Part shown: positions 1 through 64,000 of the stretch, one piece after another
Numbering within the stretch: the stretch's first letter is position 1
Layout of the letters: the number at the start of each line of letters is the position of its first letter
DNA from: a virus
Lineage: Duplodnaviria; Caudoviricetes
IMG/VR virus record: IMGVR_UViG_3300013382_000007
Coordinates: 32,001 to 96,000 of that record
Direction: 5' to 3' (one strand)
DNA length: 64,000 nucleotides
Program-made: the position numbers and the translations under genes
The notes under the pieces: generated by a model
Databases searched by the model: none
What the model was told of the DNA's origin: nothing
Seen by the model: the letters and a program-made list of their open reading frames with translations, nothing else

Positions 1-102
1 GACGAGAAGGTTCCTTATGGAAACATAAGAATCAAAAAAATATTAGCATATCTATCCACTAGGCGTGGAATAAATACGATGCTTAAATATGTAGGGAGCT
101 AA
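1..102 (+). CDS. 3' end of an upstream gene (partial, hypothetical)
   Basis: Frame 1 is open from base 1 (DEKVPYGNIRIKK...) to TAA at 100-102; its end overlaps the GGGAG RBS of the next gene. Confidence 0.5.
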   Translation, partial: DEKVPYGNIRIKKILAYLSTRRGINTMLKYVGS

Positions 103-107
103 TAATT

Positions 108-476
108 ATGCTAGAAATTTTGGGATGGGTTATTTTAGGAGCACTTCTTGTCGGTGTTGTTGCTCACTATTGGGATAGTATCAGAACATGGCTGAATTCA
201 ACCGCATTAGATTTTGTTGAAAAACATCTTGGATATAATGCAAGGTTAACTATGGAAAAGGCTGTATCTAAATTAGTTAGAATCGGAGATATGGCTTTTA
301 ATACTACAATCATCAAATCCAAGAAAAATAAATTGGACAAGTATTATGACCAGACAACCATTGAATTCGAGGAAACAACTCAAGAATTGTCAAATGAGTA
401 TGGTAAGGAACTACTTGACGAGCTCGAAAAATCTAATCAGCGATTAACACAAGAATTTAAATACAATACTAATTGA
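108..476 (+). CDS. Small protein with N-terminal membrane anchor (hypothetical)
   Basis: GGGAG RBS upstream; hydrophobic N-terminus ILGWVILGALLVGVVA followed by a soluble region. Confidence 0.75.
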   Translation: MLEILGWVILGALLVGVVAHYWDSIRTWLNSTALDFVEKHLGYNARLTMEKAVSKLVRIGDMAFNTTIIKSKKNKLDKYYDQTTIEFEETTQELSNEYGKELLDELEKSNQRLTQEFKYNTN

Positions 477-500
477 CATTGTATTTTATTGGAGAAAGTC

Positions 501-1601
501 ATGCCACCTAAAAATATAAAGATTACAACTGAAAAAGTATTGGATCCTGTTATAGCTGAGCGAGAGCGCCAGGAGGCTGAAAGAGAACGCCGCGAAAAAC
601 AGTCTAAAGAGCAAGTTATATCGTGCTATAATAAAGCAATTGACTATATGCTTCAGAATAACTATGTCCAGGCACTTACCTGGTTTCGTGGAGCGCAATC
701 TCATCTTCTAGGAGATAAAGGAGAATATACCTTTCTCATCAATGCTAAGATCAAAGAATGCACAGCTGCCATAAAAGACATCCAATATAACGATGCAGTA
801 AGCAAGTTTTCAGAAATATATCCATCATCCTATAGACTCTATATAGAAAAGTATGATGAATTAGCGAGGGTTTTTGACTCGTTTGACAATTATAAAGATT
901 CTGCATCATATCAGACTAAGTGTCTTTGTATTCGAACAACAATCGTTTTAAGTGATAAAGATGAAGCAGAATTAAAAGATGCTGTTAGTATAATTGATTC
1001 GCAACCTAAAAATATCCGTAATCGTAGTGAATTAGTATCGTTACGCTCAAAATGCCAAGTAGAACTAAAGCGATTTGAATTTATTCACAACTATGATAAA
1101 TTAGTTTCCATGTTAAATAATGCAGAGCATCTTTATAATGCAACTATCGAAAACAACGATCAGTTCATGGTGTCGTATATCATATCTGCGTTAGATTTGT
1201 TGTTTAAACTACAAACATCTGCTGACTATCCTGTAAATACTGTACAAGAGTATACCTCAAATTTACAGAATATAGAAAAGCAGTTGAATAATATCTTAGA
1301 CCAAATTAGGGCAAGACATTTACGTACGATACTTATACCACAATTTATTTTGGGCTTATTTATCATTTGCTACAATGTTTTCAGCTCGAATTCTTTTTTA
1401 AATAAGCATTTAGAAACCTATTGTGGCGTTACGTTCATATTTGTCATATTAACGTCTATCTTTGTTTGTTTATGTATGTATGATTATTATAATATTGATG
1501 CTACGTATTTTCAAACAAACAAAATATTGTATTTTCATCTTGTGTTGCCGATAGTATCAATCGTTATGTGGCTGATAACACTTATTCCAAACCAAGCTTG
1601 A
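501..1601 (+). CDS. Alpha-helical (TPR-like) protein with three C-terminal TM helices
   Basis: ATG at 501 follows GGAG at 491-494, so it is preferred to TTG 489; coiled-coil/TPR-like N-terminal part (YNKAIDYM..NYVQALTWF; FDNYKDSA) and three hydrophobic segments at the C-terminus. Confidence 0.7.
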   Translation: MPPKNIKITTEKVLDPVIAERERQEAERERREKQSKEQVISCYNKAIDYMLQNNYVQALTWFRGAQSHLLGDKGEYTFLINAKIKECTAAIKDIQYNDAVSKFSEIYPSSYRLYIEKYDELARVFDSFDNYKDSASYQTKCLCIRTTIVLSDKDEAELKDAVSIIDSQPKNIRNRSELVSLRSKCQVELKRFEFIHNYDKLVSMLNNAEHLYNATIENNDQFMVSYIISALDLLFKLQTSADYPVNTVQEYTSNLQNIEKQLNNILDQIRARHLRTILIPQFILGLFIICYNVFSSNSFLNKHLETYCGVTFIFVILTSIFVCLCMYDYYNIDATYFQTNKILYFHLVLPIVSIVMWLITLIPNQA

Positions 1602-1627
1602 TTCATCAATAGAGGAGGTATATTTAT

Positions 1628-4600
1628 ATGTGTCAGTATTTAAATGATGGCGTTAATAATCAGATTCAACAATCTGAAGACATAAAGCAACAACTTTCTA
1701 TATGGCAAAAATATATTGACGTATTATGTAAAAAAGCAGAAGATACTGACTGCTTTTTTATTTCAAATAAGGCACGGATAAGAAATGATTTTGCTATATC
1801 TATAATTCCATCGCATTTAGATTGTAATATATCTCCCAATAAGCTCATCGGATCAGAAGTTACAATTATGTATAATAATTATGATATTACTAATTATTAT
1901 AATACAGCAGAAGATGGCGATGATTTAGATGAATATAATAAATATGAGTTTGATGCAAATAATGATTATGCAAACCATATTGATGAAGTAAAAAGTGGCG
2001 ACATTGAGTTTGACTATGTTGATAAAATAGGTTTTCTCGATGATTTGCGCAATAATAAGATTGTTGTAAAATTATATCCTCAATATGAAGCAAAAATCAG
2101 AAATGGACATTTTGTTTTACCGTCAAACTTTTGTGGAAAAATCAACAATATAGGAGACATTGTTCAATATAAAAGACTTAAGTTTGGTATTAAACAATTA
2201 ATAAATCAGCTTCAGAACTCTGATATATTTCGCGCTCTTTTGTTTTGTCATAACAATGATATTGTTGGTAATCTTAAACCAATAGATACGAGCTCGTTTG
2301 TTATTGATAAATATTTATCATCTGAACTGAATTTTAAGCAGAAGCAAGCTGTTCAGATGGCAATATCTACAGACAATAGTATATCTTTAATTCAGGGACC
2401 TCCTGGCACTGGAAAAACTACTGTTATTGCTGAAATCTGCTATCAGAATGCCATTCGTGGTAGAAGAACATTGATTGCTTCTCAGTCTAATCTTGCTATA
2501 GATAATGCTATGAGCAGACTTATCTATAGCAAAGAAATTCTGCCAATAAGAGAGGGCAATGTATCCAGAATTGACGAAATAGGGGAAAAATATATTCCCA
2601 GTAACATTGTGAAGACACTACTTGATGGTGCTGTTTTGTCATGCCATAAAAAAGCTGATAATATAAAAATTAATGAGTTAGATATATATAAGATCCAGTC
2701 AATAACAAATGAGATTATATCTCTTTATAATAATGCGTTCAATTATTGTAGTGCATTAATCGTGGACGCATATTACTATTCGATTAACTATCTTTATGAT
2801 GCATTGAATATACAAAGATTAATCGATCCAGATTTTTCTATATGTACACAAACCATTTCTATGGCTAATAGTGTTTTTGCAGATATAAACAAACAGTCAC
2901 GTCAACTGGAAAATACATACACCTTTGCAACCACGAAAATCGACTCACTAATAAATGAGTTGATACATTTTGCACCTGACCAGTGTTTAGATATCGAGTC
3001 ATTAGCAAACGATATAACTATTGAACAGAATAGTCTTATAAATACTATTAACAATTTGTCCTCAGAGTTTAAACAGTTATTTTTATCCAAGCCTTCATTT
3101 ATCCATTTTATAAAGAAGCGTAAATGGAAACAGCGTATTAGTATTTTCTATAATACGCTGAAAAAGGTTAAATCATTTTTAACTAATAATAGATACGACT
3201 TAGTTCAGATGGGCGATTGTGATTCAAAGCGCGATTATTGGAAAAAGAAATACTATGTGTCTAAGATGATATATGCAATTAATACTCTTATTCAAAAATC
3301 TGTATATATTAACCTTGAGGCAAATCTTGAATCCAAGAATCAATCTATTAATAGTATAAATAACATTGTTAATATATTAATCGGAAGAAAAGGCGAACAT
3401 ATATATCCTAATGCTTATTGCGCCATAAATTCGGTTAATGATCTTTTGGATGTAGCATATACAATCGGTCAGGCGCATAGAAAGTGTTCTGTAATCAAAA
3501 ATAGCTGCAACTTTTCTATTACTGCTGAAGGGCGTAGCGCATCAATATATGATTTATGCTCGATTATTTCTGCATTGAAAGATCGTGACATCTATGATCA
3601 AAATGCATTAGTACAACATGATGATTACTATAAATATAATCATGGAATCTATAAAAATTCATATAGCAATACGATCAAGAATGAAATTATATCAGCAAAT
3701 TCCATGTTAACTACCGCAATCAAATCGCAATATCAGTTAGACTCCATATCAGAATTTGAATGTTTAGCAAATATCAAAATCAAGGAGTTACAAGAATATA
3801 ATAATAAGCAAAACAAAATTAAGAGCTTATTAAACAAGTGGTGCGATAGTATCAAATCATTCAATAGTAAAATGGCTAGCGACTTGTTTGATATCATTAT
3901 GAAAAACGTAAATGTCGTATCAATTACATGTTTACAGTCCGCAAGCAAAACATTCAAAGAAAAATACAAAGATATAACTTTCGACACTGTGGTGATAGAT
4001 GAAGTAAGTAAATCTATACCACCAGAATTAATATTACCAAGCACACTTGGAAAATCGTTGGTGTTGATTGGAGATCATAAACAGTTGCCTCCCATGATCG
4101 ATAATCAATCGCTTGATGAAATAAATGAAGACTTTAAGGACTCCTTAAAAGAAAGCGTATTTAAGATATTATTTGAGAATATCGAATCAACTCATAAAAT
4201 TATGCTTAACGTCCAGTATAGAATGCACAGTCAAATTATGAACGTTATTAATTGTTTCTATGATAATGCATTGCTATGTGGATTAAGCAAGGATGAAGAA
4301 GAGACAAAAAAGAATCATTGCATTAATGGAACCTTTATTACAATGAATAATCATGTCATTTGGTTTGATATACCGAATAAGAATAGATATTTTGAAGGCA
4401 AGGACGGAACGAGTACATATAATATATCCGAGATCTCTGCGATTAAATCAATACTTGCAGAAATCAACGATAATCTGACAATTGATAAAACAAATGTCTC
4501 TATTATTTCATTCTATGGAGCGCAAATAAAACGAATTAAGGAATCTATTAATATAAAAGAGTTTCCAAAGCTCAATATCAAAATATCTACAGTTGATAGA

Positions 4601-4873
4601 TTTCAGGGTGCTGAAAGTGAGATAGTTATCGTCAGCACGGTAAGAAACAATTCATATGGAGATATAGGCTTTGCAAAATCATTCGAAAGAATTAATGTAG
4701 CATTTTCAAGGGCTCAGAAATTATTAATCATAGTTGGAAGCTCTGAAATGCTTACTACTTGCAAAAATTCTGCAAGTAACGCAGTATATCAGAAGATATA
4801 CAGCACAATTCAGTCGTATAATGGAATAGTTCCAGTAGAGGTATTGAAGACATACTATGAAGTACACAATTGA
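1628..4873 (+). CDS. Superfamily 1 helicase, Upf1/DNA2-NAM7-like (AAA_11/AAA_12 type)
   Basis: Motifs LNFKQKQAV, QGPPGTGKT, SQSNLAIDN, VVIDEVSK, IGDHKQLPP, QYRMH, STVDRFQGAESE, RINVAFSRAQ; GAGGAGG RBS; ~400-aa insert between motifs Ia and II. Confidence 0.93.
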   Translation: MCQYLNDGVNNQIQQSEDIKQQLSIWQKYIDVLCKKAEDTDCFFISNKARIRNDFAISIIPSHLDCNISPNKLIGSEVTIMYNNYDITNYYNTAEDGDDLDEYNKYEFDANNDYANHIDEVKSGDIEFDYVDKIGFLDDLRNNKIVVKLYPQYEAKIRNGHFVLPSNFCGKINNIGDIVQYKRLKFGIKQLINQLQNSDIFRALLFCHNNDIVGNLKPIDTSSFVIDKYLSSELNFKQKQAVQMAISTDNSISLIQGPPGTGKTTVIAEICYQNAIRGRRTLIASQSNLAIDNAMSRLIYSKEILPIREGNVSRIDEIGEKYIPSNIVKTLLDGAVLSCHKKADNIKINELDIYKIQSITNEIISLYNNAFNYCSALIVDAYYYSINYLYDALNIQRLIDPDFSICTQTISMANSVFADINKQSRQLENTYTFATTKIDSLINELIHFAPDQCLDIESLANDITIEQNSLINTINNLSSEFKQLFLSKPSFIHFIKKRKWKQRISIFYNTLKKVKSFLTNNRYDLVQMGDCDSKRDYWKKKYYVSKMIYAINTLIQKSVYINLEANLESKNQSINSINNIVNILIGRKGEHIYPNAYCAINSVNDLLDVAYTIGQAHRKCSVIKNSCNFSITAEGRSASIYDLCSIISALKDRDIYDQNALVQHDDYYKYNHGIYKNSYSNTIKNEIISANSMLTTAIKSQYQLDSISEFECLANIKIKELQEYNNKQNKIKSLLNKWCDSIKSFNSKMASDLFDIIMKNVNVVSITCLQSASKTFKEKYKDITFDTVVIDEVSKSIPPELILPSTLGKSLVLIGDHKQLPPMIDNQSLDEINEDFKDSLKESVFKILFENIESTHKIMLNVQYRMHSQIMNVINCFYDNALLCGLSKDEEETKKNHCINGTFITMNNHVIWFDIPNKNRYFEGKDGTSTYNISEISAIKSILAEINDNLTIDKTNVSIISFYGAQIKRIKESINIKEFPKLNIKISTVDRFQGAESEIVIVSTVRNNSYGDIGFAKSFERINVAFSRAQKLLIIVGSSEMLTTCKNSASNAVYQKIYSTIQSYNGIVPVEVLKTYYEVHN

Positions 4874-6764
4874 AAAATTAGCGAATGAACTATCAATACC
4901 TTCATCAGAACTTGCAAAATTCTGTAATGAATGTTCAATAACTGGAATCAAAAAAACTTCTGAAATTTCTCAAGAATTGTATGAGAAAATCAGAAGCTTA
5001 TATAGTAGTAAATCAATTAAGGCAAGAAGACCTTCCAAAAAAATATCCGAATTTCCATTTGGCGATGGGAAGATATTAACAAATATAAGCTATCCAACTG
5101 CCAACAATAATTATAGAGATCAGCTTCTTGGTGTGCTCAATCAATATTGCCAGTGTTATGGATATGAAATTATATGGTGCGACTTTGTATCATTAAATAT
5201 ACCGAAATATCAGATTTTAGGGCAAAAAGAAATCCTTGAGCCATTTAATATGGTAGAGAAAACGATATTCGATCTTATTGATGCAAGAGTTATCGATCCT
5301 GTTAATGTGGATTCAATATCTAATTTTTTAGAACTGAATAAACTTATAGTTAAATACTATGTCGATGGATTTTTAGCTAGTGGTATGCTCACTGATCTTT
5401 TATATACTGGCAGTTTAAGCTTTTCTCCTTCCGGGTTACGCGCATATAAAAATGGTTATAAGCTACATACGATCGATCCAATTAACATAAATATATATTG
5501 CTTCAACAATCATTATTATTTGTTAGATAGCAATATATATAATGCACCTACAGAGTTTAGATCCATTGACATAAGTGATACATCTTTACAGGATAACAGT
5601 ACAGACGATATTATAACTCTATTAAAGCAAGAAAAAATATTTGACCAATATAATTATAGTATTAATACAATTAAGGCAAATGGTACATTGTCAATGCCAT
5701 ATTGTATTATATATCTATATGACTTTTTATCTGATACTCCATCACAAATTGTCTATGATATTTATAATGGCACTTTAATTTCGGAAAAAGATTTTGCAGC
5801 AACTGCAATATCAAATGCGGCAGTTTTAAATGACCTTAAATATCTTAATAGAATAGAAAGTGTTAGGACTCTCATTCAAGCTGAAAAGCTTAAGCCGTCA
5901 TTAATAGACGCATACGAAATTATTAGAGAAAATAAAGATAATTCCACTAATATAGAGCGATATTACGACTCTGTTATTATACGCAAAAAGTTTTTGGATT
6001 GCTTTAAAAATGCAAGTCAATCAGTTATAATTCAATGCCCCTGGATAAAGGGTGGAGCAATTGATGAAAGATTTCTAGATGCAGTACAAGAAGCAGTTAA
6101 TCGGAAGGTCATCGTCTTTATTCAGTACGGAATTGATTCTAGTATTCAAAATGAAACATCAAGTGATTTTTCAATTGATATGCTAAAATCAATAACAGAT
6201 AAAGATGGAATACATCGAGTATTTGTGATATGGCTTGGTAATAATCACACTAAAGAAGTGATAGTTGATAAGAAAATAGACCTTTTTGGTTCTTTTAACT
6301 TTTTATCTTTCAATCCCAATATTGCGTATTATGGCAATAGTATAATACGTGAAGAGGGAATGGAAATTATCACTGATGCAAAAATAACCAACCAAGCATG
6401 GCAAAAATACACAGCAAATCTTGAAAACTATTTTTTGTCAAATCTCAGTAGTACTACTTTGTGTGATGCATGTGCCTTATATTCATTAACGCAAACTGCA
6501 AAATTGACTTCAGCGATTACAAATTTCGCTAAATTTTGTTCAATTGATGACTTTGAAAATTTAACAAGATACTGCGTTAAATATAACCTAAATAACCAAG
6601 GATTATTTACTGCTATACTTAACAGAATTGATTCTGACAAATATGATATTTCGATCTTATGTGCAGATTTTATTCTTAAGTGCTCAGAATTCAGCATATA
6701 TAAGCCAATTATCATCAAATCAAAAAGATTGAAAGATATCGTAGCGAGAAAAAAGAATTCGTAA
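4857..6764 (+). CDS. PLD-family (single HKD) nuclease-like protein with an IF2-N-like N-terminal helical domain
   Basis: NHTKEVIVD...GSFNFLS is HxKxxxxD...GSxN, preceded by NASQSVIIQCPWI; the N-terminus MKYTIEKLANELSIPSSELAKFC..GIKKTSEIS resembles the IF2 N-terminal repeat; overlaps the helicase stop. Confidence 0.8.
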   Translation: MKYTIEKLANELSIPSSELAKFCNECSITGIKKTSEISQELYEKIRSLYSSKSIKARRPSKKISEFPFGDGKILTNISYPTANNNYRDQLLGVLNQYCQCYGYEIIWCDFVSLNIPKYQILGQKEILEPFNMVEKTIFDLIDARVIDPVNVDSISNFLELNKLIVKYYVDGFLASGMLTDLLYTGSLSFSPSGLRAYKNGYKLHTIDPININIYCFNNHYYLLDSNIYNAPTEFRSIDISDTSLQDNSTDDIITLLKQEKIFDQYNYSINTIKANGTLSMPYCIIYLYDFLSDTPSQIVYDIYNGTLISEKDFAATAISNAAVLNDLKYLNRIESVRTLIQAEKLKPSLIDAYEIIRENKDNSTNIERYYDSVIIRKKFLDCFKNASQSVIIQCPWIKGGAIDERFLDAVQEAVNRKVIVFIQYGIDSSIQNETSSDFSIDMLKSITDKDGIHRVFVIWLGNNHTKEVIVDKKIDLFGSFNFLSFNPNIAYYGNSIIREEGMEIITDAKITNQAWQKYTANLENYFLSNLSSTTLCDACALYSLTQTAKLTSAITNFAKFCSIDDFENLTRYCVKYNLNNQGLFTAILNRIDSDKYDISILCADFILKCSEFSIYKPIIIKSKRLKDIVARKKNS

Positions 6765-6789
6765 GCAAGAACATATTAAATACGTAATA

Positions 6790-6835
6790 ATATAGGTGAC
6801 GAATCTATTATATAGGTTTGTCACCTATATTTTTT
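6790..6835 (+). terminator. Intrinsic terminator/hairpin ending the helicase operon
   Basis: ATATAGGTGACGAATCTA...TAGGTTTGTCACCTATAT stem followed by a T-run. Confidence 0.75.
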
Positions 6836-6876
6836 ATTATCACAATTTAATTATTTTAGAGAGGAAAATAAATTAA

Positions 6877-7245
6877 ATGGCTACTTTAAAAATCAATAAT
6901 TTAATCGAAATTAAGGGCAAGGTATCTTTTTCACATTCAATAAGTCCAAGTGAAACAGATGATAAACAATGGATAGATGATGGTATTATTGGGACACTTG
7001 TAACGCATCAGTATATTGATGATATCAATTCCATAGAATCAGACAGGTATCTATTAACTGATTGCACTGTATATAAAGAATCATTTGGCAGCGATGACTT
7101 TGATATTGTATATAATTTTATAGCTGAGTCATGTACTGTTAAGGATGATCCTGTAGATCAAGATAAGGTAAAAGAGATAGAAAATAAGAAGTACGAATAT
7201 GAGGCTTCTGACATATATCTCTATGGGTTATCTAATTCAAACTAA
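6877..7245 (+). CDS. Hypothetical acidic protein
   Basis: GAGAGGA RBS; 122-aa ORF at the start of the morphogenesis region. Confidence 0.7.
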   Translation: MATLKINNLIEIKGKVSFSHSISPSETDDKQWIDDGIIGTLVTHQYIDDINSIESDRYLLTDCTVYKESFGSDDFDIVYNFIAESCTVKDDPVDQDKVKEIENKKYEYEASDIYLYGLSNSN

Positions 7246-7254
7246 GGCTGAAAC

Positions 7255-8097
7255 ATGACAAAGAATAAAATAAATACTGATGCATCAGATACGCCATATA
7301 TTAATAATGACAATCCTGATTTATTAATGGATATGATTGCGCCAGATACTCTTGAGGATTCTGAAGAAGCCGACAAGAAACAAAGAGCTATTGCACGCAG
7401 AGAAAAACTTGAAACTGCTATCAATACTCAAAAGAATATCTGGGGATATAGCAGTCTTGGTATAGAAGCCAATAAGGCCGCCATGACAATGCTTAGTACT
7501 AAAACTGGTATGTATAGCCGGATACCATTAGTATGTAAAGGTCAGCATTGTCCATATATAGATACATGTAAATTGAATCAATATGACTTACTGCCTATCG
7601 GAGAATATTGTCCATTAGAAACTGCTCAAATCGAAATCAGCATGAATAAATATGTTACTGAATTCGATATATCTGAAGATGATTTCACTGATCAGAATAT
7701 TCTGAAGGAGATTGTAAATCTTGAGATTATGATGGAACGATGTAAATCTCTTATGTCCAAAGAGCAGAATCCTGTTATAGACGTTATTACGAATATTACA
7801 GAAACAGGTGATGAGTTTTATCATCCAGAAGTAAGTAAGGCATTTGAAGTATATGAGCGCTGTCAAAAGCAACACTCTTCCCTTCTTAGTCTTATGAATG
7901 CTACTCGCAAGGATAAAGCCGCTTCATCTGCTGTCGGTTCTGGTAGCTCGATTTCTGACATTATGGATGTAATTAAAAACATAGACAGTAATGGCGGGTT
8001 TGTTGATCCAATGAAAGATCATAAAAATAATACTACATATGTTTATTGTGATAAGACAGATGAGGATTTCAAAGAGCCATCAAATCAAGAAAAATAA
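7255..8097 (+). CDS. Probable terminase small subunit (Cys-containing)
   Basis: KTGMYS resembles the KHGxY[AS] motif of small terminases; CxxxxC/C cluster; helical C-terminus ending LNATRKDK-like; lies upstream of terL. Function inferred. Confidence 0.5.
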   Translation: MTKNKINTDASDTPYINNDNPDLLMDMIAPDTLEDSEEADKKQRAIARREKLETAINTQKNIWGYSSLGIEANKAAMTMLSTKTGMYSRIPLVCKGQHCPYIDTCKLNQYDLLPIGEYCPLETAQIEISMNKYVTEFDISEDDFTDQNILKEIVNLEIMMERCKSLMSKEQNPVIDVITNITETGDEFYHPEVSKAFEVYERCQKQHSSLLSLMNATRKDKAASSAVGSGSSISDIMDVIKNIDSNGGFVDPMKDHKNNTTYVYCDKTDEDFKEPSNQEK

Positions 8098-8130
8098 ATA
8101 AGTCTTATATAAATGAGGTGTTATATATAA

Positions 8131-8442
8131 ATGAAAGGCGCTACAGAAGCACTTGGTCATTTACTCAGTAATGAGGCTATAAATAAAATAAATAAATTTG
8201 AGCCAACAAAGGGTATTATAGATATCTTCGACAATATTGCTTCAAAAGCAGATGGAGAAGGTGTTGTTGATGCAATCCTTCGTGCCCAACATAAAGGCAA
8301 CTCTAAAGATAACCCATTAAGTGTTGGACGTATAGCTGGTTCTGTTATAGGAGCATCAGCAGCATTCAGAGTTGCTTCAGGTGGAGGTGTCTATAAAGAT
8401 AAGAATGGAAATACTAATGTTATAGGCATTCCATTCGTTTAA
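8131..8442 (+). CDS. Small Gly/Ala-rich putative virion protein
   Basis: GAGGTG RBS; hydrophobic segment IAGSVIGASAAF. Confidence 0.65.
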   Translation: MKGATEALGHLLSNEAINKINKFEPTKGIIDIFDNIASKADGEGVVDAILRAQHKGNSKDNPLSVGRIAGSVIGASAAFRVASGGGVYKDKNGNTNVIGIPFV

Positions 8443-8460
8443 TATCTTTATAATGTTATT

Positions 8461-8847
8461 ATGAAACCATTATTTCCTAAACAAAACAAGAAAAAGAAAC
8501 GTGAGACTGTTAAACAGGCTCGTAAAAAAGAAATTAAGTTTCTTGATGTCATGATAATCTGTATTCTAATATTTTTGCTTATATTTATTGCTGTGACTAC
8601 ATATATGTCTTATAAGACTATGTATGAGCCTACAACACTTATAGCATCTGTATTTGCCTTTTGTGGTCTTGAATATGGTTTAATGTCAAGTATCACAAAA
8701 CGTAAGATGGTGTTAAAAGACAGAGATTATGGCATTAAAAAGAATGAAAATAATAATACTCCAATAGAGATTCCTCCTACCATTGATGAAAGCTTATTGA
8801 ATCAATCTATAGTTGATGACAATAATAATAGCAATGAGGTTCAATAA
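8461..8847 (+). CDS. Two-TM membrane protein, holin-like
   Basis: Basic N-terminus, two TM helices (FLDVMIICILIFLLIFIAV; LIASVFAFCGLEYGLM) and a charged C-terminus. Confidence 0.55.
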   Translation: MKPLFPKQNKKKKRETVKQARKKEIKFLDVMIICILIFLLIFIAVTTYMSYKTMYEPTTLIASVFAFCGLEYGLMSSITKRKMVLKDRDYGIKKNENNNTPIEIPPTIDESLLNQSIVDDNNNSNEVQ

Positions 8848-9776
8848 TGGCAGATGAGAAAAAGGTTAATGGCGGTATAAACAATCCATTTGCTGGCAAT
8901 AGAATGCCAGTTATCTCATCCATAACAGATTTTGCTGGTAACTTAAAGCCAGGATTCATGGCTGGATTTACTGGATCCAGTATGTATACAGATAAAAATG
9001 GTATTGAAAGATCTCGTTTTTCAAGATCATATGGCGGACTAAGAGGTACTGTATTTAATGCCAGTATTGATAAAGAAACTGGTTCTACTAAATGGAGTCC
9101 TCAATTTTCTGTTGGTGGTACATTATCTGCTGGATATGGCGCAGTTGGTGGAGCAATAAGCGGCGCAGCAATTGGAGCAATTTCAAGTAACTTTCTTGAA
9201 GGTGGTAATATGATTCAAAATGCTGCTGCCGGAGCTGCTATAGGTGGCGCTGCTATAGCTGCTGCGCCATTTGCTCTTGGTATGACTGCTAAAGCCGCTG
9301 TTAAAACATTGCAAAACTCTGATAAAATATTTGCTGGCATAGGAACTGGCGCTGCTAAAGTTGCTGGTACAATAGGAATGACAGTAAAAGGCGCAGTTTC
9401 CAATACAGCACGAGCTGCTATGATTGGAAATCTTGAAGGTAAGGTAGCTGGCAATATAGCGAAAGACGTTTTGAATCCACTAGATAGACATGGCAAAGCA
9501 CTATTAAATGTAGCTGGTAAAATGATTAAAAAGAATCCTGGTAATAATGCCGATGGTATTATATCTGATTACAGTCTGTCTGGATTTGGCAAAGCTATGG
9601 TTATTGGTGGATCTCTTGTAAAAGGTGCCAAAGATGCATTCAATACTTATATGAATAGTAAAGTCGGTCAAAGAGATGGTTATATAAGTTCTATGACTCC
9701 ACAGATCAGGCTTGCAGATAACGCTGGTGCAACTGGAGATCTTGTTTTTGCACTTAATAATAATAGGAGAGGATGA
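8847..9776 (+). CDS. Glycine-zipper Gly/Ala-rich protein (putative virion/ejection protein)
   Basis: GAVGGAISGAAIGA and AAAGAAIGGAAIAA glycine-zipper segments; coupled to the previous gene by TAATG. Confidence 0.7.
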   Translation: MADEKKVNGGINNPFAGNRMPVISSITDFAGNLKPGFMAGFTGSSMYTDKNGIERSRFSRSYGGLRGTVFNASIDKETGSTKWSPQFSVGGTLSAGYGAVGGAISGAAIGAISSNFLEGGNMIQNAAAGAAIGGAAIAAAPFALGMTAKAAVKTLQNSDKIFAGIGTGAAKVAGTIGMTVKGAVSNTARAAMIGNLEGKVAGNIAKDVLNPLDRHGKALLNVAGKMIKKNPGNNADGIISDYSLSGFGKAMVIGGSLVKGAKDAFNTYMNSKVGQRDGYISSMTPQIRLADNAGATGDLVFALNNNRRG

Positions 9777-9785
9777 TAATACAAT

Positions 9786-10223
9786 TTGTCTGTAATTGGT
9801 AAGATAATTAAAAATGAAAAATTAAATATCGGAGACTTAGCTGGTATCGGTCTTAATATTGGATTTGGTATAGCAGATTATAAAGAAAATCGTCAGCAAG
9901 GCAAGAGTAAGGGAATGGCTGTTGCCGGAGCAGTCGGAGAATTTGCTATCGGTGAAATGCTTGGTGGCGGAGCTATGTTTGCTATCAACGCATTACAAAC
10001 TGTTCCCACACTTGCTGTATCAGCTGCTACTGGATTAAGTCAAATGAGTAGACAACAGGCAAGAAATAGATATGGATCAAGTATGCCATTTTATAATGCT
10101 ACTTTTAGCGATACACAGCAAGCATATACAATGAGACAGGCTGGAATGCAATTAGCTGAAAGATCTAAATATAATTTACAGCAGTCTTTAATGGGGAATG
10201 AAGCAGCAATGCTTCATATGTGA
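9786..10223 (+). CDS. Gly/Ala-rich putative virion protein
   Basis: TTG start after AGGAGAGG; hydrophobic Gly-rich helices. Confidence 0.7.
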   Translation: MSVIGKIIKNEKLNIGDLAGIGLNIGFGIADYKENRQQGKSKGMAVAGAVGEFAIGEMLGGGAMFAINALQTVPTLAVSAATGLSQMSRQQARNRYGSSMPFYNATFSDTQQAYTMRQAGMQLAERSKYNLQQSLMGNEAAMLHM

Positions 10224-10229
10224 TTAATA

Positions 10230-10883
10230 ATGACATTAAAAAACTTATTTTCCATTATTAGACAAGCAGATAATGATACTATTTTAGAAACTGCAAAAAA
10301 AATTGGATGCTCTTCAAATAACGTTAAAATCGGCAAAGCTGCTAAAAATTTTATGCTACATAAAGATAATTTAACGGCTGTTCCATCATTTACAGATCAT
10401 GGTCGTGCCGTTGGTAAGGCAAGAAGTGCAAAAATAGCACTGCAAGGTCATAAAACTATAAATCGTGGACAACATATTACACGCCAACAAGTGTATCACA
10501 TGTATTCTAATAATAGACATGCTGGCATGCTTGAAGATGCTTATAATACATTCAATGATTTTGGCCGAAATGCAAATCCTGCTAATAAGCGCTCGTTGCA
10601 AAAAATGGCAAGATCAAAAGAAGATATACAAAATATATTGGAGTCTGAATCCACTAAACATAGCATAAATGATTTAGCAGCAAAACATCAAAAATATACA
10701 ATGCAAAAACAATCTGGCAAAAAAACTGCTGAAACAATTGGTAAGTCATTATTAGATAAAGCTGCTGATATGAAAATACCACAAATAGCATTAGGTGTTG
10801 GCGTAACAGCTTGGCTTGTAAATAAACTCTCTGATTCCAGAGGGCAACAATCTAATGGTCAATTGTATGGACAAGGATATTAA
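10230..10883 (+). CDS. Basic protein with C-terminal hydrophobic helix (hypothetical)
   Basis: 217-aa ORF; C-terminal IPQIALGVGVTAWLV. Confidence 0.7.
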   Translation: MTLKNLFSIIRQADNDTILETAKKIGCSSNNVKIGKAAKNFMLHKDNLTAVPSFTDHGRAVGKARSAKIALQGHKTINRGQHITRQQVYHMYSNNRHAGMLEDAYNTFNDFGRNANPANKRSLQKMARSKEDIQNILESESTKHSINDLAAKHQKYTMQKQSGKKTAETIGKSLLDKAADMKIPQIALGVGVTAWLVNKLSDSRGQQSNGQLYGQGY

Positions 10884-10886
10884 TAT

Positions 10887-11093
10887 ATGGCGAATAATAT
10901 TCAATTAAGCAAGCAAGATGCTGAGAGACTAAAGACTATATTAAGCGATCCTGTAATGTGGGCTCAGGTCTTTGTTGTTACATATGACTCTTCTCTAAAA
11001 AAATATACACCTTGGACAGCAAGATGGTATCAAGCAGAAATGCTTAGAGATAATTCTCTTAAAAAAGTTGCACGTTGTGGAAGACGAACGGGT
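10887..11093 (+). CDS. terL: Terminase large subunit, exon 1
   Basis: RWYQAEML (adenine-binding Q motif) and the first half of Walker A, CGRRTG; joining to 12633 restores CGRRTG|KTETM. Confidence 0.92.
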
Positions 11094-11310
11094 AAAGTTT
11101 TGCCCATATGCCCCGAAGTGCTGGAAGTTGCTTAAGCCTGATATACTCTGAATTATTATAATTCAAGTAATAATTATCAGGATTGCTTAATCAGCAGCGA
11201 AGCATTAGTTTGCATAAAACTAATGTGTGCTCAGAGACTACCTACAAAGTAGGCATATATAGTAGAGATATTATATATGGGCGAGGCACTTTTATATTTT
11301 ATAGAAAGTA

Positions 11311-11338
11311 TTGAAAAGTATCTGTATCTTAATATAAT
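11311..11338 (+). promoter_or_regulatory. SigmaA/sigma70-like promoter inside the intron P8 stem
   Basis: TTGAAA (11311-16), 16-nt spacer, TATAAT (11333-38); GAGGT RBS at 11346 and ATG at 11361. Confidence 0.65.
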
Positions 11339-11360
11339 CATATACGAGGTACATATAATA

Positions 11361-11834
11361 ATGAAATTTAGTATTATTCGTGATCTTAAAGATGAAAACT
11401 ATGCCGTAAAAATCACGCTTGATTCTTTTGGTTCTGAAGATATGTCTAAAGAAGCAGAGTTAAAACTGCTTGACGACCATGGTCCTGCGGAAGTCAATAT
11501 TGGCGGTAAATTCGTAGGTAAATGGTCTGATGGCGAAGTTAAACTTGGCGAACCATTACCTGAGGAAACAGAAGCAGTTAAGCTTGATTTTGTCCGCAAT
11601 TATGAAACCGTAACTATTGATGAAGGCTTTGCTGTTACCTATGAAATCAAAGCAGATTCAATTATTATGACAGACAAACTCACTGAAGCATTTGGTAAAA
11701 AGAATAAGGTTGCAGAAGCTAAGGCTGAACTGTTTGTCGCAGTTATGAAGCAGCGTCTTACTAATGCTATAACAGCTTGGAAAGAGCTTGCAACTGACTT
11801 TGATACGCAGAATCCTGAAGAGTTTGTTATCTAA
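11361..11834 (+). CDS. Intron-encoded hypothetical protein 1 (no homing endonuclease motif)
   Basis: ATG 11361 has a GAGGT RBS; the track start at 11277 lies in the ribozyme core; acidic 157-aa protein; no LAGLIDADG, GIY-YIG or HNH motif visible. Confidence 0.85.
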   Translation: MKFSIIRDLKDENYAVKITLDSFGSEDMSKEAELKLLDDHGPAEVNIGGKFVGKWSDGEVKLGEPLPEETEAVKLDFVRNYETVTIDEGFAVTYEIKADSIIMTDKLTEAFGKKNKVAEAKAELFVAVMKQRLTNAITAWKELATDFDTQNPEEFVI

Positions 11835-11874
11835 AATATATAGGTCAATTAAAATAAGAAAGGTTACTATATAA

Positions 11875-12465
11875 ATGCAACTCAAATTCAATAAAACTAT
11901 AAGAAAAAATATTGTAACCGTTGATTTAGAGGCAATCAAATTTACTCCTAGAGAAATGGAAGCATTTTTCAGATTTGGAGAGCCTGTTATCTCTGTAGAA
12001 AAGATGTATCCATTAAATGATGAGAATGCGTCCTTCCCTGTTAAGTTTTCTAAGAGATTGCGTCCTTCATTCAGACTCAGAGTTAAATTTGATGGCACAC
12101 ACGATGTTGAAGCAGCATGTTTAGCGGCAGAAAGTTTTTACGAAGATATTGTTGAGATTATTCAGGATACTCTTTATGATATCACGGATAAGCTTGATGA
12201 CTCGCTTACATATGACCTTGGTCGTGGTGTAGAAATAATCAGATCTGGAGAGGAAACACTTCCTCAGCAACCTACTAATCCTCCAATGGGATGTGTTCGT
12301 CCTCCATATAAACCAGACTTTAAGCCTGATTATAAACCAGACTTTAATCCTGGCGATCATGTTTGCCCTCCTAAACCATCGGTTCGTCCACCTAAGCCGG
12401 GAAATTGCAACTGTGCAGATGATTCTATGGTTATCTGGACAGATGGCGATAGCGTCCACATTTAA
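11875..12465 (+). CDS. Intron-encoded hypothetical protein 2 with Pro/Cys-rich tail
   Basis: AAGAAAGG RBS; N-terminal domain resembles protein 1; C-terminal PPYKPDFKPDYKPDFNP repeats and Cys residues. Confidence 0.85.
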   Translation: MQLKFNKTIRKNIVTVDLEAIKFTPREMEAFFRFGEPVISVEKMYPLNDENASFPVKFSKRLRPSFRLRVKFDGTHDVEAACLAAESFYEDIVEIIQDTLYDITDKLDDSLTYDLGRGVEIIRSGEETLPQQPTNPPMGCVRPPYKPDFKPDYKPDFNPGDHVCPPKPSVRPPKPGNCNCADDSMVIWTDGDSVHI

Positions 12466-12632
12466 CATATAAATATAATTTTTTGATGCATCAATACTTT
12501 TCAATACTTATTTAGTTTTTATAGAATATAAAAGAAGATATAGTCCGAACATTCAGGGAAAGCCTGAAGAGATAGGCAGAAATGACCTATCCTCAATATA
12601 AAGATAAAAAATTATATTGAAGTAACAAACTG

Positions 12633-14204
12633 AAAACTGAAACAATGTGTATAGATATGTTGCATAATGTATGTACTAAACCAAACTTTGTATGTCTTGT
12701 TGCAACACCGTATGAAAACCAAATTCGATTAATTTTTACCAGATTAAAAGAATTAGTCGACTGTTCTCCTAAAATAAAGGCATCAGTTATTAAGTGCACA
12801 CAGAGTCCATATAATATGACACTTAATAATAACTCACGTATACTCGGATTTACTACTGGAGCTGCAAGTAACTCTGGTGCAGCTTCTCTTCGTGGTCAGA
12901 AGTGCGATGCTTTATATCTTGACGAGATGGATTATATGGGGGACTCGGATTTTGACACTATAGCAACTATAGCAGCAGAGCGTCCCGATATTACAATGTT
13001 CATCTCCTCTACGCCTACTGGTGCAAGAAAGAAGTTCTATGAATGTTGTACCAATAAAGATCTCGGATATAAAGAATTTCATTTCCCTTCTTCATGTAAC
13101 CCTAACTGGGGTCCGGAGATGGAAGCAGAATTCAGATCTCAGCTTTCTGATCAGGGATATATACATGAGATTGAAGCAGAATTTGGTACTGAGGAAGCAG
13201 GCGTCTTTAATAAGGATAATATAGATTTGGCAAGACAAATGGATTATTATGCTTATAATAAACTTGATATGCTTCAAGAATCTCAGTGTCAAAAAGAAAA
13301 CTGTTATCCTACTATGCTTCTATATGATGAAGAGCATCCAGCTCCATTTAACTTATATAGAACAGTAGGAATTGACCTTGATAAATATCAGGCATCATCG
13401 TCTATAGTTGTTACAGAATATGTGCCTGAACTTCAATTATTCAGAGTTCTTAAAAGAGTTGAACTTCCAAAGGCTGAATACTCTTATGATACTGCTTTTA
13501 ATGCAGTGCTAAGTATAAATCAAATATATAATCCAGCATGGATATATTGTGATCGTGGATCTGAAGAGTACTTTATTGAAAAGCTTCATATCTATGGCAA
13601 AGAACATCCAGAGACTGGTCTACATAATAAAGTTAAGGGTTGGCAATTTGCAAATGTCATTGAAGTAGAGGATCCTGTTACTCATGAAGTACAGAAGAAA
13701 CCAATGAAATCATTTATGGTCAACCAGCTAACTATAGCATTTGATAGACATAGACTTATGCTGTCTCCATTCGATGATCTTATATATAGTCAACTTATTG
13801 CTTACACTGTTGAACGTATAGGTAAGAATGGACAGCCGGTTTTCACTTCTACTAACGAACATTTTGTTGACGCGTTAGGTTTATCATATCTTGCTTTTGT
13901 ACTTGAATTCGGTGCATTAGTAAATACGATAAAAGAAGTTGAAAGATCGCATAAAGTAAACATTCTTTCAAAAACTCAAAGTGGTACAGCTCGCCAGATT
14001 AATGAAATGTTCGAATCCGTTAAATCTCCATTTGCCTCTGGTGCCAGAATAAATAAAGATGACGACGATGATCTACCTGGCGACAAACCCCCGAATTATC
14101 AAGTCTATAAAGGATTCGGTACAAAAATAAATAAAAATTCATATGGCTCTTGGGGATCCAGAAATGTTTACAGATCTCGTAATACTGAAAGAACCATATG
14201 GTAA
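12633..14204 (+). CDS. terL: Terminase large subunit, exon 2 (spliced product ~592 aa)
   Basis: KTETM completes Walker A; SLRGQ..LYLDEMDY (Walker B); SSTP coupling motif; RNase H-like nuclease residues in VGIDLDK and HFVDALG. Confidence 0.92.
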   Translation, partial: KTETMCIDMLHNVCTKPNFVCLVATPYENQIRLIFTRLKELVDCSPKIKASVIKCTQSPYNMTLNNNSRILGFTTGAASNSGAASLRGQKCDALYLDEMDYMGDSDFDTIATIAAERPDITMFISSTPTGARKKFYECCTNKDLGYKEFHFPSSCNPNWGPEMEAEFRSQLSDQGYIHEIEAEFGTEEAGVFNKDNIDLARQMDYYAYNKLDMLQESQCQKENCYPTMLLYDEEHPAPFNLYRTVGIDLDKYQASSSIVVTEYVPELQLFRVLKRVELPKAEYSYDTAFNAVLSINQIYNPAWIYCDRGSEEYFIEKLHIYGKEHPETGLHNKVKGWQFANVIEVEDPVTHEVQKKPMKSFMVNQLTIAFDRHRLMLSPFDDLIYSQLIAYTVERIGKNGQPVFTSTNEHFVDALGLSYLAFVLEFGALVNTIKEVERSHKVNILSKTQSGTARQINEMFESVKSPFASGARINKDDDDDLPGDKPPNYQVYKGFGTKINKNSYGSWGSRNVYRSRNTERTIW

Positions 14205-14259
14205 TATAATTTTGTAAATAAGAGTATTTATATTCTCCGAACTTTTATTTATATATAAT

Positions 14260-14304
14260 GGATAGTATGTTAGTTTTCCTCTCCTAACGTGCTATCCTAT
14301 TTTT
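14260..14304 (+). terminator. Intrinsic terminator/hairpin after terL
   Basis: GGATAGTATGTTAG / CTAACGTGCTATCC stem followed by TATTTTT. Confidence 0.6.
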
Positions 14305-14320
14305 ATTATATGAGGAATCC

Positions 14321-15337
14321 ATGAGCAACGATCAAGACAAACTCAAAATAACATATAGACCTGATCTGGATTATAAAAAGAATTACAATACCATAGGTTC
14401 TTCTAAGAATGATATCAATTCTGATAATTCCGACAATACAACAGATTCTTCATTCTCCAATAATACTATAAAAATTGAAGATATCAGAAATCATATATCT
14501 GATATTAATCGCTTTATTATATATTTGCCAACGGAAGTATCTACTATAGTTTTTGATTTGAATATGAGTATCAAACAAACTTTGCCATATATAAAAGACA
14601 TTGATAAGTCCAGGCAGAACACTGATAGCGATAACAATAGTAATAATAATGGCAATAATAATCCAGATAACAGTAATAATGATAATGATAGCATAAATAA
14701 CAATACTAAGTCCAATATGTCCAATGGAAAAATAATTAATCTGCCATCATCGTCTTTAGATTCAGATGTTATTTATGCTCCTAAAAAGATTGATGCGAAG
14801 AAGTCTAATACACTTATAGATGCCTTTGATTATATTGTATTATCAATATATGATGATTATTTGTCAAGCCTAAAGAATGGCATTACAACATACCAGATAA
14901 ATATGACTCTTGCCAATAACATGAGTGATACCAATGAATTGAATGCAGAGTATAACACAAATACAGCAGATATAGAATTAAACAAAAAACATCTTTCTGA
15001 TAATATTATAAGATCAGAATATATATATAACCAGAAAGTAAGACTACTTCAGAAGATGTTTACGTTTAAGAATGCTATATCCCATTTTAAATCCGTATAT
15101 TCCGCAAAACAATTTTGTGATAGATATGATTCTGAAAGTCCCATTCGTAATGATAACAATCGCAAAGATAAATTTATAAGAGATACATGGCTCGCAACAA
15201 AAAACGCTTACTATAATAAATATAGTAATAGCATTTCAAATATGTATAAATACTATGATTCTTGTGCTGATTTAATATCAGATTGTCTCAATATAAAGGC
15301 ACAATCTTATACTTCAAGAATCATATTAAATAAATAA
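14321..15337 (+). CDS. Hypothetical protein with Asn-rich low-complexity linker
   Basis: GAGGA RBS; 338 aa; NNSNNNGNNNPDNSNNDND tract. Confidence 0.75.
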   Translation: MSNDQDKLKITYRPDLDYKKNYNTIGSSKNDINSDNSDNTTDSSFSNNTIKIEDIRNHISDINRFIIYLPTEVSTIVFDLNMSIKQTLPYIKDIDKSRQNTDSDNNSNNNGNNNPDNSNNDNDSINNNTKSNMSNGKIINLPSSSLDSDVIYAPKKIDAKKSNTLIDAFDYIVLSIYDDYLSSLKNGITTYQINMTLANNMSDTNELNAEYNTNTADIELNKKHLSDNIIRSEYIYNQKVRLLQKMFTFKNAISHFKSVYSAKQFCDRYDSESPIRNDNNRKDKFIRDTWLATKNAYYNKYSNSISNMYKYYDSCADLISDCLNIKAQSYTSRIILNK

Positions 15338-15368
15338 AATATAGCTATAAAAAGAGAGGAATAAATTT

Positions 15369-15689
15369 ATGGCTGAAACGATTACAACTATAACACCATT
15401 AAACGATAATATCATTCTTGAAGTTAAAAGAGTTGAGCCAGTATCATCTCTAAATGGTATATGGATCATCAATAAAGATGTAAAACAAGATACTAATATC
15501 GCCAAGGTAATCGCTGTCGGAGAAGGTAGATTACTTAATGATGGCACTATAGTTAAACCTAAGGTAAAGGTTGGAGACACAGTACTTTATAATGATTTGA
15601 CTAGTACTATTATAAGTCTTGATGAAGGTAAGTCTGATGATTATATCATAGTCAAAGAAAATAATATACTGTGCACAATAACAGAATAA
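15369..15689 (+). CDS. groES: Co-chaperonin GroES (Cpn10)
   Basis: ITPLNDNIIL...AKVIAVGEGRLLNDG...VKVGDTVLY...YIIVKENNILC matches the Cpn10 signature; GAGAGGA RBS. Confidence 0.92.
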   Translation: MAETITTITPLNDNIILEVKRVEPVSSLNGIWIINKDVKQDTNIAKVIAVGEGRLLNDGTIVKPKVKVGDTVLYNDLTSTIISLDEGKSDDYIIVKENNILCTITE

Positions 15690-15692
15690 TTA

Positions 15693-17894
15693 ATGGCTAA
15701 AAACAACAATAGTTTAATACATAGAATTGTTGCAGCATTTAAGCCAGTACCACAAGAAACTGAAATCAAAAATATAACAGAAGCCAATAGCAAAAATAGT
15801 TCACGCAAGGCTTATGTTACCACTACAAAAAATACAAAATTCTTATCTACACTTATAGGTGCAATAAAACTCCAGATTGATCAAAGAGCTAATATTATAA
15901 GTGCCAATACAGAATTTAATCTTGATGATATATATAATGCTTCTTTATCAGATTCATACGTAAAGATGGCATTATCTAAATATCAAAGCCTTGTTTATAA
16001 GGCTGGATATCAATTAAAATCAGAAAATGATGCAGCTGTTGAATACTTGAATAAAAGATTCAAAGTTTTCAGTTTAGTTACTGGAAAGCCAATGGATATT
16101 TTATTTCAAGAAGTCAGTGATGATCTTGTTATGTATTCAAATGCATTTATAGTAAAGAAACGTTCTGATAGTATTGAATTCCCTGGACTTAAGGCTAGTG
16201 GTATTTTTGATCAACGTGCTGTAGCAGGATATTTTAGAATAGATCCACGTGATATGTATATGCAATTAAATGAACATGGATCTATCAAAAGATATATATT
16301 AAGGAAAAACGGAGCAGAGCAATATTTTGCTCCTACTGATGTTATCCATATTTATATGGATAGAGATGCTGACAATAAATTTGGTACGCCAAGATATATA
16401 GCTGCACTTGAAGATGTTAAGCTATTAAGACGTATCGAAGGTAATGTCATGGCATTGATATATAGATTTACAATGCCAATCTATCATTGGAAAGTTGGTC
16501 TTGAAGATCAGGGGCGTGGTGCCACTGATAACGAGGTCGATGAACTCACAGCAAAGATTGCTGGAATGGATATAGATGGATGCATCGTTACAAATGAAAG
16601 AACCAATGTAAATACGATTGGCGCAGAAGGTACTGCACTCGATGCTACAGGATATCTTTCATATTTTGAAAAAAGAGTCTTCTCTGCCCTTGGCGTATCT
16701 GAATCCCAGATGGGTAGAGGTGGCGCTAAACAAGATGCTGATTCAATGGAATCACAGATGCATGACGAAATCAAGCATATTCAAAGACATTTAAGAATCT
16801 TTATAGAGAATTATATGCTTATAGAACTACTGCTTGAGGGTGGATTCGATCCTATATCTAATCCTGATGATTATGTATCTTATGTATTTAACGAAATCTC
16901 TCTTGATACGAAGATTAAGCTTGAGAATCATGAACTTGCTAAATTCCAAGGCAATGTAATCACATTTGAGGAAGTGCGTCATGAGTTAGGTAAGCATGCT
17001 GATGATGCTGATCTTAATGGTCTGTATAATAATATGATTACAAATGATTCTGCTATTAAACAGATTAATGCAAAAGCTAATGGCGAAATTAAAGTAGCTA
17101 AAGCCACTGCACAATTAGATAATAATACAGAATCTAATACCTCTTCTTCAGCAACAGGTATTAAAGGCAATGGGGCTCAAAAGTCTTCTAAAACTGGTGC
17201 AAATGGAACTATAAAGTCTATTAATACTCCATCTAATCAACATGGCACAACTTCTGTAAAAGTTAAACAGTCCGAATCATTAGATGAAGATGAATCAGAA
17301 AGTCCATTAGATAAGATGATCAACGATTATAGCAATATATCTGATTTATATCAAAATATAAAAGAGGACGCAGTAATAAATAAATCAGATTTTCCATTTA
17401 CATTAACAGTTGCATTCGGAAAATTAGCGAATGATTTTAAAGCCGAATTATATAAAAAATATATAGCAGGTCAGGAGCAATTAATAGCAGATTATAATAA
17501 AAAACATAAAACGCACATTGATACTCCTATATTAAATAATCATAAAATGAATTCGTTATTAGCTGACCTTGCTGATACGAATATAAAAACTATAAAGAAT
17601 GATATTCTGGAAAGTCTCAATAGTATAGATATAACAGAATCAGATAATATAGAATCTATATTTAATAAAAATAAGAATCGTATTTTTTATGCCATGTCTT
17701 ATTTAGGAGACAAAGCATATTGGAATGGATATGTAGATTCAGCTAATGAATTTAATATCAAAAATATCAATGTCAAGTTTAACAAAGACAGCGCAGACGC
17801 TAAATCTCACCCAAATAAAATAAATCCATCTGATTATAACTTAAATGACATTCCATCATATCATGCTTTTTGCAAATGCAAGTTATCAATATAA
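15693..17894 (+). CDS. Portal protein with C-terminal MuF/minor-head-like extension
   Basis: Portal-like motifs YSNAFIVK, RIDPRDM, DVIHI...FGTP, VFSALGVS, ITFEEVRHELG; position between terL and protease; ends IPSYHAFCKCKL (PPxHPNCRC-like). Confidence 0.85.
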   Translation: MAKNNNSLIHRIVAAFKPVPQETEIKNITEANSKNSSRKAYVTTTKNTKFLSTLIGAIKLQIDQRANIISANTEFNLDDIYNASLSDSYVKMALSKYQSLVYKAGYQLKSENDAAVEYLNKRFKVFSLVTGKPMDILFQEVSDDLVMYSNAFIVKKRSDSIEFPGLKASGIFDQRAVAGYFRIDPRDMYMQLNEHGSIKRYILRKNGAEQYFAPTDVIHIYMDRDADNKFGTPRYIAALEDVKLLRRIEGNVMALIYRFTMPIYHWKVGLEDQGRGATDNEVDELTAKIAGMDIDGCIVTNERTNVNTIGAEGTALDATGYLSYFEKRVFSALGVSESQMGRGGAKQDADSMESQMHDEIKHIQRHLRIFIENYMLIELLLEGGFDPISNPDDYVSYVFNEISLDTKIKLENHELAKFQGNVITFEEVRHELGKHADDADLNGLYNNMITNDSAIKQINAKANGEIKVAKATAQLDNNTESNTSSSATGIKGNGAQKSSKTGANGTIKSINTPSNQHGTTSVKVKQSESLDEDESESPLDKMINDYSNISDLYQNIKEDAVINKSDFPFTLTVAFGKLANDFKAELYKKYIAGQEQLIADYNKKHKTHIDTPILNNHKMNSLLADLADTNIKTIKNDILESLNSIDITESDNIESIFNKNKNRIFYAMSYLGDKAYWNGYVDSANEFNIKNINVKFNKDSADAKSHPNKINPSDYNLNDIPSYHAFCKCKLSI

Positions 17895-17914
17895 TTAAAA
17901 GGTCAATATAAAAC

Positions 17915-19318
17915 ATGTCTATCGAATTAATTGAACAAATAGATTTGACAGAAAAGAAAGCGAATAAAGCAATCATAAAAGTTGATCCAAAATCAATTAT
18001 GGTAGATATCGAGGGCGCACACTCAAATGTGTTAACTGGTAATTATACTCAGTATACACCAGAAGGTTTAATTGCAAGTATACCGTCATGGACAGATCCA
18101 TATGAGAAACCATGTATCATGTATCATAATGAAGAAGATGGTAAAATTATTGGACGTATTAAGGCGGTTACTTGTAAGCAAACCGATACGCGCTCAGATA
18201 CTCCTGCTTTACTATTCACGGTAAATGTTCCAGATGAAGAAGCAAAGCAACAGATTGAAGATGGCAGACTATCCACAGTTTCTATTGGCATAAACGCAAC
18301 TGATGTAAGGTGTTCTATATGCGGACAAAATATAGCAGAAGGAAAATGTGGACATAAACGTGGACAACGTTATGACGATAAATTATGTTATTGGGTCGTA
18401 AATGAGTTTACAGGTAAGGAATTATCTTACGTAATAACTCCATCAGACCCATATGCCCATAATGTCAAAATATATTCGCCTGATGATAATGTCGAGTTAA
18501 AGGAAACACAAGAACAAATGCTTATGAATGAAAATTTAGATACTACTATATCTGATAATTCTGAAAATGTGTTAAATAATGAAACTGCCATAAGTAATAA
18601 TGACAGTGACAATAACAGTATTGTTAACACTCAAATTACAGAATCAGAAAATAATTCTACTGAGCAATCTACTGTAGAAGCAGATAATACTGATACAAAA
18701 GATTCTACTGTTCAGATTGCAGAATCAACAGACTCTACAACGACTTCAGAGACTACAGCTGAGAATCAAACAAATACAACATCTGAAAACATAACAGAAG
18801 AAAATCAGCAAGATAATTCTCAATCTAAATCAGACATTCTTATAAATGAAATATTTGCAAGATATGCGAGACTTCTTGAAGATTACACCAGATTACAAAG
18901 CAATTATGATTATCTTAGAAGCGATTATGAGAGCACGCGAGCAGAAATGTTAGCGTATAGAAATAAATACAATCTTTTAATCTCTAACGAAATCAATAAT
19001 TATAGAGTTCGTAATGGACAGCAAATGTTAGAATCTGAAGAACTTTCAAAGAGATCTACTGAATCACTTGAAAATACATTAAATGATTTAAAGAGCGATA
19101 ATGTTAAGATTGCAGAATCTGAAAATAAGAATAAAGATTCTGATAAAGAAAAAGAATCTGCGCAGTCTATTACTGAATCACTACAAGTGGTTGATAGTCC
19201 TGTAAATATTGTAAAAGATGATTCTGATGATTGTAATAAGAGTGAATCAAATCAATCTACCAAGATCGATATCAGAGAGAAATTTGACAATCTTGGAAAC
19301 ATTTTATTTAAATATTAA
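17915..19318 (+). CDS. Prohead protease with scaffold-like C-terminus
   Basis: YHN...IIGR, GRLSTVSIG, CSICG..CGH, KELSYVITPSDPYA (phage maturation protease pattern), followed by an acidic S/T/N-rich region and coiled coil. Confidence 0.85.
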   Translation: MSIELIEQIDLTEKKANKAIIKVDPKSIMVDIEGAHSNVLTGNYTQYTPEGLIASIPSWTDPYEKPCIMYHNEEDGKIIGRIKAVTCKQTDTRSDTPALLFTVNVPDEEAKQQIEDGRLSTVSIGINATDVRCSICGQNIAEGKCGHKRGQRYDDKLCYWVVNEFTGKELSYVITPSDPYAHNVKIYSPDDNVELKETQEQMLMNENLDTTISDNSENVLNNETAISNNDSDNNSIVNTQITESENNSTEQSTVEADNTDTKDSTVQIAESTDSTTTSETTAENQTNTTSENITEENQQDNSQSKSDILINEIFARYARLLEDYTRLQSNYDYLRSDYESTRAEMLAYRNKYNLLISNEINNYRVRNGQQMLESEELSKRSTESLENTLNDLKSDNVKIAESENKNKDSDKEKESAQSITESLQVVDSPVNIVKDDSDDCNKSESNQSTKIDIREKFDNLGNILFKY

Positions 19319-19338
19319 TTAAGGAGTAAATTCTTAAA

Positions 19339-21033
19339 ATGGCAATTTATCCAAAGAACTCTGGTAGCCAGGAAGTTCTTAGTCCTGGTGCACGCGGCGA
19401 AGTTTTTCAGGCAAGTCTCCCTGGATATCGTGACGGCGCGGATAGAATTAATCGCACAAATACTACTTTAAATACGGCAGCTCATGATGTTCCTAACATC
19501 AAGTATGAGCTTGACCGTCGTCTTCCAGCACTCTTCAAATACGGATTCGCTTACGGTTTCAACCAGATTGTCATTCCTAAGGGAAGAGTAGTTGCTGTTG
19601 ATCCTTACATGAATACCATCAACACTGAAATGATGGATGGTGTTGTTACTGATGAGAATGGCGTTGGGCACAGAGTTCCAAAGTCTTATAACTCTCTTAC
19701 TCTTGCTAACGGTGGCTCTCCTGTCAGACTTCGTGAAGATACTGATACTTATCCTGCTGATGCTCAGTATATTGCACCTGATATGCGTGGACAGAAGGTT
19801 AATGGCGTAGGCAAGGAATGGATTCCACTCTGTGGTATCGCAGATGCTTATAATGCAGAAACTTCTTCGTATAAGCCATTTGGCAATAAGGGGCCGAAGG
19901 AACATCTTACAAGCGCTGGCTATACAATCGGCAAGACTTCTGGCAAGGTAGAGCTTGATGGTGTACCTGTTAATAACGTCCGTCCTGGTAACTTCCCAAT
20001 TGGCATTATGGCTCGTAATGAATATACCAGAAATGATGATGCATTTAATGGCATGATGCCTGGTGGTGTTCTTACCGATGCTATGGTTGAACTTCCTTGG
20101 TTTGGCTTTAAGGATAGAGCAGAACAGAATCCTTGGGGTTCTGCATATGGTGACCTCTTCCCTGGTGCACTTGTTAAGTCTGATGAAAATGGTCGTATTA
20201 CACTTTCTCCTCTTTCTTTTGTTGAAGAGATTGGTGATCAGTTTGGCGGGTTCAATGTCGAATCTGATATTGAGAGACAGCAGGTGATTGGTCAGGTTTA
20301 TTCTGTAAACCGTGATCTGCTTCCTGAGGGTGCAGCTCGCTGGGCTACATGGGCTCTCGAAGAGAGACGCAACTTCCGTGATTTCAATCCGGATGAGTAC
20401 AGAGCAAATAATCGTGATGGCGAAGATAATACTGTAAACTCTGCATATCACACCACTGGTCAGTATCCTGGATATCCTTTCGATAATACGATTACTGAGC
20501 ATGACCTTCATATGCTTGAGTCTAAGCGTCCATACAACAAGAGAATGGCTGACACTATGCAGTATGACAATCTTGGTATCCCTGGACTTACCGATGGTAA
20601 GAATGTTGTCAAGAGAACGTTTGCATGGCAGGATGGCGCAACTGTGAATGAAGATCCTAATGCTGCTACATATAATAAGATCTTTATCCGTGCATCTGAA
20701 GTTGATATAGAGAATCTTATGATTAAGATTGATGACGGTGATCCGGTTGCTTGTGCTAAGGATGCTGTTATTAATGCAAAGGCTGCTGATGGTACTCAGG
20801 GTACATTCGCAGTTGTTGATTATGTTGATCTTAAACAGGGTCTGATTGTTATCGCAGTTAAGGACACCAATGCTGCAAATGAATATATGGAATCTAAGCT
20901 TGCTGCTAATCCTAAGGCATCTGCTGATTTCACTATCAAGATCAAGTTTGACAAGCGCGGCATCTCTGGTGTTCCTACTATGATGGACTGGGATGGATGC
21001 ATGGGCTCTGTCAAGATTCTTCTTACAAAGTAA
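19339..21033 (+). CDS. Capsid-associated structural (decoration-like) protein
   Basis: Between protease and major capsid gene; VIPKGRVVA and PGALVKSDENGR motifs; AAGGAG RBS; codon bias of a highly expressed gene. Confidence 0.7.
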   Translation: MAIYPKNSGSQEVLSPGARGEVFQASLPGYRDGADRINRTNTTLNTAAHDVPNIKYELDRRLPALFKYGFAYGFNQIVIPKGRVVAVDPYMNTINTEMMDGVVTDENGVGHRVPKSYNSLTLANGGSPVRLREDTDTYPADAQYIAPDMRGQKVNGVGKEWIPLCGIADAYNAETSSYKPFGNKGPKEHLTSAGYTIGKTSGKVELDGVPVNNVRPGNFPIGIMARNEYTRNDDAFNGMMPGGVLTDAMVELPWFGFKDRAEQNPWGSAYGDLFPGALVKSDENGRITLSPLSFVEEIGDQFGGFNVESDIERQQVIGQVYSVNRDLLPEGAARWATWALEERRNFRDFNPDEYRANNRDGEDNTVNSAYHTTGQYPGYPFDNTITEHDLHMLESKRPYNKRMADTMQYDNLGIPGLTDGKNVVKRTFAWQDGATVNEDPNAATYNKIFIRASEVDIENLMIKIDDGDPVACAKDAVINAKAADGTQGTFAVVDYVDLKQGLIVIAVKDTNAANEYMESKLAANPKASADFTIKIKFDKRGISGVPTMMDWDGCMGSVKILLTK

Positions 21034-21058
21034 TTCAGAGAGGATATAAAATATATAA

Positions 21059-22279
21059 ATGAATATCAATGGTTTTTTAAATGACATTAATACCATCAGA
21101 GAGAGTATTAATGTTGCTGAACAAAAGGGCGAGACTCCAGAGGTATCTCGCAAGTCTGTTGACCTCATGGAAAAAACCGTTCGCAATATGAACGGAGATT
21201 ATTCTACTGGTAGAGTTTCTATTCAGGAGGCAATTACAACTACTGACACTGTTAGACTCATCCCTAAGATTATTGAAGGTCAGATGAGAGAAGCTGCTGA
21301 GCCTGAGTATCTTGGTACGAACTTCATGCAGCATGTCACTGTTGATACTGGAAATTCTGTTACATATGTTATCCCTGTTGCTGGTGAGATTCACGCTCAC
21401 GAGGTCGGCGAAGGTACTAGATATAATGAGGACAATGTTGAGTTCAACACTGTTGAGAACGGCCAGCTCGAAGTCCGTGTCAAGAAGGTTGGATGCAGAG
21501 TCTCCATTACTGAAGAGGCAATTTCCGATTCTTCTTGGGATATCTTAGGCATTAACACGAGAAAGATGGGTCGTGCAATGGCTCGTTATAAGGAAGAAAT
21601 GATCTTCCAGAACTTCTCGACTCATGGACATGTTGTCTTTGATAATAACCTCAGATCTCAGAATGAGGCATTTGGTACGACTGGTAGAGGTATCGATGGT
21701 GCATTCAATGATACCATGTCTGTTGAGGACTTCCTCGATCTTGTTCTCGTTCTTATGTCCAATGGTTTCAATCCTACTGATGTTATCATGCATCCGCTGA
21801 CTTGGGTTGTCTTTGCTCGTAACACTATGCTTGGCAACGGTCTGACTTATGGTGCATTCAATGGTCAGTATGTCCATCCGAACAACATGGTTCAGGGCAC
21901 TCCTGCTGCATTTGGTCTTGCAAACAATGGCGCTGCACAGCCTCTTATTGTTAAGCCTGAGCAGGTTCAGAATCGTCTTCCTATGCCCCTTGCAATCAAT
22001 CTTACTCCTTATGTTCACTTTGATAAGATCGCTAAGAGATTTGATATGTATTGCATCGATAGAGCAGAGGTTGGTGTCCTTGTTGAGAAGGAAGGACTCA
22101 CGACTGAGAACTGGACAAATCCTGAGCTTGATATCCGTAACCTGAAGGCTAAGGAGCGTTATGGTGTTGGTATTCTTAATAACGGTAAGGCTATTACTGT
22201 TTGCCAGAACCTCGCTGTTGCTGCTACATATCCTACTCCTCCGGTTGTTAAGATTCAGAATGAGCCTATTGGCGGTTAA
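21059..22279 (+). CDS. Major capsid protein (HK97 fold)
   Basis: LIPKIIE...EAAEP, EVGEG, VKKVGCRVSITEEAISDS, PTDVIMHP, KERYGVG; strong codon bias; followed by a terminator. Confidence 0.9.
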   Translation: MNINGFLNDINTIRESINVAEQKGETPEVSRKSVDLMEKTVRNMNGDYSTGRVSIQEAITTTDTVRLIPKIIEGQMREAAEPEYLGTNFMQHVTVDTGNSVTYVIPVAGEIHAHEVGEGTRYNEDNVEFNTVENGQLEVRVKKVGCRVSITEEAISDSSWDILGINTRKMGRAMARYKEEMIFQNFSTHGHVVFDNNLRSQNEAFGTTGRGIDGAFNDTMSVEDFLDLVLVLMSNGFNPTDVIMHPLTWVVFARNTMLGNGLTYGAFNGQYVHPNNMVQGTPAAFGLANNGAAQPLIVKPEQVQNRLPMPLAINLTPYVHFDKIAKRFDMYCIDRAEVGVLVEKEGLTTENWTNPELDIRNLKAKERYGVGILNNGKAITVCQNLAVAATYPTPPVVKIQNEPIGG

Positions 22280-22326
22280 AATAAATAATAGCCATCTTAA
22301 AGAGTCACGCTAATATAGATTAAAAA

Positions 22327-22376
22327 AATGACCATAGACCTATTATTATAATATGGTCTATGGTCATTATATTTTT
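22327..22376 (+). terminator. Intrinsic terminator after the major capsid gene
   Basis: AATGACCATAGACC / GGTCTATGGTCATT perfect 14-bp stem followed by a T-rich tail. Confidence 0.8.
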
Positions 22377-22412
22377 ATTCAAACAATTTTATTTGAGAGG
22401 AATTTAATTTAA

Positions 22413-22964
22413 ATGAAAGAAATTGCAACAGTGAAGCTTGCTCCAGGCAATGTAGCCTTTTATGATGAGCTTACTAAGATTCATCTGACGCTTAGTAACC
22501 CTTATGCTAAGATCTATGAAGGTATGAATCTCAAACGCATTAAGGCATCTGTAAAATATGGCACCCTTCGTGTCGTTGTCGGTTCTCTTGTTACTGATAC
22601 GGTTACCGAAGTTCCGGTTAAAACTATCCATGATCCTATAGAGCCAAAACAGACAACTGTGCCTGAAGTTAAGATTCAGAATATAGAGACCAAGCCTGCT
22701 GTAGAAGAGACAGAGTCTAAAGAAGATATCATCGCTCCAGTTATTGAAGACCCAAAGGCTGACGATGCTACAGTAGAAGACATCGTTGCAGAAACTGTTC
22801 CAGCTGTTGAAACTCCAAAAAGCGAAGCTGAATCAGAAACTGAATCCGAATCAGATATTAACCAAGAACAACCTGAAAAAGAAGCACCGAAGCCTAAGCG
22901 TGGGCGCAAAAAAGCAGCTGCTACTACAGAAACTGTTGAATCTACTGATAATACAGAGGCATAA
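22413..22964 (+). CDS. Putative virion protein with acidic disordered tail
   Basis: GAGAGGA RBS; folded N-terminal ~60 aa, then E/P/T-rich region and KPKRGRKK. Confidence 0.75.
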   Translation: MKEIATVKLAPGNVAFYDELTKIHLTLSNPYAKIYEGMNLKRIKASVKYGTLRVVVGSLVTDTVTEVPVKTIHDPIEPKQTTVPEVKIQNIETKPAVEETESKEDIIAPVIEDPKADDATVEDIVAETVPAVETPKSEAESETESESDINQEQPEKEAPKPKRGRKKAAATTETVESTDNTEA

Positions 22965-22967
22965 TAC

Positions 22968-23039
22968 ATGGCTTGTAAAACAAAAACCAAAACCAAAACT
23001 ACTAAACCAAAGAGTAGTGGTAAAGGTAAGTGTAAGTAA
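22968..23039 (+). CDS. 23-aa Lys-rich microprotein MACKTKTKTKTTKPKSSGKGKCK (not in ORF track)
   Basis: GAGG at ~22956-59, ATG 22968, TAA 23037-39; fills the gap between two structural genes. Confidence 0.6.
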   Translation: MACKTKTKTKTTKPKSSGKGKCK

Positions 23040-23065
23040 TTATTTTTAGAAAGGTATAACAACTG

Positions 23066-23845
23066 ATGTATAGAGAATTTAATTTTACATCAATAGATAC
23101 TGATGCAAAAAATAAAAACATAACAGTTGTTATGACGGCTGCAATTGATGAATCTACTGTTCATGGAGACAACATCCAATTGCTTGATTGTACAACCAAT
23201 CATTTTGTTTTAATAAATTACGAAGTTGATATAGAGAAGCTAATTATAACTCTTCCTGATTATCCATTGCCTAACAGTAGATATTCACTGGTTATAAAAG
23301 GAATCAAAGACATAACTGGTAATGCACTTTTAAGAGGTATCAATTATATTGTTGAATTTACAAGCGCAATTAAAACAGAAGCCAAATTTATTAAACCAGC
23401 TTTTTCAGAAGAAGTAACAGATGATCTTGTATTTAGTTTACAAGAGTATGTCCCCGAGAAAGATGTTCCACATAAAGATGATATAAAATTCTACAATTCA
23501 TTTTTAATTGAAGTATCTCTTGATAACCTATTTAATAATATTATCTTTCGTACAGAATTAATTGATCGCAATAGTATGACTGTAATGGATCTTCAGAACG
23601 GTCAATATTATGCAAGAGCAAGGGTACAAAATAATAATGAGTATGGTATCTGGGGTCCAATAATCACTTTTGTACTAAATAAGCAAGAAAAAGAAGAACC
23701 AGATGAGCCCATCTTCTATAAACCATTAACAATTGTCTCTGTACCTAAAGACGGTGATGATGCATCTTCTTTCTATATTGAGATGAGTGAAGAAGCTGAT
23801 GAAGATACTCTTGATTCTATCAAGGTATATAGGAGGATGCTATAA
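23066..23845 (+). CDS. Ig-like/FN3-domain structural protein
   Basis: Big_5-like N-terminus (ITVVMTAAIDESTV...YSLVIKGIKDITG) and FN3-like segment LQNGQYYARARV..YGIWG. Confidence 0.7.
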   Translation: MYREFNFTSIDTDAKNKNITVVMTAAIDESTVHGDNIQLLDCTTNHFVLINYEVDIEKLIITLPDYPLPNSRYSLVIKGIKDITGNALLRGINYIVEFTSAIKTEAKFIKPAFSEEVTDDLVFSLQEYVPEKDVPHKDDIKFYNSFLIEVSLDNLFNNIIFRTELIDRNSMTVMDLQNGQYYARARVQNNNEYGIWGPIITFVLNKQEKEEPDEPIFYKPLTIVSVPKDGDDASSFYIEMSEEADEDTLDSIKVYRRML

Positions 23846-24474
23846 TGCTTGAACCAGTTGAATGTACTATACGAACAATTGATAATTATATAGAGATTAC
23901 TCCTACTGATGGTATTAAAGATAATAATATCTATGAGATAAAAATAGGTCATTTAAAAGCGGCTCATGGCCAATCAGAACTAAGCAATCAGAAGATTCTT
24001 GTTTATACTAAAATAACCCCATCGTATGGCACAATAGAAGGAGTCAGAGCACTACTTCATAATTGTGACCTACCTGATTCTGTTATTTTATATAATATAC
24101 GAGATGCATCAAGGTTCGTTGAATATGTAACCAAGAAGAAATATAGTGAGAACGATGTGCCATTTAATGTATTTCAATTCGTTAAATATAAGGCAGCATA
24201 TGATTCTCTGATAAGTTTCTGTGTTAATGGAATCACATCAGGTACAGATAAAGGTACTATGGGTGATGTTTCTTACGAGAATTCTTTTTCTGTAGGCGAC
24301 CTGACTGATCTTCTTAAATTTCTTAAGGCAGAAGCAGATAAATGGTATGATGCATTATTCGATGCAATGTATACTGGTCCTGCTCATCCGAAGATAACTG
24401 TGAAAGCTAGTTATATTCTTCATACAGACATACGAAATGATAATCCACCTCGTAGATCTTATATGTTTACCTGA
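23845..24474 (+). CDS. Neck/head-tail adaptor protein
   Basis: Position after the capsid genes; YGTIEGVR and GDVSYE adaptor-like motifs; coupled by TAATG. Confidence 0.6.
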   Translation: MLEPVECTIRTIDNYIEITPTDGIKDNNIYEIKIGHLKAAHGQSELSNQKILVYTKITPSYGTIEGVRALLHNCDLPDSVILYNIRDASRFVEYVTKKKYSENDVPFNVFQFVKYKAAYDSLISFCVNGITSGTDKGTMGDVSYENSFSVGDLTDLLKFLKAEADKWYDALFDAMYTGPAHPKITVKASYILHTDIRNDNPPRRSYMFT

Positions 24475-24486
24475 GGTGATTAAAGC

Positions 24487-24927
24487 ATGACATACCATGA
24501 TTCATTTCAACATGTTATAAAAAGATATTCCAGAAAACTTATGCTAATTAAGTTAGATAAGAATGTAAGGTGTAAATGCCATTTGCCTGGGTCTAATGAT
24601 CCAGATCCTGCTTGTCCAAAATGTTTAGGCACAGGATATAGGATTAAAATCTATGAAATAAATGGCGCACCACAAACTTCTACTAACCCAACAACATTCA
24701 GACAAACAAATCAGATTGCTATTATAACATATTTCTATTTATTAGATGATGTTGTAATAGACAGAGACGATTTGATAGTGTATGATAATCAGGCATTTAT
24801 AGTTGAAAACACTGCTCGTAATGTTGGTTTCAACGCAAGATTCTGTTATACTAAGGCTGCCGGTATTCCTAAACGATTAGATAATAATATATTCTGGATT
24901 AATTACCATAATATTATAGGATCATAA
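24487..24927 (+). CDS. Neck/head-closure protein with Zn-finger
   Basis: CKC...CPKCLGTGY; C-terminal DRDDLIVYDNQAFIVE is typical of head-closure proteins. Confidence 0.6.
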   Translation: MTYHDSFQHVIKRYSRKLMLIKLDKNVRCKCHLPGSNDPDPACPKCLGTGYRIKIYEINGAPQTSTNPTTFRQTNQIAIITYFYLLDDVVIDRDDLIVYDNQAFIVENTARNVGFNARFCYTKAAGIPKRLDNNIFWINYHNIIGS

Positions 24928-24933
24928 TAATAT

Positions 24934-25932
24934 ATGTTAGAGTATAAAGATGAGTCTATACTTGTAATTGGCGAAGGAACAACCAATTATAAAGTAAATG
25001 TTATCAATGAGATAAAGACTTTAAAAGAAATCGAAAAATACGGTCTTGATTCTCAATTATATGAAGCATATGATTGTGCATCCGTATTTAAAGCAACTAC
25101 TCACTTTTATGTATTAAATATGAGATATGATACTGATTATCCAGAAATCATAGAATCATTAATACAAAGTGATTTCACATATATAGTTCCAATTAATATA
25201 AGACTGTCAGACAAGATTTACGTTGAATCTGAAAATAGAAAGATTCCATATGCTGAATACTTGTTAAATAATATAAAAGATTCAAACTTATCTACAATCA
25301 TTATGACTGACAACCATGCTTCCCTATATAATGATATAGACCAATATATAAATGATATGGAGGCGAAGATTAATCTATTCAAAGATTTATCTATTGGTAT
25401 AAATACATATGGGCGTAACCTTATTTTTATTGCCAATAACTTAGCCGACTATAGCTTTGGTAATGTAGTTGCAGCCTGCATGCTAAAATCCTCTCCATAT
25501 AAAGATTATCCGTTACAGAGTTGTGGTGAAGCAGTATTTGATATAGATAAACACGATGTAAGATCCAAAGAATTTGCATTCTTTAAATATAATATCAAAA
25601 GATCTGCCACAATAGAAAATTTCAATAATTTCAGTATATCAAATGATCAGGATAAATATGTACCAATCAACAGAGTTATAAAATATATTCAAAGATATCT
25701 TGATTTATCAGAATTCTGCGGCAAGATATATAATGAATATCTGAAAGTTTTAATTATAGATAAACTCGATGTATTATTATCGACACTTGTGAATTATGCA
25801 ATAACTGATTATAATATTCTGTCTTGTGAATTTGTGAATGACACTCAATCAAAAACCATAATAGTATTGAATGAAATCAGCATCACGCCAATAAATTCAA
25901 TAGAAAAATATAAATTATATATTGAGGCATAA
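24934..25932 (+). CDS. Short tail-sheath paralog
   Basis: SILVIGEG resembles sheath SVLVLGTA; C-terminal LSEFCGK...ITDYNI...ISITPINSIEK resembles sheath CEPFIGR...IKDFDF...YVIVPYYEIRQ. Confidence 0.65.
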   Translation: MLEYKDESILVIGEGTTNYKVNVINEIKTLKEIEKYGLDSQLYEAYDCASVFKATTHFYVLNMRYDTDYPEIIESLIQSDFTYIVPINIRLSDKIYVESENRKIPYAEYLLNNIKDSNLSTIIMTDNHASLYNDIDQYINDMEAKINLFKDLSIGINTYGRNLIFIANNLADYSFGNVVAACMLKSSPYKDYPLQSCGEAVFDIDKHDVRSKEFAFFKYNIKRSATIENFNNFSISNDQDKYVPINRVIKYIQRYLDLSEFCGKIYNEYLKVLIIDKLDVLLSTLVNYAITDYNILSCEFVNDTQSKTIIVLNEISITPINSIEKYKLYIEA

Positions 25933-25935
25933 AAT

Positions 25936-26664
25936 ATGTTAAATGATAAAATCAATGACATTAATGATGTCGATGAATTTGAAATTCTGTTGAACAATAA
26001 GCGTGAACATGAAAGACATTATATAGAATCAAAAGATAAAGAACAGATTGCCAATAGTACTCCAATGACTGCTGATGCTAACTGTTCTTGCTTTGATTTT
26101 ATAAAGATGGTTCAACGTATTGTAAGTCTCGATTTAAAAGATTATAATATAGATTTTTCAAGCGACAGACTTGCTTATAAAGCAGATGATATTCAGATTA
26201 ATTTAGACAGACCAATTATAACATATCAAACTATATCACGAGTTCCTATCAGAGAATTAAAGCCAATGCAAAGATATGATGTCATGGATGACAAAGCAAA
26301 TCTTATAGGCAATGTATATGCACAACGTTATGAATGCATTATACAGTTTAATATCTTTGCAAGTGTATATAATTTAGCTGAAGAAGTAATGAGTAGTTTT
26401 GAAGATATGATGATTAAATATGCTGGATATTTTAAACGCAATGGCGTAGCAGAACTACTTTTTAAAGAAGAAATATCAGATTCTGATTATAATTTATATC
26501 GTCAGGTTGTATCCGTAAGAAATATAAGATATAAAGTTCACATTGATAAAATGTATAACAATCTATCTCCTATTATTAATGATGCAATAATAAATGATGT
26601 TACAGATGATGCTACAATCAACCATTACGTAGGCAAGCACATTTCGTCTCAAAAAATAAATTAA
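25936..26664 (+). CDS. Tail completion/terminator-like protein
   Basis: Immediately before the sheath gene; RPIITY and IQFNIFA...AEEVM pattern. Confidence 0.55.
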   Translation: MLNDKINDINDVDEFEILLNNKREHERHYIESKDKEQIANSTPMTADANCSCFDFIKMVQRIVSLDLKDYNIDFSSDRLAYKADDIQINLDRPIITYQTISRVPIRELKPMQRYDVMDDKANLIGNVYAQRYECIIQFNIFASVYNLAEEVMSSFEDMMIKYAGYFKRNGVAELLFKEEISDSDYNLYRQVVSVRNIRYKVHIDKMYNNLSPIINDAIINDVTDDATINHYVGKHISSQKIN

Positions 26665-26699
26665 CGTTAATTTTGGAAAAATTGAGGAGGAGCCAATTA

Positions 26700-29636
26700 A
26701 TGGCACAAACAACTTCCATTTTCTTTCAGGATGAATTACTCCCTGGTGTATTAACCGAGATCCAGCAGGATTATAATTATGGTTATTATACTACTACTTG
26801 GGGCACCACGTCATCAGTACTTGTTTTAGGTACTGCATTTACTGGCCCTCTTAATAAGGTTGTAAAGATTTATAGTCCTGAACACGCACTCTTTGTTTTT
26901 GGTAATACATATGATTCTGCTAATCATAAAGAGGCTTCACTTGTTACTGGTATCCAGGATGTATATGATAAAGGATGCAGATCCATTTATGCTTGCCGTA
27001 TAGCCGGTAAGGATATTTATAAGGATTTCGAGCTTGCTCCAAACCTTGGTTACAAGCTCCGTGTATCTGGTGCATATCCGTCTAATGAGTGCAAGGATAT
27101 GTATATCAGATTCGTAAATGATGGTATTCACCTTAAACTGATTTATTATAAGCCAGCTGATAGATCCACTATCTATGAGAAGATGAATGGTGTCGTCGAT
27201 TCTGCTGATTCTATGATTGAAACTGTTCTTGATCTTAGTGGCACTTGGGGTTATACTTCTGAGACTAAGATTTCTGAACTTATCAATCTCTTTAATACAT
27301 ATAGAACCAATAATGTTTTAAGACTCAGTATTGTTAAGGATGGCGTAGATGTTACTTCTACTGATCCTGAGGCTCAGAATCTTCCTATCGCTTCTATCTT
27401 CAGCGGTATGTACTTTATAGGCAGAGATAAGAATCTGTGCGATGCATTTACCCTCGTAGATGATAAGCTTGCAGAAACTGATAATCTTTGGAAGAAGCGC
27501 ACAAATGTCAATACCTTCAGAGTGCTTAAGATAAATACTGATATCAACGCATCGTATCCTATCGCTGGTGAATATGATGCACTCAGAAATATCTTTACTG
27601 CTGTTACTACTACTTCAACATTTGACTTTGTTGATAATGTGGCTAATATCGATCTCCTTTATGGTAAGGATGATACTGATTATGAGCAGGTAGATATCTC
27701 TGGTTTTGATCTCTATAAGGCTCTTGGTTCAGGTTTTGCTACTACGGCTCATATTGAACTTAAGAATCCTGATATCCAGAATCCTACTGAAAAGGACTAT
27801 GTAGTTAAGGAAACTGGTGAAGATAATACAAATAGAATTGTAGCTATCTCTGATGGTCTCTATTCTATGCTTCAGAATGTTCCTACCGATTATAGAGTTC
27901 TTGCACATTCTTCTGCTATTGAAAGTATGGATACAAAGCTTCCGAGTAAAAAGGAATTCCTTACTAAGGTTGCTGGCGACATTCAGTTTATTAAGACTGA
28001 TGACGACAAGAAAGCAATTAGAATCACTCCTATAGTTAACGATGATACTGATATCTCTGATACCAATAAGTTTTCGTTTGACCTGTCTATAGTCGCTGAT
28101 GATACTATTGTTCCTGTAGAGACCAAAGATTGTGCTGCTACTCATACTGCTAAGGCAATTGCAGTTGTAACTGATAATTCTGCTGATAGCATCAAAGGTA
28201 TCAAAGATGGCGAAACCTTTGCTATCAAGACTGAAGATTCTTATGATATCTTCCTCATGAGAAATGGTACTCAAGTTTCAATTGACGGTATGAAGTCTGT
28301 CTTTGATGGTGAGTACTTCTTCGATGTAGAAAATGGTAAGATTCTTAAGGTTACCTATTCAGAAAACCAGACTGCTCCTGCAAAGACATATGCTGTTACT
28401 GCTATGGACTATTCTACTTATACTGCTGATTCAATCAGTGATGGCGGCAAAGCAAACTTCCTTGTTTCTCTTGATAATAATACTTTCGTAGCTAAATATG
28501 ATGAAACATCTAACAAGGCTGACATTATTGGTTCTATTGATCAGGTTCTTACTTCTGATGCTTCTGGTATTTATGTAATCCCTGCTCTTCACAATAGTGG
28601 CAATACTCATAAGATTATTATCACTGAGGATTATGCAAGCGCTAATACTTATGAGTCGTTTATGCACGACTTAGAGTCTGCTCTTGGCAAATCTTTTACA
28701 TTTGAATATGCAGAGAATTTTGAGTCCTATAAAAATGAATATCTTAATAGCGATGCAGCTACATTAAATAATCAGACTACTGTTGCTGGGTTATTTGCAA
28801 AGCAAGTATTTGATACTACTAAGTATATTCCTTATAAGACTACTGACAATCTTGCTAGACAGCTTGCACAGCATTGCACATATACTTCTATCAAGACTGG
28901 TTCTACTCATGGTATTATTGGTTATCGTAAGATAAGCGATACTTCTATTACCGGTATTGCTAAAGTCGTTGATCAGGCATGCAAGACTGACTTTGACTTA
29001 TATGCTAAGAGACCTAATGGCAAGTATATGCTTGACAAGGATAGTTCTCCATATAATATTGGCAAGAATATCTCCATGACATTTGGCTGCTACTATGTAA
29101 CCACTGCTGATGGTTATAAGTATGTTTCTAATGGCGCTGGTGGATATGCTGGTATGATTTCTGCTCTTTCTATAGATCAGTCTTCTACTAATCAGCCAAT
29201 CGATATTGACGAGCTTCCATTTGAATTAACTAATTATCAGCTTGAGAATCTTACCAACGCTGGATTTGTTACATTCAAGAATTCTTATACTAAGGGCACT
29301 GTTGTTACTGATGGTATCACGATGGCACCTAATACTTCTGCATTTAAGAGACTTAGCACCACAAGGATTACCGGTTTCATTGAGACCTTAATTCGTAGTG
29401 CATGTGAGCCATTTATTGGTCGTCAAAATAACCTTGCAAATCGTAATTCTATTAAGACTGCTGTTAACTCCGCACTCTATAAGATTATGGGTACTCTGAT
29501 CAAGGATTTTGATTTCACAATCACCTCTGATCTTTCTCAGCAGAAGCTTGGCATAATCGATATCGATTATGTAATCGTTCCTTATTATGAGATTCGTCAG
29601 ATCCGTAATAGAATCACTATTAAGGATTCTATATAA
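26700..29636 (+). CDS. Tail sheath protein
   Basis: ATG 26700 after GAGGAGG; LPGVLTE, GTAFTGPLN, YAGMIS..STNQ, VTDGIT, EPFIGR, VPYYEIRQI contractile-sheath motifs; large central insertion. Confidence 0.9.
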   Translation: MAQTTSIFFQDELLPGVLTEIQQDYNYGYYTTTWGTTSSVLVLGTAFTGPLNKVVKIYSPEHALFVFGNTYDSANHKEASLVTGIQDVYDKGCRSIYACRIAGKDIYKDFELAPNLGYKLRVSGAYPSNECKDMYIRFVNDGIHLKLIYYKPADRSTIYEKMNGVVDSADSMIETVLDLSGTWGYTSETKISELINLFNTYRTNNVLRLSIVKDGVDVTSTDPEAQNLPIASIFSGMYFIGRDKNLCDAFTLVDDKLAETDNLWKKRTNVNTFRVLKINTDINASYPIAGEYDALRNIFTAVTTTSTFDFVDNVANIDLLYGKDDTDYEQVDISGFDLYKALGSGFATTAHIELKNPDIQNPTEKDYVVKETGEDNTNRIVAISDGLYSMLQNVPTDYRVLAHSSAIESMDTKLPSKKEFLTKVAGDIQFIKTDDDKKAIRITPIVNDDTDISDTNKFSFDLSIVADDTIVPVETKDCAATHTAKAIAVVTDNSADSIKGIKDGETFAIKTEDSYDIFLMRNGTQVSIDGMKSVFDGEYFFDVENGKILKVTYSENQTAPAKTYAVTAMDYSTYTADSISDGGKANFLVSLDNNTFVAKYDETSNKADIIGSIDQVLTSDASGIYVIPALHNSGNTHKIIITEDYASANTYESFMHDLESALGKSFTFEYAENFESYKNEYLNSDAATLNNQTTVAGLFAKQVFDTTKYIPYKTTDNLARQLAQHCTYTSIKTGSTHGIIGYRKISDTSITGIAKVVDQACKTDFDLYAKRPNGKYMLDKDSSPYNIGKNISMTFGCYYVTTADGYKYVSNGAGGYAGMISALSIDQSSTNQPIDIDELPFELTNYQLENLTNAGFVTFKNSYTKGTVVTDGITMAPNTSAFKRLSTTRITGFIETLIRSACEPFIGRQNNLANRNSIKTAVNSALYKIMGTLIKDFDFTITSDLSQQKLGIIDIDYVIVPYYEIRQIRNRITIKDSI

Positions 29637-29657
29637 TTGATATGAGGTACAATATAA

Positions 29658-29786
29658 ATGAACGATAATACTTCAGTTGAAAAATATACAGAAACTTATA
29701 CTTCTTTTAGCGGCGCTGATATCGTAGCTTCATTCAATGGAGTTGTGATTGGTGAGCTTCAGGGTATAACGTATTCAGTTTCAAGA
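29658..29786 (+). CDS. Major tail tube protein, exon 1 (not in ORF track)
   Basis: GAGGT RBS; MNDNTSVEKYTETYTSFSGADIVASFNGVVIGELQGITYSVSR is homologous to the start of the paralog at 30858 (TYTSFSGADMVA...LQTISYS). Confidence 0.88.
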
Positions 29787-30181
29787 GAAACGAAGTAAAA
29801 ATATTTACTTCACAAACTTCTCCGTGTATACAGTAATGTATGCAGGACACGACCTTAAAACCAGTAATCGCTAAAACTTTGTTACTACAATAAGAGATAG
29901 AATCAGAAACTCTTATGAATGTGAAGAAATTCGGAAACAACAACAAAGATTGTATATGATGAGAATCTAAGTACATAAAATGCGTGTTTGGTCTCCAAGT
30001 CAGAAATGATATGGTCAAACGACTATGGATTGAAAAATCCGTAAAGCTGCAAGCTATTGGCAGAAGAAATGGGTCGCCCCTAATAGGTAATGCTAAGGGT
30101 GAAGAAATAGTCTACTCACATCTTAATTGGATGTGCAGCCAATATGGCGTAATAAGATTAGCGATCTTATTAGAATATAAG
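29787..30181 (+). ncRNA. ORF-less group I intron in the tail tube gene, 395 nt (junction can slide by 0-4 nt)
   Basis: P2 UGUAUAC/GUAUGCA; P3 CGACCU/GGGUCG; P4 ACCAG/UUGGU; P6 CCA..UCAGAAAUGA..UGG; R GUCAAACGACUA; P7.1 and P7.2; S AAGAAAUAGUCU ~30102; P9 hairpins; removal restores YSVSR|EKAPIYTLG in register with the paralogs. Confidence 0.85.
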
Positions 30182-30742
30182 GAAAAAGCTCCGATCTACA
30201 CGCTCGGTTCCCCAGAACCTCGTTCCTTCTCTAGAGGAAAAAGAGGCATAGCTGGTACTCTCGTATTCACTATGTTTAACCGTGATGCTCTTCTCGAAGA
30301 GTTCAAGGCTCATAACCAGATGAATAAACTCCAGAAATTCAAAGGCAATGTTTCAAGTACAGACATTGGCGGCTATACTCCATATACATCTATTGATGAA
30401 TGGGATAGAGCAATGACCAATGGCACATACAGCAATGATGGTTCTTCTACTGTCCAGACTACTGGTGATCTTGTAGATAAGAATGCAGATGCTGCATATG
30501 CTGATGAAATTCTGCCGTTCGATATTACAATTACTTTTGCTAATGAGTATGGTCAGAATGCAGTTGCTACTATCTATGGTGTTGAGCTTCTTAACGAAGG
30601 CTCTGGATTCTCCATTGATACAGTTTCTGCTGAAAAGGCTTATACATTCATTGCACGCAGAATCAGCTATATGAAGAAGGATGACGGTACTACCGAACTC
30701 TCTAACTCTCATAAGCTCTCTGGTGCATCTTACGCAGAGTAA
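30182..30742 (+). CDS. Major tail tube protein, exon 2 (spliced product ~229 aa)
   Basis: EKAPIYTLG..RGKRGIAGTLVF...DEILPFDITITFANEYG...IYGVELLNEG...YTFIAR; directly after the sheath gene. Confidence 0.88.
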   Translation, partial: EKAPIYTLGSPEPRSFSRGKRGIAGTLVFTMFNRDALLEEFKAHNQMNKLQKFKGNVSSTDIGGYTPYTSIDEWDRAMTNGTYSNDGSSTVQTTGDLVDKNADAAYADEILPFDITITFANEYGQNAVATIYGVELLNEGSGFSIDTVSAEKAYTFIARRISYMKKDDGTTELSNSHKLSGASYAE

Positions 30743-30755
30743 TTTTAAATAGGTT

Positions 30756-30785
30756 AAATGGGGTCGCAAATGCGACTCCATTTTT
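30756..30785 (+). terminator. Intrinsic terminator after the tail tube gene
   Basis: AAATGGGGTCGC-AAAT-GCGACTCCATTTTT. Confidence 0.8.
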
Positions 30786-30808
30786 GTTTATTATAAAGTA
30801 TGCTATTG

Positions 30809-30818
30809 GTAATAATAT
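30809..30818 (+). promoter_or_regulatory. Candidate phage late-promoter motif GTAATAW (also at 41079, 49540, 59217, 6784, 14201)
   Basis: Recurs just downstream of terminators, 45-50 nt before the next start codon, in four cases. Confidence 0.45.
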
Positions 30819-30857
30819 GATAGCTAAAACAAATCTAAAATAAGAACGGTAAAAATA

Positions 30858-32543
30858 ATGTCCCAATTAGAAAATATCACACAAACTTATACGTCATTCA
30901 GTGGTGCTGACATGGTTGCTGTGTGTAATATCTTAGGTGAAGACGTTGTTTTAGGAACACTCCAGACAATCAGTTATTCACTTCATATGGAGAGAAATGC
31001 TGTAAGGTCTATTGGTAATATCAATGCAAAAGACTATACTCAAGGCCCACGTACAATAGCAGGCTCTCTTGTTTTTGCTGTTTTTGATAAGCATGTACTT
31101 TATCATATGGCAGAAGCATTTAAATACAACAATAAGTATAAAGATAATAAATATACTCAGCTATATGGTAAGTATAAATCCTTTACTAATAATAGACATG
31201 TATTAGCTGATGAATTGCCGCCATTCAATGTCACAATAACATTTGCAAATGAATATGGTAATAGATCCAAGCTTGCTATATATGGTATCAGATTATTGAA
31301 TGAAGGACAGGTTATGTCTGTCAGCGATCTTTATACCGAAAATACTTATCAGTTTGTCGCGCTTGATATTGACTATCTTTATTCTGGTGATCCACAATTA
31401 AATTATGAAGATGATGACGAATCAGAGGAAATAAAAACTCCTCAGATTAATACATCAAAGAATTATAAGTCTGATGATAGTATAGTTATTGAGCATATAA
31501 ATCATGATTATACAAACAGTCTTAGTTTGATCAATATATCAAAAAAGAGCCTAGACGAAAACGCAAAATTAAATGGCGGTATATTATATGTAAAGCAGGC
31601 GTTGTTAAGCGACGCCCAATGGCACGAATATCCCATACCAAAAAATAATACAAATACGTATCGAGAAACCTTACGCCTTGAAAATGGTGTATATAATGCT
31701 TATTTCATTGAATCTGAAACAGATTTAAAAAGCAATGAAATAACAATAAACATTCATGATGAGGTCAGAGCATTCAAACCGATAATCGAAAATACTATAT
31801 ATCGTAATGGAGAATTATACCTAAAATTCAAGCTCTTCAGTGCATTATACTTTGGACATACAACACTTAATCTTCGCGATTCATCTAAAACAAGAATTAA
31901 GAGTTATGCAATCGATGAAAATTATAATGCATATATTCCATTCTCGGATTTGAAAGATAGCAATAAATATTATCTAGATACAAGTCGCAAAGATAAAGAT
32001 TATAGTTCACTCGAAACATATACTGCTTCACATATATTCGAATTAAACTTCTCTGCTGAGATATTCGATATAATTCAATTTATTCAAAATCATTGGATAC
32101 AAGAATATGAAAGTGAATTATTAATGGTGATAAAAGAATTCTATAATAATCAATCTACATTCTTTTATTCGGCTTGTACCATGATGATTAAATCGCAATC
32201 ATATGCAGACAATGACAGATTCTATTATACATTTTTAAATCGTATATGTGATCTTGAAAATGAATATTTGCAATTAATAAATGGAGAGAATTTCTTACCT
32301 CCAGACAAAACAGACGCAAATGAAATTTATTATCTATCATGTCTCGGTACAGCATATGAAACTAAGAAAGATATAATTGTATCTAATCTGAATCAGATGG
32401 TTGAGTTTGGCGAAGATCCCAAATTCTATAATGTTCCAAGCATTACAAACAATAAACGGTCATACGCTTATTATTATTGTATGATTAACAGATCCACAAA
32501 AGCACTGTCAACTATATTAGGAGGTATCAGACAATATGAATAA
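30858..32543 (+). CDS. Tail tube-like protein 2 with C-terminal extension
   Basis: N-terminal ~175 aa are paralogous to the tube (SFSGAD, GPRTIAGSLVF, DELPPFNVTITFANEYG, YGIRLLNEG). Confidence 0.85.
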   Translation: MSQLENITQTYTSFSGADMVAVCNILGEDVVLGTLQTISYSLHMERNAVRSIGNINAKDYTQGPRTIAGSLVFAVFDKHVLYHMAEAFKYNNKYKDNKYTQLYGKYKSFTNNRHVLADELPPFNVTITFANEYGNRSKLAIYGIRLLNEGQVMSVSDLYTENTYQFVALDIDYLYSGDPQLNYEDDDESEEIKTPQINTSKNYKSDDSIVIEHINHDYTNSLSLINISKKSLDENAKLNGGILYVKQALLSDAQWHEYPIPKNNTNTYRETLRLENGVYNAYFIESETDLKSNEITINIHDEVRAFKPIIENTIYRNGELYLKFKLFSALYFGHTTLNLRDSSKTRIKSYAIDENYNAYIPFSDLKDSNKYYLDTSRKDKDYSSLETYTASHIFELNFSAEIFDIIQFIQNHWIQEYESELLMVIKEFYNNQSTFFYSACTMMIKSQSYADNDRFYYTFLNRICDLENEYLQLINGENFLPPDKTDANEIYYLSCLGTAYETKKDIIVSNLNQMVEFGEDPKFYNVPSITNNKRSYAYYYCMINRSTKALSTILGGIRQYE

Positions 32544-33588
32544 TGTTACAACCTATAAGGTTCCTAATACAAGACTTGGCAGTAAAGCAATGTATTCTAA
32601 CATTATTAATCGCAATAATGTTACATTAGGACAAAACAAATATGGTGATCTAAGCAGTTTGTCAGAAACCAGATACTTCTCTGCTGTTGACGCAGGAATC
32701 TATTTTGGTGATGTATATATAGATGAGTGCGTTGACATCTCATTTACAATGCAACAAAGCACTCTACCAATTACCGGTTATAATTCATATGTCTTTGATA
32801 CATGTGCTCAAGGTGCAAGAATTATACAAGGTTCGTTTGCTATCAATTTTACAAAATCTAATTATTTATATGAGATACTCAATTCTATAGACACGACCAA
32901 TACTGGAGCTACATTAAGTAGTATCAGTAAACCGTGTAACCAAATTACAATGGATAAGAATACTAAAGCACCAATGTATAATAAGTGCTTCAATATAGTT
33001 ATCCCATATGGAGAAGTCAATACTGTAATTAACAAACAATTGCTTAAACTATCTACTATGATAGTACTTAAGGGAGTCCATTTAATTTCATGTTCACAAT
33101 CGTTTGGAACAGCTTCAAACGGTGGTGGCGCAACCATATTTGAACAGTATCAATTCTATGCAAGAGATATTGCATTTGATAATAATGATACAACAGAAAC
33201 TGAAGTTAAAAATGATGTTATAGAAAAAGAAGATATTACAGTTAATAGCTTTATCGCCTATGAAAAAAGTGGAGCATATGATCTTATTGGTAATATCACA
33301 ATCAACAACAATAATATCGAAGAGATAACAAATATAAATGCCATATTCAATAATAAATATAGTATGTCTCTTACATATGATTCTGATTCATATACTTTTT
33401 CACATCATATTTCTACGGCTAAAAGTCAATATAAAAATGGTTTTGATCAAGCAATAGCCACTTATTTATATAAAGAAGGTATGGAAAATTCTGCGCCAGT
33501 AATTGTTCCAATTACATTCAATTATAATTATTATAATGATGATACTGCACATAGTCAAACCACTCTAGTTCAAGTGCAATATAAATAA
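32536..33588 (+). CDS. Tail tube-like protein 3 (tube initiator-like)
   Basis: YFSAVD, QGARIIQGSFAINF, LKGVHL and EQYQFYARD tube-fold motifs. Confidence 0.75.
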   Translation: MNNVTTYKVPNTRLGSKAMYSNIINRNNVTLGQNKYGDLSSLSETRYFSAVDAGIYFGDVYIDECVDISFTMQQSTLPITGYNSYVFDTCAQGARIIQGSFAINFTKSNYLYEILNSIDTTNTGATLSSISKPCNQITMDKNTKAPMYNKCFNIVIPYGEVNTVINKQLLKLSTMIVLKGVHLISCSQSFGTASNGGGATIFEQYQFYARDIAFDNNDTTETEVKNDVIEKEDITVNSFIAYEKSGAYDLIGNITINNNNIEEITNINAIFNNKYSMSLTYDSDSYTFSHHISTAKSQYKNGFDQAIATYLYKEGMENSAPVIVPITFNYNYYNDDTAHSQTTLVQVQYK

Positions 33589-33628
33589 CGCATAAATATA
33601 ATATAATAATCGGAGAGTTATATAATAT

Positions 33629-34108
33629 ATGAAACTTAATAGTATTAAAAATAGCAATCAGGATAATAATCAAGTAGAAGTAACAGAGGAATCTACTCCT
33701 ACCCTTAGTACACAGAAAGTAGAACCAGTAAAAGAGGATTTATCTGGACTCACATTAAATGAGAAGATAGAGTACTGGAAAAATAAATACAAGAAAATCT
33801 ACAGAACAATTATAGATGATACTACGTTTATCTGGAGAAGGCTCAATAGAAATGAATATGCTTCTGTTGCATTTGAGACATTCAGCGATAATAAAAAGCT
33901 AGACATGTTTGAAAAGCAATTCAGATTCTGTCAGTTCTGTGTATTGTATCCTGACAATGCAATAGAGATGATGAATGAAAGTGCAGGTATTGCTCCTGTC
34001 CTTGCTGATGAAATAGTATTTAAGAGCGGATTCAGCTCTATGTTTCCTAAGACTGAAGAAGTTACTTCTGCTGATGATCTTTCTGATGAAGATAGTGATA
34101 AGGAGTAA
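33629..34108 (+). CDS. Tail assembly chaperone-like protein A
   Basis: WKNKYKKIY...FIWRRLNRNEY...CVLYP...AGIAPVL; position between tube genes and the first giant gene. Confidence 0.65.
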   Translation: MKLNSIKNSNQDNNQVEVTEESTPTLSTQKVEPVKEDLSGLTLNEKIEYWKNKYKKIYRTIIDDTTFIWRRLNRNEYASVAFETFSDNKKLDMFEKQFRFCQFCVLYPDNAIEMMNESAGIAPVLADEIVFKSGFSSMFPKTEEVTSADDLSDEDSDKE

Positions 34109-34114
34109 TAGTCT

Positions 34115-34822
34115 ATGAAAATTAAAAACGCTTCTTCTGAAACTAAAGAGAAACAAGATAGTGAAGTTAGCTTATCTGAATTCATTGAGTCTATAGAAGA
34201 AAAGTATCGTGATTATTTTATAGATAAGGTCGATAATGAAGTATTCATCTATACCCCTATTGGTCGAAAAGATTGGATAGATATTTGTGAAAGAACAGAC
34301 TTGAATCAATTTAAAAAAGAAGAATTAATATGTTCTATTTGCACTATATATCCTAAAAATTATGATTTCACAGAATGTCTTGCTGGTATACCTACAGAAC
34401 TATCTAAGCTTATTATAGAACATTCCTATCTTAAAAAAGAAGATATGATTGATATGATCACATTCTATCGGAATGAAATGAATACTATAAACAATAATAT
34501 AACTTGTCTTATAAACGAAGCATTCCCTAATTATGATATTGAAGAAATAGAAAACTGGGGAATGGATCGCACCATTAAGTATTTTACAAGAGCGGAATGG
34601 AAGCTTACAAATCTTCGTGGTATGCCTCTGAAAGAGGATATTGTAACATTATTACAGCAATCAAATGGAAGTACGGCAAGTGATGATAGCACTAATATGA
34701 AAAGCGCTGATACAGCAGAAGTAGTAGATTCTGGTGCTAATCTGACTCCAGAACGACTTGCTGAACTCAAGGCTAAATTCCCAGATATAGACTGGGGTAA
34801 TCCAACTACTCATTTAAGATAA
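34115..34822 (+). CDS. Tail assembly chaperone-like protein B (paralog of A with extension)
   Basis: EKYRDYF...FIYTPIGRKDW...CTIYP...AGIPTEL mirrors protein A, followed by an IEEIENW extension. Confidence 0.65.
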   Translation: MKIKNASSETKEKQDSEVSLSEFIESIEEKYRDYFIDKVDNEVFIYTPIGRKDWIDICERTDLNQFKKEELICSICTIYPKNYDFTECLAGIPTELSKLIIEHSYLKKEDMIDMITFYRNEMNTINNNITCLINEAFPNYDIEEIENWGMDRTIKYFTRAEWKLTNLRGMPLKEDIVTLLQQSNGSTASDDSTNMKSADTAEVVDSGANLTPERLAELKAKFPDIDWGNPTTHLR

Positions 34823-34832
34823 AGGTATTTAT

Positions 34833-34878
34833 GCTTGCCAAATAATATTTAAGTATATTATTTAGGCAAGCTGTTTTT
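34833..34878 (+). terminator. Hairpin/terminator before the 2048-aa gene
   Basis: GCTTGCC-AAATAATAT...ATATTATTT-A-GGCAAGC followed by TGTTTTT. Confidence 0.6.
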
Positions 34879-34886
34879 ATATAAAT

Positions 34887-37800
34887 ATGGCTAGAAGAAA
34901 AAAAGATAATAGGCGTGAAAGATCTAAACGTCAGCCTGGATTACTTGATAGAATTCCTACTATAGTTGGAGCAGCAGCTGCTGTTGGTATAAGTACTGCT
35001 GTATTAAGCAACAGATCTCCATCTATACTATCTGATTCTATAAATAAAATAACTCATGCATTAGGAGAAACTGCGACTCAATTACAAAAAACAAATTTCA
35101 GAGATTTTAATATCGATACTGCAAAGGCTGCAATTAATAAATTTGCTTCTTCTTATAAAGAACATACGTCACAATATAATCCTATAAATAAAAATTCTCT
35201 TGGATCTGTTTTTAGTAACCTTGCTAAAGTCAAATCAACGGCTTCAAAGATTATTAAAGAAGAGTCATTCACTGAGGGTATTAATGAGTTAGCCAGTAAA
35301 TTTAAGACAGGAGACGAATTGCTAGATAAACGACGATTCTCTGTCTTGAATTCATTTTTAAGAAAAGATACTAAAAGTTTATATAATCCAAATACAGATG
35401 CATTATTCAGATTCAGAAAAAGTGCTACAACAAAATTAGGCGCAAATGGATTATTTAGCGATTCTGAAATTGCTGATATAACAAATGAAGCAATAGAAAT
35501 GTCTTCGCTTCTTTTCAGAAAAACCGGCACAACAGAAGAAGGGTTTGGTAAGGTTACAAAGTACGGAGGGACATTAAAGTCTCTTAAAAGGTATGAAAAG
35601 TCATTAGGAAATGGATCATTCCAAGCTAAACTTGACAAACTGTCTGATCAATTAAGAGAATCATTTCTTGATATAGACAGTCTTGAAAAAAGATACGGTT
35701 CCGCATCTATTAGCAGTGCAAAGAATACATTTGCCAAAGACATTCTTAATAATGATCCACTAACGCTAAAACAGTTAGCAGAAAGATATAGAAGTGGCGA
35801 CAAAAATATCTCTCACAGTTCTTTCATGGATAAGGCAGTACGTGACATAGAAGATCTCTTATCTAGCGCTGATGGAGAAAGATATGGAAATCTATATTGG
35901 GATAAGAGTCTCAGAATTGACAAAAATGGCAATATACAAAACTATTCTGGCATAAATTCTATAGCAAGAAAAGCTAAGAGTTTTTATGATGAGACAATAG
36001 TCGCTAAGGTTCTTAAATTAGATGAATTTGTAAATACTGATATCTCTCCACTTATTATATCTAATGCAGGCTCGTTTAACCCGATACTCGAGAAATTAAT
36101 CAATAAAGATTCTACATCTACTAGACTCACCAATACATTCTTAAGTATTAATGGTAAATCATTTACCTATGCTAATGGAGAATTAAATCGCCTCGAAGAT
36201 CTTGATGATATTATAAAGAACGTAGGCAAAAACTCCGTCGCTGGAAAAAGCATGGAGAAAATGTTTGGCGCAGATTATGATACTGGCAGAACACGTGGTG
36301 GAATACTTGACTTTCATGAATCAAATAAAATGAATCCAGTAGAGTCTGCTGTATCATTCTTCACTAAATTTAATGATCCAAGATATGCAAAAAACGAAGC
36401 AAAGAATGTATTTGGCAATATAGATACTGATTCATTAGATTTTGATGAATTAGAAGATTTATATGGTAAATACTCAGATATCAATAAGATTCTTCAAAGT
36501 AATTATGATTCATTAGATAAAGCTTCTGCTGAAAAATTGTACGACTCTTTAAGCTCTCTTTCTGGAAATAATCAAGTAGATGAATTGCGCAAATACTTAC
36601 ATATTCTTACTGAAGATGATGATGCTATGACATCATCTCTGACAGCATTAGCTTCCGGCAGTTTGTCTGAAGATTCTTTAATGTCCAGTAAACTCAGTAA
36701 AGAATTATCTATTCTAAGATCAGATCCTGCAAAATATATTGCAAGTAATCATACTAATAATAACTTTATACCAGGAATGTCTCGTGAATCAGTATCTGCA
36801 TATGATATGCTACGCAGAGGCGTTACAGATGAAGCAATGATGCGTCTTAGTACATTTAGCAGCATTGATGAAGATATGTCTTCATTTATCACACAAGTTC
36901 TTGGTGAAGGAACTGACGCTGCTGATAAGACACTCAATGCTTTATATTCTTCTGAATTCAATAATGCATTTACTGACTTTGCGAATCAATCAGCAGAATC
37001 ATTACAAGAATCATATACCAATGCAATAAATCATGTCAATTCTATTTTACAAAATAATCAGAAAGAAAAAGATAAGTTATTTTCAATTGTAAATGACAAT
37101 GTATCTTTATTGCAAAGTGGCTTTAATGATAAAGAGTATTTTGAAAATGAATATTCTGATAATCTATTTATACAGAAAGGTACTAGCCCACTTGATCTTA
37201 TACGGAGTCTGAATGATTCTGAAAAATTCAAATCAACAGCTAAACAATTTGGGAAGCAATTTATAGCTGGAACAGATAATCCTGAAGATATAACATCTTC
37301 TACATATGGACCATTCTTTTTCGCAAACAGATTATTATCAGGTTTTGAGCGCTATGGATTAGGTTTTTCTGCTGATGCATATAAGAATACTGCATCATTA
37401 GCTGCTAATATTATGCTTAAGCGAGTCTTACCAGCTGCCGGAGTATTATATGGATTAAGCTATTTAAATTTTGAAACAGATAATTTTACTGGATCAAGTC
37501 TTGGAGAACAATTTGCGTCAGGTATAGCCAATGTTGATTTAGGAATAAGACGTATAACTGATACAGTTGGACTGTCTGATTCATTAAGAGACTTATCTAT
37601 ATCTAACCCTATGTTCAGTTATTGGAGTAATGAGCAAGAATATCAAGGTTATGATGAGCGCAAGGAATGGTATGAAGATGGATATAGTCCAGTAAGATCT
37701 GGACGTTGGTGGTCATTCGGATCATCTTCAGAATTTCGTGGTGGTAAAATATCTTATTTTACTCCAAACTATTTAAGACGTGTATCATCTAATTATTATG

Positions 37801-40800
37801 ATGTATCTGTATATGGATCATCAGATGAAAAATGGAAACATTCTTGGATACCAACGCCAAGACATCCATTCTCTACCCTTACTGCATTAATGGATCCATA
37901 CTGGCTTGAAGAAAAACATTATGAGGACAGACCTTATCCTGTAACTGGCAAGCTATTTGAAGAAGGAACTCCCTGGGGCGCAGTCTTAAATCCTACTATA
38001 GGCAATCTGATTAAACCTCAGAAAAGAATGCATCAAGATGTTCTACAAGGAACAACCATTGATGTACGAGCTCTTATTCGCAAATATAATGAGGATGAGA
38101 AAAATAAATCTGATGCCAATAGTTATGTACAAATAGGTGGATATAATGGTGTATCCACAGTTAAAAGACCAGAATCTTCATATGGTGTTCCTGGAGAAGG
38201 CTTTGCGCCTGATTATGATGTATATTATGATACATCTAATACTGCATATTATACTCCTGTATCTGGAAATGGTTCTGGTGGTGAAGGTGCCTCTATTTAT
38301 GATAATAGCAGTATGTCTAATATGACTGGCTATTATGGCCAAGTTGCAAGCGACATATCTGCATATGATAAACTCAGAGCATCCAGTAATCCAATTGCTT
38401 TTGCAGCATCAAGAGTTATTCCGCTTGATCAGATATCTATGATAAATAGTGCTACTAAGCAAAAGAGTAGGAATAAGATATCTGGATATGCTCCATCTGG
38501 CTTTATACAAGATAGTGGAGCTTATTATACAGAAGGTGGCCCATCGTTTGATCCTCTGGCAAAACAGTTTGATAAAAATGATTTTATCGAATCACGATCT
38601 GTGGAAGAATGGCTCAGAGATGCTTCATACTCTGCAAAAGAACTTGGTGGTATATATGGTTTCGCAGTAGACTTAGCATTCCCTGCTCAACATAAATATA
38701 TAGAAGCAAATGCTGGCGCAATGGCTTCATTCTCTGGTAGATTCTGGGATGAAAATGTCGGCGGCTATGGTGGAGACATCATGGAAATCGCAAGACGATT
38801 CTTCCCTCATGAAGATCATTCTGTTACTAAAATTAATAATATACAGAATACGATGCCCGAATGGATCCCCGAGCGTTTTCATTACTCAGACCCGTACACA
38901 TCACTACCCAAAGGCGACATGAGACTTCCTGGTCCAGGTTATGAAACTCTGAATGAATTACACCCTGATTCCTACGGGATTTACGGCAGTTTTGATAGAT
39001 TCAAAATCTTAGCAGATATCGCTCCTTGGTCACAAGAATATAAACAATGGCACAGAATAGTTAAGCAACAGAATTTAAGTCCTGAAATGCAGGATGAAAT
39101 CAAAGAGATAGAAGATAGAGTTAAGCGCCAAAATTCAAGACACACATTCTATAATAAAAACTACGATATAGAAACAGAAGATATAAATGGTACTGTTTCT
39201 GAAGTTGGCAAAGATAATACCTTTAAACTATATGGTTCAGATAAGGTATATTCTGTTGCAGGAGTAGATTTAAGAAGTGGTCAGGAATTAAGTCAATTTT
39301 TAACTGCTGGTTCTGATGTTAAACTTACTGTTGATAAAAAAGATTTAAATAATGATGTAACAGGTGCTATTGTATATGATTATTCTAATAGTGGAGCTAA
39401 TGTTACAAGATCAATAATTGAAGCTGATGCTGGAACAATTAATAGAGACACATCAATTGGAGTACAAGCATATTCTGATGGCTTCTCTGTTTTAAATGCG
39501 CTTGGTGAATCTGTCGCGCATGCTCCTATTCCATTCATACATAATAAATTCTTAAGAGTGAATACTCCTATGGAAGCCTGGGAAGAAGAAGAACTATATG
39601 GAACATCATATTCTACTTGGAATCATCCTGTAGAAGGCTATATAAAACCAGCTATAAGAAAAACTATGGCAATGACTCCAATGGCTATCGTAGCTAATGT
39701 CGCATTGACTGGAATATCTAAGTATATTGATAGTACAGATGCAAGTGATCTTATAAAAGCCGGTGCTAAATCTGCTGAAGCATTAACTAATCCATTGGCA
39801 TTCGCAGGTGGTATGGCTTCTTCCCTTCTCACCATGAATACAAAATATACTAAGCTTGGTGTAGATATAGGAGAAGCGATAGGTCTTGGAGTATTAGCAT
39901 ATAAGAGTGCAGATAATCCTATTTTATCTACAATAACTGGTACTGCTATAGGAGCTACATTTGGCGCGCAATTCTTTAAAACTACTCATGTTAAAGGAGC
40001 TGAAGTAGGAGCTCTTGTTGGACTAGGTATATCAGCTCTCAAAAATGCTTATTTTGACAAAGATGAGATGTTTGGAGACTATGTGCCTGAGGATGCTCAA
40101 AAACGTTGGGATATGCAAGAATACTTTGATAGACTCAAATATATAAAGTATTCAGGATTATATGAAGAAGCTGCTCGTCAAGCAAAAGAAAAAGAAGGAG
40201 TAGACATTAAATCTATCCTTAATAGAATGGAATATGCGGAAGAAGAAAATAAAGAGCTCCAACAAAAGCTGTTAAAGTATAGAAACAATATTCAAAATAA
40301 CTCATTCTTATCTTATTCTGAACGTCAAGAAGCATTAAGTAACATAGAAGGTAAATTAGCTCAAATAAAATATAATAACGATAGTGTAGTCATTGAAGGT
40401 GGAGAATACACTAAAGCTGCTATAGCTTATAAAAAGGCTGCTGAATCTACTATTTATGGTCTTCAAGATGATGCAGGATGGTCAGAGATATTAAAAGCAT
40501 TGCCCAAAAACCATAGAGACTTCTTTATGGAGTTTGCTAAAGAAACTGATGAAGATAAACGTAATGAGATACGCTCAAAAGTTTCTGATTACGAAGGTAA
40601 GGTTCTCGACCTTGTTTGGAATGAAAAGAAATCCAAAATAGAAGACAATGCAGAATATTTTACAGATCATTATCTTCCTAATATGTCCTGGGTTGGTTGG
40701 AAACCAGACACAAGCCTTGACAATGTGCAAATGAAGACAATAGAAAATGAAGGTATGCTGCTTTCTGACTTTGGTTTCTATGATTCAAATCTTGAAGAAT

Positions 40801-41033
40801 ATGATGCACAAAATACTCCTGGTATAGATAATTATAGACAAGAAAGTTCTGCTCTTATGACACGTGCTAATCTTATTACATCAATGAATGGCTTTGGCTT
40901 ATTTAATGTTGATGTAAGTTTGACACCGACAAGAAAACCAGGATTAAATATCATATACGAAATAACAAGAATCAACGCATATAAAGCCAAAGAAAAAATC
41001 AATCAAGAATTAGGATTCAGAGCTGTGTATTAA
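34887..41033 (+). CDS. 2048-aa virion protein at the tape-measure position (tape measure or ejection protein)
   Basis: Follows the chaperone genes; N-terminal and late hydrophobic Gly/Ala helices; degenerate SNase/OB-like segment GTVSEVGKDNTFKL..YSVAGVD. Confidence 0.65.
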   Translation: MARRKKDNRRERSKRQPGLLDRIPTIVGAAAAVGISTAVLSNRSPSILSDSINKITHALGETATQLQKTNFRDFNIDTAKAAINKFASSYKEHTSQYNPINKNSLGSVFSNLAKVKSTASKIIKEESFTEGINELASKFKTGDELLDKRRFSVLNSFLRKDTKSLYNPNTDALFRFRKSATTKLGANGLFSDSEIADITNEAIEMSSLLFRKTGTTEEGFGKVTKYGGTLKSLKRYEKSLGNGSFQAKLDKLSDQLRESFLDIDSLEKRYGSASISSAKNTFAKDILNNDPLTLKQLAERYRSGDKNISHSSFMDKAVRDIEDLLSSADGERYGNLYWDKSLRIDKNGNIQNYSGINSIARKAKSFYDETIVAKVLKLDEFVNTDISPLIISNAGSFNPILEKLINKDSTSTRLTNTFLSINGKSFTYANGELNRLEDLDDIIKNVGKNSVAGKSMEKMFGADYDTGRTRGGILDFHESNKMNPVESAVSFFTKFNDPRYAKNEAKNVFGNIDTDSLDFDELEDLYGKYSDINKILQSNYDSLDKASAEKLYDSLSSLSGNNQVDELRKYLHILTEDDDAMTSSLTALASGSLSEDSLMSSKLSKELSILRSDPAKYIASNHTNNNFIPGMSRESVSAYDMLRRGVTDEAMMRLSTFSSIDEDMSSFITQVLGEGTDAADKTLNALYSSEFNNAFTDFANQSAESLQESYTNAINHVNSILQNNQKEKDKLFSIVNDNVSLLQSGFNDKEYFENEYSDNLFIQKGTSPLDLIRSLNDSEKFKSTAKQFGKQFIAGTDNPEDITSSTYGPFFFANRLLSGFERYGLGFSADAYKNTASLAANIMLKRVLPAAGVLYGLSYLNFETDNFTGSSLGEQFASGIANVDLGIRRITDTVGLSDSLRDLSISNPMFSYWSNEQEYQGYDERKEWYEDGYSPVRSGRWWSFGSSSEFRGGKISYFTPNYLRRVSSNYYDVSVYGSSDEKWKHSWIPTPRHPFSTLTALMDPYWLEEKHYEDRPYPVTGKLFEEGTPWGAVLNPTIGNLIKPQKRMHQDVLQGTTIDVRALIRKYNEDEKNKSDANSYVQIGGYNGVSTVKRPESSYGVPGEGFAPDYDVYYDTSNTAYYTPVSGNGSGGEGASIYDNSSMSNMTGYYGQVASDISAYDKLRASSNPIAFAASRVIPLDQISMINSATKQKSRNKISGYAPSGFIQDSGAYYTEGGPSFDPLAKQFDKNDFIESRSVEEWLRDASYSAKELGGIYGFAVDLAFPAQHKYIEANAGAMASFSGRFWDENVGGYGGDIMEIARRFFPHEDHSVTKINNIQNTMPEWIPERFHYSDPYTSLPKGDMRLPGPGYETLNELHPDSYGIYGSFDRFKILADIAPWSQEYKQWHRIVKQQNLSPEMQDEIKEIEDRVKRQNSRHTFYNKNYDIETEDINGTVSEVGKDNTFKLYGSDKVYSVAGVDLRSGQELSQFLTAGSDVKLTVDKKDLNNDVTGAIVYDYSNSGANVTRSIIEADAGTINRDTSIGVQAYSDGFSVLNALGESVAHAPIPFIHNKFLRVNTPMEAWEEEELYGTSYSTWNHPVEGYIKPAIRKTMAMTPMAIVANVALTGISKYIDSTDASDLIKAGAKSAEALTNPLAFAGGMASSLLTMNTKYTKLGVDIGEAIGLGVLAYKSADNPILSTITGTAIGATFGAQFFKTTHVKGAEVGALVGLGISALKNAYFDKDEMFGDYVPEDAQKRWDMQEYFDRLKYIKYSGLYEEAARQAKEKEGVDIKSILNRMEYAEEENKELQQKLLKYRNNIQNNSFLSYSERQEALSNIEGKLAQIKYNNDSVVIEGGEYTKAAIAYKKAAESTIYGLQDDAGWSEILKALPKNHRDFFMEFAKETDEDKRNEIRSKVSDYEGKVLDLVWNEKKSKIEDNAEYFTDHYLPNMSWVGWKPDTSLDNVQMKTIENEGMLLSDFGFYDSNLEEYDAQNTPGIDNYRQESSALMTRANLITSMNGFGLFNVDVSLTPTRKPGLNIIYEITRINAYKAKEKINQELGFRAVY

Positions 41034-41040
41034 TAGACAT

Positions 41041-41072
41041 AAGGTAGTGTAAATAGTTACACTACCTTTATT
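41041..41072 (+). terminator. Intrinsic terminator
   Basis: AAGGTAGTGTAA-ATAG-TTACACTACCTT followed by TATT. Confidence 0.75.
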
Positions 41073-41126
41073 CTGTCGGTAATATATTAGTATATTATAA
41101 ATGTTTCTTTGAGAGGATAATTTTTA

Positions 41127-44100
41127 GTGAAACGATCAAATAAAGTTAGATATAAAAAATATTCTTTACAAAATATACAGGAGCAATCTGCTCAGACTCA
41201 AAAAAATACATTTGATGTATTTAGCGACATAACAAGAGATATTTACAATGCTCGTATGGATCGTTTTATTACAAATGGATCTACAGAGCATTCTCTTATT
41301 ATACAACAAAGAAGATTTGATGCTGTATCGGTTTCTCCTGCTTCTGATAATTTATTAAAAGGACTTATAGGTCTTACGTTACCTAAGACAAATACTCCTT
41401 CTAATCTTATGCATTCTACAGTAAATAGAGCTGTTAAATACACGTATCAAAAGACTCCATATAGAAATAACCTATATGAATTCAATCAGTCTTTGGATGC
41501 TCTCAAAAAAGCTGTGAATACTGGCAATGCAACTGCTTATATATTTGACCTTGAAACTGTAACTGGTAAGAATGCAAAGAATAAAGAGCATTATACTGCA
41601 ATAACAGAATTATCTATAAAGAGCGCTACATTAGGTTCTGATGGTAAATTTCTTGAGACTACCGGAGATTCTATTGAAGGAATCATTGGATTCAACGCTG
41701 AACAAGAAGGCAATGTCAGAAACATGCTCGGAGATTATCTTTCCGGTAAAAGGAAAATTGATCCGAAAAGAATGTCTGAAGAGCAAAGAGTTGCTTTTAC
41801 AGAAATTCTTAACTTTGATTATGCATTTCAGAATGGCGGAGTATCTTCATCTGCTGAAATAACTGGTGGAGGTTTTAGACTTTATAAAACCAAATCCAAA
41901 TTGTCAAGAGAAGAGTTAGATGCAAGAGTTAAATCCATGTCACAGGGCGATCTTATTCAAGCGCTTGACAGAGGTATCTCTAAGCTTCGTGAAGTACATG
42001 ACAATTCTGATGCAGATATGGCGTTGCAAGAATATGCAAAAAGACTTCAGTCTGTTGATGGTAAGAATATATTTGCTGTTGGTGCTAATATACGCCAATA
42101 TGATATTAATGTATCGAGAGCATTAGGTTTGCTTAATGGCGATCCAACAAGAAATGGTATTATAGATATCACTGAGCTTGCACAGCATCACAATGCACTT
42201 ACTGGAAGTTCTACTCGTGCAGGAGCACAACAGTCTAATGTATTTAAGCAATTAGGATTATCATTACCTAATGGCATGGTTCCTCATATTGCATCAACAG
42301 ATACATATATGTCACTCGGAATCTTAAATAAGACCCTTGATCAAGGTGGATGGATAGATCAGAATTTAGCAGCTGGTGACAAAAGGCCAAAATCTGAATT
42401 TAAAATAGGTGGTATATATCGTGCCGGAGATACTGTTGATGCCCCAATATCTTTTGGTAGAGGAAAAGATGGCACAATAATATCTTCTACTGGTTATACT
42501 TATGATCCATTAAATAAGAATCATCAGTTACGAAGAAATTATGGTTACAGTTTTGGACTTCAGAAAGATATGTCCTATGAGCTTACCGGACATGAAGTAT
42601 TAGACATATCTCAATTATCTGAAGAACAAAAAACAAGTTTCAGAGAAATGGCTGGCGATAAATATCTTGGCAGTAAAAATCTGCATGTAGTTACTATGGC
42701 TCCTATACTTGATGCATCAGACCCAGAATATACTACTGAATCATTTACAAGAACCATTATACTTGGTGAGCAGGATTTTCAATCAGCTATAGGTTCATTA
42801 GAACATGTAGGTAATACAAAAATTTCTAAAGATGGTAAAAAGGCAAATATATTTTTTGCTGGCTATAAACCATCTGATATGAAGAATGGATCTACTATAG
42901 AAACTCATAACCTTGAAAGTACTGTAAGATCTTTTGAAGACAATCCATTCAAAATGCTTTCAAGCATGCATTCATATACATCTACTGATGTTGCTCATAA
43001 AGAACTAGTAGATCAATTGTCTTCTGCCATCGCCACAGGAGATCAAAAGCAAATAGATTTTGTAAGGTCAGAACTCGCAAAATCTATGCATGCATTCTAT
43101 GCTAAGAAGAATAATGGTATAGAGTTAACTGGTAAGATGGCAATGCATGCAGAAAGTTTTGCTAATATGTCTGAGCTTGTTCCAGTATTTAAGGACTATA
43201 TGCGAACTGAGCATGGTATATCTGATGTTACTGATTATACTGAAACATTTAATCAAGCCATTAAATCCTTTGTAGAAAATCTGACTATTCAGCCTAAAAA
43301 TAGTGGGTATACCGGTCAAAGACCTATTAATGTAGGACACATGGTTAAATCCAAGCCAGTTACCGGTGATGTTCTTACGTTTAATATAAGTGGCATAACC
43401 AGAGATACAGCGCAGCATGGTTCTATGACTCTTAATTTTAATGACTATAGAGGAGAAAATAGATATAAGCTTGCTGAAAGATTATGGAATGCTTCTGGAT
43501 ATAAAGCATCAGACTTTAAAGATACTGATGAATATAAAAAGGTTCAATTACTTAAAAACTTTACTGAATCTCTAATAGACGAAGATTCATATTCTGGAGT
43601 AAAGACTGCTGGATCAGGAATTAAAAAGAATCAAGCTGTATTAGATAAATTAGTCAATGCAGGTATATTAAGCTTTAATTCTGAATCTTTTGTCTATGGT
43701 GTATCAGATATATTTGATGGAGATGTTTCTGCATCGCAACTTATTGATAGAATAAGTGGATCAATACCTGATGAAACCATAAAATATCTTAAAGATACGC
43801 AAGACAAGAGTTCTGTATTATCTACCATGATATATGACGCTCTTAAAGAGAGCGGAGTCAGAACAACGAGCGCAGAAACAAGAATGTTACCTGAACTTAG
43901 GCCAGAAGAAACGTTTTTGTTTTGGGGACAAAATGCCGCAGTAACAAGAGTTAGATCAATGGATCAGGCTAAGGATCTATTTAAAAAAACGCTTGAGGCA
44001 ACCCCAATAATCCGTACAGTTCCTGCGTCTCATGCACTATCAAAAGACCAGAAAAAAACTACTATTAATAGTATGATGTCTGCTCTTGTAGATGAAGAAA

Positions 44101-47100
44101 TCGATCCTATTCATGGTTCTAAATTTGCAAACTTCTTATCTACCAGAGGATTTACTCAAGAAGAGATATCTAGAAAAGCTATTACAATTGGTGATACTAT
44201 AAGTGAATATCAAGACTATCTTAGTCATTTAGTATCAGCGTATAGCGAAGCCGGACTTGACTTCTCTATCACAGATAATGGAATTTATGCAAGAGATTCT
44301 GCATCAAAATACGTAAAGCTTAATCTACCTGAAATCAGAAGATATGATAATGGTACTGTATACATTAAATATGGCGGACAGGATGTAGCCATAGAATCAA
44401 GTGCCGTAATACATGATGGTAAAATTAAAATCCGTTCTCCATTCAGTAACAGAACTGGTAAGGCTATTAATAACTCTAATCGTACTATTGCCGAAAGTGA
44501 ACGTCTTGGAAATAAAGTGACTATAGAAACTCTCACACATCAAATACAAGAAGACTTCAGATATAATCTGGCTCAAGCTGGTGAAGCATTCCATGAAACA
44601 TCTTCTAATAGGTTTACGTCTGGTGGAACACTTAATGTAGTCGATATTGTTAGCAATATGTTTGGTGGACAAGGAAGTCTTGAATCAATTGGTGCATTAG
44701 GAAACTTTGCCTCAACAAACCCAACTGATTTCAGACGCATGAAAGATCTGTTTACAGAATTCAGACAAAACAATGCTGATAAACCAATTGATAACATACC
44801 AAGTATAGGACAAAAGTTCTATGAGTTATTTACAGCCAATGCTCCTACAATATTTAATTCAATAGCTGAATCAGGTGCTGTTGCAGACGATAGTGTTCGA
44901 AATATATTTGCAAGTCTCGCTCCATTCGCAACACAAGAAAAAACTATGGCGGGTGGATCTTATTTTATAGGAACACCAAGATATTCAACAGCCATGAGCG
45001 GTTTCTTCAATCAGAAACGTAATACCGGTTTCCAAAATGCTAAATCACCTATGAGTATGTCTGCCGAAAAACTTACTTCTATTGATGGTGTCCGTACTGG
45101 TAGAACTATTGAAACTGAAGAAATGATTAAGGCATTTTCTGGCAACACTGAGACAGTTGATTCTGTAAGAATAAAAATGGCTCATATGAATCAACGTGAA
45201 GTATATGACCGAATAGAAAAATATATTGATTCAGGTGCTATAAAAACTATTAAAGATGGTTATAGCGAAGATACAACTAAAGCAGCATTAGGTGTTTTAT
45301 TAGCAAGTAACGTTGAGAATGATGGCGCATTTGTTTCTGGCGAGCTTGCCAGAGCATTACCTCAAGCTAATGTCAATACAAAATCAATCGATCTTACAAG
45401 AGTCAATTTTAATGGTATAAGGTCTAAAAACAAAGAAGATGTTATAAAAGGTAGAGATATGATTCCTCAATTCTCTATCGATCCTAATAGTGGTGCTGTA
45501 ACAATAGAATACTCTAAGAGTTTCTTTGTTAAACAGGGTGAGAATCTTGTTATGCTTGAAAAAGATAAAACCTTAGCTGCGCAAATGACTACTACATACA
45601 CTACAGCCCAAAAGGATTACATTGCTTCTATAAGATATTTCAACGAAAATGGAGTAGAATTGTCCGAGAGACAAATAAATCAAGCACTTGCCGCATTAAA
45701 ACTGGATCCTGCTCTTTATGGAATGAATAATCAAGAAGTAAATGATGCAGTCAGCAAGATGCTTAAATCAAAAGGAATCACATCTACACTTAAATTAAAT
45801 CCTATTGATGTTGCAACCAAAATAGGTTATGGTGAAGAAAAAACATTTGCAACTCCATTACTTTTGGCATTTGGTGGAACACAAGTACAGAAGGATATTC
45901 TAGCTAAATATTCTGAGAAAGACAAGCGTGGTATTCTTGGTAGCGCTTCTGGTCATATTTTGAGTCAGGATGCATTTGATGTTATAGCAAACTATGTTGG
46001 TATGTCTAATGAAGATGTTAAGATAATGCAGCGTGAAATGCTTGCACCTACTATGTTTTGGAAAGGTGCATTAAAGGGCACAAGTGCAGCAGATGCATTA
46101 CTCTTTACTAATATCAACGAAGTTAAACACCAGAGTATATCTGATTCTGTTGCTATTATGACTCAGGACATAATAGATACATACAAAGATGACCCAGATA
46201 AAATAAATGCTATATTAAAAAAGGTTTATGGAGATAGTGCCATCTATGATCCTAAAAGACAATCTGCGCTCATAAGTAGTAATCTTGATTATATTAATAT
46301 GGATGAACTTACAAAGGCATATAAAACAATTTCTCGTAAATCTGGAGATATAGCAACAAGTACTGTATCTATTATTTCTGCTGATGACTGGAAAGCAGGA
46401 AAAGTTACTGGTAGTATAGCTAAAGATTTAGCACAAGTCAAACAGGCTTATCTTAACGGTGACATATCTTCTGATGAAGCAAGTAGAATGCAAGACCAGA
46501 TAAGACAAAGATATGCTCAAGATTATCGCATGGAAGGCACTAAGCTTAGTCAACAGGAAAAGAATATCTTTGGAACATATAAATATAATGATAATACTTT
46601 GTCTTCTTTTATCGGCGCAGAATCTGATGATGAATTTATATCCAGCACTCAAAAAGCTCTTGAACAACGTGGCATATTGTCAAAAACAGATGGATTATAT
46701 GCATTAACAGACCAGTATAGTAAGAATACTGAACCGATTTATTCTGGTACTTATGCAGCAATAGATAAAATAATGAAGAATGGATATGATTATGAAATAT
46801 CTACCAATCCATTAGGTATCGCTGACAGAAAATATCAGGCTAAGGAAATTATTGATGATTATCGACATAATATAGAACCAATAAACAATACTGATAATTT
46901 TGTTCTTAAAGAGGATCTAATTAAAAAGAGCGGCATAAATACCGTCTCTGCATCTCAAATGGCTATACCTACTGGAGATATAGCAACAGAGATGCTAAAA
47001 GATCCAAATAATCCATTTACTCATGATACAGTTATTGATCTTGGAGAAAGATTTAGCAATGATAGGTATCTTGCTGTAAAAGGATTAAACCCTAAATTCT

Positions 47101-49475
47101 ATGATGACACATTAATTAAAACTCAATATCAAAAAGAATTTTCTTCGCTTAGAAGAGAATCAGAAATGTTATCTGCATTAGATGAAGATAAGCTTGATAG
47201 AAGAATTATAGATAGTCGTTTTAGTGGGCGTAATCTTACTAAGTCGGAAATGCAACAGGAATTACAGCAGAGTATTCTTTCGCATAAGCAAAATATACTT
47301 GCACAGCAAGCAAATCTGCTCGGCGGCAAAAACTCAGTTGCAGCCTCTATAATGTCTGAACGTGCAGATATGAGTGCGATGCTTGAGTCTCAGACTGCTA
47401 CTATACCAATTGGTAGTAAGATGGAAAGCCTATATGATAATTTATCTTTTGAAGGTACATCAATTAAAGAGCATGTAAGCAAAGGTCATTATATAGATTT
47501 TGCTGTTGTAAACCCTGATGACATAAAACAAATGGGCATATTAGATAATGCCGATGAATATGTTGATTATCTAAAGAAAGACCGATCTGATTTTTATAAT
47601 ACGCTAATGGGACAAGTAGGACAAGATGCATCAAATGAAGATATAATGATGCAGGCTATGAGAACAGAAGGTATTAATATGTATGCCGGACGTTATCCTA
47701 CTGTTCATGAGCATAGTGTTATGGGTGTCAGAATGTATGCAAGTGATGATGTCCAAAGAAACACCATAAGGCTTCCACAGTGGACTCAGAAGAAAATGAA
47801 GAACGATAATGACTCAGACAAAGTCAGTGTCTTTAATATCTCTGAGGACTTTATGCAATCGCAGCAAGTAGATACTACAAACATTGCTATCCAATCTGCT
47901 GAAAATAAGACAATCGGAGATAAAGTAATTCAAGATTATATGGAAGGCAGGAGCAGTGACAACTTTGATCCGACTATCGCTGCAAGAGAACGTATGGTAT
48001 TTGGTCATGCATACAGAAATATTGCAGACTCATCTGAATATAATGATGTTCAGAATCAGATTAATCAAAGCCAGTATAGAAATGATTTTATTGATTTGTA
48101 TTCTAAGGCACAGAGTGCAGCTAATCCTAAAGAAGGATCTTATGCAGATGACATTTTTGCAGAGTTAGTTCAGCAAAGACAAAGTGACCAAGGATATGAT
48201 GCGAACTTTGCATATGAAATGAAAAGTCTATACATAGGTAAGCATCGTATGGATGAATCTCTTGTTGCAGAGATAGCACAGTCTAGTAAGGGTAAGGTCG
48301 GTTTTATAAACAATGCAGTAAGTACTTATACTAAAATAGGCGATCAGTTTACAACTGGCATGATAGGTCAAGTTGGAGACGATGCTGAACAAAAACTCAG
48401 ATATGAAGCTGCCAATGAATTGTTTAAAAAACAACGTGGAGACTTGATAGAAAATATTATCAATGCAAAGAATACTGCTGGTGCTGACCAATTAACCATA
48501 GTTTCAGATATGATAAACAATATGGGGATCATAGAAGGAGAATATAATAAAGATAAGGTTGGTATAGCTAAAGAAAAGCTTGCTGGTATCATAGATACTG
48601 CCATTGGTAGTAAGTATGAAGACTATATTGCTAGTTCCGCTGATACCGGTACATCTATAGCGAAGTATTTAACAAGTCAAGGATTTGACATAAATGATAA
48701 GAGTCAAATGCCCGAAATGCGAGCAGCTCTAGCAAATCTAGGTGTCGATGTTATGTCTGAAACTTCTCGTAGAGCTAATATTGACTTTATGCATAGGTCA
48801 AAAGTTGGAATATCTGCGTCTGGTGGTTATTATATTGATAATATCGATCTTAGAACTACTTCTGACAATGGACTTACATATAGTATAGATTATGATATGA
48901 CATTGCGTGATAGAGAGCCTAAGCGTGTTTCGCAGCAGTTTATTGAAAATAATGGCGACGCTATAATGCATACAGCGAAAATAGATACAGAATCAATTGC
49001 TAAAGAAGCATCTGAAAACGTTGCCAAAACAACTTCATCTATGGCATCTGGCAGCACTGCTAAAGTATTATCTCAAGCTATGAAAAACAATGTAAGTAAA
49101 AACATTGCTTTAGGTGCTCTTGGTGTTGCAGCATCTGTTCTTGCAGTTGGAATTATTGGCGGCAATCCATCTCATGCTCCACAAGATGATGCACAATCTG
49201 TTCCCAAAGACGCTTATAGATATGATAACTTTGATTATGGCACTGGTACTGTTATACAGTCGCCTCCAATGCAAAATCAAGGATATGTTGTTAATATGAG
49301 GGCATCTACAAATGGTTCTTATAGTGAAGCTCAAAGAAACATGGTTCAATCTGCTCAACAAAGTTATAGCGTTCCTGGTGGTAATATGAGTGTGTCTGTA
49401 AGACATAACTTCTCTTATTCTGCTAATCAGAATAATGATAAGTATATCGAAGGAATTCTTAATAGATTAATGTAA
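41127..49475 (+). CDS. 2782-aa putative single-subunit two-barrel RNA polymerase (virion RNAP candidate) with N-terminal DEDDh exonuclease
   Basis: GTG after GAGAGGA. DEDDh motifs: FDLET, [14 protein letters not shown]. Beta-like: [19 protein letters not shown]. Beta'-like: LLGGK..[46 protein letters not shown]. C-terminal hydrophobic helix. Confidence 0.75.
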   Translation: [2782 protein letters not shown]

Positions 49476-49481
49476 TGTAAA

Positions 49482-49515
49482 AAAATGGGTGACTCTGAAT
49501 TGAGCCGCCCATTTT
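49482..49515 (+). terminator. Intrinsic terminator
   Basis: AAAATGGGTGACTC / GAGCCGCCCATTTT stem with A- and T-flanks. Confidence 0.7.
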
Positions 49516-49584
49516 CTGTATAATCGTTATTGTCTGATAGTAATATTAAAATATACGATTACCTTCAAGCGAAAGGATTTTTGA

Positions 49585-52500
49585 ATGTCCGAAAATAAAT
49601 CGATTCTTTCATATTTATATAATCATAATTATAATGAAATAGATCCAAGTAATTTCGTGCTTCCCACTACGAAAGACTTCCATTCTACTGAATTACCATA
49701 TAAATTAGAACAACAATTAGAAGCTGGCAAAGATAACGACTTTACCAGAATGCTATATTTTATAGAGAAGCCGTATTCTGAATGTCCAGGATATTATGAT
49801 GAAGACAGAGTTATTATAGTCAAAGGTAAACCTAATCTTCGTGGTGAAGATATAGGTAAGTTCGATGCCGATACTATGTACTTCCCTGTCAGTGATTTGA
49901 ATGACAATAATGCTAAGATTTCTTATAATGGAAATCTTTTTACTGTCAAAGAGTATCTGCAATATTCAAGTGCGAATTTTGGAGATGCATCTGAAATTGG
50001 CGTCCGTTTTATTGGTATAAATGCACCTGAGACATTTAAGTATAAAATAGTACTTGCTACAGATTCTGGCATTCCTCAGAAAATAAAAATTGCTGAAATA
50101 GCAAAAGATTCAAAACATCAATATCTCTACGATACAGAGTCTGATGATTATAAAAATGATACTATGAAATTCTTCTATAAGAATATAGATGGTATGTATT
50201 ATTATTGTCAGGCTACTGAATATCCTGATTATTCTGTTCCTCATACAGATACTGACGGCTCTATATACTATACAACAGAGTTAGCTTATAAATATATTTA
50301 TAAATCTGCTGATGCTAATGGAAGCAAAATAAGCCATGAGATGGCGCAAAAAATGATTGAGCTTATAGGAGATAATGAATGTGTCCTTATGCTTGATCAT
50401 AATATGCTTAATTCTAAATCTGGCAGTTATCCCACTACTTATGATCAATATGATGATTCATTGCTTGGTACAATAAAAAGTACTATAGAGTCATTGAGCT
50501 CAGTAAACTCTGGCCCTAAATATTCTGGATTTTCTGGATTCGGGCAAGACGGTTATGGACGTTTTCTTGGATGTCTATATGTTAAAACTCTTATTCCTGG
50601 ACTACCAGAATCAATACAAAACAGTATCGGAGAACAATGGATTAATGTAACTAAATATCTCTTATACTTCTATGGGCCTGATGGAACTGTCAATCATGAT
50701 TTGAGTCTATCTTTTAATGAGTATTCTCCTACTCACGTAGCAAATTATAACTTTGCTTCCAGTGCCTTTAAGGTATGGACATATGATAATAGTAAGAAGC
50801 GTATAGAAGATATGCTTGATAATGCGTCTTTTGATAGTATTACAAGACAAAGAGAAATTCAGAAGCAGGTTTTAGGATTCGACTTTAATACACAGTTAAA
50901 AGACTGGACAGTTATGATTGGCGATTATGTTTTCTTAATCCCTCCCACTTCTATAAGATGCATGACTCGTAATAGTTCTGAAGCTGTGCCACTGATCAGA
51001 TCTCGTGGATCTGCAATTAAAGAGACTCCACAAAGCGAGCGAATGCTTGAAATGACTCTGTATTTTAATGATGAGTCGGGTATTAATGGAATTGAGATAG
51101 AAGTACCAGCTACAGAAGATGGCGAAGATCGCAGAATGGATGAGAATACTTTAGCTCCTACTGATGAGAAGCTTAAGTATTACATGAATGGTCTCAGAGC
51201 ACTTATATCTATGTTTAAGTTCTGCCCATTCCTTCCTATTACAAATGAATATATTAATAATACTCTCAATATAGAAGCAGTAGCTCTATCCAGTCTTTAT
51301 ATATCTACGGTTCCTAATTTTCCTAAGTGTATAGCTGCTACTATCCAACTTGTTGAATTTAATTATCATGCATATATGTCTGAGATTCCTCTTACCGGAG
51401 ATGAATCTGCTGAGACTATTATGTATAGTAATTTATTTGAAAAATGTATTGATTTTGATGCTCTGAGATACTATTATCAAAAACCTTTATATCGTGGCGA
51501 ACTAGCATCCAGATATTCATTTGACTCTCCAGAATACCTTAACCTAACATACGGTGGGCGCACCGCATTACAGCCTATGACATTTGATGATTCTTCTATT
51601 GAGTTTTATATGCCTGATAGTAATCATCTTAATACCTTACTTCAAGTTAAGATGGAGTCTATGAGCAGACCAATTAAATCACAATATAAAGTTACTGATG
51701 ATGTAAAAGCATGGGCTGCTGAACTTGGCAAATTATATCCAATATTACAAAATGCAAAATCAACTAAACAATATATTGATTTATATAACTTTATAAATTA
51801 TGGACCAACAGATAAAAATAAAAATCCAATATTTGACTCAGTTGCTGTAACTCGCGATAATGACTTTTTATTTACATTAGAAGATATTAACAAACATGAA
51901 CCGTCAGTCAAATATGAAGATCTCGCAAAAACGTGGGATCAATTGACTTATAGTTCTTACTATTCTGATATCTTTAATGAAGGTCTAAATCCTGATAATC
52001 CATATCAATTTTCTATAAATAACTCATATATAAAAAAATATTACATAGATTCTGGATTGAGATGGAAAACAGGAGACGGTTCATTATATTTTATCTATAT
52101 AAATTATATTGACATAATTCGTGATATTTTTGTTATGTATAATAATGATATTATAAATACATATACTTATACAGGCGAGTCGATAAATATCACAACAAGA
52201 CAAGGATTACAAACCAATAAAAACAATATAATTAATTTCTTAAAAAATATTTCTATTGATCTTGATAAAAATTATTCTAATTACTTCAATGATAATGGAG
52301 AATTCAAAATCGATTTATTTACATCAGTAGATTCTGATAATCATTTTGCATTTGATTTTGAAAATGCAGATTCCTACAAATTAATAGAATATTGTTTTAA
52401 TTATTATACTATTGGTTCAGAAGATAAAACTCAGTTTGAATTACCTTCAGATGTAATGCAAACTACTGTAAATAATATTAAAGAAGATATAGATCTTGAC

Positions 52501-55500
52501 ACAGAAAATTCGTTTAAGTTTATAAAATATCCAAATGAATCTATGCTACAAAGTCTTATCGTAACTAATATATCTGCTTCATTTAATAATAACCTCACAA
52601 GAACATATTTAAAAGCTATGGATGGTTATGCTCCACAGTACTTAGGTGGTCAAGATACTGTTATAGAATTATCTATGCAGACGCAAGATGATGCCGCTGT
52701 TGCTGCCATTAATCTACTTCCTAAATTGTGTTCTGAGTATATGCGCAATTATAGACTTATACTTTCATGTTGCCCATTACGAATCAATACAGCATTTACT
52801 AAGATGCTTGGTGTTAATGAAGTATTGATTGAAAGTGTAAATGTATCTACTGTAGAGAATCAACCTGGAGTATATCAGATAGATATGCGCCTTATTGCAA
52901 TGGATAGAACTGTACGTAATAAAGAGGCGTTAAAGCGCCTTGATATAAATAATGCTGGCGCTGAAACAATAAACTCTAGGCAAAGTTATACAACCAGAGA
53001 CTATTTTGGATTAAAAGAAAAAATATCTGCCGCAGAGATATATCCTGATCTTGAATTACCAACAATAGCAGAGCTTGATATTTATGGGTTTACATATATA
53101 AAATATAAGATATATGATACATATCGTATATATCCTGATCCTGATTTCTATTTTGTTTATGGCGCAGCCACTACTAATAAAACAATCCGTGACTCTGTAT
53201 TAGATAGTCTTGAAGAGAATTCAAATAATAGACCTACGACATTTACTATGGCTGATTATCTTGGTGGAGAATTAAGCGTCGATTTGACACAAGATGGTTC
53301 TGCTGAACAATTTAATGTTAATTCACGTAATCAGACTGCTACAGCAGAAGAAAATCTCGTATCTGAAAATCAAGATGCAATCAATAATTATAAAAATGAA
53401 ATTTATAATCTCAAGATTAAAAACGGCTCTGTATTTGAAACTATATATAATGGACAATCATTAAATACATTTCTTGACGCAAGTCATGGATTTTCTTCTG
53501 TTGATGATGTATATAGCTTTATCAATATAATTAGCAATCTAAAAAATGATAACTATTGGAACTTCTCATCAAAACAGAAATGTATTTTCAGAGGTAATCT
53601 AAAAACATCTAATTCCGAATATTTAGGCTTCTTTAATTATATATATAAATGCAATGACATTATTACATTTTTAACTCAAAACAATCCGGATTATAATTAT
53701 AACACATCTGACTATTTCTCGAAAATATGTAATAAAACAGATTTCAATTCTATAGATGAAACAATTGATAAAATTAATAATGCCAACAAATCCACGCTCT
53801 CTGCTACAAACAGCACATGTAGATCAAGAATAGATGGTGTTCTTAGAGAATGTTTTTTGGATGGTAATTTCCCAGATAATTCATCTTCTATATCTGAACC
53901 AACCATATTCTTTAAACCCAATACTTACAATACATATGGATCAACAAAAAATTATGTTAGCAATAATAGTGTCGATGATGTTGTTAAATCTATAAAGTCT
54001 ATAGCAGATGCTTTCACCGGTTTAAATCAGTATGTGGACATTGATGACAAGACTAAACCTGATGCTTGGCAATTCAATATGTTTTGTGGATCTGATGACA
54101 ATAAAAAGCCTATTTATTTATCAAAGAATAATAGCTGCAATACATTAAGCGATATTATAAATTCTTCATATTCGTTTGGGCCATTCCATATTAGACAATA
54201 TCCAGGCAATTATATTAAACAGCATTTTTATCTTGATAATGTAAATAATACAGAATCACAATACGCAAGACTTATAATGTCACTACAAGATGATAAGTAT
54301 TATTTTTTGAATCCAATTATAATGGATGCACAAATTAACTACTATTCAGACCCTTCTAATGTTGAAGCAAAAAAAATTATAGATGGATATAAACTTGGAT
54401 TATTATTTGATACAACTACAAATGCAATCGAAATAATTCTCAATCTTGCAATTTATTATCAATCATTAATTTATAATAATATACTGATTTCTGAAATTCA
54501 GTTGATTTGTGATGAGCTTGCTTCTACTGATCAGGCAGATACAATGAGTAGTATTGTTGATGAAAATCTGACTACTATATATGCATCTAAAGATTATTTA
54601 TCATTTAGTTATGAAAAGACAAACGAATGTACAGAAGAAATTTCTATCAAGAAAGATAATGTTGAGAAGTTATTCCAATTGCAATCCGAATATGAAGCTG
54701 CCATTGTTGGTAAATCAGATGATGAAATAAAGCAAATACAAAAATCTTTAGAAGCAGATGTTACATCATATTTAGATAGTGCAAAACAGGTTATTACCCA
54801 ATTTTTAAATACCTTACAAGATATATATTCTCAAATACATGCTGGCAATCTTCTTGCTGTCGAATCTTTATATATTAACGGTCTCGATAATAACATATAT
54901 AAATATGTAGAAAATAGAGACTATGATAAGCTTAATGATTTGTTTGTATCTTCTCAAATGCCTATTGCTTCTTCAGACAATATATTTTTATATAAGTACT
55001 TTTTATCATTAGCTGGTAGGGAGGTTATTAAATCAATAGAAGATCTAGGTTCTTCTGATTATGCTCCATCTGAAATAGCTAGTGGAATCATAGATGAAGT
55101 ATTCTATTTAAATCAAGTCAATGATCCATATACCTATACAAGAGATTCTTTCTATGATATGATAACAAATGATATGAGAGGTAGAATGGCGCGAGCATTC
55201 CCTGCATTCTATATGCTATTTGTTGATGAAGGTCGAGAAATAGGATTGTGGAAGCTCAATGACAATTTCTATAATATGTCTTCAATCAGTGAGATCACAA
55301 TAACTAAGTCAAGAAAAATAGCTGCTGATACTTGCACTATTCAAATGACTAATATGTTTAAGACATTCACCACTGATGATGAAGACGGCAAGGAAATGGC
55401 TTATGACCTTGAAACATTGTCTTCTATAGATAATAGTTTCCAAGACTTATGGGATTCTATATGGAGCCCCCGTAAGCTGTTTCTCAGAGAATATCAAGAG

Positions 55501-58500
55501 CGTATTGAGCAGAATCCGATAGAAAGAGCACAACTTAAGCCTGGTGTCAGAGTTCATGTGCGTATGGGTTATGGTGGCGATGCTTATTCCCTTCCTACCG
55601 TATTTAATGGAGTTGTTGCTCAAGTATCTACTGGTGAATTAGTTACTATCTTATGTCAAGGTGATGGTGTTGAACTCTCAAACCCTGTCAATGATGGAAT
55701 GAAATATTCTGATGATATCGAATCTTATGATGATTTCCCTATTATTGCAAAACAGATAGATGAATTCGTCTCAAGCGGTGCAACTCCAAAAACCATACTT
55801 ACTAAGTTCTTAACAACTAAAGGAACATGGGGACGTAAACTTATAAATACTATATCTTCTGGTAGATTCTTTAATGATAATCCATTTGGTATAACTCACT
55901 TTGGAGATCCTGATTATACAGATATATTTAACCTAAGTGAGTGTGCGCAAAACATTTATGAAGCATATAAAAGCCCTATGTTCAATAGTGGTGTAGAATC
56001 ATCTCTCACTCAAATGCAATATATGTACAATACAGACGATATTCCAAAAGTATCTACACAGATATCTGGAAAGTCATATTGGGATTTGATGCATGTTATG
56101 GCTGGAGTAGCTCCAGATTATATAGCCTCTGTAGCTCCATTTGGAATGAGAAGTACTATATTCTATGGATTGCCCCATTATTATTATGCTTATGAATATT
56201 ATAAGTCGAAAGATAATACTATCAAAGAAAAACGTAAGCCATTTCAACAGTATCATATTTATAGTTCATATAGTGATATCATAGAAAACAATATAACTAC
56301 TTCATCTGAATTCATGAAAACTAATGCTGTTGGTTTATATTCAGTTAGTGGTGCACTTGGTAATTTAACAGCTAAACGAGTTGGACCTGTATTTGCCGAT
56401 ATTGATATTTATTCTGAATATCAGAAATCAATGACTGTAGATACAACTTATGTCTCGAACTACAGTGGTTTGGGTGGTATTATAGGCAGTCTTATTCCAT
56501 TCGTAAATTCAATAAGAAATGATGCTGGTACTATCACTGGTACAGATAATGAGTCTATTGCATGGAGAATAACAGTAGCTGCTCTTAAAGATGCTGTTAA
56601 GGAAATGTATCAAGGTGAACTTATTACAATTGGAGATCCTTCTATCAAGCCATATGATGCTATATATCTGCATGATGTATATGAGAATATGCAAGGTGGA
56701 TGCGAAGTTGAAGCCGTAACTCATATACTCAATTCCCAAACCGGTTTCACATCAAGTATCTATGTTGATCCTATGGTAGATGTTGATAATAGATATTATC
56801 AAACTGCTCATATGCTTTCAAACTTTGTTTGTGGGCAATCAATTGGCGTATGGACTGCCGGACTTGTATTATCATTTTGTTTATCTCGCTCTACTCAGCC
56901 TGTTACTAAATTAGCTGGTAAATTATTAACTCGTGGCGTTGATGGTATGTCTACACAAGTCACTAATATACTTAATCTCCTTGATTTGAGTGATGATACT
57001 ACAGAGAAAATTGCCAACTTTATCAAAGGAACTAATATCTTAGGTACTTTAAATGCTACTTATCAGTATGAGAAAATAATTGATGCAGCAAAGATTCTTA
57101 AAGGTATCGATCTTAGTGGTCTTGCAAAGCTTGATAATGCTACAAAACTAACTCAGTATCTTAAGTGTATAGACCAGCTAAGTCAGCTTAATCTTGATGA
57201 TCTCTATACAATGGTTAGTAACAAGAAGACTTCTGATATATATTATAAGATTTATCAAGGACTTGCAGATGGTCTTAGTAATATGGAATCTACAAAGAAC
57301 TCTACAATCACCAATGCGATTATTGGATTATCTGAAAAATTCAGGCAGTCTGATGGGCTAAAAGAGCTCGCAAAAACCGATGCTAATGTAGCCGAATATC
57401 TTACACTGCTTGATAATATTGGATCTGCTGATTTTACAAAACCAGGAGTTACTCAAAAATATATTTCAGCAATCAACCAGCTTAAGACATTTAAAGAGGC
57501 TGATGATATAGGAGACTTTTTTGCCGGTTCTTCCGCTATTACAGATCTTGGTAAGGCATTTGATTCTATAGGCGACGGAGCTGAAGCTCTTGGTAAAGTT
57601 GCAAGCAACAGCGATGATATTACTAAAGCTCTTAATAAGACCTCGTTCCTTGTTACGAAAGGTAGCGTTGCTGCAACTATTGTTGGTCTTGTAGTTGAAT
57701 ATCTTGTCGAAGCAATCATAACTGGAACTGTTACAAATGCAATTACAAGATATCTTAGGAATCTTGAAGTATTAAGAATATATCCACTTATTAAAAATAA
57801 GAAAGTATATACTGCCGGACTCAGCGGTTCAAGAGGTTTGGTTGTAGGCTCATCTACATTTAATAAACAGGGTTGGTTCCAAAACTTTATTTCTGATTTC
57901 TTCAATAATAGTATATTCAGAGTTGTATCTTCTTTGATACTTCCAAATACAGATAATTGGTATCAGTATATTGATTCATGGAAACGCGACAATAATATGG
58001 CTCTATCTGATTCTGATGTCAATTATTCTAAATCTGTTGTTTTGAGCCATCTTAGTAAGGTTTCTGATGGTATGTCAAACTATGACGGTATACTTGCAAA
58101 CAGAATTACTCTTGAAAGAATCAAAACATTCAGTAATGACTCTGGAAGTAGATCAGAAATTGCTGATGCGCTTCAAGCTTTCTCCAATTACTATGTAAGT
58201 GACAAAGAATTTGAATACAATGGCAGACTTAATGAAATGAAAACACTTAAGGATCTTGCTTCATATCTTAAACAATCTAATGTTCCTGATGGAGTATTCT
58301 CATACTATCATTCAATACCAGAAAACGATCCAGAAGAAGTATCAGTTCATTATAACGATAGCATATTAACTTTAGAGTCTTATCATTCGCTGCCAAATTA
58401 TCCTGACTTAAATGACTATGCAATATTAAGCTGTGACTGTATTTGTATCCTTCATAATCTTATTCAATACTATTTGCCTAATCAGTATCCTAATTATATA

Positions 58501-58770
58501 ACTGATGATAATAAACAAATTAATATTTCAGTTGTAAATGCTCTTGTCCCCGGATATAGTAATTCATGGTTATCTACCGGATACCAATTTACTTTCTATA
58601 CAGAGAATATAGATCATGATACTTTAATAATGTTATTGGATCAAGAAAAGAAAGCATGCAACAATATCTTTGAATATGACTATACAGAAATGGCTGATGA
58701 TAATATATTGTATCGCATTACTGTTTATCCACCAAATACTAATAGTATAACGAATGGAGATAATGAGTAA
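49585..58770 (+). CDS. 3061-aa baseplate-hub-like protein with N-terminal staphylococcal-nuclease-like domain
   Basis: SNase motifs FDADT, VRFIGINAPET, DGYGRFLGCLYV; hub (gp27/gpD-like) motifs ADTCTIQMTN, LKPGVRVHVRMGYG..VFNGVV, IGDPSIKPYDAIYL..EVEAVTHIL..GFTSSI. Confidence 0.72.
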   Translation: MSENKSILSYLYNHNYNEIDPSNFVLPTTKDFHSTELPYKLEQQLEAGKDNDFTRMLYFIEKPYSECPGYYDEDRVIIVKGKPNLRGEDIGKFDADTMYFPVSDLNDNNAKISYNGNLFTVKEYLQYSSANFGDASEIGVRFIGINAPETFKYKIVLATDSGIPQKIKIAEIAKDSKHQYLYDTESDDYKNDTMKFFYKNIDGMYYYCQATEYPDYSVPHTDTDGSIYYTTELAYKYIYKSADANGSKISHEMAQKMIELIGDNECVLMLDHNMLNSKSGSYPTTYDQYDDSLLGTIKSTIESLSSVNSGPKYSGFSGFGQDGYGRFLGCLYVKTLIPGLPESIQNSIGEQWINVTKYLLYFYGPDGTVNHDLSLSFNEYSPTHVANYNFASSAFKVWTYDNSKKRIEDMLDNASFDSITRQREIQKQVLGFDFNTQLKDWTVMIGDYVFLIPPTSIRCMTRNSSEAVPLIRSRGSAIKETPQSERMLEMTLYFNDESGINGIEIEVPATEDGEDRRMDENTLAPTDEKLKYYMNGLRALISMFKFCPFLPITNEYINNTLNIEAVALSSLYISTVPNFPKCIAATIQLVEFNYHAYMSEIPLTGDESAETIMYSNLFEKCIDFDALRYYYQKPLYRGELASRYSFDSPEYLNLTYGGRTALQPMTFDDSSIEFYMPDSNHLNTLLQVKMESMSRPIKSQYKVTDDVKAWAAELGKLYPILQNAKSTKQYIDLYNFINYGPTDKNKNPIFDSVAVTRDNDFLFTLEDINKHEPSVKYEDLAKTWDQLTYSSYYSDIFNEGLNPDNPYQFSINNSYIKKYYIDSGLRWKTGDGSLYFIYINYIDIIRDIFVMYNNDIINTYTYTGESINITTRQGLQTNKNNIINFLKNISIDLDKNYSNYFNDNGEFKIDLFTSVDSDNHFAFDFENADSYKLIEYCFNYYTIGSEDKTQFELPSDVMQTTVNNIKEDIDLDTENSFKFIKYPNESMLQSLIVTNISASFNNNLTRTYLKAMDGYAPQYLGGQDTVIELSMQTQDDAAVAAINLLPKLCSEYMRNYRLILSCCPLRINTAFTKMLGVNEVLIESVNVSTVENQPGVYQIDMRLIAMDRTVRNKEALKRLDINNAGAETINSRQSYTTRDYFGLKEKISAAEIYPDLELPTIAELDIYGFTYIKYKIYDTYRIYPDPDFYFVYGAATTNKTIRDSVLDSLEENSNNRPTTFTMADYLGGELSVDLTQDGSAEQFNVNSRNQTATAEENLVSENQDAINNYKNEIYNLKIKNGSVFETIYNGQSLNTFLDASHGFSSVDDVYSFINIISNLKNDNYWNFSSKQKCIFRGNLKTSNSEYLGFFNYIYKCNDIITFLTQNNPDYNYNTSDYFSKICNKTDFNSIDETIDKINNANKSTLSATNSTCRSRIDGVLRECFLDGNFPDNSSSISEPTIFFKPNTYNTYGSTKNYVSNNSVDDVVKSIKSIADAFTGLNQYVDIDDKTKPDAWQFNMFCGSDDNKKPIYLSKNNSCNTLSDIINSSYSFGPFHIRQYPGNYIKQHFYLDNVNNTESQYARLIMSLQDDKYYFLNPIIMDAQINYYSDPSNVEAKKIIDGYKLGLLFDTTTNAIEIILNLAIYYQSLIYNNILISEIQLICDELASTDQADTMSSIVDENLTTIYASKDYLSFSYEKTNECTEEISIKKDNVEKLFQLQSEYEAAIVGKSDDEIKQIQKSLEADVTSYLDSAKQVITQFLNTLQDIYSQIHAGNLLAVESLYINGLDNNIYKYVENRDYDKLNDLFVSSQMPIASSDNIFLYKYFLSLAGREVIKSIEDLGSSDYAPSEIASGIIDEVFYLNQVNDPYTYTRDSFYDMITNDMRGRMARAFPAFYMLFVDEGREIGLWKLNDNFYNMSSISEITITKSRKIAADTCTIQMTNMFKTFTTDDEDGKEMAYDLETLSSIDNSFQDLWDSIWSPRKLFLREYQERIEQNPIERAQLKPGVRVHVRMGYGGDAYSLPTVFNGVVAQVSTGELVTILCQGDGVELSNPVNDGMKYSDDIESYDDFPIIAKQIDEFVSSGATPKTILTKFLTTKGTWGRKLINTISSGRFFNDNPFGITHFGDPDYTDIFNLSECAQNIYEAYKSPMFNSGVESSLTQMQYMYNTDDIPKVSTQISGKSYWDLMHVMAGVAPDYIASVAPFGMRSTIFYGLPHYYYAYEYYKSKDNTIKEKRKPFQQYHIYSSYSDIIENNITTSSEFMKTNAVGLYSVSGALGNLTAKRVGPVFADIDIYSEYQKSMTVDTTYVSNYSGLGGIIGSLIPFVNSIRNDAGTITGTDNESIAWRITVAALKDAVKEMYQGELITIGDPSIKPYDAIYLHDVYENMQGGCEVEAVTHILNSQTGFTSSIYVDPMVDVDNRYYQTAHMLSNFVCGQSIGVWTAGLVLSFCLSRSTQPVTKLAGKLLTRGVDGMSTQVTNILNLLDLSDDTTEKIANFIKGTNILGTLNATYQYEKIIDAAKILKGIDLSGLAKLDNATKLTQYLKCIDQLSQLNLDDLYTMVSNKKTSDIYYKIYQGLADGLSNMESTKNSTITNAIIGLSEKFRQSDGLKELAKTDANVAEYLTLLDNIGSADFTKPGVTQKYISAINQLKTFKEADDIGDFFAGSSAITDLGKAFDSIGDGAEALGKVASNSDDITKALNKTSFLVTKGSVAATIVGLVVEYLVEAIITGTVTNAITRYLRNLEVLRIYPLIKNKKVYTAGLSGSRGLVVGSSTFNKQGWFQNFISDFFNNSIFRVVSSLILPNTDNWYQYIDSWKRDNNMALSDSDVNYSKSVVLSHLSKVSDGMSNYDGILANRITLERIKTFSNDSGSRSEIADALQAFSNYYVSDKEFEYNGRLNEMKTLKDLASYLKQSNVPDGVFSYYHSIPENDPEEVSVHYNDSILTLESYHSLPNYPDLNDYAILSCDCICILHNLIQYYLPNQYPNYITDDNKQINISVVNALVPGYSNSWLSTGYQFTFYTENIDHDTLIMLLDQEKKACNNIFEYDYTEMADDNILYRITVYPPNTNSITNGDNE

Positions 58771-59144
58771 TGGCAAACAATTTCAGAGATAAGATCAGAG
58801 ATATATCCAATGACAATACAATAAATGTTGGATACTTTACTTGCACTGCATATGTCAGCGATGCTTCTGAAGTCTCTAATACATGTACAATCACATATAT
58901 TGACTCAAATGGAAATCAGAGAACTCAGAAAAATGTTCCTGTCAAAATCGGTACACCAAATGGTCTTATAGAATGGTTTCCCAGTAACGGAGACTATGTA
59001 ACGATAGAAGTGAAAAATGGCATCAGCCAAATTATTTCTCCTAGTGTAGATCATTATTTCAAAGAATTAAGACATTCAAGAGATACTGATAATAATATTC
59101 TGACAAATTACTTCAACTATACATTAGGCGGAACAATATTCTGA
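58770..59144 (+). CDS. Baseplate spike/gpV-like OB-fold protein
   Basis: NTCTITYID...NVPV...WFPSNGDYVTIE (PxxGDxV); follows the hub gene. Confidence 0.6.
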   Translation: MANNFRDKIRDISNDNTINVGYFTCTAYVSDASEVSNTCTITYIDSNGNQRTQKNVPVKIGTPNGLIEWFPSNGDYVTIEVKNGISQIISPSVDHYFKELRHSRDTDNNILTNYFNYTLGGTIF

Positions 59145-59153
59145 TTTAAAATT

Positions 59154-59190
59154 ATAAAGCGGCTGTTAATAATACAGTCGCTTTATCTTT
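59154..59190 (+). terminator. Intrinsic terminator
   Basis: ATAAAGCGGCTGT / ACAGTCGCTTTAT followed by CTTT. Confidence 0.7.
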
Positions 59191-59266
59191 GCTTTTAATT
59201 AGTATGTCGCATCTTGGTAATAATACAATAAAAGCCACAAATACAAGTAAAGGAAAATTACTATAA

Positions 59267-59815
59267 ATGCCTGATATATCTATAGAAGCATTATCAAAAA
59301 ACTTCCTTGATCAAGTCAAACGTGAGAGTAAAACTCCTAATAGACAAACCACTTCTGGTATTGTTTCAAATAACAATCAGTCCGCTGTAATTGTAGATGA
59401 CAGTGGTACTCAAAATATAATCAATAAAACTAATCAGTCAAAAACGAATCCAGAATCACAAACTCAGACTGATATATGTTATGAAAAAAATATTTGCACA
59501 AATAGAATCAATATTCAAACTGATGACATTACTATCAATCAGTGCAAGATAAATCCTCTTCTATATAATTCAAGCGGATTCGGAGATAATGGTTTATGTG
59601 TTCAAGGCGATTTAAATATGTATGGTACCGTCTTAGTTAAATGCTGGGACAGATCTTTACAAAAAGCAGTATTTATTCGGCGAAGGATACGCACTCCAAT
59701 CATGTATAATCAAATGACTCAACCTGATATAGATGAGCGACTTGGTATAGACGCTAATATACAATCTATTGATTCTATTGATTCTTCAAGTGACAAGGAA
59801 ACATCTGATACATGA
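59267..59815 (+). CDS. Baseplate-region hypothetical protein
   Basis: AAAGGA RBS; 182 aa; beta-rich. Confidence 0.7.
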   Translation: MPDISIEALSKNFLDQVKRESKTPNRQTTSGIVSNNNQSAVIVDDSGTQNIINKTNQSKTNPESQTQTDICYEKNICTNRINIQTDDITINQCKINPLLYNSSGFGDNGLCVQGDLNMYGTVLVKCWDRSLQKAVFIRRRIRTPIMYNQMTQPDIDERLGIDANIQSIDSIDSSSDKETSDT

Positions 59816-60339
59816 AAAATATAGATTTAGCAACCACAATCTCAGGAGACATATATTTTGAATCATCGTCAAAAAATAACTCTATTACATTATCTTATGA
59901 TTTAAAATTCAGCGATGACTTCAAACCATTATGTCTTTCATTTTATCATGAAAAGAATAAGATTCCAGATTTAACTGATTATTCATTAACTCTGAATCTT
60001 GACTATTATAATAGTATAGAAAAATACAAAGCAGTTTGTGTCAGTTCTGAAGATGTTACTAAAAAACGCATAGAATACATAATAAGAACAACACTTACAG
60101 ATTTAAAAGAGAATATCGATTTTGGATCTGATCTTGAATTATATATCCATAAGAATATAAGAGACAAGTCAGTTATAGCTGATATAGAAACTATTATATC
60201 TAAAGCTGTATCGTCAGTAGTTACTGCGCCGACAGTTAAAATTATCCCTAAAGTTAAGCTTATGAGTAATGGATACTTCCAAGGAATTTTAATTCAGGTG
60301 TATGATTTCAACGATCTGGTATTTGATTATCAACTTTAA
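59812..60339 (+). CDS. Baseplate wedge gp25/GPW-like protein
   Basis: IDLA..SGDI...RIEYIIRT..D...DFGSDLELY pattern; precedes the J-like gene. Confidence 0.7.
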   Translation: MKNIDLATTISGDIYFESSSKNNSITLSYDLKFSDDFKPLCLSFYHEKNKIPDLTDYSLTLNLDYYNSIEKYKAVCVSSEDVTKKRIEYIIRTTLTDLKENIDFGSDLELYIHKNIRDKSVIADIETIISKAVSSVVTAPTVKIIPKVKLMSNGYFQGILIQVYDFNDLVFDYQL

Positions 60340-60349
60340 ATGGTGACAC

Positions 60350-61135
60350 ATGAAAACTCTACAGGAAATACATGATAGTATATTAAATTACTTCAGTGGT
60401 CTATCAGACCTGAATATTCAGGATGGAACGGTACTGGATGATTACTCATATGCGATGGCTGACGCTTTAGCTCAAGCATATATCGAAATAGAAAACAATA
60501 AAAATCCATATCTGTACAGTAAGATATCTGGCAGCAATCTTGATGACCTTGGATACATGGTCAATTGTCCTCGTGAGGCAGACGAACAAGATGACTCTTA
60601 TTTGCATAGATTAGTAGAATGGATGATCAGCTGTGAAGCTGCAAACTATGACAGTATAGAGAATGCATTGATGAATCTTGAGTTCTCTTCATTTGCTTCA
60701 TATGTTCCGTATATTTATGGTGTTGGCACAGCAGCTGTATATCTTATCCCCGTATCTTATGACACAGAAACTATTTACAGAGCTAAGATAGAAGCAAAAA
60801 ACAGAGTAGACAAAGTTCAGTCTGCTGGTTCTTATATTGAATATATAACCCCTACTCAAAAGTTTGTCAAGCTTGCAGTTCATTTAGAATATGAAGATGA
60901 TGCTGATAAACAGTATGTACTCACACAGCTTACGAACAAGATTCAAAACTATATCAACGGTATAGCTATTGGTAGCAGTCTTGAAATTGGTGAAATAAAT
61001 AGAATAGGAATTAATCAAGCTGGGCTCAGCTATTTTGTTGTTGTCCAAATGTATATAGATGATGAGCCCGCAAATGAACTCTCTTACTTACAAACCATCA
61101 CAAATAAATATGTTTTCGACCAGATGACATATTAA
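60350..61135 (+). CDS. Baseplate J-like protein
   Basis: SGSNLDDLG...R..EQDDSYLHR, GVGTAAVYL, IQNYINGIAIG. Confidence 0.8.
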   Translation: MKTLQEIHDSILNYFSGLSDLNIQDGTVLDDYSYAMADALAQAYIEIENNKNPYLYSKISGSNLDDLGYMVNCPREADEQDDSYLHRLVEWMISCEAANYDSIENALMNLEFSSFASYVPYIYGVGTAAVYLIPVSYDTETIYRAKIEAKNRVDKVQSAGSYIEYITPTQKFVKLAVHLEYEDDADKQYVLTQLTNKIQNYINGIAIGSSLEIGEINRIGINQAGLSYFVVVQMYIDDEPANELSYLQTITNKYVFDQMTY

Positions 61136-61148
61136 GGAGAAAAACTTA

Positions 61149-64000
61149 ATGCTTGATAATAACGCACTACTCTCATTAATGACCAAGCATTTTCCAAGAT
61201 GGATGGACATTAGAAAGAGAGTTAAAACTTCTAATGGTGGAATGTATTTACAGTCTCTTGCCTATAATACATCTTTAATACAAGAAGCCATTGAAGACTA
61301 TAAAAAAGATTTCTTTCTTATAAATTATATAGATAAATATGATGATGTGCCATATTATATTTATTATATAAACATCGGAAATATTGACACAAAGAATCTT
61401 ACGATCACATATCCATCAGGATTATCAGAGGTTTCTTCTGTCAAGGACTTTTATAATACTTCGAACACTTATTATTATGAAGATAATAAGATATTCTTTA
61501 AGAAAGAAAACATTGATGAAACATCAGCTCGTGTTAATTATATCTATGATGATAACAATCATAATGCAATTATAAGCAAGCTGTATGTATGGAATATATT
61601 TGATGAGTTTGCAGCATTCGTAGGACTTGAAAGATTTATAGACGAAGACAATAAATCTCTTACGAATAGGATTCTGAATGTTTTTAAATGTATACCTAAT
61701 AGCTCAGAAGATGGTCTTAAGAATGCTATAATTAACGATACTATTAATTATATAAATGATAATTATCCGTCTATGAGCTTCAATGAGATTAGGAATAAAA
61801 TTATTGTAGAAAGACCTACTGCTGAAAATCTCAAACTCAAATATAATGAATTTACAACCGTCCTTGATAAACTTGCCGAGATAAATGCCGATGTTTATAG
61901 AACAAAGGTATGGGATGAGGATATTTGGCAATTTGCATTATCTGGAATCGATTATATTCCTCATACATGGGATTATATTTTAGCAGCATATACAAATGGT
62001 ATTGGTTTTAAAGATGATTTAAAACCTGAATTTATTGAAAAGCCTTCTGATAATAATGCATCCGCAAAAGTATCTGTTTATAAGCAGGATACTTCAAAGA
62101 TTCAGGAGTATCTTTCTGGGCATACTATTGACAAAGCTGTTAAACTAAGATTACTAAAATATAATGAGAACCTTCAGGCTACTAATATAAAGTATACTAT
62201 AACAGCTTCAAGGCCAGTAGATATTACTCAGAGTATGTCTAAAATAAAGCTGAGAGTCAGAAATAATAGTGCATCCACCCAACCAATAGACATTTCCCTG
62301 AGTGAATTAATTCCTATAGATACTGAATATGAGCAGCTGTTTTTAAATAACGTTACACAATCATTCATCAAGTATCATAAGGAATTTATTTATGAACCTG
62401 ATCCTGAGCCAGAGCCCGACCCAGATCCTGATCCGGGTAACCCTGATCCTGATAAACCTAATCCAGGAGGAGAAACTGGTGGAGGTTCTGAATCAGGTGG
62501 TGGCACGGAATCTGGAGGAAGTGGATCTGAGTCTAGTGAAGACAGTGATTCTGAAACAGATCCTACTAATCCTGACCAAGAAGAAACTAGGACTGATACA
62601 GATGATTCTGGCACAACTAAAGATTCAGGAACAGAAATATATAGAGATAAAGTTATTAAAGAGATTATTATAACAACATCTATTGAAAGAATTGATTATG
62701 ATAATCCATTAATAGCAGCAGCAATTAAAAAACTTAATTCAAGCAATATATACTTCTCTATTATATCTGATTCAGATGATTTAGAATCTGTATTTGTTTA
62801 TAATAGCAATGACACCTTATGTTATGATATCACAAATAATCATCTTAATAAGTTTGAATATTGCTATTTAACAAGCAAAGCCGAGACTACATATACATCT
62901 TATAATAACTTAAAGACGTATGTTAAAAAAACAGATAATGTTGAAATCATCAACAATTTCTCTCCGATCATGCAGTTGGATCAGCAGTATATTTATGTAA
63001 TCAATGATTGTACTAATTGTACTGCTACATTCAATAATGATAAATATGATAAGTATATTCATTCATGGAGCTTTGGCAATAGTCTTATAAATATCGTCTC
63101 TGATGTCAATTATACAAATGTTGAGTATACAGAATATATTTTTGATGGCGTTGTAAAAACCAACTCTCCTAACATCTTATTCTCTGACATCTTCACAGAA
63201 GATAACATCAAAAAGTATTTGTCATATGAAGACGAACAGATAATCCCATCTGACTTCAGCATACAGAATCTTTGCAAGTATGAGATAATCAACAATGATA
63301 CTACATCCAATTCTTTAACAGTTAATTACTCAAAGAATTTACAGAGTCAAATAGATTTATCTAATGATCCAAATAATATAAATAAGTATGTAAGATCAGT
63401 TAAAGTTACAAATATAACCAGTGATTATATAAAGTTACCGCATGTAAATATTGATACAATCTTTTATATTGGTTCTAATATGAACTGGAGACTTGGTGAA
63501 GATACATCTGGCGACTTTACAGACTATAAGCTTCATAATGATAAGGGACTAATTACATTTAATCATGTACCAAATCAAGATCTATATATAGTATATACTG
63601 TTAAGGTTCCCGAGTCATTATCTATTGATATAAATGAATTATATCGCTTGATTGAATATAACAAACAAGCATATAATAAAATATATGAACATACTATAGC
63701 AGGCATTTATGACGGATATATATATGACTTATCTGCTCTAAATATTGAAGGATTCGATGATAATTGCAATATTATAGTTTCTGATTATTCCACATATTAT
63801 ATTCCGGCTATTATTAATAATACTGTTTTATTTAATAAAGCTCCTGAAAATGCAATAGCTATAAAGTATGGATATTATTATTTTGGAGATCAAGAGTATT
63901 ATCTGCTCGCCAATAAAAATCCTTCTTCTGAGGAAAATATAACCAGTGTCTCTTTTGATAATATAAGAGCTAATGGCTCTGAAATTATTTTAAATAGATA
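61149..64000 (+). CDS. Large baseplate wedge/tail protein, truncated by the window end
   Basis: AAGGAG RBS, ATG 61149; frame appears open to the end (no closed ORF reported in the track); VWNIFDEFAAFVGLERF..EDNKSL.NRI wedge-like motif; PD/GS-rich linker at ~62390-62620. Confidence 0.75.
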   Translation, partial: MLDNNALLSLMTKHFPRWMDIRKRVKTSNGGMYLQSLAYNTSLIQEAIEDYKKDFFLINYIDKYDDVPYYIYYINIGNIDTKNLTITYPSGLSEVSSVKDFYNTSNTYYYEDNKIFFKKENIDETSARVNYIYDDNNHNAIISKLYVWNIFDEFAAFVGLERFIDEDNKSLTNRILNVFKCIPNSSEDGLKNAIINDTINYINDNYPSMSFNEIRNKIIVERPTAENLKLKYNEFTTVLDKLAEINADVYRTKVWDEDIWQFALSGIDYIPHTWDYILAAYTNGIGFKDDLKPEFIEKPSDNNASAKVSVYKQDTSKIQEYLSGHTIDKAVKLRLLKYNENLQATNIKYTITASRPVDITQSMSKIKLRVRNNSASTQPIDISLSELIPIDTEYEQLFLNNVTQSFIKYHKEFIYEPDPEPEPDPDPDPGNPDPDKPNPGGETGGGSESGGGTESGGSGSESSEDSDSETDPTNPDQEETRTDTDDSGTTKDSGTEIYRDKVIKEIIITTSIERIDYDNPLIAAAIKKLNSSNIYFSIISDSDDLESVFVYNSNDTLCYDITNNHLNKFEYCYLTSKAETTYTSYNNLKTYVKKTDNVEIINNFSPIMQLDQQYIYVINDCTNCTATFNNDKYDKYIHSWSFGNSLINIVSDVNYTNVEYTEYIFDGVVKTNSPNILFSDIFTEDNIKKYLSYEDEQIIPSDFSIQNLCKYEIINNDTTSNSLTVNYSKNLQSQIDLSNDPNNINKYVRSVKVTNITSDYIKLPHVNIDTIFYIGSNMNWRLGEDTSGDFTDYKLHNDKGLITFNHVPNQDLYIVYTVKVPESLSIDINELYRLIEYNKQAYNKIYEHTIAGIYDGYIYDLSALNIEGFDDNCNIIVSDYSTYYIPAIINNTVLFNKAPENAIAIKYGYYYFGDQEYYLLANKNPSSEENITSVSFDNIRANGSEIILNR
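62391..62620 (+). repeat. Low-complexity coding repeat (EPDPEPEPDPDPDP...GGETGGGSESGGGTESGG)
   Basis: Degenerate 6-nt (CCTGAT/CCAGAG) and 18-nt (GGTGGAGGTTCTGAATCA-like) repeats in frame with the 61149 ORF. Confidence 0.8.

Follow-up and report, generated by a model that had tools for sequence, protein, structure and literature searches.

Group I introns of phages are usually regarded as selfish elements that encode a homing endonuclease or, if empty, are heading for loss. How does an intron persist that interrupts an essential phage gene and carries, instead of an endonuclease, two genes of another kind, and what are these genes doing there? The question is raised by a locus in the window analysed here, a stretch of 64,000 nucleotides (positions 32,001 to 96,000 of IMG/VR record IMGVR_UViG_3300013382_000007), in which terL is divided by an insertion with two open reading frames. 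The source record comprises 114 kb and is ~48% complete, the relatives are contigs of 200-240 kb, and the host of the intron is an uncultured jumbo phage. Among isolates, the nearest TerL proteins are those of Moorella phage MTATph1 (42%) and the Bacillus jumbo phages Edson and 0305phi8-36, and a crAss-like affiliation was rejected on these grounds.

The analysis makes it probable that a self-splicing, IA-like intron lies in the P-loop codon of terL, that its P8 loop houses a paralogous, lineage-conserved gene pair, and that the intron moved, together with this cargo, to a second terL site at amino acid 317.

Division of terL within the Walker A motif

The Walker A codons of terL in the window are split as CGRRTG|KTETM by 1539 nt, with the following layout:

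10887..11093, + strand: terL exon 1, 69 codons with CGRRTG (Walker A motif) at the end (from ORF reading and a tblastn map)
11094..12632, + strand: group I intron, 1539 nt, subgroup-IA-like, omega-G at 12632
12633..14204, + strand: terL exon 2, KTETM..., 523 codons; Terminase_6N (Pfam), phrog_2 (PHROG)

The last codon of exon 1 is GGT, the 3' end of CGRRTG; its frame continues for 13 codons past the 5' splice site to a TAA at 11133-11135. Exon 2 opens with AAA ACT GAA ACA ATG (KTETM), in frame with a 519-aa ORF, and the reading of the joined exons, CGRRTGKTETMCIDMLH, is that encoded by the uninterrupted terL of three relatives (L003, L005, and L022; L numbers denote related loci). In some relatives of the window phage, an intein occupies the same P-loop codon. 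An apparent duplication of exon 1 (L019, L060 type) proved to be an artefact of in-frame read-through or inteins.

Anatomy of the ribozyme

The elements assigned to the intron are listed below:

11090..11105, + strand: P1 hairpin; exon GGGU plus AA (11090-95) pairs with UUGCCC (11100-05), with U.G at the splice site
11106..11289, + strand: ribozyme 5' half with P2, P3-P6, P7 5' strand, P7.1, P7.2, and P3' (from RF00028 model positions 47-158 and compensatory pairs)
11236-40, + strand: P7 5' strand, GACUA
11241-53, + strand: P7.1 hairpin
11254-79, + strand: P7.2 hairpin
11280-89, + strand: P3' strand
11289..11321, + strand: P8 5' arm, overlapping a promoter-like TTGAAA-16-TATAAT (11311-11338)
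12494..12534, + strand: P8 3' arm (from a pairing search)
12534..12632, + strand: ribozyme 3' part with J8/7 and the P7 3' strand, P9, P9.1/9.2 hairpins, and omega-G at 12632
12534-46, + strand: J8/7 and P7 3' strand, GAAGAUAUAGUCC
12550-69, + strand: P9

The 5' splice site directly follows the U at 11093, which is paired as U.G in P1, the P10 guide AGUUUU (11096-11101) could base-pair with AAAACU, the opening six bases of exon 2, and the final intron base is G (12632). In the alignment of seven homologs, the GGGU/GCCC pairing of P1, including the U.G, is invariant (7/7), and P1 pairs 3-8/18-23 show covariation.

A search of the whole window against Rfam yielded no match at the gathering threshold. 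Infernal comparison with group I models, proposed as a check in the preliminary description, nevertheless returned two matches to RF00028 below its gathering score of 50 bits, one to the 5' half (11106-11289; 20.1 bits, E 0.024, model 47-158) and the other to the 3' half (12411-12569, including GAAGAUAUAGUCC; 23.8 bits, E 0.002); the half-matches stay under the gathering score because of the 1.17-kb insert in P8. The homologous intron of L002 aligns with RF00028 over its full length at 38.3 bits, with the ORF placed within the P8 loop, and that of L026 scores 34.4 bits, with a second, unrelated terL intron in the same locus at 59.5 bits. In a blastn comparison with the phage collection, the sole match was a 58-nt stretch of the intron core in the ribozyme 3' part, 83% identical to Brochothrix phage A9.

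For comparative folding, the introns of the window and of L001, L013, L016, L019, L017, and L007 were stripped of cargo in silico and aligned. The consensus fold of these seven sequences (alifold) comprises 107 pairs, of which 33 show compensatory changes on both sides, with non-canonical combinations in 43 of 749 cells. The compensatory pairs are located in P1, P2, P4-P6, P7.1, P7.2, P8, P9, and P9.x. Because the ORFs nearby are saturated at synonymous sites between the same genomes, the retention of 33 compensatory pairs argues that the RNA structure is under selection. The 39-nt insert between GACUA and P3' holds two hairpins with compensatory pairs, the feature expected of subgroup IA, and it is these P7.1/P7.2 hairpins, rather than a subgroup-specific model, that point to the subgroup.

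The P8 stem consists of 11289-11310 paired with 12513-12534 (22 nt, 86%) and 11306-11321 paired with 12494-12509 (16 nt, 100%), and its 1.17-kb loop contains both cargo ORFs. In homologs, the TTGAAA that overlaps the 5' arm is conserved and the -10 box is not, so that a conserved internal promoter was rejected.

Taken together, the interval 11094-12632 is a real group I intron, whose splicing is predicted from the junction match. The preliminary description, made from the sequence of the window alone, had placed a group I intron within the terL Walker A motif (CGRRTG|KT), and the RF00028 half-matches, the compensatory pairs, and the agreement of the junction with uninterrupted relatives bear this out. 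Its canonical U.G in P1, P10, and omega-G were likewise recovered (GGGUAA/UUGCCC, AGUUUU/AAAACU, and G 12632). The long P8 stem that it described is real, with a slightly narrower extent (11289-11321/12494-12534) than the claimed 11289-11328/12485-12534.

The cargo is a pair of conserved, distantly related proteins

Two genes occupy the P8 loop:

11361..11834, + strand: ORF1, 157 aa, acidic, beta-sheet plus long helix; distant paralog of ORF2
11875..12465, + strand: ORF2, 196 aa; N-domain (residues 1-115) confidently folded, C-terminal Pro/Cys-rich tail disordered

As the preliminary description had stated, both carry good ribosome-binding sites, of the GAGG type, and both products are acidic (pI 4.6 for ORF1 and 5.05 for ORF2; 4.2-5.5 in nearly all family members). 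The tail of ORF2 terminates in a conserved VIWTDGDSVHI. An HMM search of 1.84 billion cluster representatives delineated an ORF2 family of 76 proteins (clusters at 50% identity; 47 below 1e-10), mostly un-named and 117-140 aa long. Neither ORF1 and ORF2 nor 58 family members matched any Pfam or PHROG profile, a PDB sequence profile search gave noise only, and a protein atlas search produced no usable match; tblastn of the ORF2 homolog of L022 against the phage collection also found nothing.

The AlphaFold2 model of the ORF2 N-domain (residues 1-115, pLDDT ~90) shows a beta-beta-alpha-beta-beta-beta-long helix topology, and that of ORF1 (pLDDT 76) has the same topology. Structure searches with both models (Foldseek against PDB and BFVD, VIA-align wide) retrieved no convincing neighbour, with a best Z of 5.7; the neighbours were weak and generic beta-sheet-plus-helix proteins (ARPC2, capping protein, RaiA, AP2 domain), with no endonuclease and no TerS among the matches listed. 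A complex prediction for ORF1 with the ORF2 N-domain scored 0.00 and gave no verdict. With shallow alignments, hhalign had indicated that ORF1 and ORF2 were unrelated; this was overturned by deeper alignments (92.7%, E 4e-7, 104 columns), and the ORF2 HMM repeatedly matches the N-termini of ORF1 proteins in the surveyed loci. The two cargo genes thus form a tandem of distant paralogs.

Motifs or domains of homing endonucleases (LAGLIDADG, GIY-YIG, HNH, His-Cys box, PD-(D/E)xK, EDxHD) were found in neither ORF, in line with the original reading of the locus and with the profile and structure searches, the latter having been proposed there as a check and showing no known homing-endonuclease fold among the matches listed. 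By contrast, another terL intron of L005 contains a LAGLIDADG ORF with a faint precomputed LAGLIDADG_3 match, and in the ORF of another terL intron of L003 the LAGLIDADG motifs are visible by eye. The dN/dS of the cargo is 0.03-0.34 in intronic and free-standing contexts alike, with values of 0.056 (ORF1) and 0.030 (ORF2) for L013-L016, the pair with the least saturation; on these estimates, both genes are under strong purifying selection.

Intronic and free-standing arrangements in related phages

Classification of 47 IMG/VR terL loci by tblastn and hmmsearch, together with individually examined loci and covering ~4-5 kb on either side of terL in the relatives, distinguished six arrangements:

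Site-70 (P-loop) intron with ORF1 and ORF2 (window type): ~11 distinct loci, plus L013, L016, L019, and L026
Site-70 intron with ORF2 alone: 2 distinct loci (L002/L045, L052)
aa-317 intron with ORF1 and ORF2 or with ORF2 alone: 2 distinct loci (L017/L018; L007)
Free-standing ORF1 and ORF2 directly upstream of terL: 6 distinct loci (L022, L030, L048, L049, L050, L058)
Free-standing ORF2 alone: 4 distinct loci (L003/L056, L005, L020, L032)
Neither ORF1 nor ORF2: many loci (P-loop intein lineages L057 and L060-75; L046, L047, L055)

The intron-with-cargo architecture is kept in more than 13 distinct phage contigs of IMG/VR. Free-standing cargo genes are co-oriented with terL, with gaps of 10-60 nt. 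In L030, L048, L049, and L058, the terL beside them is uninterrupted, its alignment starting at aa 1-6, and that of L050 is uninterrupted from aa 14. It follows from the presence of free cargo beside an intron-less terL that the cargo is the usual neighbour pair of terL, independent of the intron. The preliminary description had suggested asking whether related phages have these genes free-standing, within the intron, or not at all, and all three states occur. It had also proposed that the intron acts as a neutral landing pad or gene carrier; the gene carrier stands but understates the case, and the neutral landing pad fits less well, as the cargo is a conserved pair usually found upstream of terL.

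ORF2 identities and the ORF2 tree follow TerL, and in the TerL tree as well as in that of ORF2, intronic loci are intermingled with free-standing ones (L054/L048, L045/L056, L031/L022, and L050 versus its sister clade). As read from FastTree topologies of moderate support, this interleaving implies at least five switches or exchanges between arrangements. None of the surveyed loci has two copies of the cargo or combines an ORF-less site-70 intron with free cargo, and a search for ribozyme relics beside ten free-standing cargo loci (nhmmer with intron-half profiles, which recovered every control intron) found none. Because several related lineages have neither gene, the cargo is lineage-conserved rather than universal; its essentiality we infer. 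L046, L047, and L055, which are devoid of the cargo, have a small P-loop ATPase paralog upstream of terL, and the genes upstream of terL in Moorella MTATph1, Bacillus Edson, and 0305phi8-36 are unrelated to ORF1 and ORF2.

A homologous intron at a second site in terL

In a sister lineage (L017/L018 and L007), the intron is placed after the GT of Val317 (...MGV|DFDKYQ). Over its entire length it is homologous to the window intron, with an identity of 68-73%, a range equal to that among the site-70 introns themselves. In local alignments, its 5' half scores 180-208 against the site-70 introns of the sister clade, versus 19-35 against the other introns tested (aa 317-321 introns of other phages, two unrelated terL introns, and distant site-70 introns). 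The P1 guide, GCCC pairing with exon GGGU, is common to both sites, and at each site the P10 guide fits its own exon (GAAAUU/GAUUUC at 317, AGUUUU/AAAACU at 70).

The sequence common to the site-70 and site-317 targets is GGGT|A only, and GGGT is absent from the unoccupied sites of each lineage. Site-specific endonuclease activity is disfavoured because the two targets have only 5 nt in common, and the pattern suggests a transposition of the reverse-splicing type. Reverse splicing requires guide complementarity of only 4-6 nt, together with reverse transcription and recombination, and has never been directly shown (PMC3984707).

Alternative explanations and a proposed scenario

Could the intron be non-functional, with terL split or dead and ORF1 and ORF2 merely ordinary genes between two fragments? 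The missing Rfam match at the gathering score would fit such a state, which is nonetheless very hard to credit: both ribozyme halves are detected by RF00028, 33 compensatory pairs are retained despite saturated synonymous sites in the neighbouring ORFs, the P1 and P10 guides match the flanking exons at both insertion sites, exon 1 serves no function of its own and its junction with exon 2 restores the exact Walker A motif, and the architecture is maintained across the contigs counted above. A different possibility, entertained in the preliminary description as a new maturase or mobility system, is that ORF1 and ORF2 are a new factor in intron mobility or splicing (a homing nuclease, maturase, or recombination mediator) and that intron and cargo form a composite mobile element. 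The cargo is always tied to terL, either beside the gene or within introns at two sites, the interleaving of intronic and free-standing states on the trees suggests frequent movement, and folds with no known relatives might be nucleases; moreover, from work on T4 mobE and cyanophage F-CphI, a free-standing endonuclease gene beside its target is said to be a known stage in mobile-intron formation. We consider this possibility improbable, and the earlier suggestion is not upheld, given that the cargo also adjoins an intron-less terL (L030, L048, L049, L058), that the ORF2 tree tracks TerL and not the arrangement, that the proteins are acidic and have no nuclease, zinc-finger, or DNA-binding motif, that purifying selection is strong in all contexts (dN/dS 0.03-0.34), unlike the usual decay of homing genes, and that the 5 nt shared by the two intron targets are too few for a site-specific endonuclease.

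It is also unlikely, if by no means far-fetched, that the cargo corresponds to a small terminase subunit (TerS) encoded within the terL intron, such that both packaging subunits would be made from one precursor RNA. In the free-standing relatives, the cargo lies immediately upstream of terL in the same orientation, as terS classically does (L022, L030, L048-50, L058, L003, L005, L020), no other TerS candidate is present in the neighbourhood, and the long C-terminal helix of the models could drive oligomerisation. TerS families are very diverse and often unrecognisable, and the TerS of crAss-like phages was inferred by Yutin et al. from adjacency alone (PMC7886860). However, the fold searches gave no similarity to solved TerS structures among the matches listed, there is no Pfam or PHROG TerS match and no helix-turn-helix, related lineages are entirely devoid of the cargo genes, many phages have only one paralog, and the nearest isolates (Moorella MTATph1, Bacillus Edson, and 0305phi8-36) have unrelated genes upstream of terL. 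Our guess is that the cargo is accessory to DNA packaging or head assembly, possibly in a TerS-like manner, a role favoured because the cargo is strictly linked to terL.

Under the interpretation that we prefer, namely a self-splicing intron that houses a lineage-conserved gene pair, transcription of terL would run through the intron, and ORF1 and ORF2 would each use their own ribosome-binding site for translation, with either the precursor or the excised intron RNA as the message. The long P8 stem would clamp the 1.17-kb loop and join the two halves of the ribozyme so that the core can fold, and guanosine-initiated splicing would then ligate GGU|AAA and restore GRRTGKT. The cargo proteins would be acidic alpha/beta proteins, neither endonucleases nor maturases, and the intron with its cargo would have relocated to aa 317 of terL by reverse splicing, keeping the GCCC guide and re-fitting the P10 guide. 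Because the intron holds the sole copy of the cargo in the stretches examined, its precise loss would delete the cargo, and an intron that encodes no endonuclease would thereby be stabilised, its loss being counter-selected. That the intron indeed persists by holding a needed gene pair "hostage" in P8, and moved with it from the P-loop to the second terL site by reverse splicing, is a possibility that we advance tentatively.

Implications

Instead of an endonuclease, the intron described here carries conserved phage genes within an essential gene, and the arrangement is common, being present in more than 13 distinct IMG/VR contigs. This points to another route to persistence for an intron, the loss of which would remove useful genes, and to the re-ordering of phage genes via an RNA element. 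The homologous introns at two sites, with matching P1 and re-fitted P10, offer a tractable natural system for the study of reverse-splicing transposition, a process with only circumstantial support so far; should the tentative scenario above hold, no clearer natural case of such transposition would be known for a protein-coding gene, and the intron would be the first in a phage to relocate host genes. In practice, gene callers report a split terL and misplace the cargo genes in such genomes, and the ORF1/ORF2 family, with 76 or more clusters at 50% identity, no name, and no known fold, gives studies of jumbo-phage packaging and head assembly a defined target.

Comparison with known systems

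Insertions recur in terL, especially in its P-loop, and phage LL-H reportedly has one as well. Introns or inteins in terL are on record for Bastillevirinae (PMC11878797), crAss-like phages (PMC7886860), and Jug phages (PMC12880540), the insertions being ORF-less or endonuclease-encoding; unlike the intron of the window phage, none has been reported to carry conserved phage genes. In a full-text literature search, phage introns with conserved genes unrelated to mobility were likewise not encountered.

Among phage group I introns with homing endonucleases, those of T4 td, nrdB, and sunY and that of the SPO1 DNA polymerase gene, which has the HNH endonuclease I-HmuI in P8, are described in PMC3073962 (Table 1). 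They resemble the terL intron in being of IA type, in interrupting a conserved gene of DNA metabolism or packaging, in placing an ORF in a peripheral helix (P8 in SPO1), in providing the cargo with its own ribosome-binding site, and in a reading frame of the upstream exon that ends soon after entering the intron. Their cargo, however, is a sporadically distributed endonuclease, whereas here it consists of two non-nuclease genes that co-diverge with the phage.

With respect to movement, the closest analogy is offered by related rDNA group I introns at different positions, which constitute circumstantial evidence for reverse splicing (PMC3984707). In both cases, clear homologs reside at two positions, and the bases common to the targets are only those that pair with the internal guide sequence; in the phage, however, a single protein-coding gene contains both sites, 1.1 kb of the intron is coding cargo, and P10 has a guide re-fitted to the new 3' exon.

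The closest precedents for the cargo are organellar. A group I intron in the fungal mitochondrial LSU-rRNA gene carries rps3 (PMC3073962, citing refs 21-22), again a host gene rather than an endonuclease within a group I intron, although in that case it is a single gene of known function in an rRNA gene, whereas a protein-coding phage gene is interrupted here. The ND5 group I intron of hexacoral mitochondria (~18 kb in Discosoma) harbours 15 mitochondrial genes in P8 (PMC3073962). The features that mark an intron as housing host genes, namely cargo in P8, free-standing orthologs in relatives, and purifying selection, were all found in the phage. As in hexacorals, the genes in P8 are ordinary ones of the host with no part in mobility or splicing, and loss of the intron means loss of the genes. 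The ND5 intron, however, is organellar, very large, and fixed at one position, whereas the phage intron contains two small paralogs whose counterparts in close relatives stand free, varies in arrangement, and occupies two sites in one gene.

Self-splicing elements and short sequence features at the terL locus

In many related phages, an intein replaces the group I intron at the identical position of the terL P-loop (CGRR|C...HN|TGKTE), as in the terL loci of the following relatives:

L020, 4465-6207: P-loop intein in terL
L057, 3037-6081: P-loop intein in terL
L060, L064, L066, L067 and L073: P-loop intein in terL

The P-loop codon of terL is a hot spot common to both kinds of self-splicing element, the intron and the intein. 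Insertions are also found elsewhere in the gene: a second intron, at approximately aa 379-381, contains a LAGLIDADG ORF (~280 aa) in two phages with a free-standing ORF2, L003 (4528-5688) and L005 (6821-8008), and terL of other relatives is broken by up to four or five interruptions (e.g., L065 and L071).

The top promoter-like site of the region, TTGAAA-16-TATAAT (11/12; window 11311-11338), overlaps the 5' arm of P8, just 5' of ORF1. Its TTGAAA box is kept in relatives at both intron sites, whereas this conservation does not extend to the -10 box. A 17-nt palindrome, AGTCCAACNGTTGGACT, is present in one copy at the locus of each of two closely related phages: in L002 it lies within the 5' half of the intron (3267-3283), and in L003 it precedes the free-standing ORF2 by 41 nt (2926-2942). 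This palindrome could be a relic of rearrangement or a common regulatory hairpin.

Gene neighborhood of terL

In lineages lacking ORF1 and ORF2, a protein of 170-235 aa with a TerL-like Walker A motif (e.g., VGCRRIGKTT) is encoded directly upstream of terL:

L046, 3699-4298
L047, 1174-1692
L055, 3586-4290

This protein may be a small terminase-ATPase paralog. The window neighborhood includes the following genes:

8847-10883: three ORFs upstream of terL, encoding Gly/Ala-rich proteins
15369-15689: Cpn10/GroES-like gene (106 aa), between terL and the portal gene

The Cpn10/GroES-like gene is kept in all relatives, as are the C-terminal ends of the three Gly/Ala-rich proteins (...GDLVFALNNNRRG; ...NLQQSLMGNEAAMLHM; ...SRGQQSNGQLYGQGY), which might be processing or docking signals.

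Similarity to known phages

In Bacillus phage 0305phi8-36, the counterparts of the three Gly/Ala-rich genes carry virion-protein annotations. Within the 3' core of the intron, 58 nt (window 12535-12592) match Brochothrix phage A9 with 83% identity, in a region of that genome that carries no annotation, and this match suggests that related introns are present in SPO1-like phages of Firmicutes.

Follow-up and report, generated by a model that had tools for sequence, protein, structure and literature searches.

An ORF-less group I intron in a probable phage tail tube gene, with a predicted 5' splice site after a G paired with C

The split gene downstream of the tail sheath gene

The window analysed here, a stretch of 64,000 nucleotides (nt) from a Caudoviricetes virus (IMG/VR record IMGVR_UViG_3300013382_000007, positions 32,001 to 96,000), carries a tail sheath gene, a 987-amino-acid ORF at 26673-29636 (phrog_16991, E 2e-57), and directly downstream of it a gene that lies in two pieces. 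In the ORF list, the first piece is held by a short ORF (29658-29798) that ends at a TAA stop (29796-98), and the second is the downstream portion of ORF 29984-30742; once joined, the two give a spliced ORF of 229 codons, encoding 229 residues. We are close to certain that the interval between them is a real intron, and from its sequence we assign it to the ORF-less group I introns of the IA2 type (features and coordinates are collected in Table 1). No ORF of any size was listed inside 29788-30182, in agreement with the initial annotation of this locus.

The size of the interruption follows from two sets of sequences. Proteins of about 220 amino acids that are homologous to the translation of about 30185-30742 number in the thousands, and among the matches listed in a protein homologue search 120 contain ITYSVSREKAP[IV]Y without interruption, as do all 13 of the full-length homologues examined. 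In the window this peptide is divided, with ...ITYSVSRE read from the short ORF and (E)KAPIY from the second. The initial annotation had restored the reading YSVSREKAPIY on the strength of a paralog, and more than 100 uninterrupted homologues (YSVSREKAP[IV]Y) now bear it out. It had also proposed a comparison with intron-less alleles, and one such allele, L120, comes from another metagenome and shares 74% protein identity with the window gene; in an alignment it matches window positions 29739-29787 and 30183-30229 base for base, that is, exon 1 and exon 2 minus exactly 395 nt. Taken together, the homologues and the L120 alignment mean that exactly 395 nt must be removed, the very number claimed in the initial annotation.

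Since GAA is present at both junctions (29787-89 and 30182-84), four cuts yield an identical mRNA, with the 5' exon ending in A29786, G29787, A29788 or A29789, and none of these four bases is a U. A terminal G is possible for two of the cuts only, namely A29786 (with G30181) and G29787 (with G30182), so that G30182 or G30181 is consistent with the 395-nt removal. The statement that the 5' exon must end in A29786 or G29787 if the intron ends in G, and never in U, is thereby confirmed by the L120 alignment and the GAA repeats.

The split gene is likely a tail tube gene. It lies directly 3' of the sheath gene, and a search of the ESM Atlas, a language-model lead, pointed to the PF26461 Phi812_tail_tube and DUF2001 clusters. 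PHROGs labels its family 'major head protein' (phrog_9206), the product gave no match in Pfam or, by sequence and by profile, in the PDB, and its AlphaFold model was poor and unreliable (pLDDT 47). Gene order and the language-model lead are thus on the side of the tail tube label first given to this gene, and the family searches supplied no match to back it. Directly past its stop, at 30761-30795, a G+C-rich hairpin with a stem of 8 bp leads into a run of T and, by eye, resembles an intrinsic terminator. The N-terminal part of the next gene (30858-32543, 561 aa) is a paralogue of the tube-like protein, with 43% identity over about 180 aa and membership in the same PHROG family; it is followed by a 380-aa extension without a family match, and the gene may encode a second tube-like or tube-initiator protein.

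Within its own 114-kb record the intron is single-copy. BLAST of INPHARED phages with the locus and with the intron gave no match, and a related-locus search of IMG/VR with the exon 2 protein gave no confirmed locus. The gene caller behind the cluster of a close relative (P0001) began the gene inside the intron (MCSQYGV...), the same mis-start that had been noted in the ORF track of the window.

The group I core and its family

The complete group I core described in the initial annotation stands because of comparative structure, not because of an Rfam match. Against RF00028 the intron scored 16.2 bits (E 0.17), below the gathering score of 50; at the gathering threshold Rfam found nothing in the whole window, and at E 0.01 it found no group I hit in seven relatives of the intron. 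Though weak, the Rfam alignment sets the J8/7-P7-P9 motif in the correct place. We aligned 14 family introns with short P1 loops, the window intron included (alignment A1), and obtained a consensus fold of 55 pairs, 37 of which show compensatory changes on both sides. P2, P3, P4-P6, P7.2, P8 and P9 are common to all 14 introns; P3 surrounds the P4-P6 domain, and the two strands of P7 lie on either side of P3' and P8. Across A1 the J8/7-P7 motif shows no variation, and all of the family-invariant core motifs are present in the window intron; P7, being invariant, shows no covariation and is placed solely by its position and by the Rfam alignment. The hallmarks of the IA2 type, P7.1/P7.2 and an extended P9 with P9.1/P9.2, can be read in the sequence, and the assignment to this type was made by the IA2 description in PMC4227781.

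Table 1. Features of the split gene and its intron (window positions; the slash marks the proposed cut)
Feature	Position	Strand	Basis or remark
Exon 1 of the probable tail tube gene (43 codons and the first base of Glu44)	29658..29787	+	ORF list; L120 alignment; homologues
Group I intron, 395 nt, ORF-less, best call	29788..30182	+	shifts of -1, +1 and +2 leave the mRNA unchanged
P1 5' strand GAG/AA, proposed cut after G29787	29785..29789	+	pairs with 29818-22; register from 14 relatives
8-bp hairpin in P1 loop	29792..29811	+	location of the endonuclease ORF in L001 and L051
Internal guide UUCUC	29818..29822	+	C29822-C29820 pair with the 5' exon
Guide U29819 and U29818		+	partners: intron +1/+2 (P1) or exon 2 A30183/A30184 (P10)
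P2 hairpin	29825..29844	+	compensatory changes against L001 and family-wide
P3 5' strand	29850..29855	+	six pairs with 30071-30076, four changed on both sides
P4-P5-P6 domain	29860..30015	+	consensus helices, covariation
P7 5' strand GACUAU	30021..30026	+	pairs with 30107-30112; family-invariant; Rfam alignment
P7.1 (30027-40) and P7.2 (30047-63), IA2-type extra hairpins	30027..30063	+	sequence reading; P7.2 covaries
P3 3' strand	30071..30076	+	covariation, consensus fold
P8 hairpin	30078..30099	+	covariation, consensus fold
J8/7 and P7 3' strand	30100..30112	+	conserved 17-mer starts at 30098
P9 (30117-35), P9.1 (30138-48) and P9.2 (30150-72)	30117..30172	+	sequence reading; P9 covaries
Terminal (omega) G, best call	30182	+	family rule
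Exon 2 of the probable tail tube gene, stop included	30183..30742	+	ORF list; homologues; L120 alignment

The 17-mer of the J8/7-P7 core motif occurs at more than 113 loci in IMG/VR, and the family is therefore common in uncultured phages; an nhmmer search of those loci with the window intron as query gave about 70 matches. The A1 introns are spread over roughly a dozen insertion sites in other phage genes, and the genes that host family introns include tube, tape measure, capsid-like and terminase genes. A sister intron at the same insertion site in a related phage (L001), whose P2 differs from that of the window intron by two compensatory pairs, carries a 316-aa LAGLIDADG-type ORF in its P1 loop, with faint Pfam LAGLIDADG matches and a match to the phrog_4645 endonuclease (E 5.8e-41). 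L051 likewise carries a LAGLIDADG endonuclease ORF in the P1 loop; no homing endonuclease is encoded in the window intron.

Occupancy within single genes varies among the relatives. At L100 (9360-10172) a single tape measure gene contains two sister introns separated by only 43 nt, each with a GAG/AAAC 5' junction, and L044 has just the first of the two. One function-unassigned gene bears up to three family introns in L098 and L062, two related phages that differ in which sites are occupied, making them a natural set of intron-plus and intron-minus alleles. In Staphylococcus phage phiIPLA-RODI, a Kayvirus (L117, 1509-2113), the family profile matched two partial intron-like copies, which adjoin a short annotated 'tail tube' CDS on its 3' side; the tube gene of this phage may be interrupted and under-annotated.

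Position of the 5' splice site

As the initial annotation had reported, GAGAA (29785-89) can pair with UUCUC (29818-22) with zero wobble pairs, and a U-G wobble with U as the last 5' exon base is absent from the window intron. To place this pairing in the family, we named the guide bases x4 to x1 and their exon partners e1 to e4 and tabulated P1 for the 14 introns of A1. In all 14, the 5' exon end pairs with the four guide bases directly 5' of a conserved 'CG' and P2, and the pairs e1.x1 and e2.x2 covary across insertion sites (GC, AT, CG, UA), which identifies the pairing as P1. Every one of the 14 has G-C at e3.x3, and e2 is variable (A, G, U, C), unlike the conserved e3. The fourth base, e4, is U or A and forms U-G, U-A or A-U with x4, or else is unpaired (A/G). 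If the cut follows e3, x4 finds a partner in the opening base of exon 2 in 13 of the 14 introns, as expected of P10. A more distant clade (L013 and L092) has C-G replacing G-C at e3.x3; were the cut position the same there, the last exon base would be a C, a known rare exception.

For eight introns at six insertion sites the mRNA is known without recourse to a splice rule: that of the window is fixed by L120; those of L098 and L062, which lie in the same gene, by each being intron-free at the other's site; those of L044, L100 and L116 by tape measure genes with reciprocal intron-free sites; and those of L104 and L103 by a capsid-like gene whose length is set by an SPbeta-type homologue. All eight can end in G if the 5' exon stops at the e3 G, and for L062, L104 and L103 this cut is the sole solution with a terminal G. 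Cutting one base later, after e4, would demand terminal A, A, A, A, A, U, U, C and C. The terminase intron L040 makes a discriminating test, since a canonical in-frame choice of U(-1) and omega G is also available there. Its homologues in Lysinibacillus phage LC76P1 (...GVKKQAKLII...) and Thomasclavelia phage TR-TP1 (...KLSQAGLII...) both fit only the G(-1) junction, ...GTKG/QAKLIV..., and the canonical alternative would lose the Gln.

For six of the 14 introns of A1 the 3' end was itself picked as an in-frame G, so that an omega G in 14 of 14 is partly so by construction, and the argument is borne by L040 and the eight fixed introns only. In L067 the G set as the 3' end is out of frame; the G that is in frame under the G(-1) rule lies one base earlier and is not paired with x4, and a canonical U(-1) reading is also open to this intron. 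A scan of ORF continuity over all possible 3' ends gave no discrimination, because every third position is in frame.

This comparison supports a real atypical rule, as the initial annotation had proposed, in which the cut would follow a conserved G paired with C. Applied to the window, it makes it probable that exon 1 ends at G29787, paired with C29820, and that the intron runs from 29788 to 30182 with G30182 as its omega G; the interval first assigned, 29787-30181, would most likely have to be moved one base to the right. The main rival is a cut one base earlier that gives the same mRNA, with A29786 (paired with U29821) as the exon end, an intron of 29787-30181 and G30181 as the omega G. It is formally allowed by the GG doublet at 30181-82, since the intron would still end in a G (G30181) and ligation would give an unchanged product, and a GG doublet in L098 and in GAG-type relatives likewise permits the same choice. 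We nonetheless consider this cut unlikely: the base preceding the terminal G is C in L062, A in L104 and L103 and U in L040, so that a rule set one base earlier would end those introns in a non-G, and the exon base that is conserved is e3, whereas e2 varies.

With the cut after G29787, the intron would most likely leave the tail tube mRNA by self-splicing through two transesterifications, as is usual. The Watson-Crick pair of G29787 with C29820 would take the place of the standard U-G wobble, and A29788, the first intron base, would pair with U29819. Free guanosine would attack after G29787, and G30182 would then occupy the G site. A30183/A30184 of exon 2 would displace A29788/A29789 on U29819/U29818, forming P10, and ligation would restore AGA-GAA-AAA (Arg-Glu-Lys).

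We also considered that the ribozyme may have decayed or may be unable to splice alone, in which case the gene would be a pseudogene or would need a protein helper. The weak Rfam score is a point in favour of this reading, and in public reads just one RNA-library contig covers the 5' junction, and it is unspliced in type. That contig runs from exon 1 into the intron and belongs to a relative present in library X1 as short contigs only, all of the unspliced type; no joint across the intron was seen among them, a result that is uninformative on splicing either way. This reading is made very improbable by several observations: both exons are intact and 98% identical to those of P0001, which carries the same intron; the family-invariant core motifs are all kept; a variant about 95% identical in another study retains the intron, and among the differences listed between the two none falls in P1 or P2; and the ORF list holds no other full tube gene in this phage, just the 561-aa paralogue.

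Least credible is a canonical cut after U29796 in the upper hairpin (GAAGU) with the intron ending at G30188, which is in frame in both the window and L001, the hairpin of L001 even having a U-G there, and which would give a product one residue longer, ...SRETKSPIY: SREKAP is what L120 and all 13 of the full-length homologues examined show, the hairpin is a variable insert in the P1 loop, at the place where L001 and L051 have their endonuclease ORF, and is missing in relatives such as L044, the U of the window faces A29807 and so makes no wobble, and the family guide is located directly 5' of 'CG' and P2, not there. A canonical cut after U29780/81, the junction that the initial annotation had named as the case against its own reading, is rejected on the homologue sequences.

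Relation to IStrons and to other phage introns

To our knowledge, the U-G wobble at the 5' splice site is regarded as invariant, and the IS607-type IStron ribozyme is the sole documented exception to date. A group B IStron is a group I ribozyme joined at its 3' side to an IS607-family element (TnpA/TnpB). In these elements, which include BcISt1 of Bacillus cereus and CbISt/CboIStron of C. botulinum and its phages, the 5' exon ends in G, and the U of the U-G pair is an intron base; splicing after G was shown by experiment for BcISt1, and all group B IStrons insert after G (PMC4227781). Tourasse, Stabell and Kolsto (2014) called for functional studies of site selection (PMC4227781). CboIStron inserts after TGGG and self-splices both in vitro and in E. 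coli (bioRxiv 10.1101/2023.11.20.567912). The near-universality of U-G invoked in the initial annotation thus has a published exception, and the window intron, which does lack U(-1) as was said, is not the first of its kind (PMC4227781).

The A1 profile, window intron included, matches the IStron ribozyme of C. botulinum phage D-1873 with an E value of 6.5e-42, and an L104-type intron is 70% identical over 83% of the length to the IStron ribozyme of D-1873 and of phage c-st. The profile match to D-1873 places the window intron in the same ribozyme lineage, and the G(-1) rule would therefore be inherited rather than unique. In the D-1873 element a transposase gene follows the ribozyme; past this gene, at the 3' end of the element, lies a RAGATH-18 RNA (L119, 4300-4369; 61.7 bits). 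Group B IStrons and the window intron are alike in their homologous IA2-type core, in a 5' exon and an intron that both end in G (for the window, as predicted), and in that a U, if there is any, is the first intron base and not the last exon base. Only the ribozyme is common to the two, as the window intron lacks a transposase, TnpB and omega-RNA, and it is ORF-less with sisters that carry a LAGLIDADG homing endonuclease in the P1 loop. Group B IStrons, moreover, keep a U-G pair shifted by one, whereas the +1 base of the window intron is predicted to be an A paired with U, leaving no U-G in P1.

The T4 td and Staphylococcus phage Twort orf142-I2 introns, the latter with a crystal structure, are phage IA2 introns that are cut after a U in a U-G wobble with the guide. 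They resemble the window intron in a helix plan with P7.1/P7.2 and P9.1/P9.2, in the loop motif of the last hairpin, which is similar, and in lying in phage genes with an optional endonuclease ORF in a peripheral loop; they differ in the cut, which in the family of the window intron would come after a G in a G-C pair. Prophages of the Bacillus cereus group have group I introns in tape measure, terminase and tail tube genes (Tourasse and Kolsto 2008, PMC2504315), which by their description resemble the window intron in occupying the same classes of structural genes, in being partly of the IA2 type and in having a site-adapted P1.

Set beside the IStron papers, several elements of this picture appear to be new. 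Neither the use of the G(-1) rule by ordinary phage introns, whether ORF-less or with a homing endonuclease, nor an invariant G-C pair at -1 is found in those papers, and both are suggested here by sequence comparison. The GAG/AAAC subgroup, to which the window intron belongs, also appears new in having an A at +1 and, as predicted, no U-G pair at all; a shifted wobble cannot be the determinant of the site there.

Introns of this kind would readily escape notice. A 2025 group I intron database demands U at -1, and 16,427 model hits were dropped for want of it (PMC11835236), a filter by which G(-1) introns are systematically discarded. Annotation pipelines will likewise miss such introns or misplace their boundaries, as happened in the window gene. 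On balance we lean towards the view that a large clade of ordinary phage group I introns has swapped the U-G at the 5' splice site for a conserved G-C whose G is the last exon base, with some members having no P1 wobble whatsoever, and that the cleavage site would then be set by other features. If this is true, candidate determinants are the fixed distance to the hinge formed by 'CG' and P2, and the conserved AA at intron positions +2/+3. We know of no worked-out structural rationale for a G-C pair at a group I cleavage site. The family offers natural variation with which the question of site choice could be approached, since the pair at -1 is always G-C and that at +1 is U-G, U-A, A-U or mismatched.

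Follow-up and report, generated by a model that had tools for sequence, protein, structure and literature searches.

A giant tail-module protein of an uncultured contractile-tailed phage carries a predicted, very diverged RNA polymerase core beside a DEDDh exonuclease-like domain

The tail module of an uncultured phage encodes a protein of 2,782 residues that appears to contain, in a very diverged form, the catalytic core of cellular RNA polymerase (RNAP), as judged from a modeled beta' half with a predicted barrel and RNAP-type structural neighbors. The reading that we favor, with a probability of about 0.6, is that this protein is a tail-delivered, membrane-anchored, single-chain RNA polymerase that initiates phage transcription, comparable to gp96 of Thermus phage P23-45. 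By injecting an RNA polymerase, a phage can escape the host's control of transcription as well as some defences; such polymerases are known from N4-like phages, crAss-like phages, PhiKZ/AR9-type jumbo phages, and P23-45, in which the polymerase is fused to the tape measure. To our knowledge, injection of a phage's own RNA polymerase to start transcription has so far been shown only for a few unrelated phages.

We analyzed a window of 64,000 nucleotides, the whole stretch of DNA under study, from a phage with a genome of ~180 kb; the record searched measures 114 kb and is 48% complete. Three giant genes follow one another on the + strand of the window, 3' of the genes for terminase, portal, major capsid protein, and contractile-tail sheath and 5' of a baseplate-wedge gene. 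The middle one is the subject of this report (Table 1). Portal similarity groups the phage with Moorella phage MTATph1, with Bacillus phages 0305phi8-36, KLEB27-3, and WH1, and with Acinetobacter phage ME3. The order giant, exonuclease-RNAP protein, giant, and ~124-aa protein recurs in relatives, and the protein in the slot between the gp145 and gp147 homologues varies among phages. According to the database record, gp145 and gp146 of 0305phi8-36 are virion proteins by mass spectrometry. That gp146, which occupies the same slot, is without DxDxD and has no detectable homology to our protein, so the structural role of the slot does not require a polymerase. A preliminary description of this DNA, made from the sequence, had placed the gene next to a tape measure gene. 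This does not hold, as the neighbor is no established tape measure; it is gp146, in the corresponding slot of 0305phi8-36, that carries the label “hypothetical tape measure.” A tape-measure position does fit the middle gene, but the slot is shared by three giants, and the exonuclease-RNAP giant is rich in globular domains. Two other proteins were considered as homologues and rejected: CDS0027 of the Moorella phage has no DxDxD and no credible HMM match, only a DLET exonuclease-like motif, and ME3_36 has REP...S...DHDQD but no HMM match.

Table 1. Features of the giant gene and of its surroundings, numbered from the first nucleotide of the window
Feature	Position (nt)	Strand	Evidence or remark
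Upstream giant, 2,048 aa; homologue of 0305phi8-36 gp145 and Moorella phage CDS0026	34887..41033	+	blastp E 6e-58, 1e-53
Terminator-like hairpin (AAGGTAGTGTAA / TTACACTACCTT) with T-rich tail	41041..41074	+	3' of the upstream 2,048-codon gene; read directly
Ribosome-binding site GAGAGGA	41111..41117	+	Spacing of 9 nt
Whole gene of the giant protein, 2,782 aa	41127..49475	+	GTG start codon; single open frame, 2,782 codons plus stop
DEDDh 3'-5' exonuclease-like domain, residues ~130-400: ExoI D141/E143, ExoII N321/D326, ExoIII H387/D392	41514..42326	+	Conserved motifs, profile match
Candidate beta-like active-site half, residues 1395-1668: N-x-x-N-D-G, K1565-x6-K1572 loop, N1662...K1667-H1668	45309..46130	+	Conservation; predicted strand-loop-strand
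Motif NVENDGAFVSGELA, residues 1395-1408	from 45309	+	
K1565; K1572	45819; 45840	+	
Region aligning with the N-terminal part of RNAP largest subunits, residues 1921-2080; invariant D1971 and K2068, plus R2079 just 5' of the barrel	46887..47366	+	
Motif LLGGKNSV...SERADMSA, residues 2064-2084	from 47316	+	
Beta'-type double-psi beta-barrel with helical insertion, residues 2081-2243; D2124, R2189-x-P-x-x-H-x-x-S2197, DNDSD loop	47367..47855	+	Predicted
RxP...S-type motif, residues 2188-2198	from 47688	+	
Predicted metal-binding loop D2227-N-D2229-S-D2231 (Asp codons at 47805, 47811, 47817)	47805..47819	+	Invariant in 13 sequences; hmmsearch-aligned to NADFDGD of PhiKZ gp55 and Pol V
K2388-G-K-V-G2392-F-I-N-N-A, residues 2388-2397, in a long predicted helix; bridge-helix candidate	48288..48317	+	K2388 and G2392 invariant; local pLDDT <50
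Predicted transmembrane helix, residues 2656-2680, ending in conserved GGNPS	49092..49166	+	Hydropathy 2.3
Conserved C-terminal domain, ~100 residues (GYVVNMRASTNGS ... YIEGILNRLM)	49167..49472	+	Conservation
Downstream giant, 3,061 aa; homologue of 0305phi8-36 gp147 / ME3 “baseplate hub” / Moorella CDS0032; peptidoglycan-hydrolase-type region	49585..58770	+	PHROG 20474 E 2e-178; blastp E 2e-96, 2e-65

The giant protein had no matches in Pfam, in PHROGs, among PDB sequences (phmmer), or in 50,697 GenBank phage records (tblastn), and tblastn of GenBank phage records with two distant relatives as queries returned nothing. Because neither Pfam nor PHROGs includes the family, and BLAST matched none of the GenBank phage records searched, its members would be annotated as hypothetical, structural, or tape measure proteins. 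Metagenome collections, in turn, yielded 6 full-length homologues at 39 to 90% identity, on contigs of up to ~180 kb. An exhaustive profile search together with contig scans added more distant members and several fragments, some of the contigs being 190 to 300 kb long, and two further word-index searches produced almost no new members. Full-length homologues, the distant ones included, measure 2,700 to 2,980 aa. From the N terminus, the giant protein consists of the exonuclease domain, then a stretch that spans residues 400 to 1375, the RNAP-like core, a helical region, the membrane helix, and the C-terminal domain.

The preliminary description had read a series of motifs as those of RNAP beta followed by beta'. 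All of them were verified at the coordinates given, in that order, and every quoted motif is invariant in the 7 close relatives (39 to 90% identity). Across 13 sequences sharing 16 to 40% identity, residues 1375 to 2420 contain 11 invariant columns (N1920, D1971, K2068, D2124, G2182, R2189, P2191, S2197, D2227, D2229, and D2231), 6 of which make up R-x-P-(5)-S-(29)-D-x-D-x-D. Conservation of the Asp triad among homologues, the lack of which was to count against the earlier reading, was thus found in the entire set. A further five residues, K1565, E1571, K1572, N1662, and H1668, are at least 90% conserved across 12 to 13 relatives. Judged by this sequence conservation, the quoted motifs exceed chance. 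In distant relatives the triad column reads DNDGD, DVDGD, NADHDGD, or DYDGD. The replacement of Gly by Ser in DxDGD had been thought unusual; yet the crAss family has DFDID, and the alternation of S and G within the exonuclease-RNAP family means that the Ser of DNDSD is simply a variable position.

Structure prediction bears most directly on the beta'-like half. A first AlphaFold2 model, built from 6 sequences, was too poor for use (pLDDT 51, with all motif regions <50). The second, built from the 13-sequence alignment over residues 1375 to 2420 (pLDDT 67.5, pTM 0.33), gives residues 2081 to 2243 as a double-psi beta-barrel (DPBB). In this model DNDSD, at a local pLDDT of ~56 for the catalytic loop, sits on a loop between the short helix QWTQKK and the strand KVSVFN, downstream of the strand TIRLP, a predicted placement that matches the strand-helix-loop-strand element of RNA polymerase beta'. 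When 350,542 PDB chains were searched with Foldseek, the best 50 matches were all beta'-type RNAP chains (E ~1e-3), including those of plastid PEP, Mycobacterium, E. coli, AR9 nvRNAP (probability 1.00), PhiKZ nvRNAP, and Pol I. The fold alignment reaches ~160 residues 5' of the barrel, into the beta' N-terminal region, and the region upstream of the barrel can be aligned to the first ~500 residues of RNAP largest subunits. Among named fold matches in BFVD, RNAP subunits predominated, from jumbo phages, nudiviruses, and giant viruses. The long helix that bears the KGKVGFINNA-type motif is offered as the bridge helix only as a suggestion from the model.

Profile comparisons point the same way. 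Against 177,635 distinct PDB sequences, the family profile matched PhiKZ gp55 (the N-part of beta'; E 0.0023) and, at E 0.43, the largest subunit of Pol V, and both alignments fall on RyPtvhegS...DnDsD. The family spacing, R-x-P-x-x-H-x-x-S-(29)-D-x-D-x-D, is also that of Rpb1 NRQPSLHKMS...NADFDGD. An hhalign comparison with E. coli beta' put the motif in the correct register and was not significant (P 0.11 to 0.26 over this comparison and that with crAss gp66). When 12 family members were run through hmmscan, none of the Pfam RNAP models (RNA_pol_Rpb1_2, RNA_pol_Rpb2_6, and RdRP PF05183) exceeded the curated cut-off, and the ESM Atlas offered no more than a weak lead to a viral RdRP PF05183 cluster, at 0.79. 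The family, though extremely diverged from cellular-type beta' and from the crAss/YonO/QDE-1 group alike, thus looks nearer the cellular-type beta'. The preliminary description had pointed to crAss-like virions and SPbeta YonO for known single-chain double-psi-barrel RNAPs. Of the RNAPs that could be detected, those nearest to the family are beta' chains of the cellular type and of jumbo phages, and in hhalign against a six-member alignment of crAss gp66 the best alignment fell on the catalytic motif with P 0.11 to 0.26, which is not significant. Nor was crAss gp66 among the 50 matches listed in any fold search.

For the beta-like half, the motifs N-x-x-N-D-G (residues 1395 to 1400), K1565-x6-K1572, and K1667-H1668 follow the same order as E813/D814, K1065/K1073, and H1237 of beta, and the second model places the lysine loop between two predicted strands. 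Distant members come nearer the beta consensus, with FEQEAVMNARL and K-x7-K-G. From these residues we infer a beta-type barrel at ~1395 to 1668. The 50 matches listed in the fold searches leave this region uncovered because the list is filled by the beta'-type barrel. A profile of the region found no beta chain among PDB sequences, its ESM Atlas search gave no lead, its hhalign comparison with E. coli beta was null, and a complex prediction of the beta-like with the beta'-like segment gave no verdict (score 0.00). The earlier proposal of a single-chain, two-barrel RNAP is accordingly half verified, since no search confirmed the beta-type barrel: the predicted beta' barrel stands, with beta'-type chains as its best 50 Foldseek matches, and the beta barrel went unmatched in fold and profile searches.

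The N terminus is, on its motifs, a DEDDh exonuclease of the DnaQ / RNase T / TREX1-like kind. D141, E143, D326, H387, and D392 are invariant in all 10 of the full-length relatives examined, and when the PDB was searched with a profile of the domain, the top match was TREX1 (E 0.0027), with the alignment falling on ExoII and ExoIII; none of the 12 family members run through hmmscan had a Pfam match in this domain. At the other end of the protein, the transmembrane helix is kept in all relatives whose sequence reaches the C terminus.

These observations suggest the following scheme. Residues ~1375 to 2450 would form a single-chain, very diverged relative of the cellular-type RNAP beta/beta' catalytic core, in which D2227, D2229, and D2231 on the beta'-type barrel would hold the catalytic Mg2+. 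The active site would take its beta-type half from K1565 and K1572. The protein would be produced along with the tail proteins, carried in the virion at or beside the tape-measure position, and expelled during infection via the contracted tail. The C-terminal membrane helix may then hold the polymerase at the entry site, where it would transcribe the first genes on the entering DNA without help from host RNA polymerase, with the DEDDh exonuclease as part of the same delivered machine. Packaging and injection are suggested by the gene position, by the “structural protein” label of the KLEB27-3 homologue gp034, and by the C-terminal membrane helix; polymerase activity and early transcription we infer likewise. 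We looked for other transcription components in the 48%-complete record and in two related records (82 to 87% complete) and found no second RNAP, paralogue, or sigma factor. Pfam models for RNAP, RdRP, DNA polymerase A/B, T7-RNAP (a T7-type search run without a positive control), and sigma found nothing in the same three records, and Pfam RNAP models found none in six-frame searches of the phage record. When k-mers of the 114-kb record were screened for a recurrent promoter motif, only a coding 69-bp tandem repeat emerged.

Other readings of the protein need to be weighed against a delivered transcriptase. It may serve structurally, in the tail or in ejection, as a tape-measure-like or channel-forming protein whose polymerase-derived domain no longer polymerises and only binds DNA or fills the tail lumen. 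We regard this as unlikely, yet deserving of some weight, given the slot shared with gp146 of 0305phi8-36, the transmembrane helix plus the long helical C-terminal part, and the unconfirmed beta-like barrel. What speaks against it is that the Asp triad, R2189, P2191, S2197, K2068, K1565, and K1572 are fixed in lineages with only 16 to 20% identity, a pattern typical of a working active site and not of a relic. The protein might also be an active RNAP that stays out of the virion, is produced late, and works within the infected cell, for instance on late genes. The terminator-like hairpin 5' of the gene would permit transcription separate from that of the upstream gene; however, synteny between two virion-protein homologues is kept across phages of very divergent sequence, the KLEB27-3 homologue was deposited as a structural protein, and a membrane anchor has no obvious use in a cytoplasmic transcriptase, all of which makes late intracellular action improbable.

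We give similarly little credence to an active two-barrel polymerase with another job, be it an RNA-dependent RNA polymerase, a primase-like enzyme, or a DNA polymerase proofread by the DEDDh exonuclease as in PolD. Nucleases of the DEDDh type are usually found together with DNA polymerases, and in PolD a catalytic subunit with two barrels has an exonuclease as its partner. In our family the DEDDh domain is conserved throughout, with a TREX1-like profile, and a family A or B DNA polymerase was not found in the 114-kb record (48% complete). The fold neighbors, however, are RNAP beta' chains, with no PolD among the 50 matches listed per search; the contiguous DxDxD with RxP...S is an RNAP signature; the tail-module position is hard to square with a replicase; and the relative ME3 encodes its own DNA polymerase. 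As many tail lysins contain DPBB folds, we also considered that the barrel might be a peptidoglycan-cleaving one of the RlpA, MltA-3D, or expansin type. This lytic-transglycosylase reading was rejected on Pfam, Foldseek, and motif evidence and is very improbable: there was no Pfam DPBB_1 or 3D match even at E 10, the Foldseek best 50 held only RNAP chains, the fold alignment runs ~160 residues upstream into the beta' N-terminal region, and the contiguous DxDxD with RxP differs from the lytic-enzyme motif. Furthermore, the adjoining 3,061-aa protein already has a lysin-type region.

If the delivered-polymerase reading is right, the injected-RNAP strategy extends to contractile-tailed phages related to 0305phi8-36, with a new architecture of exonuclease, fused beta/beta'-like core, and membrane anchor. 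The family would add another very deep branch to the tree of two-barrel polymerases, seemingly nearer the cellular type than the crAss/YonO/QDE-1 group. Only tentatively, and with doubts, do we extend this to a widespread and unrecognised lineage of 0305phi8-36-related contractile-tailed phages (~150 to 300 kb) that tail-delivers a membrane-anchored, single-chain, cellular-type RNAP with a built-in DEDDh 3'-5' exonuclease. On this more doubtful reading the protein would be the first transcriptase with a fused nuclease for proofreading or for trimming transcripts or DNA, and transcription would go hand in hand with the entry of DNA at the tail tip. In the literature searched, we found no description of the family, of the DEDDh fusion, of the occurrence in contractile-tailed phages, or of the cellular-type affinities.

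Among the systems known to inject a polymerase, coliphage N4 provides a functional analogue: its giant virion RNAP, gp50, is ejected with two other ejection proteins and transcribes the early genes. Its T7-like right-hand fold is unrelated to the DPBB polymerases, and it is stored in a podovirus capsid. Gp66 of the crAss-like podovirus phi14:2 is reportedly also a virion RNAP (Drobysheva et al. 2021), one that has no exonuclease. It shares with our protein the giant single chain, DxDxD-K (DFDIDK, versus DNDSDK here), the RxPT...S strand, and TIxLP before the loop, and it too is encoded beside other giant genes. The best neighbors in structure and sequence are beta' of the cellular type and the split forms that jumbo phages have of it (PhiKZ gp55 and the N-half of AR9 nvRNAP beta'). 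RxPTxxxxS ... NADxDGD, with equal spacing, is common to the giant protein and beta'-type chains, and the distance from the lysine loop to DxDxD, ~655 residues here, is similar to the ~730 across E. coli beta-beta'. The giant protein differs from the beta' systems in having one chain instead of two to five subunits, DNDSD instead of DFDGD, and no Pfam-detectable RNAP domains. It also carries an exonuclease and a membrane anchor in the same chain, and its gene lies among those of the tail.

An injected RNAP within a giant tail-module protein is already a known kind of system. In P23-45, the virion RNAP and the tape measure form one fused protein, gp96 (PDB 8H2M/8H2N; Chaban et al. 2024, PMC10770324). 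In this siphovirus protein the RNAP is N-terminal and is followed by ~3,800 residues of tape measure with a metallopeptidase. Gp96 contains no exonuclease, and P23-45 encodes a further RNAP, a paralogue that is not part of the virion (PMC10770324). Here, by contrast, the tail is contractile, the core is internal and follows a DEDDh exonuclease, and a paralogue was not found in the record; no sequence homology was detected between gp96 and the giant protein. A cultured phage, Bacillus phage vB_BauM_KLEB27-3, encodes gp034 (2,434 aa, deposited as “structural protein”) in the corresponding slot, and sequence comparison by hhalign shows it to be a true homologue (probability 96%, E 4e-9, 419 columns, with NRYPTINQS...KADYDGD). 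It also matches the exonuclease profile (E 2e-10 in a six-sequence search). Gp034 has the canonical Gly (DYDGD) and is not annotated as a polymerase, and its presence in a cultured phage makes the idea testable at the bench.

The candidate single-chain RNA polymerase gene is flanked by two giant genes with homologues in both Bacillus phage 0305phi8-36 (gp145 upstream and gp147 downstream) and a Moorella phage (CDS0026 and CDS0032, respectively), and the three genes together are a conserved trio at the tape-measure/hub position. The trio is not universal, because in a 253-kb relative (L008) no giant of ~2,000 aa immediately precedes the polymerase gene; proteins of 1,240 and 1,152 aa lie farther upstream. 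In another relative (L002), a homing element may have invaded the upstream giant, or that gene may be in two pieces: the gene preceding the polymerase encodes just 684 aa, and the gene upstream of that one has a faint LAGLIDADG match.

Coordinates of features in the window, in the rest of the source record, and in related phages
Feature	Location
Upstream giant	window 34887-41033
Terminator-like hairpin, directly 3' of the 2048-codon gene	window 41041-41074
AT-rich spacer, then strong RBS, between hairpin and polymerase gene	window 41080-41126
DEDDh exonuclease signature	window 41514-42326
Downstream giant	window 49585-58770
69-bp tandem repeats	source record (G000:C1) 108650-109030
L008 polymerase region	1-10000
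L002 genes preceding the polymerase	168-2913
MTATph1 slot region (L026)	30512-37868
ME3_36 (L030)	3172-7983

Judging from the signals that precede it, the polymerase gene may form its own transcription unit within the tail operon. Elsewhere in the source record, 12.6 kb beyond the end of the window, at least five 69-bp tandem repeats lie inside a coding frame, and the translated unit looks like a candidate leucine-rich repeat.

The protein in the slot between the two giants was also compared in two other phages. In Acinetobacter phage ME3, the slot is occupied by ME3_36, a 1,603-aa protein annotated as hypothetical, which had no HMM match to the polymerase family and reads SREPAQGTMSS...GGDHDQD, an RxP...S...DxDxD pattern. 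The BFVD structural matches also included part of one uncharacterised protein from ME3 (E 4e-4). The slot protein of the cultured relative Moorella phage MTATph1 (1,309 aa) has a DLETT exonuclease-like motif and no DxDxD. Its gene, which is followed by an annotated transposase, three small ORFs, and then the hub gene, may have been disrupted by an insertion element.

The N-terminal ~270 residues of the polymerase protein contain a complete DEDDh exonuclease signature that is conserved family-wide, and the first PDB match of the domain profile was TREX1 (E 0.0027). To our knowledge, such a fusion has no counterpart among characterised double-psi beta-barrel RNA polymerases.
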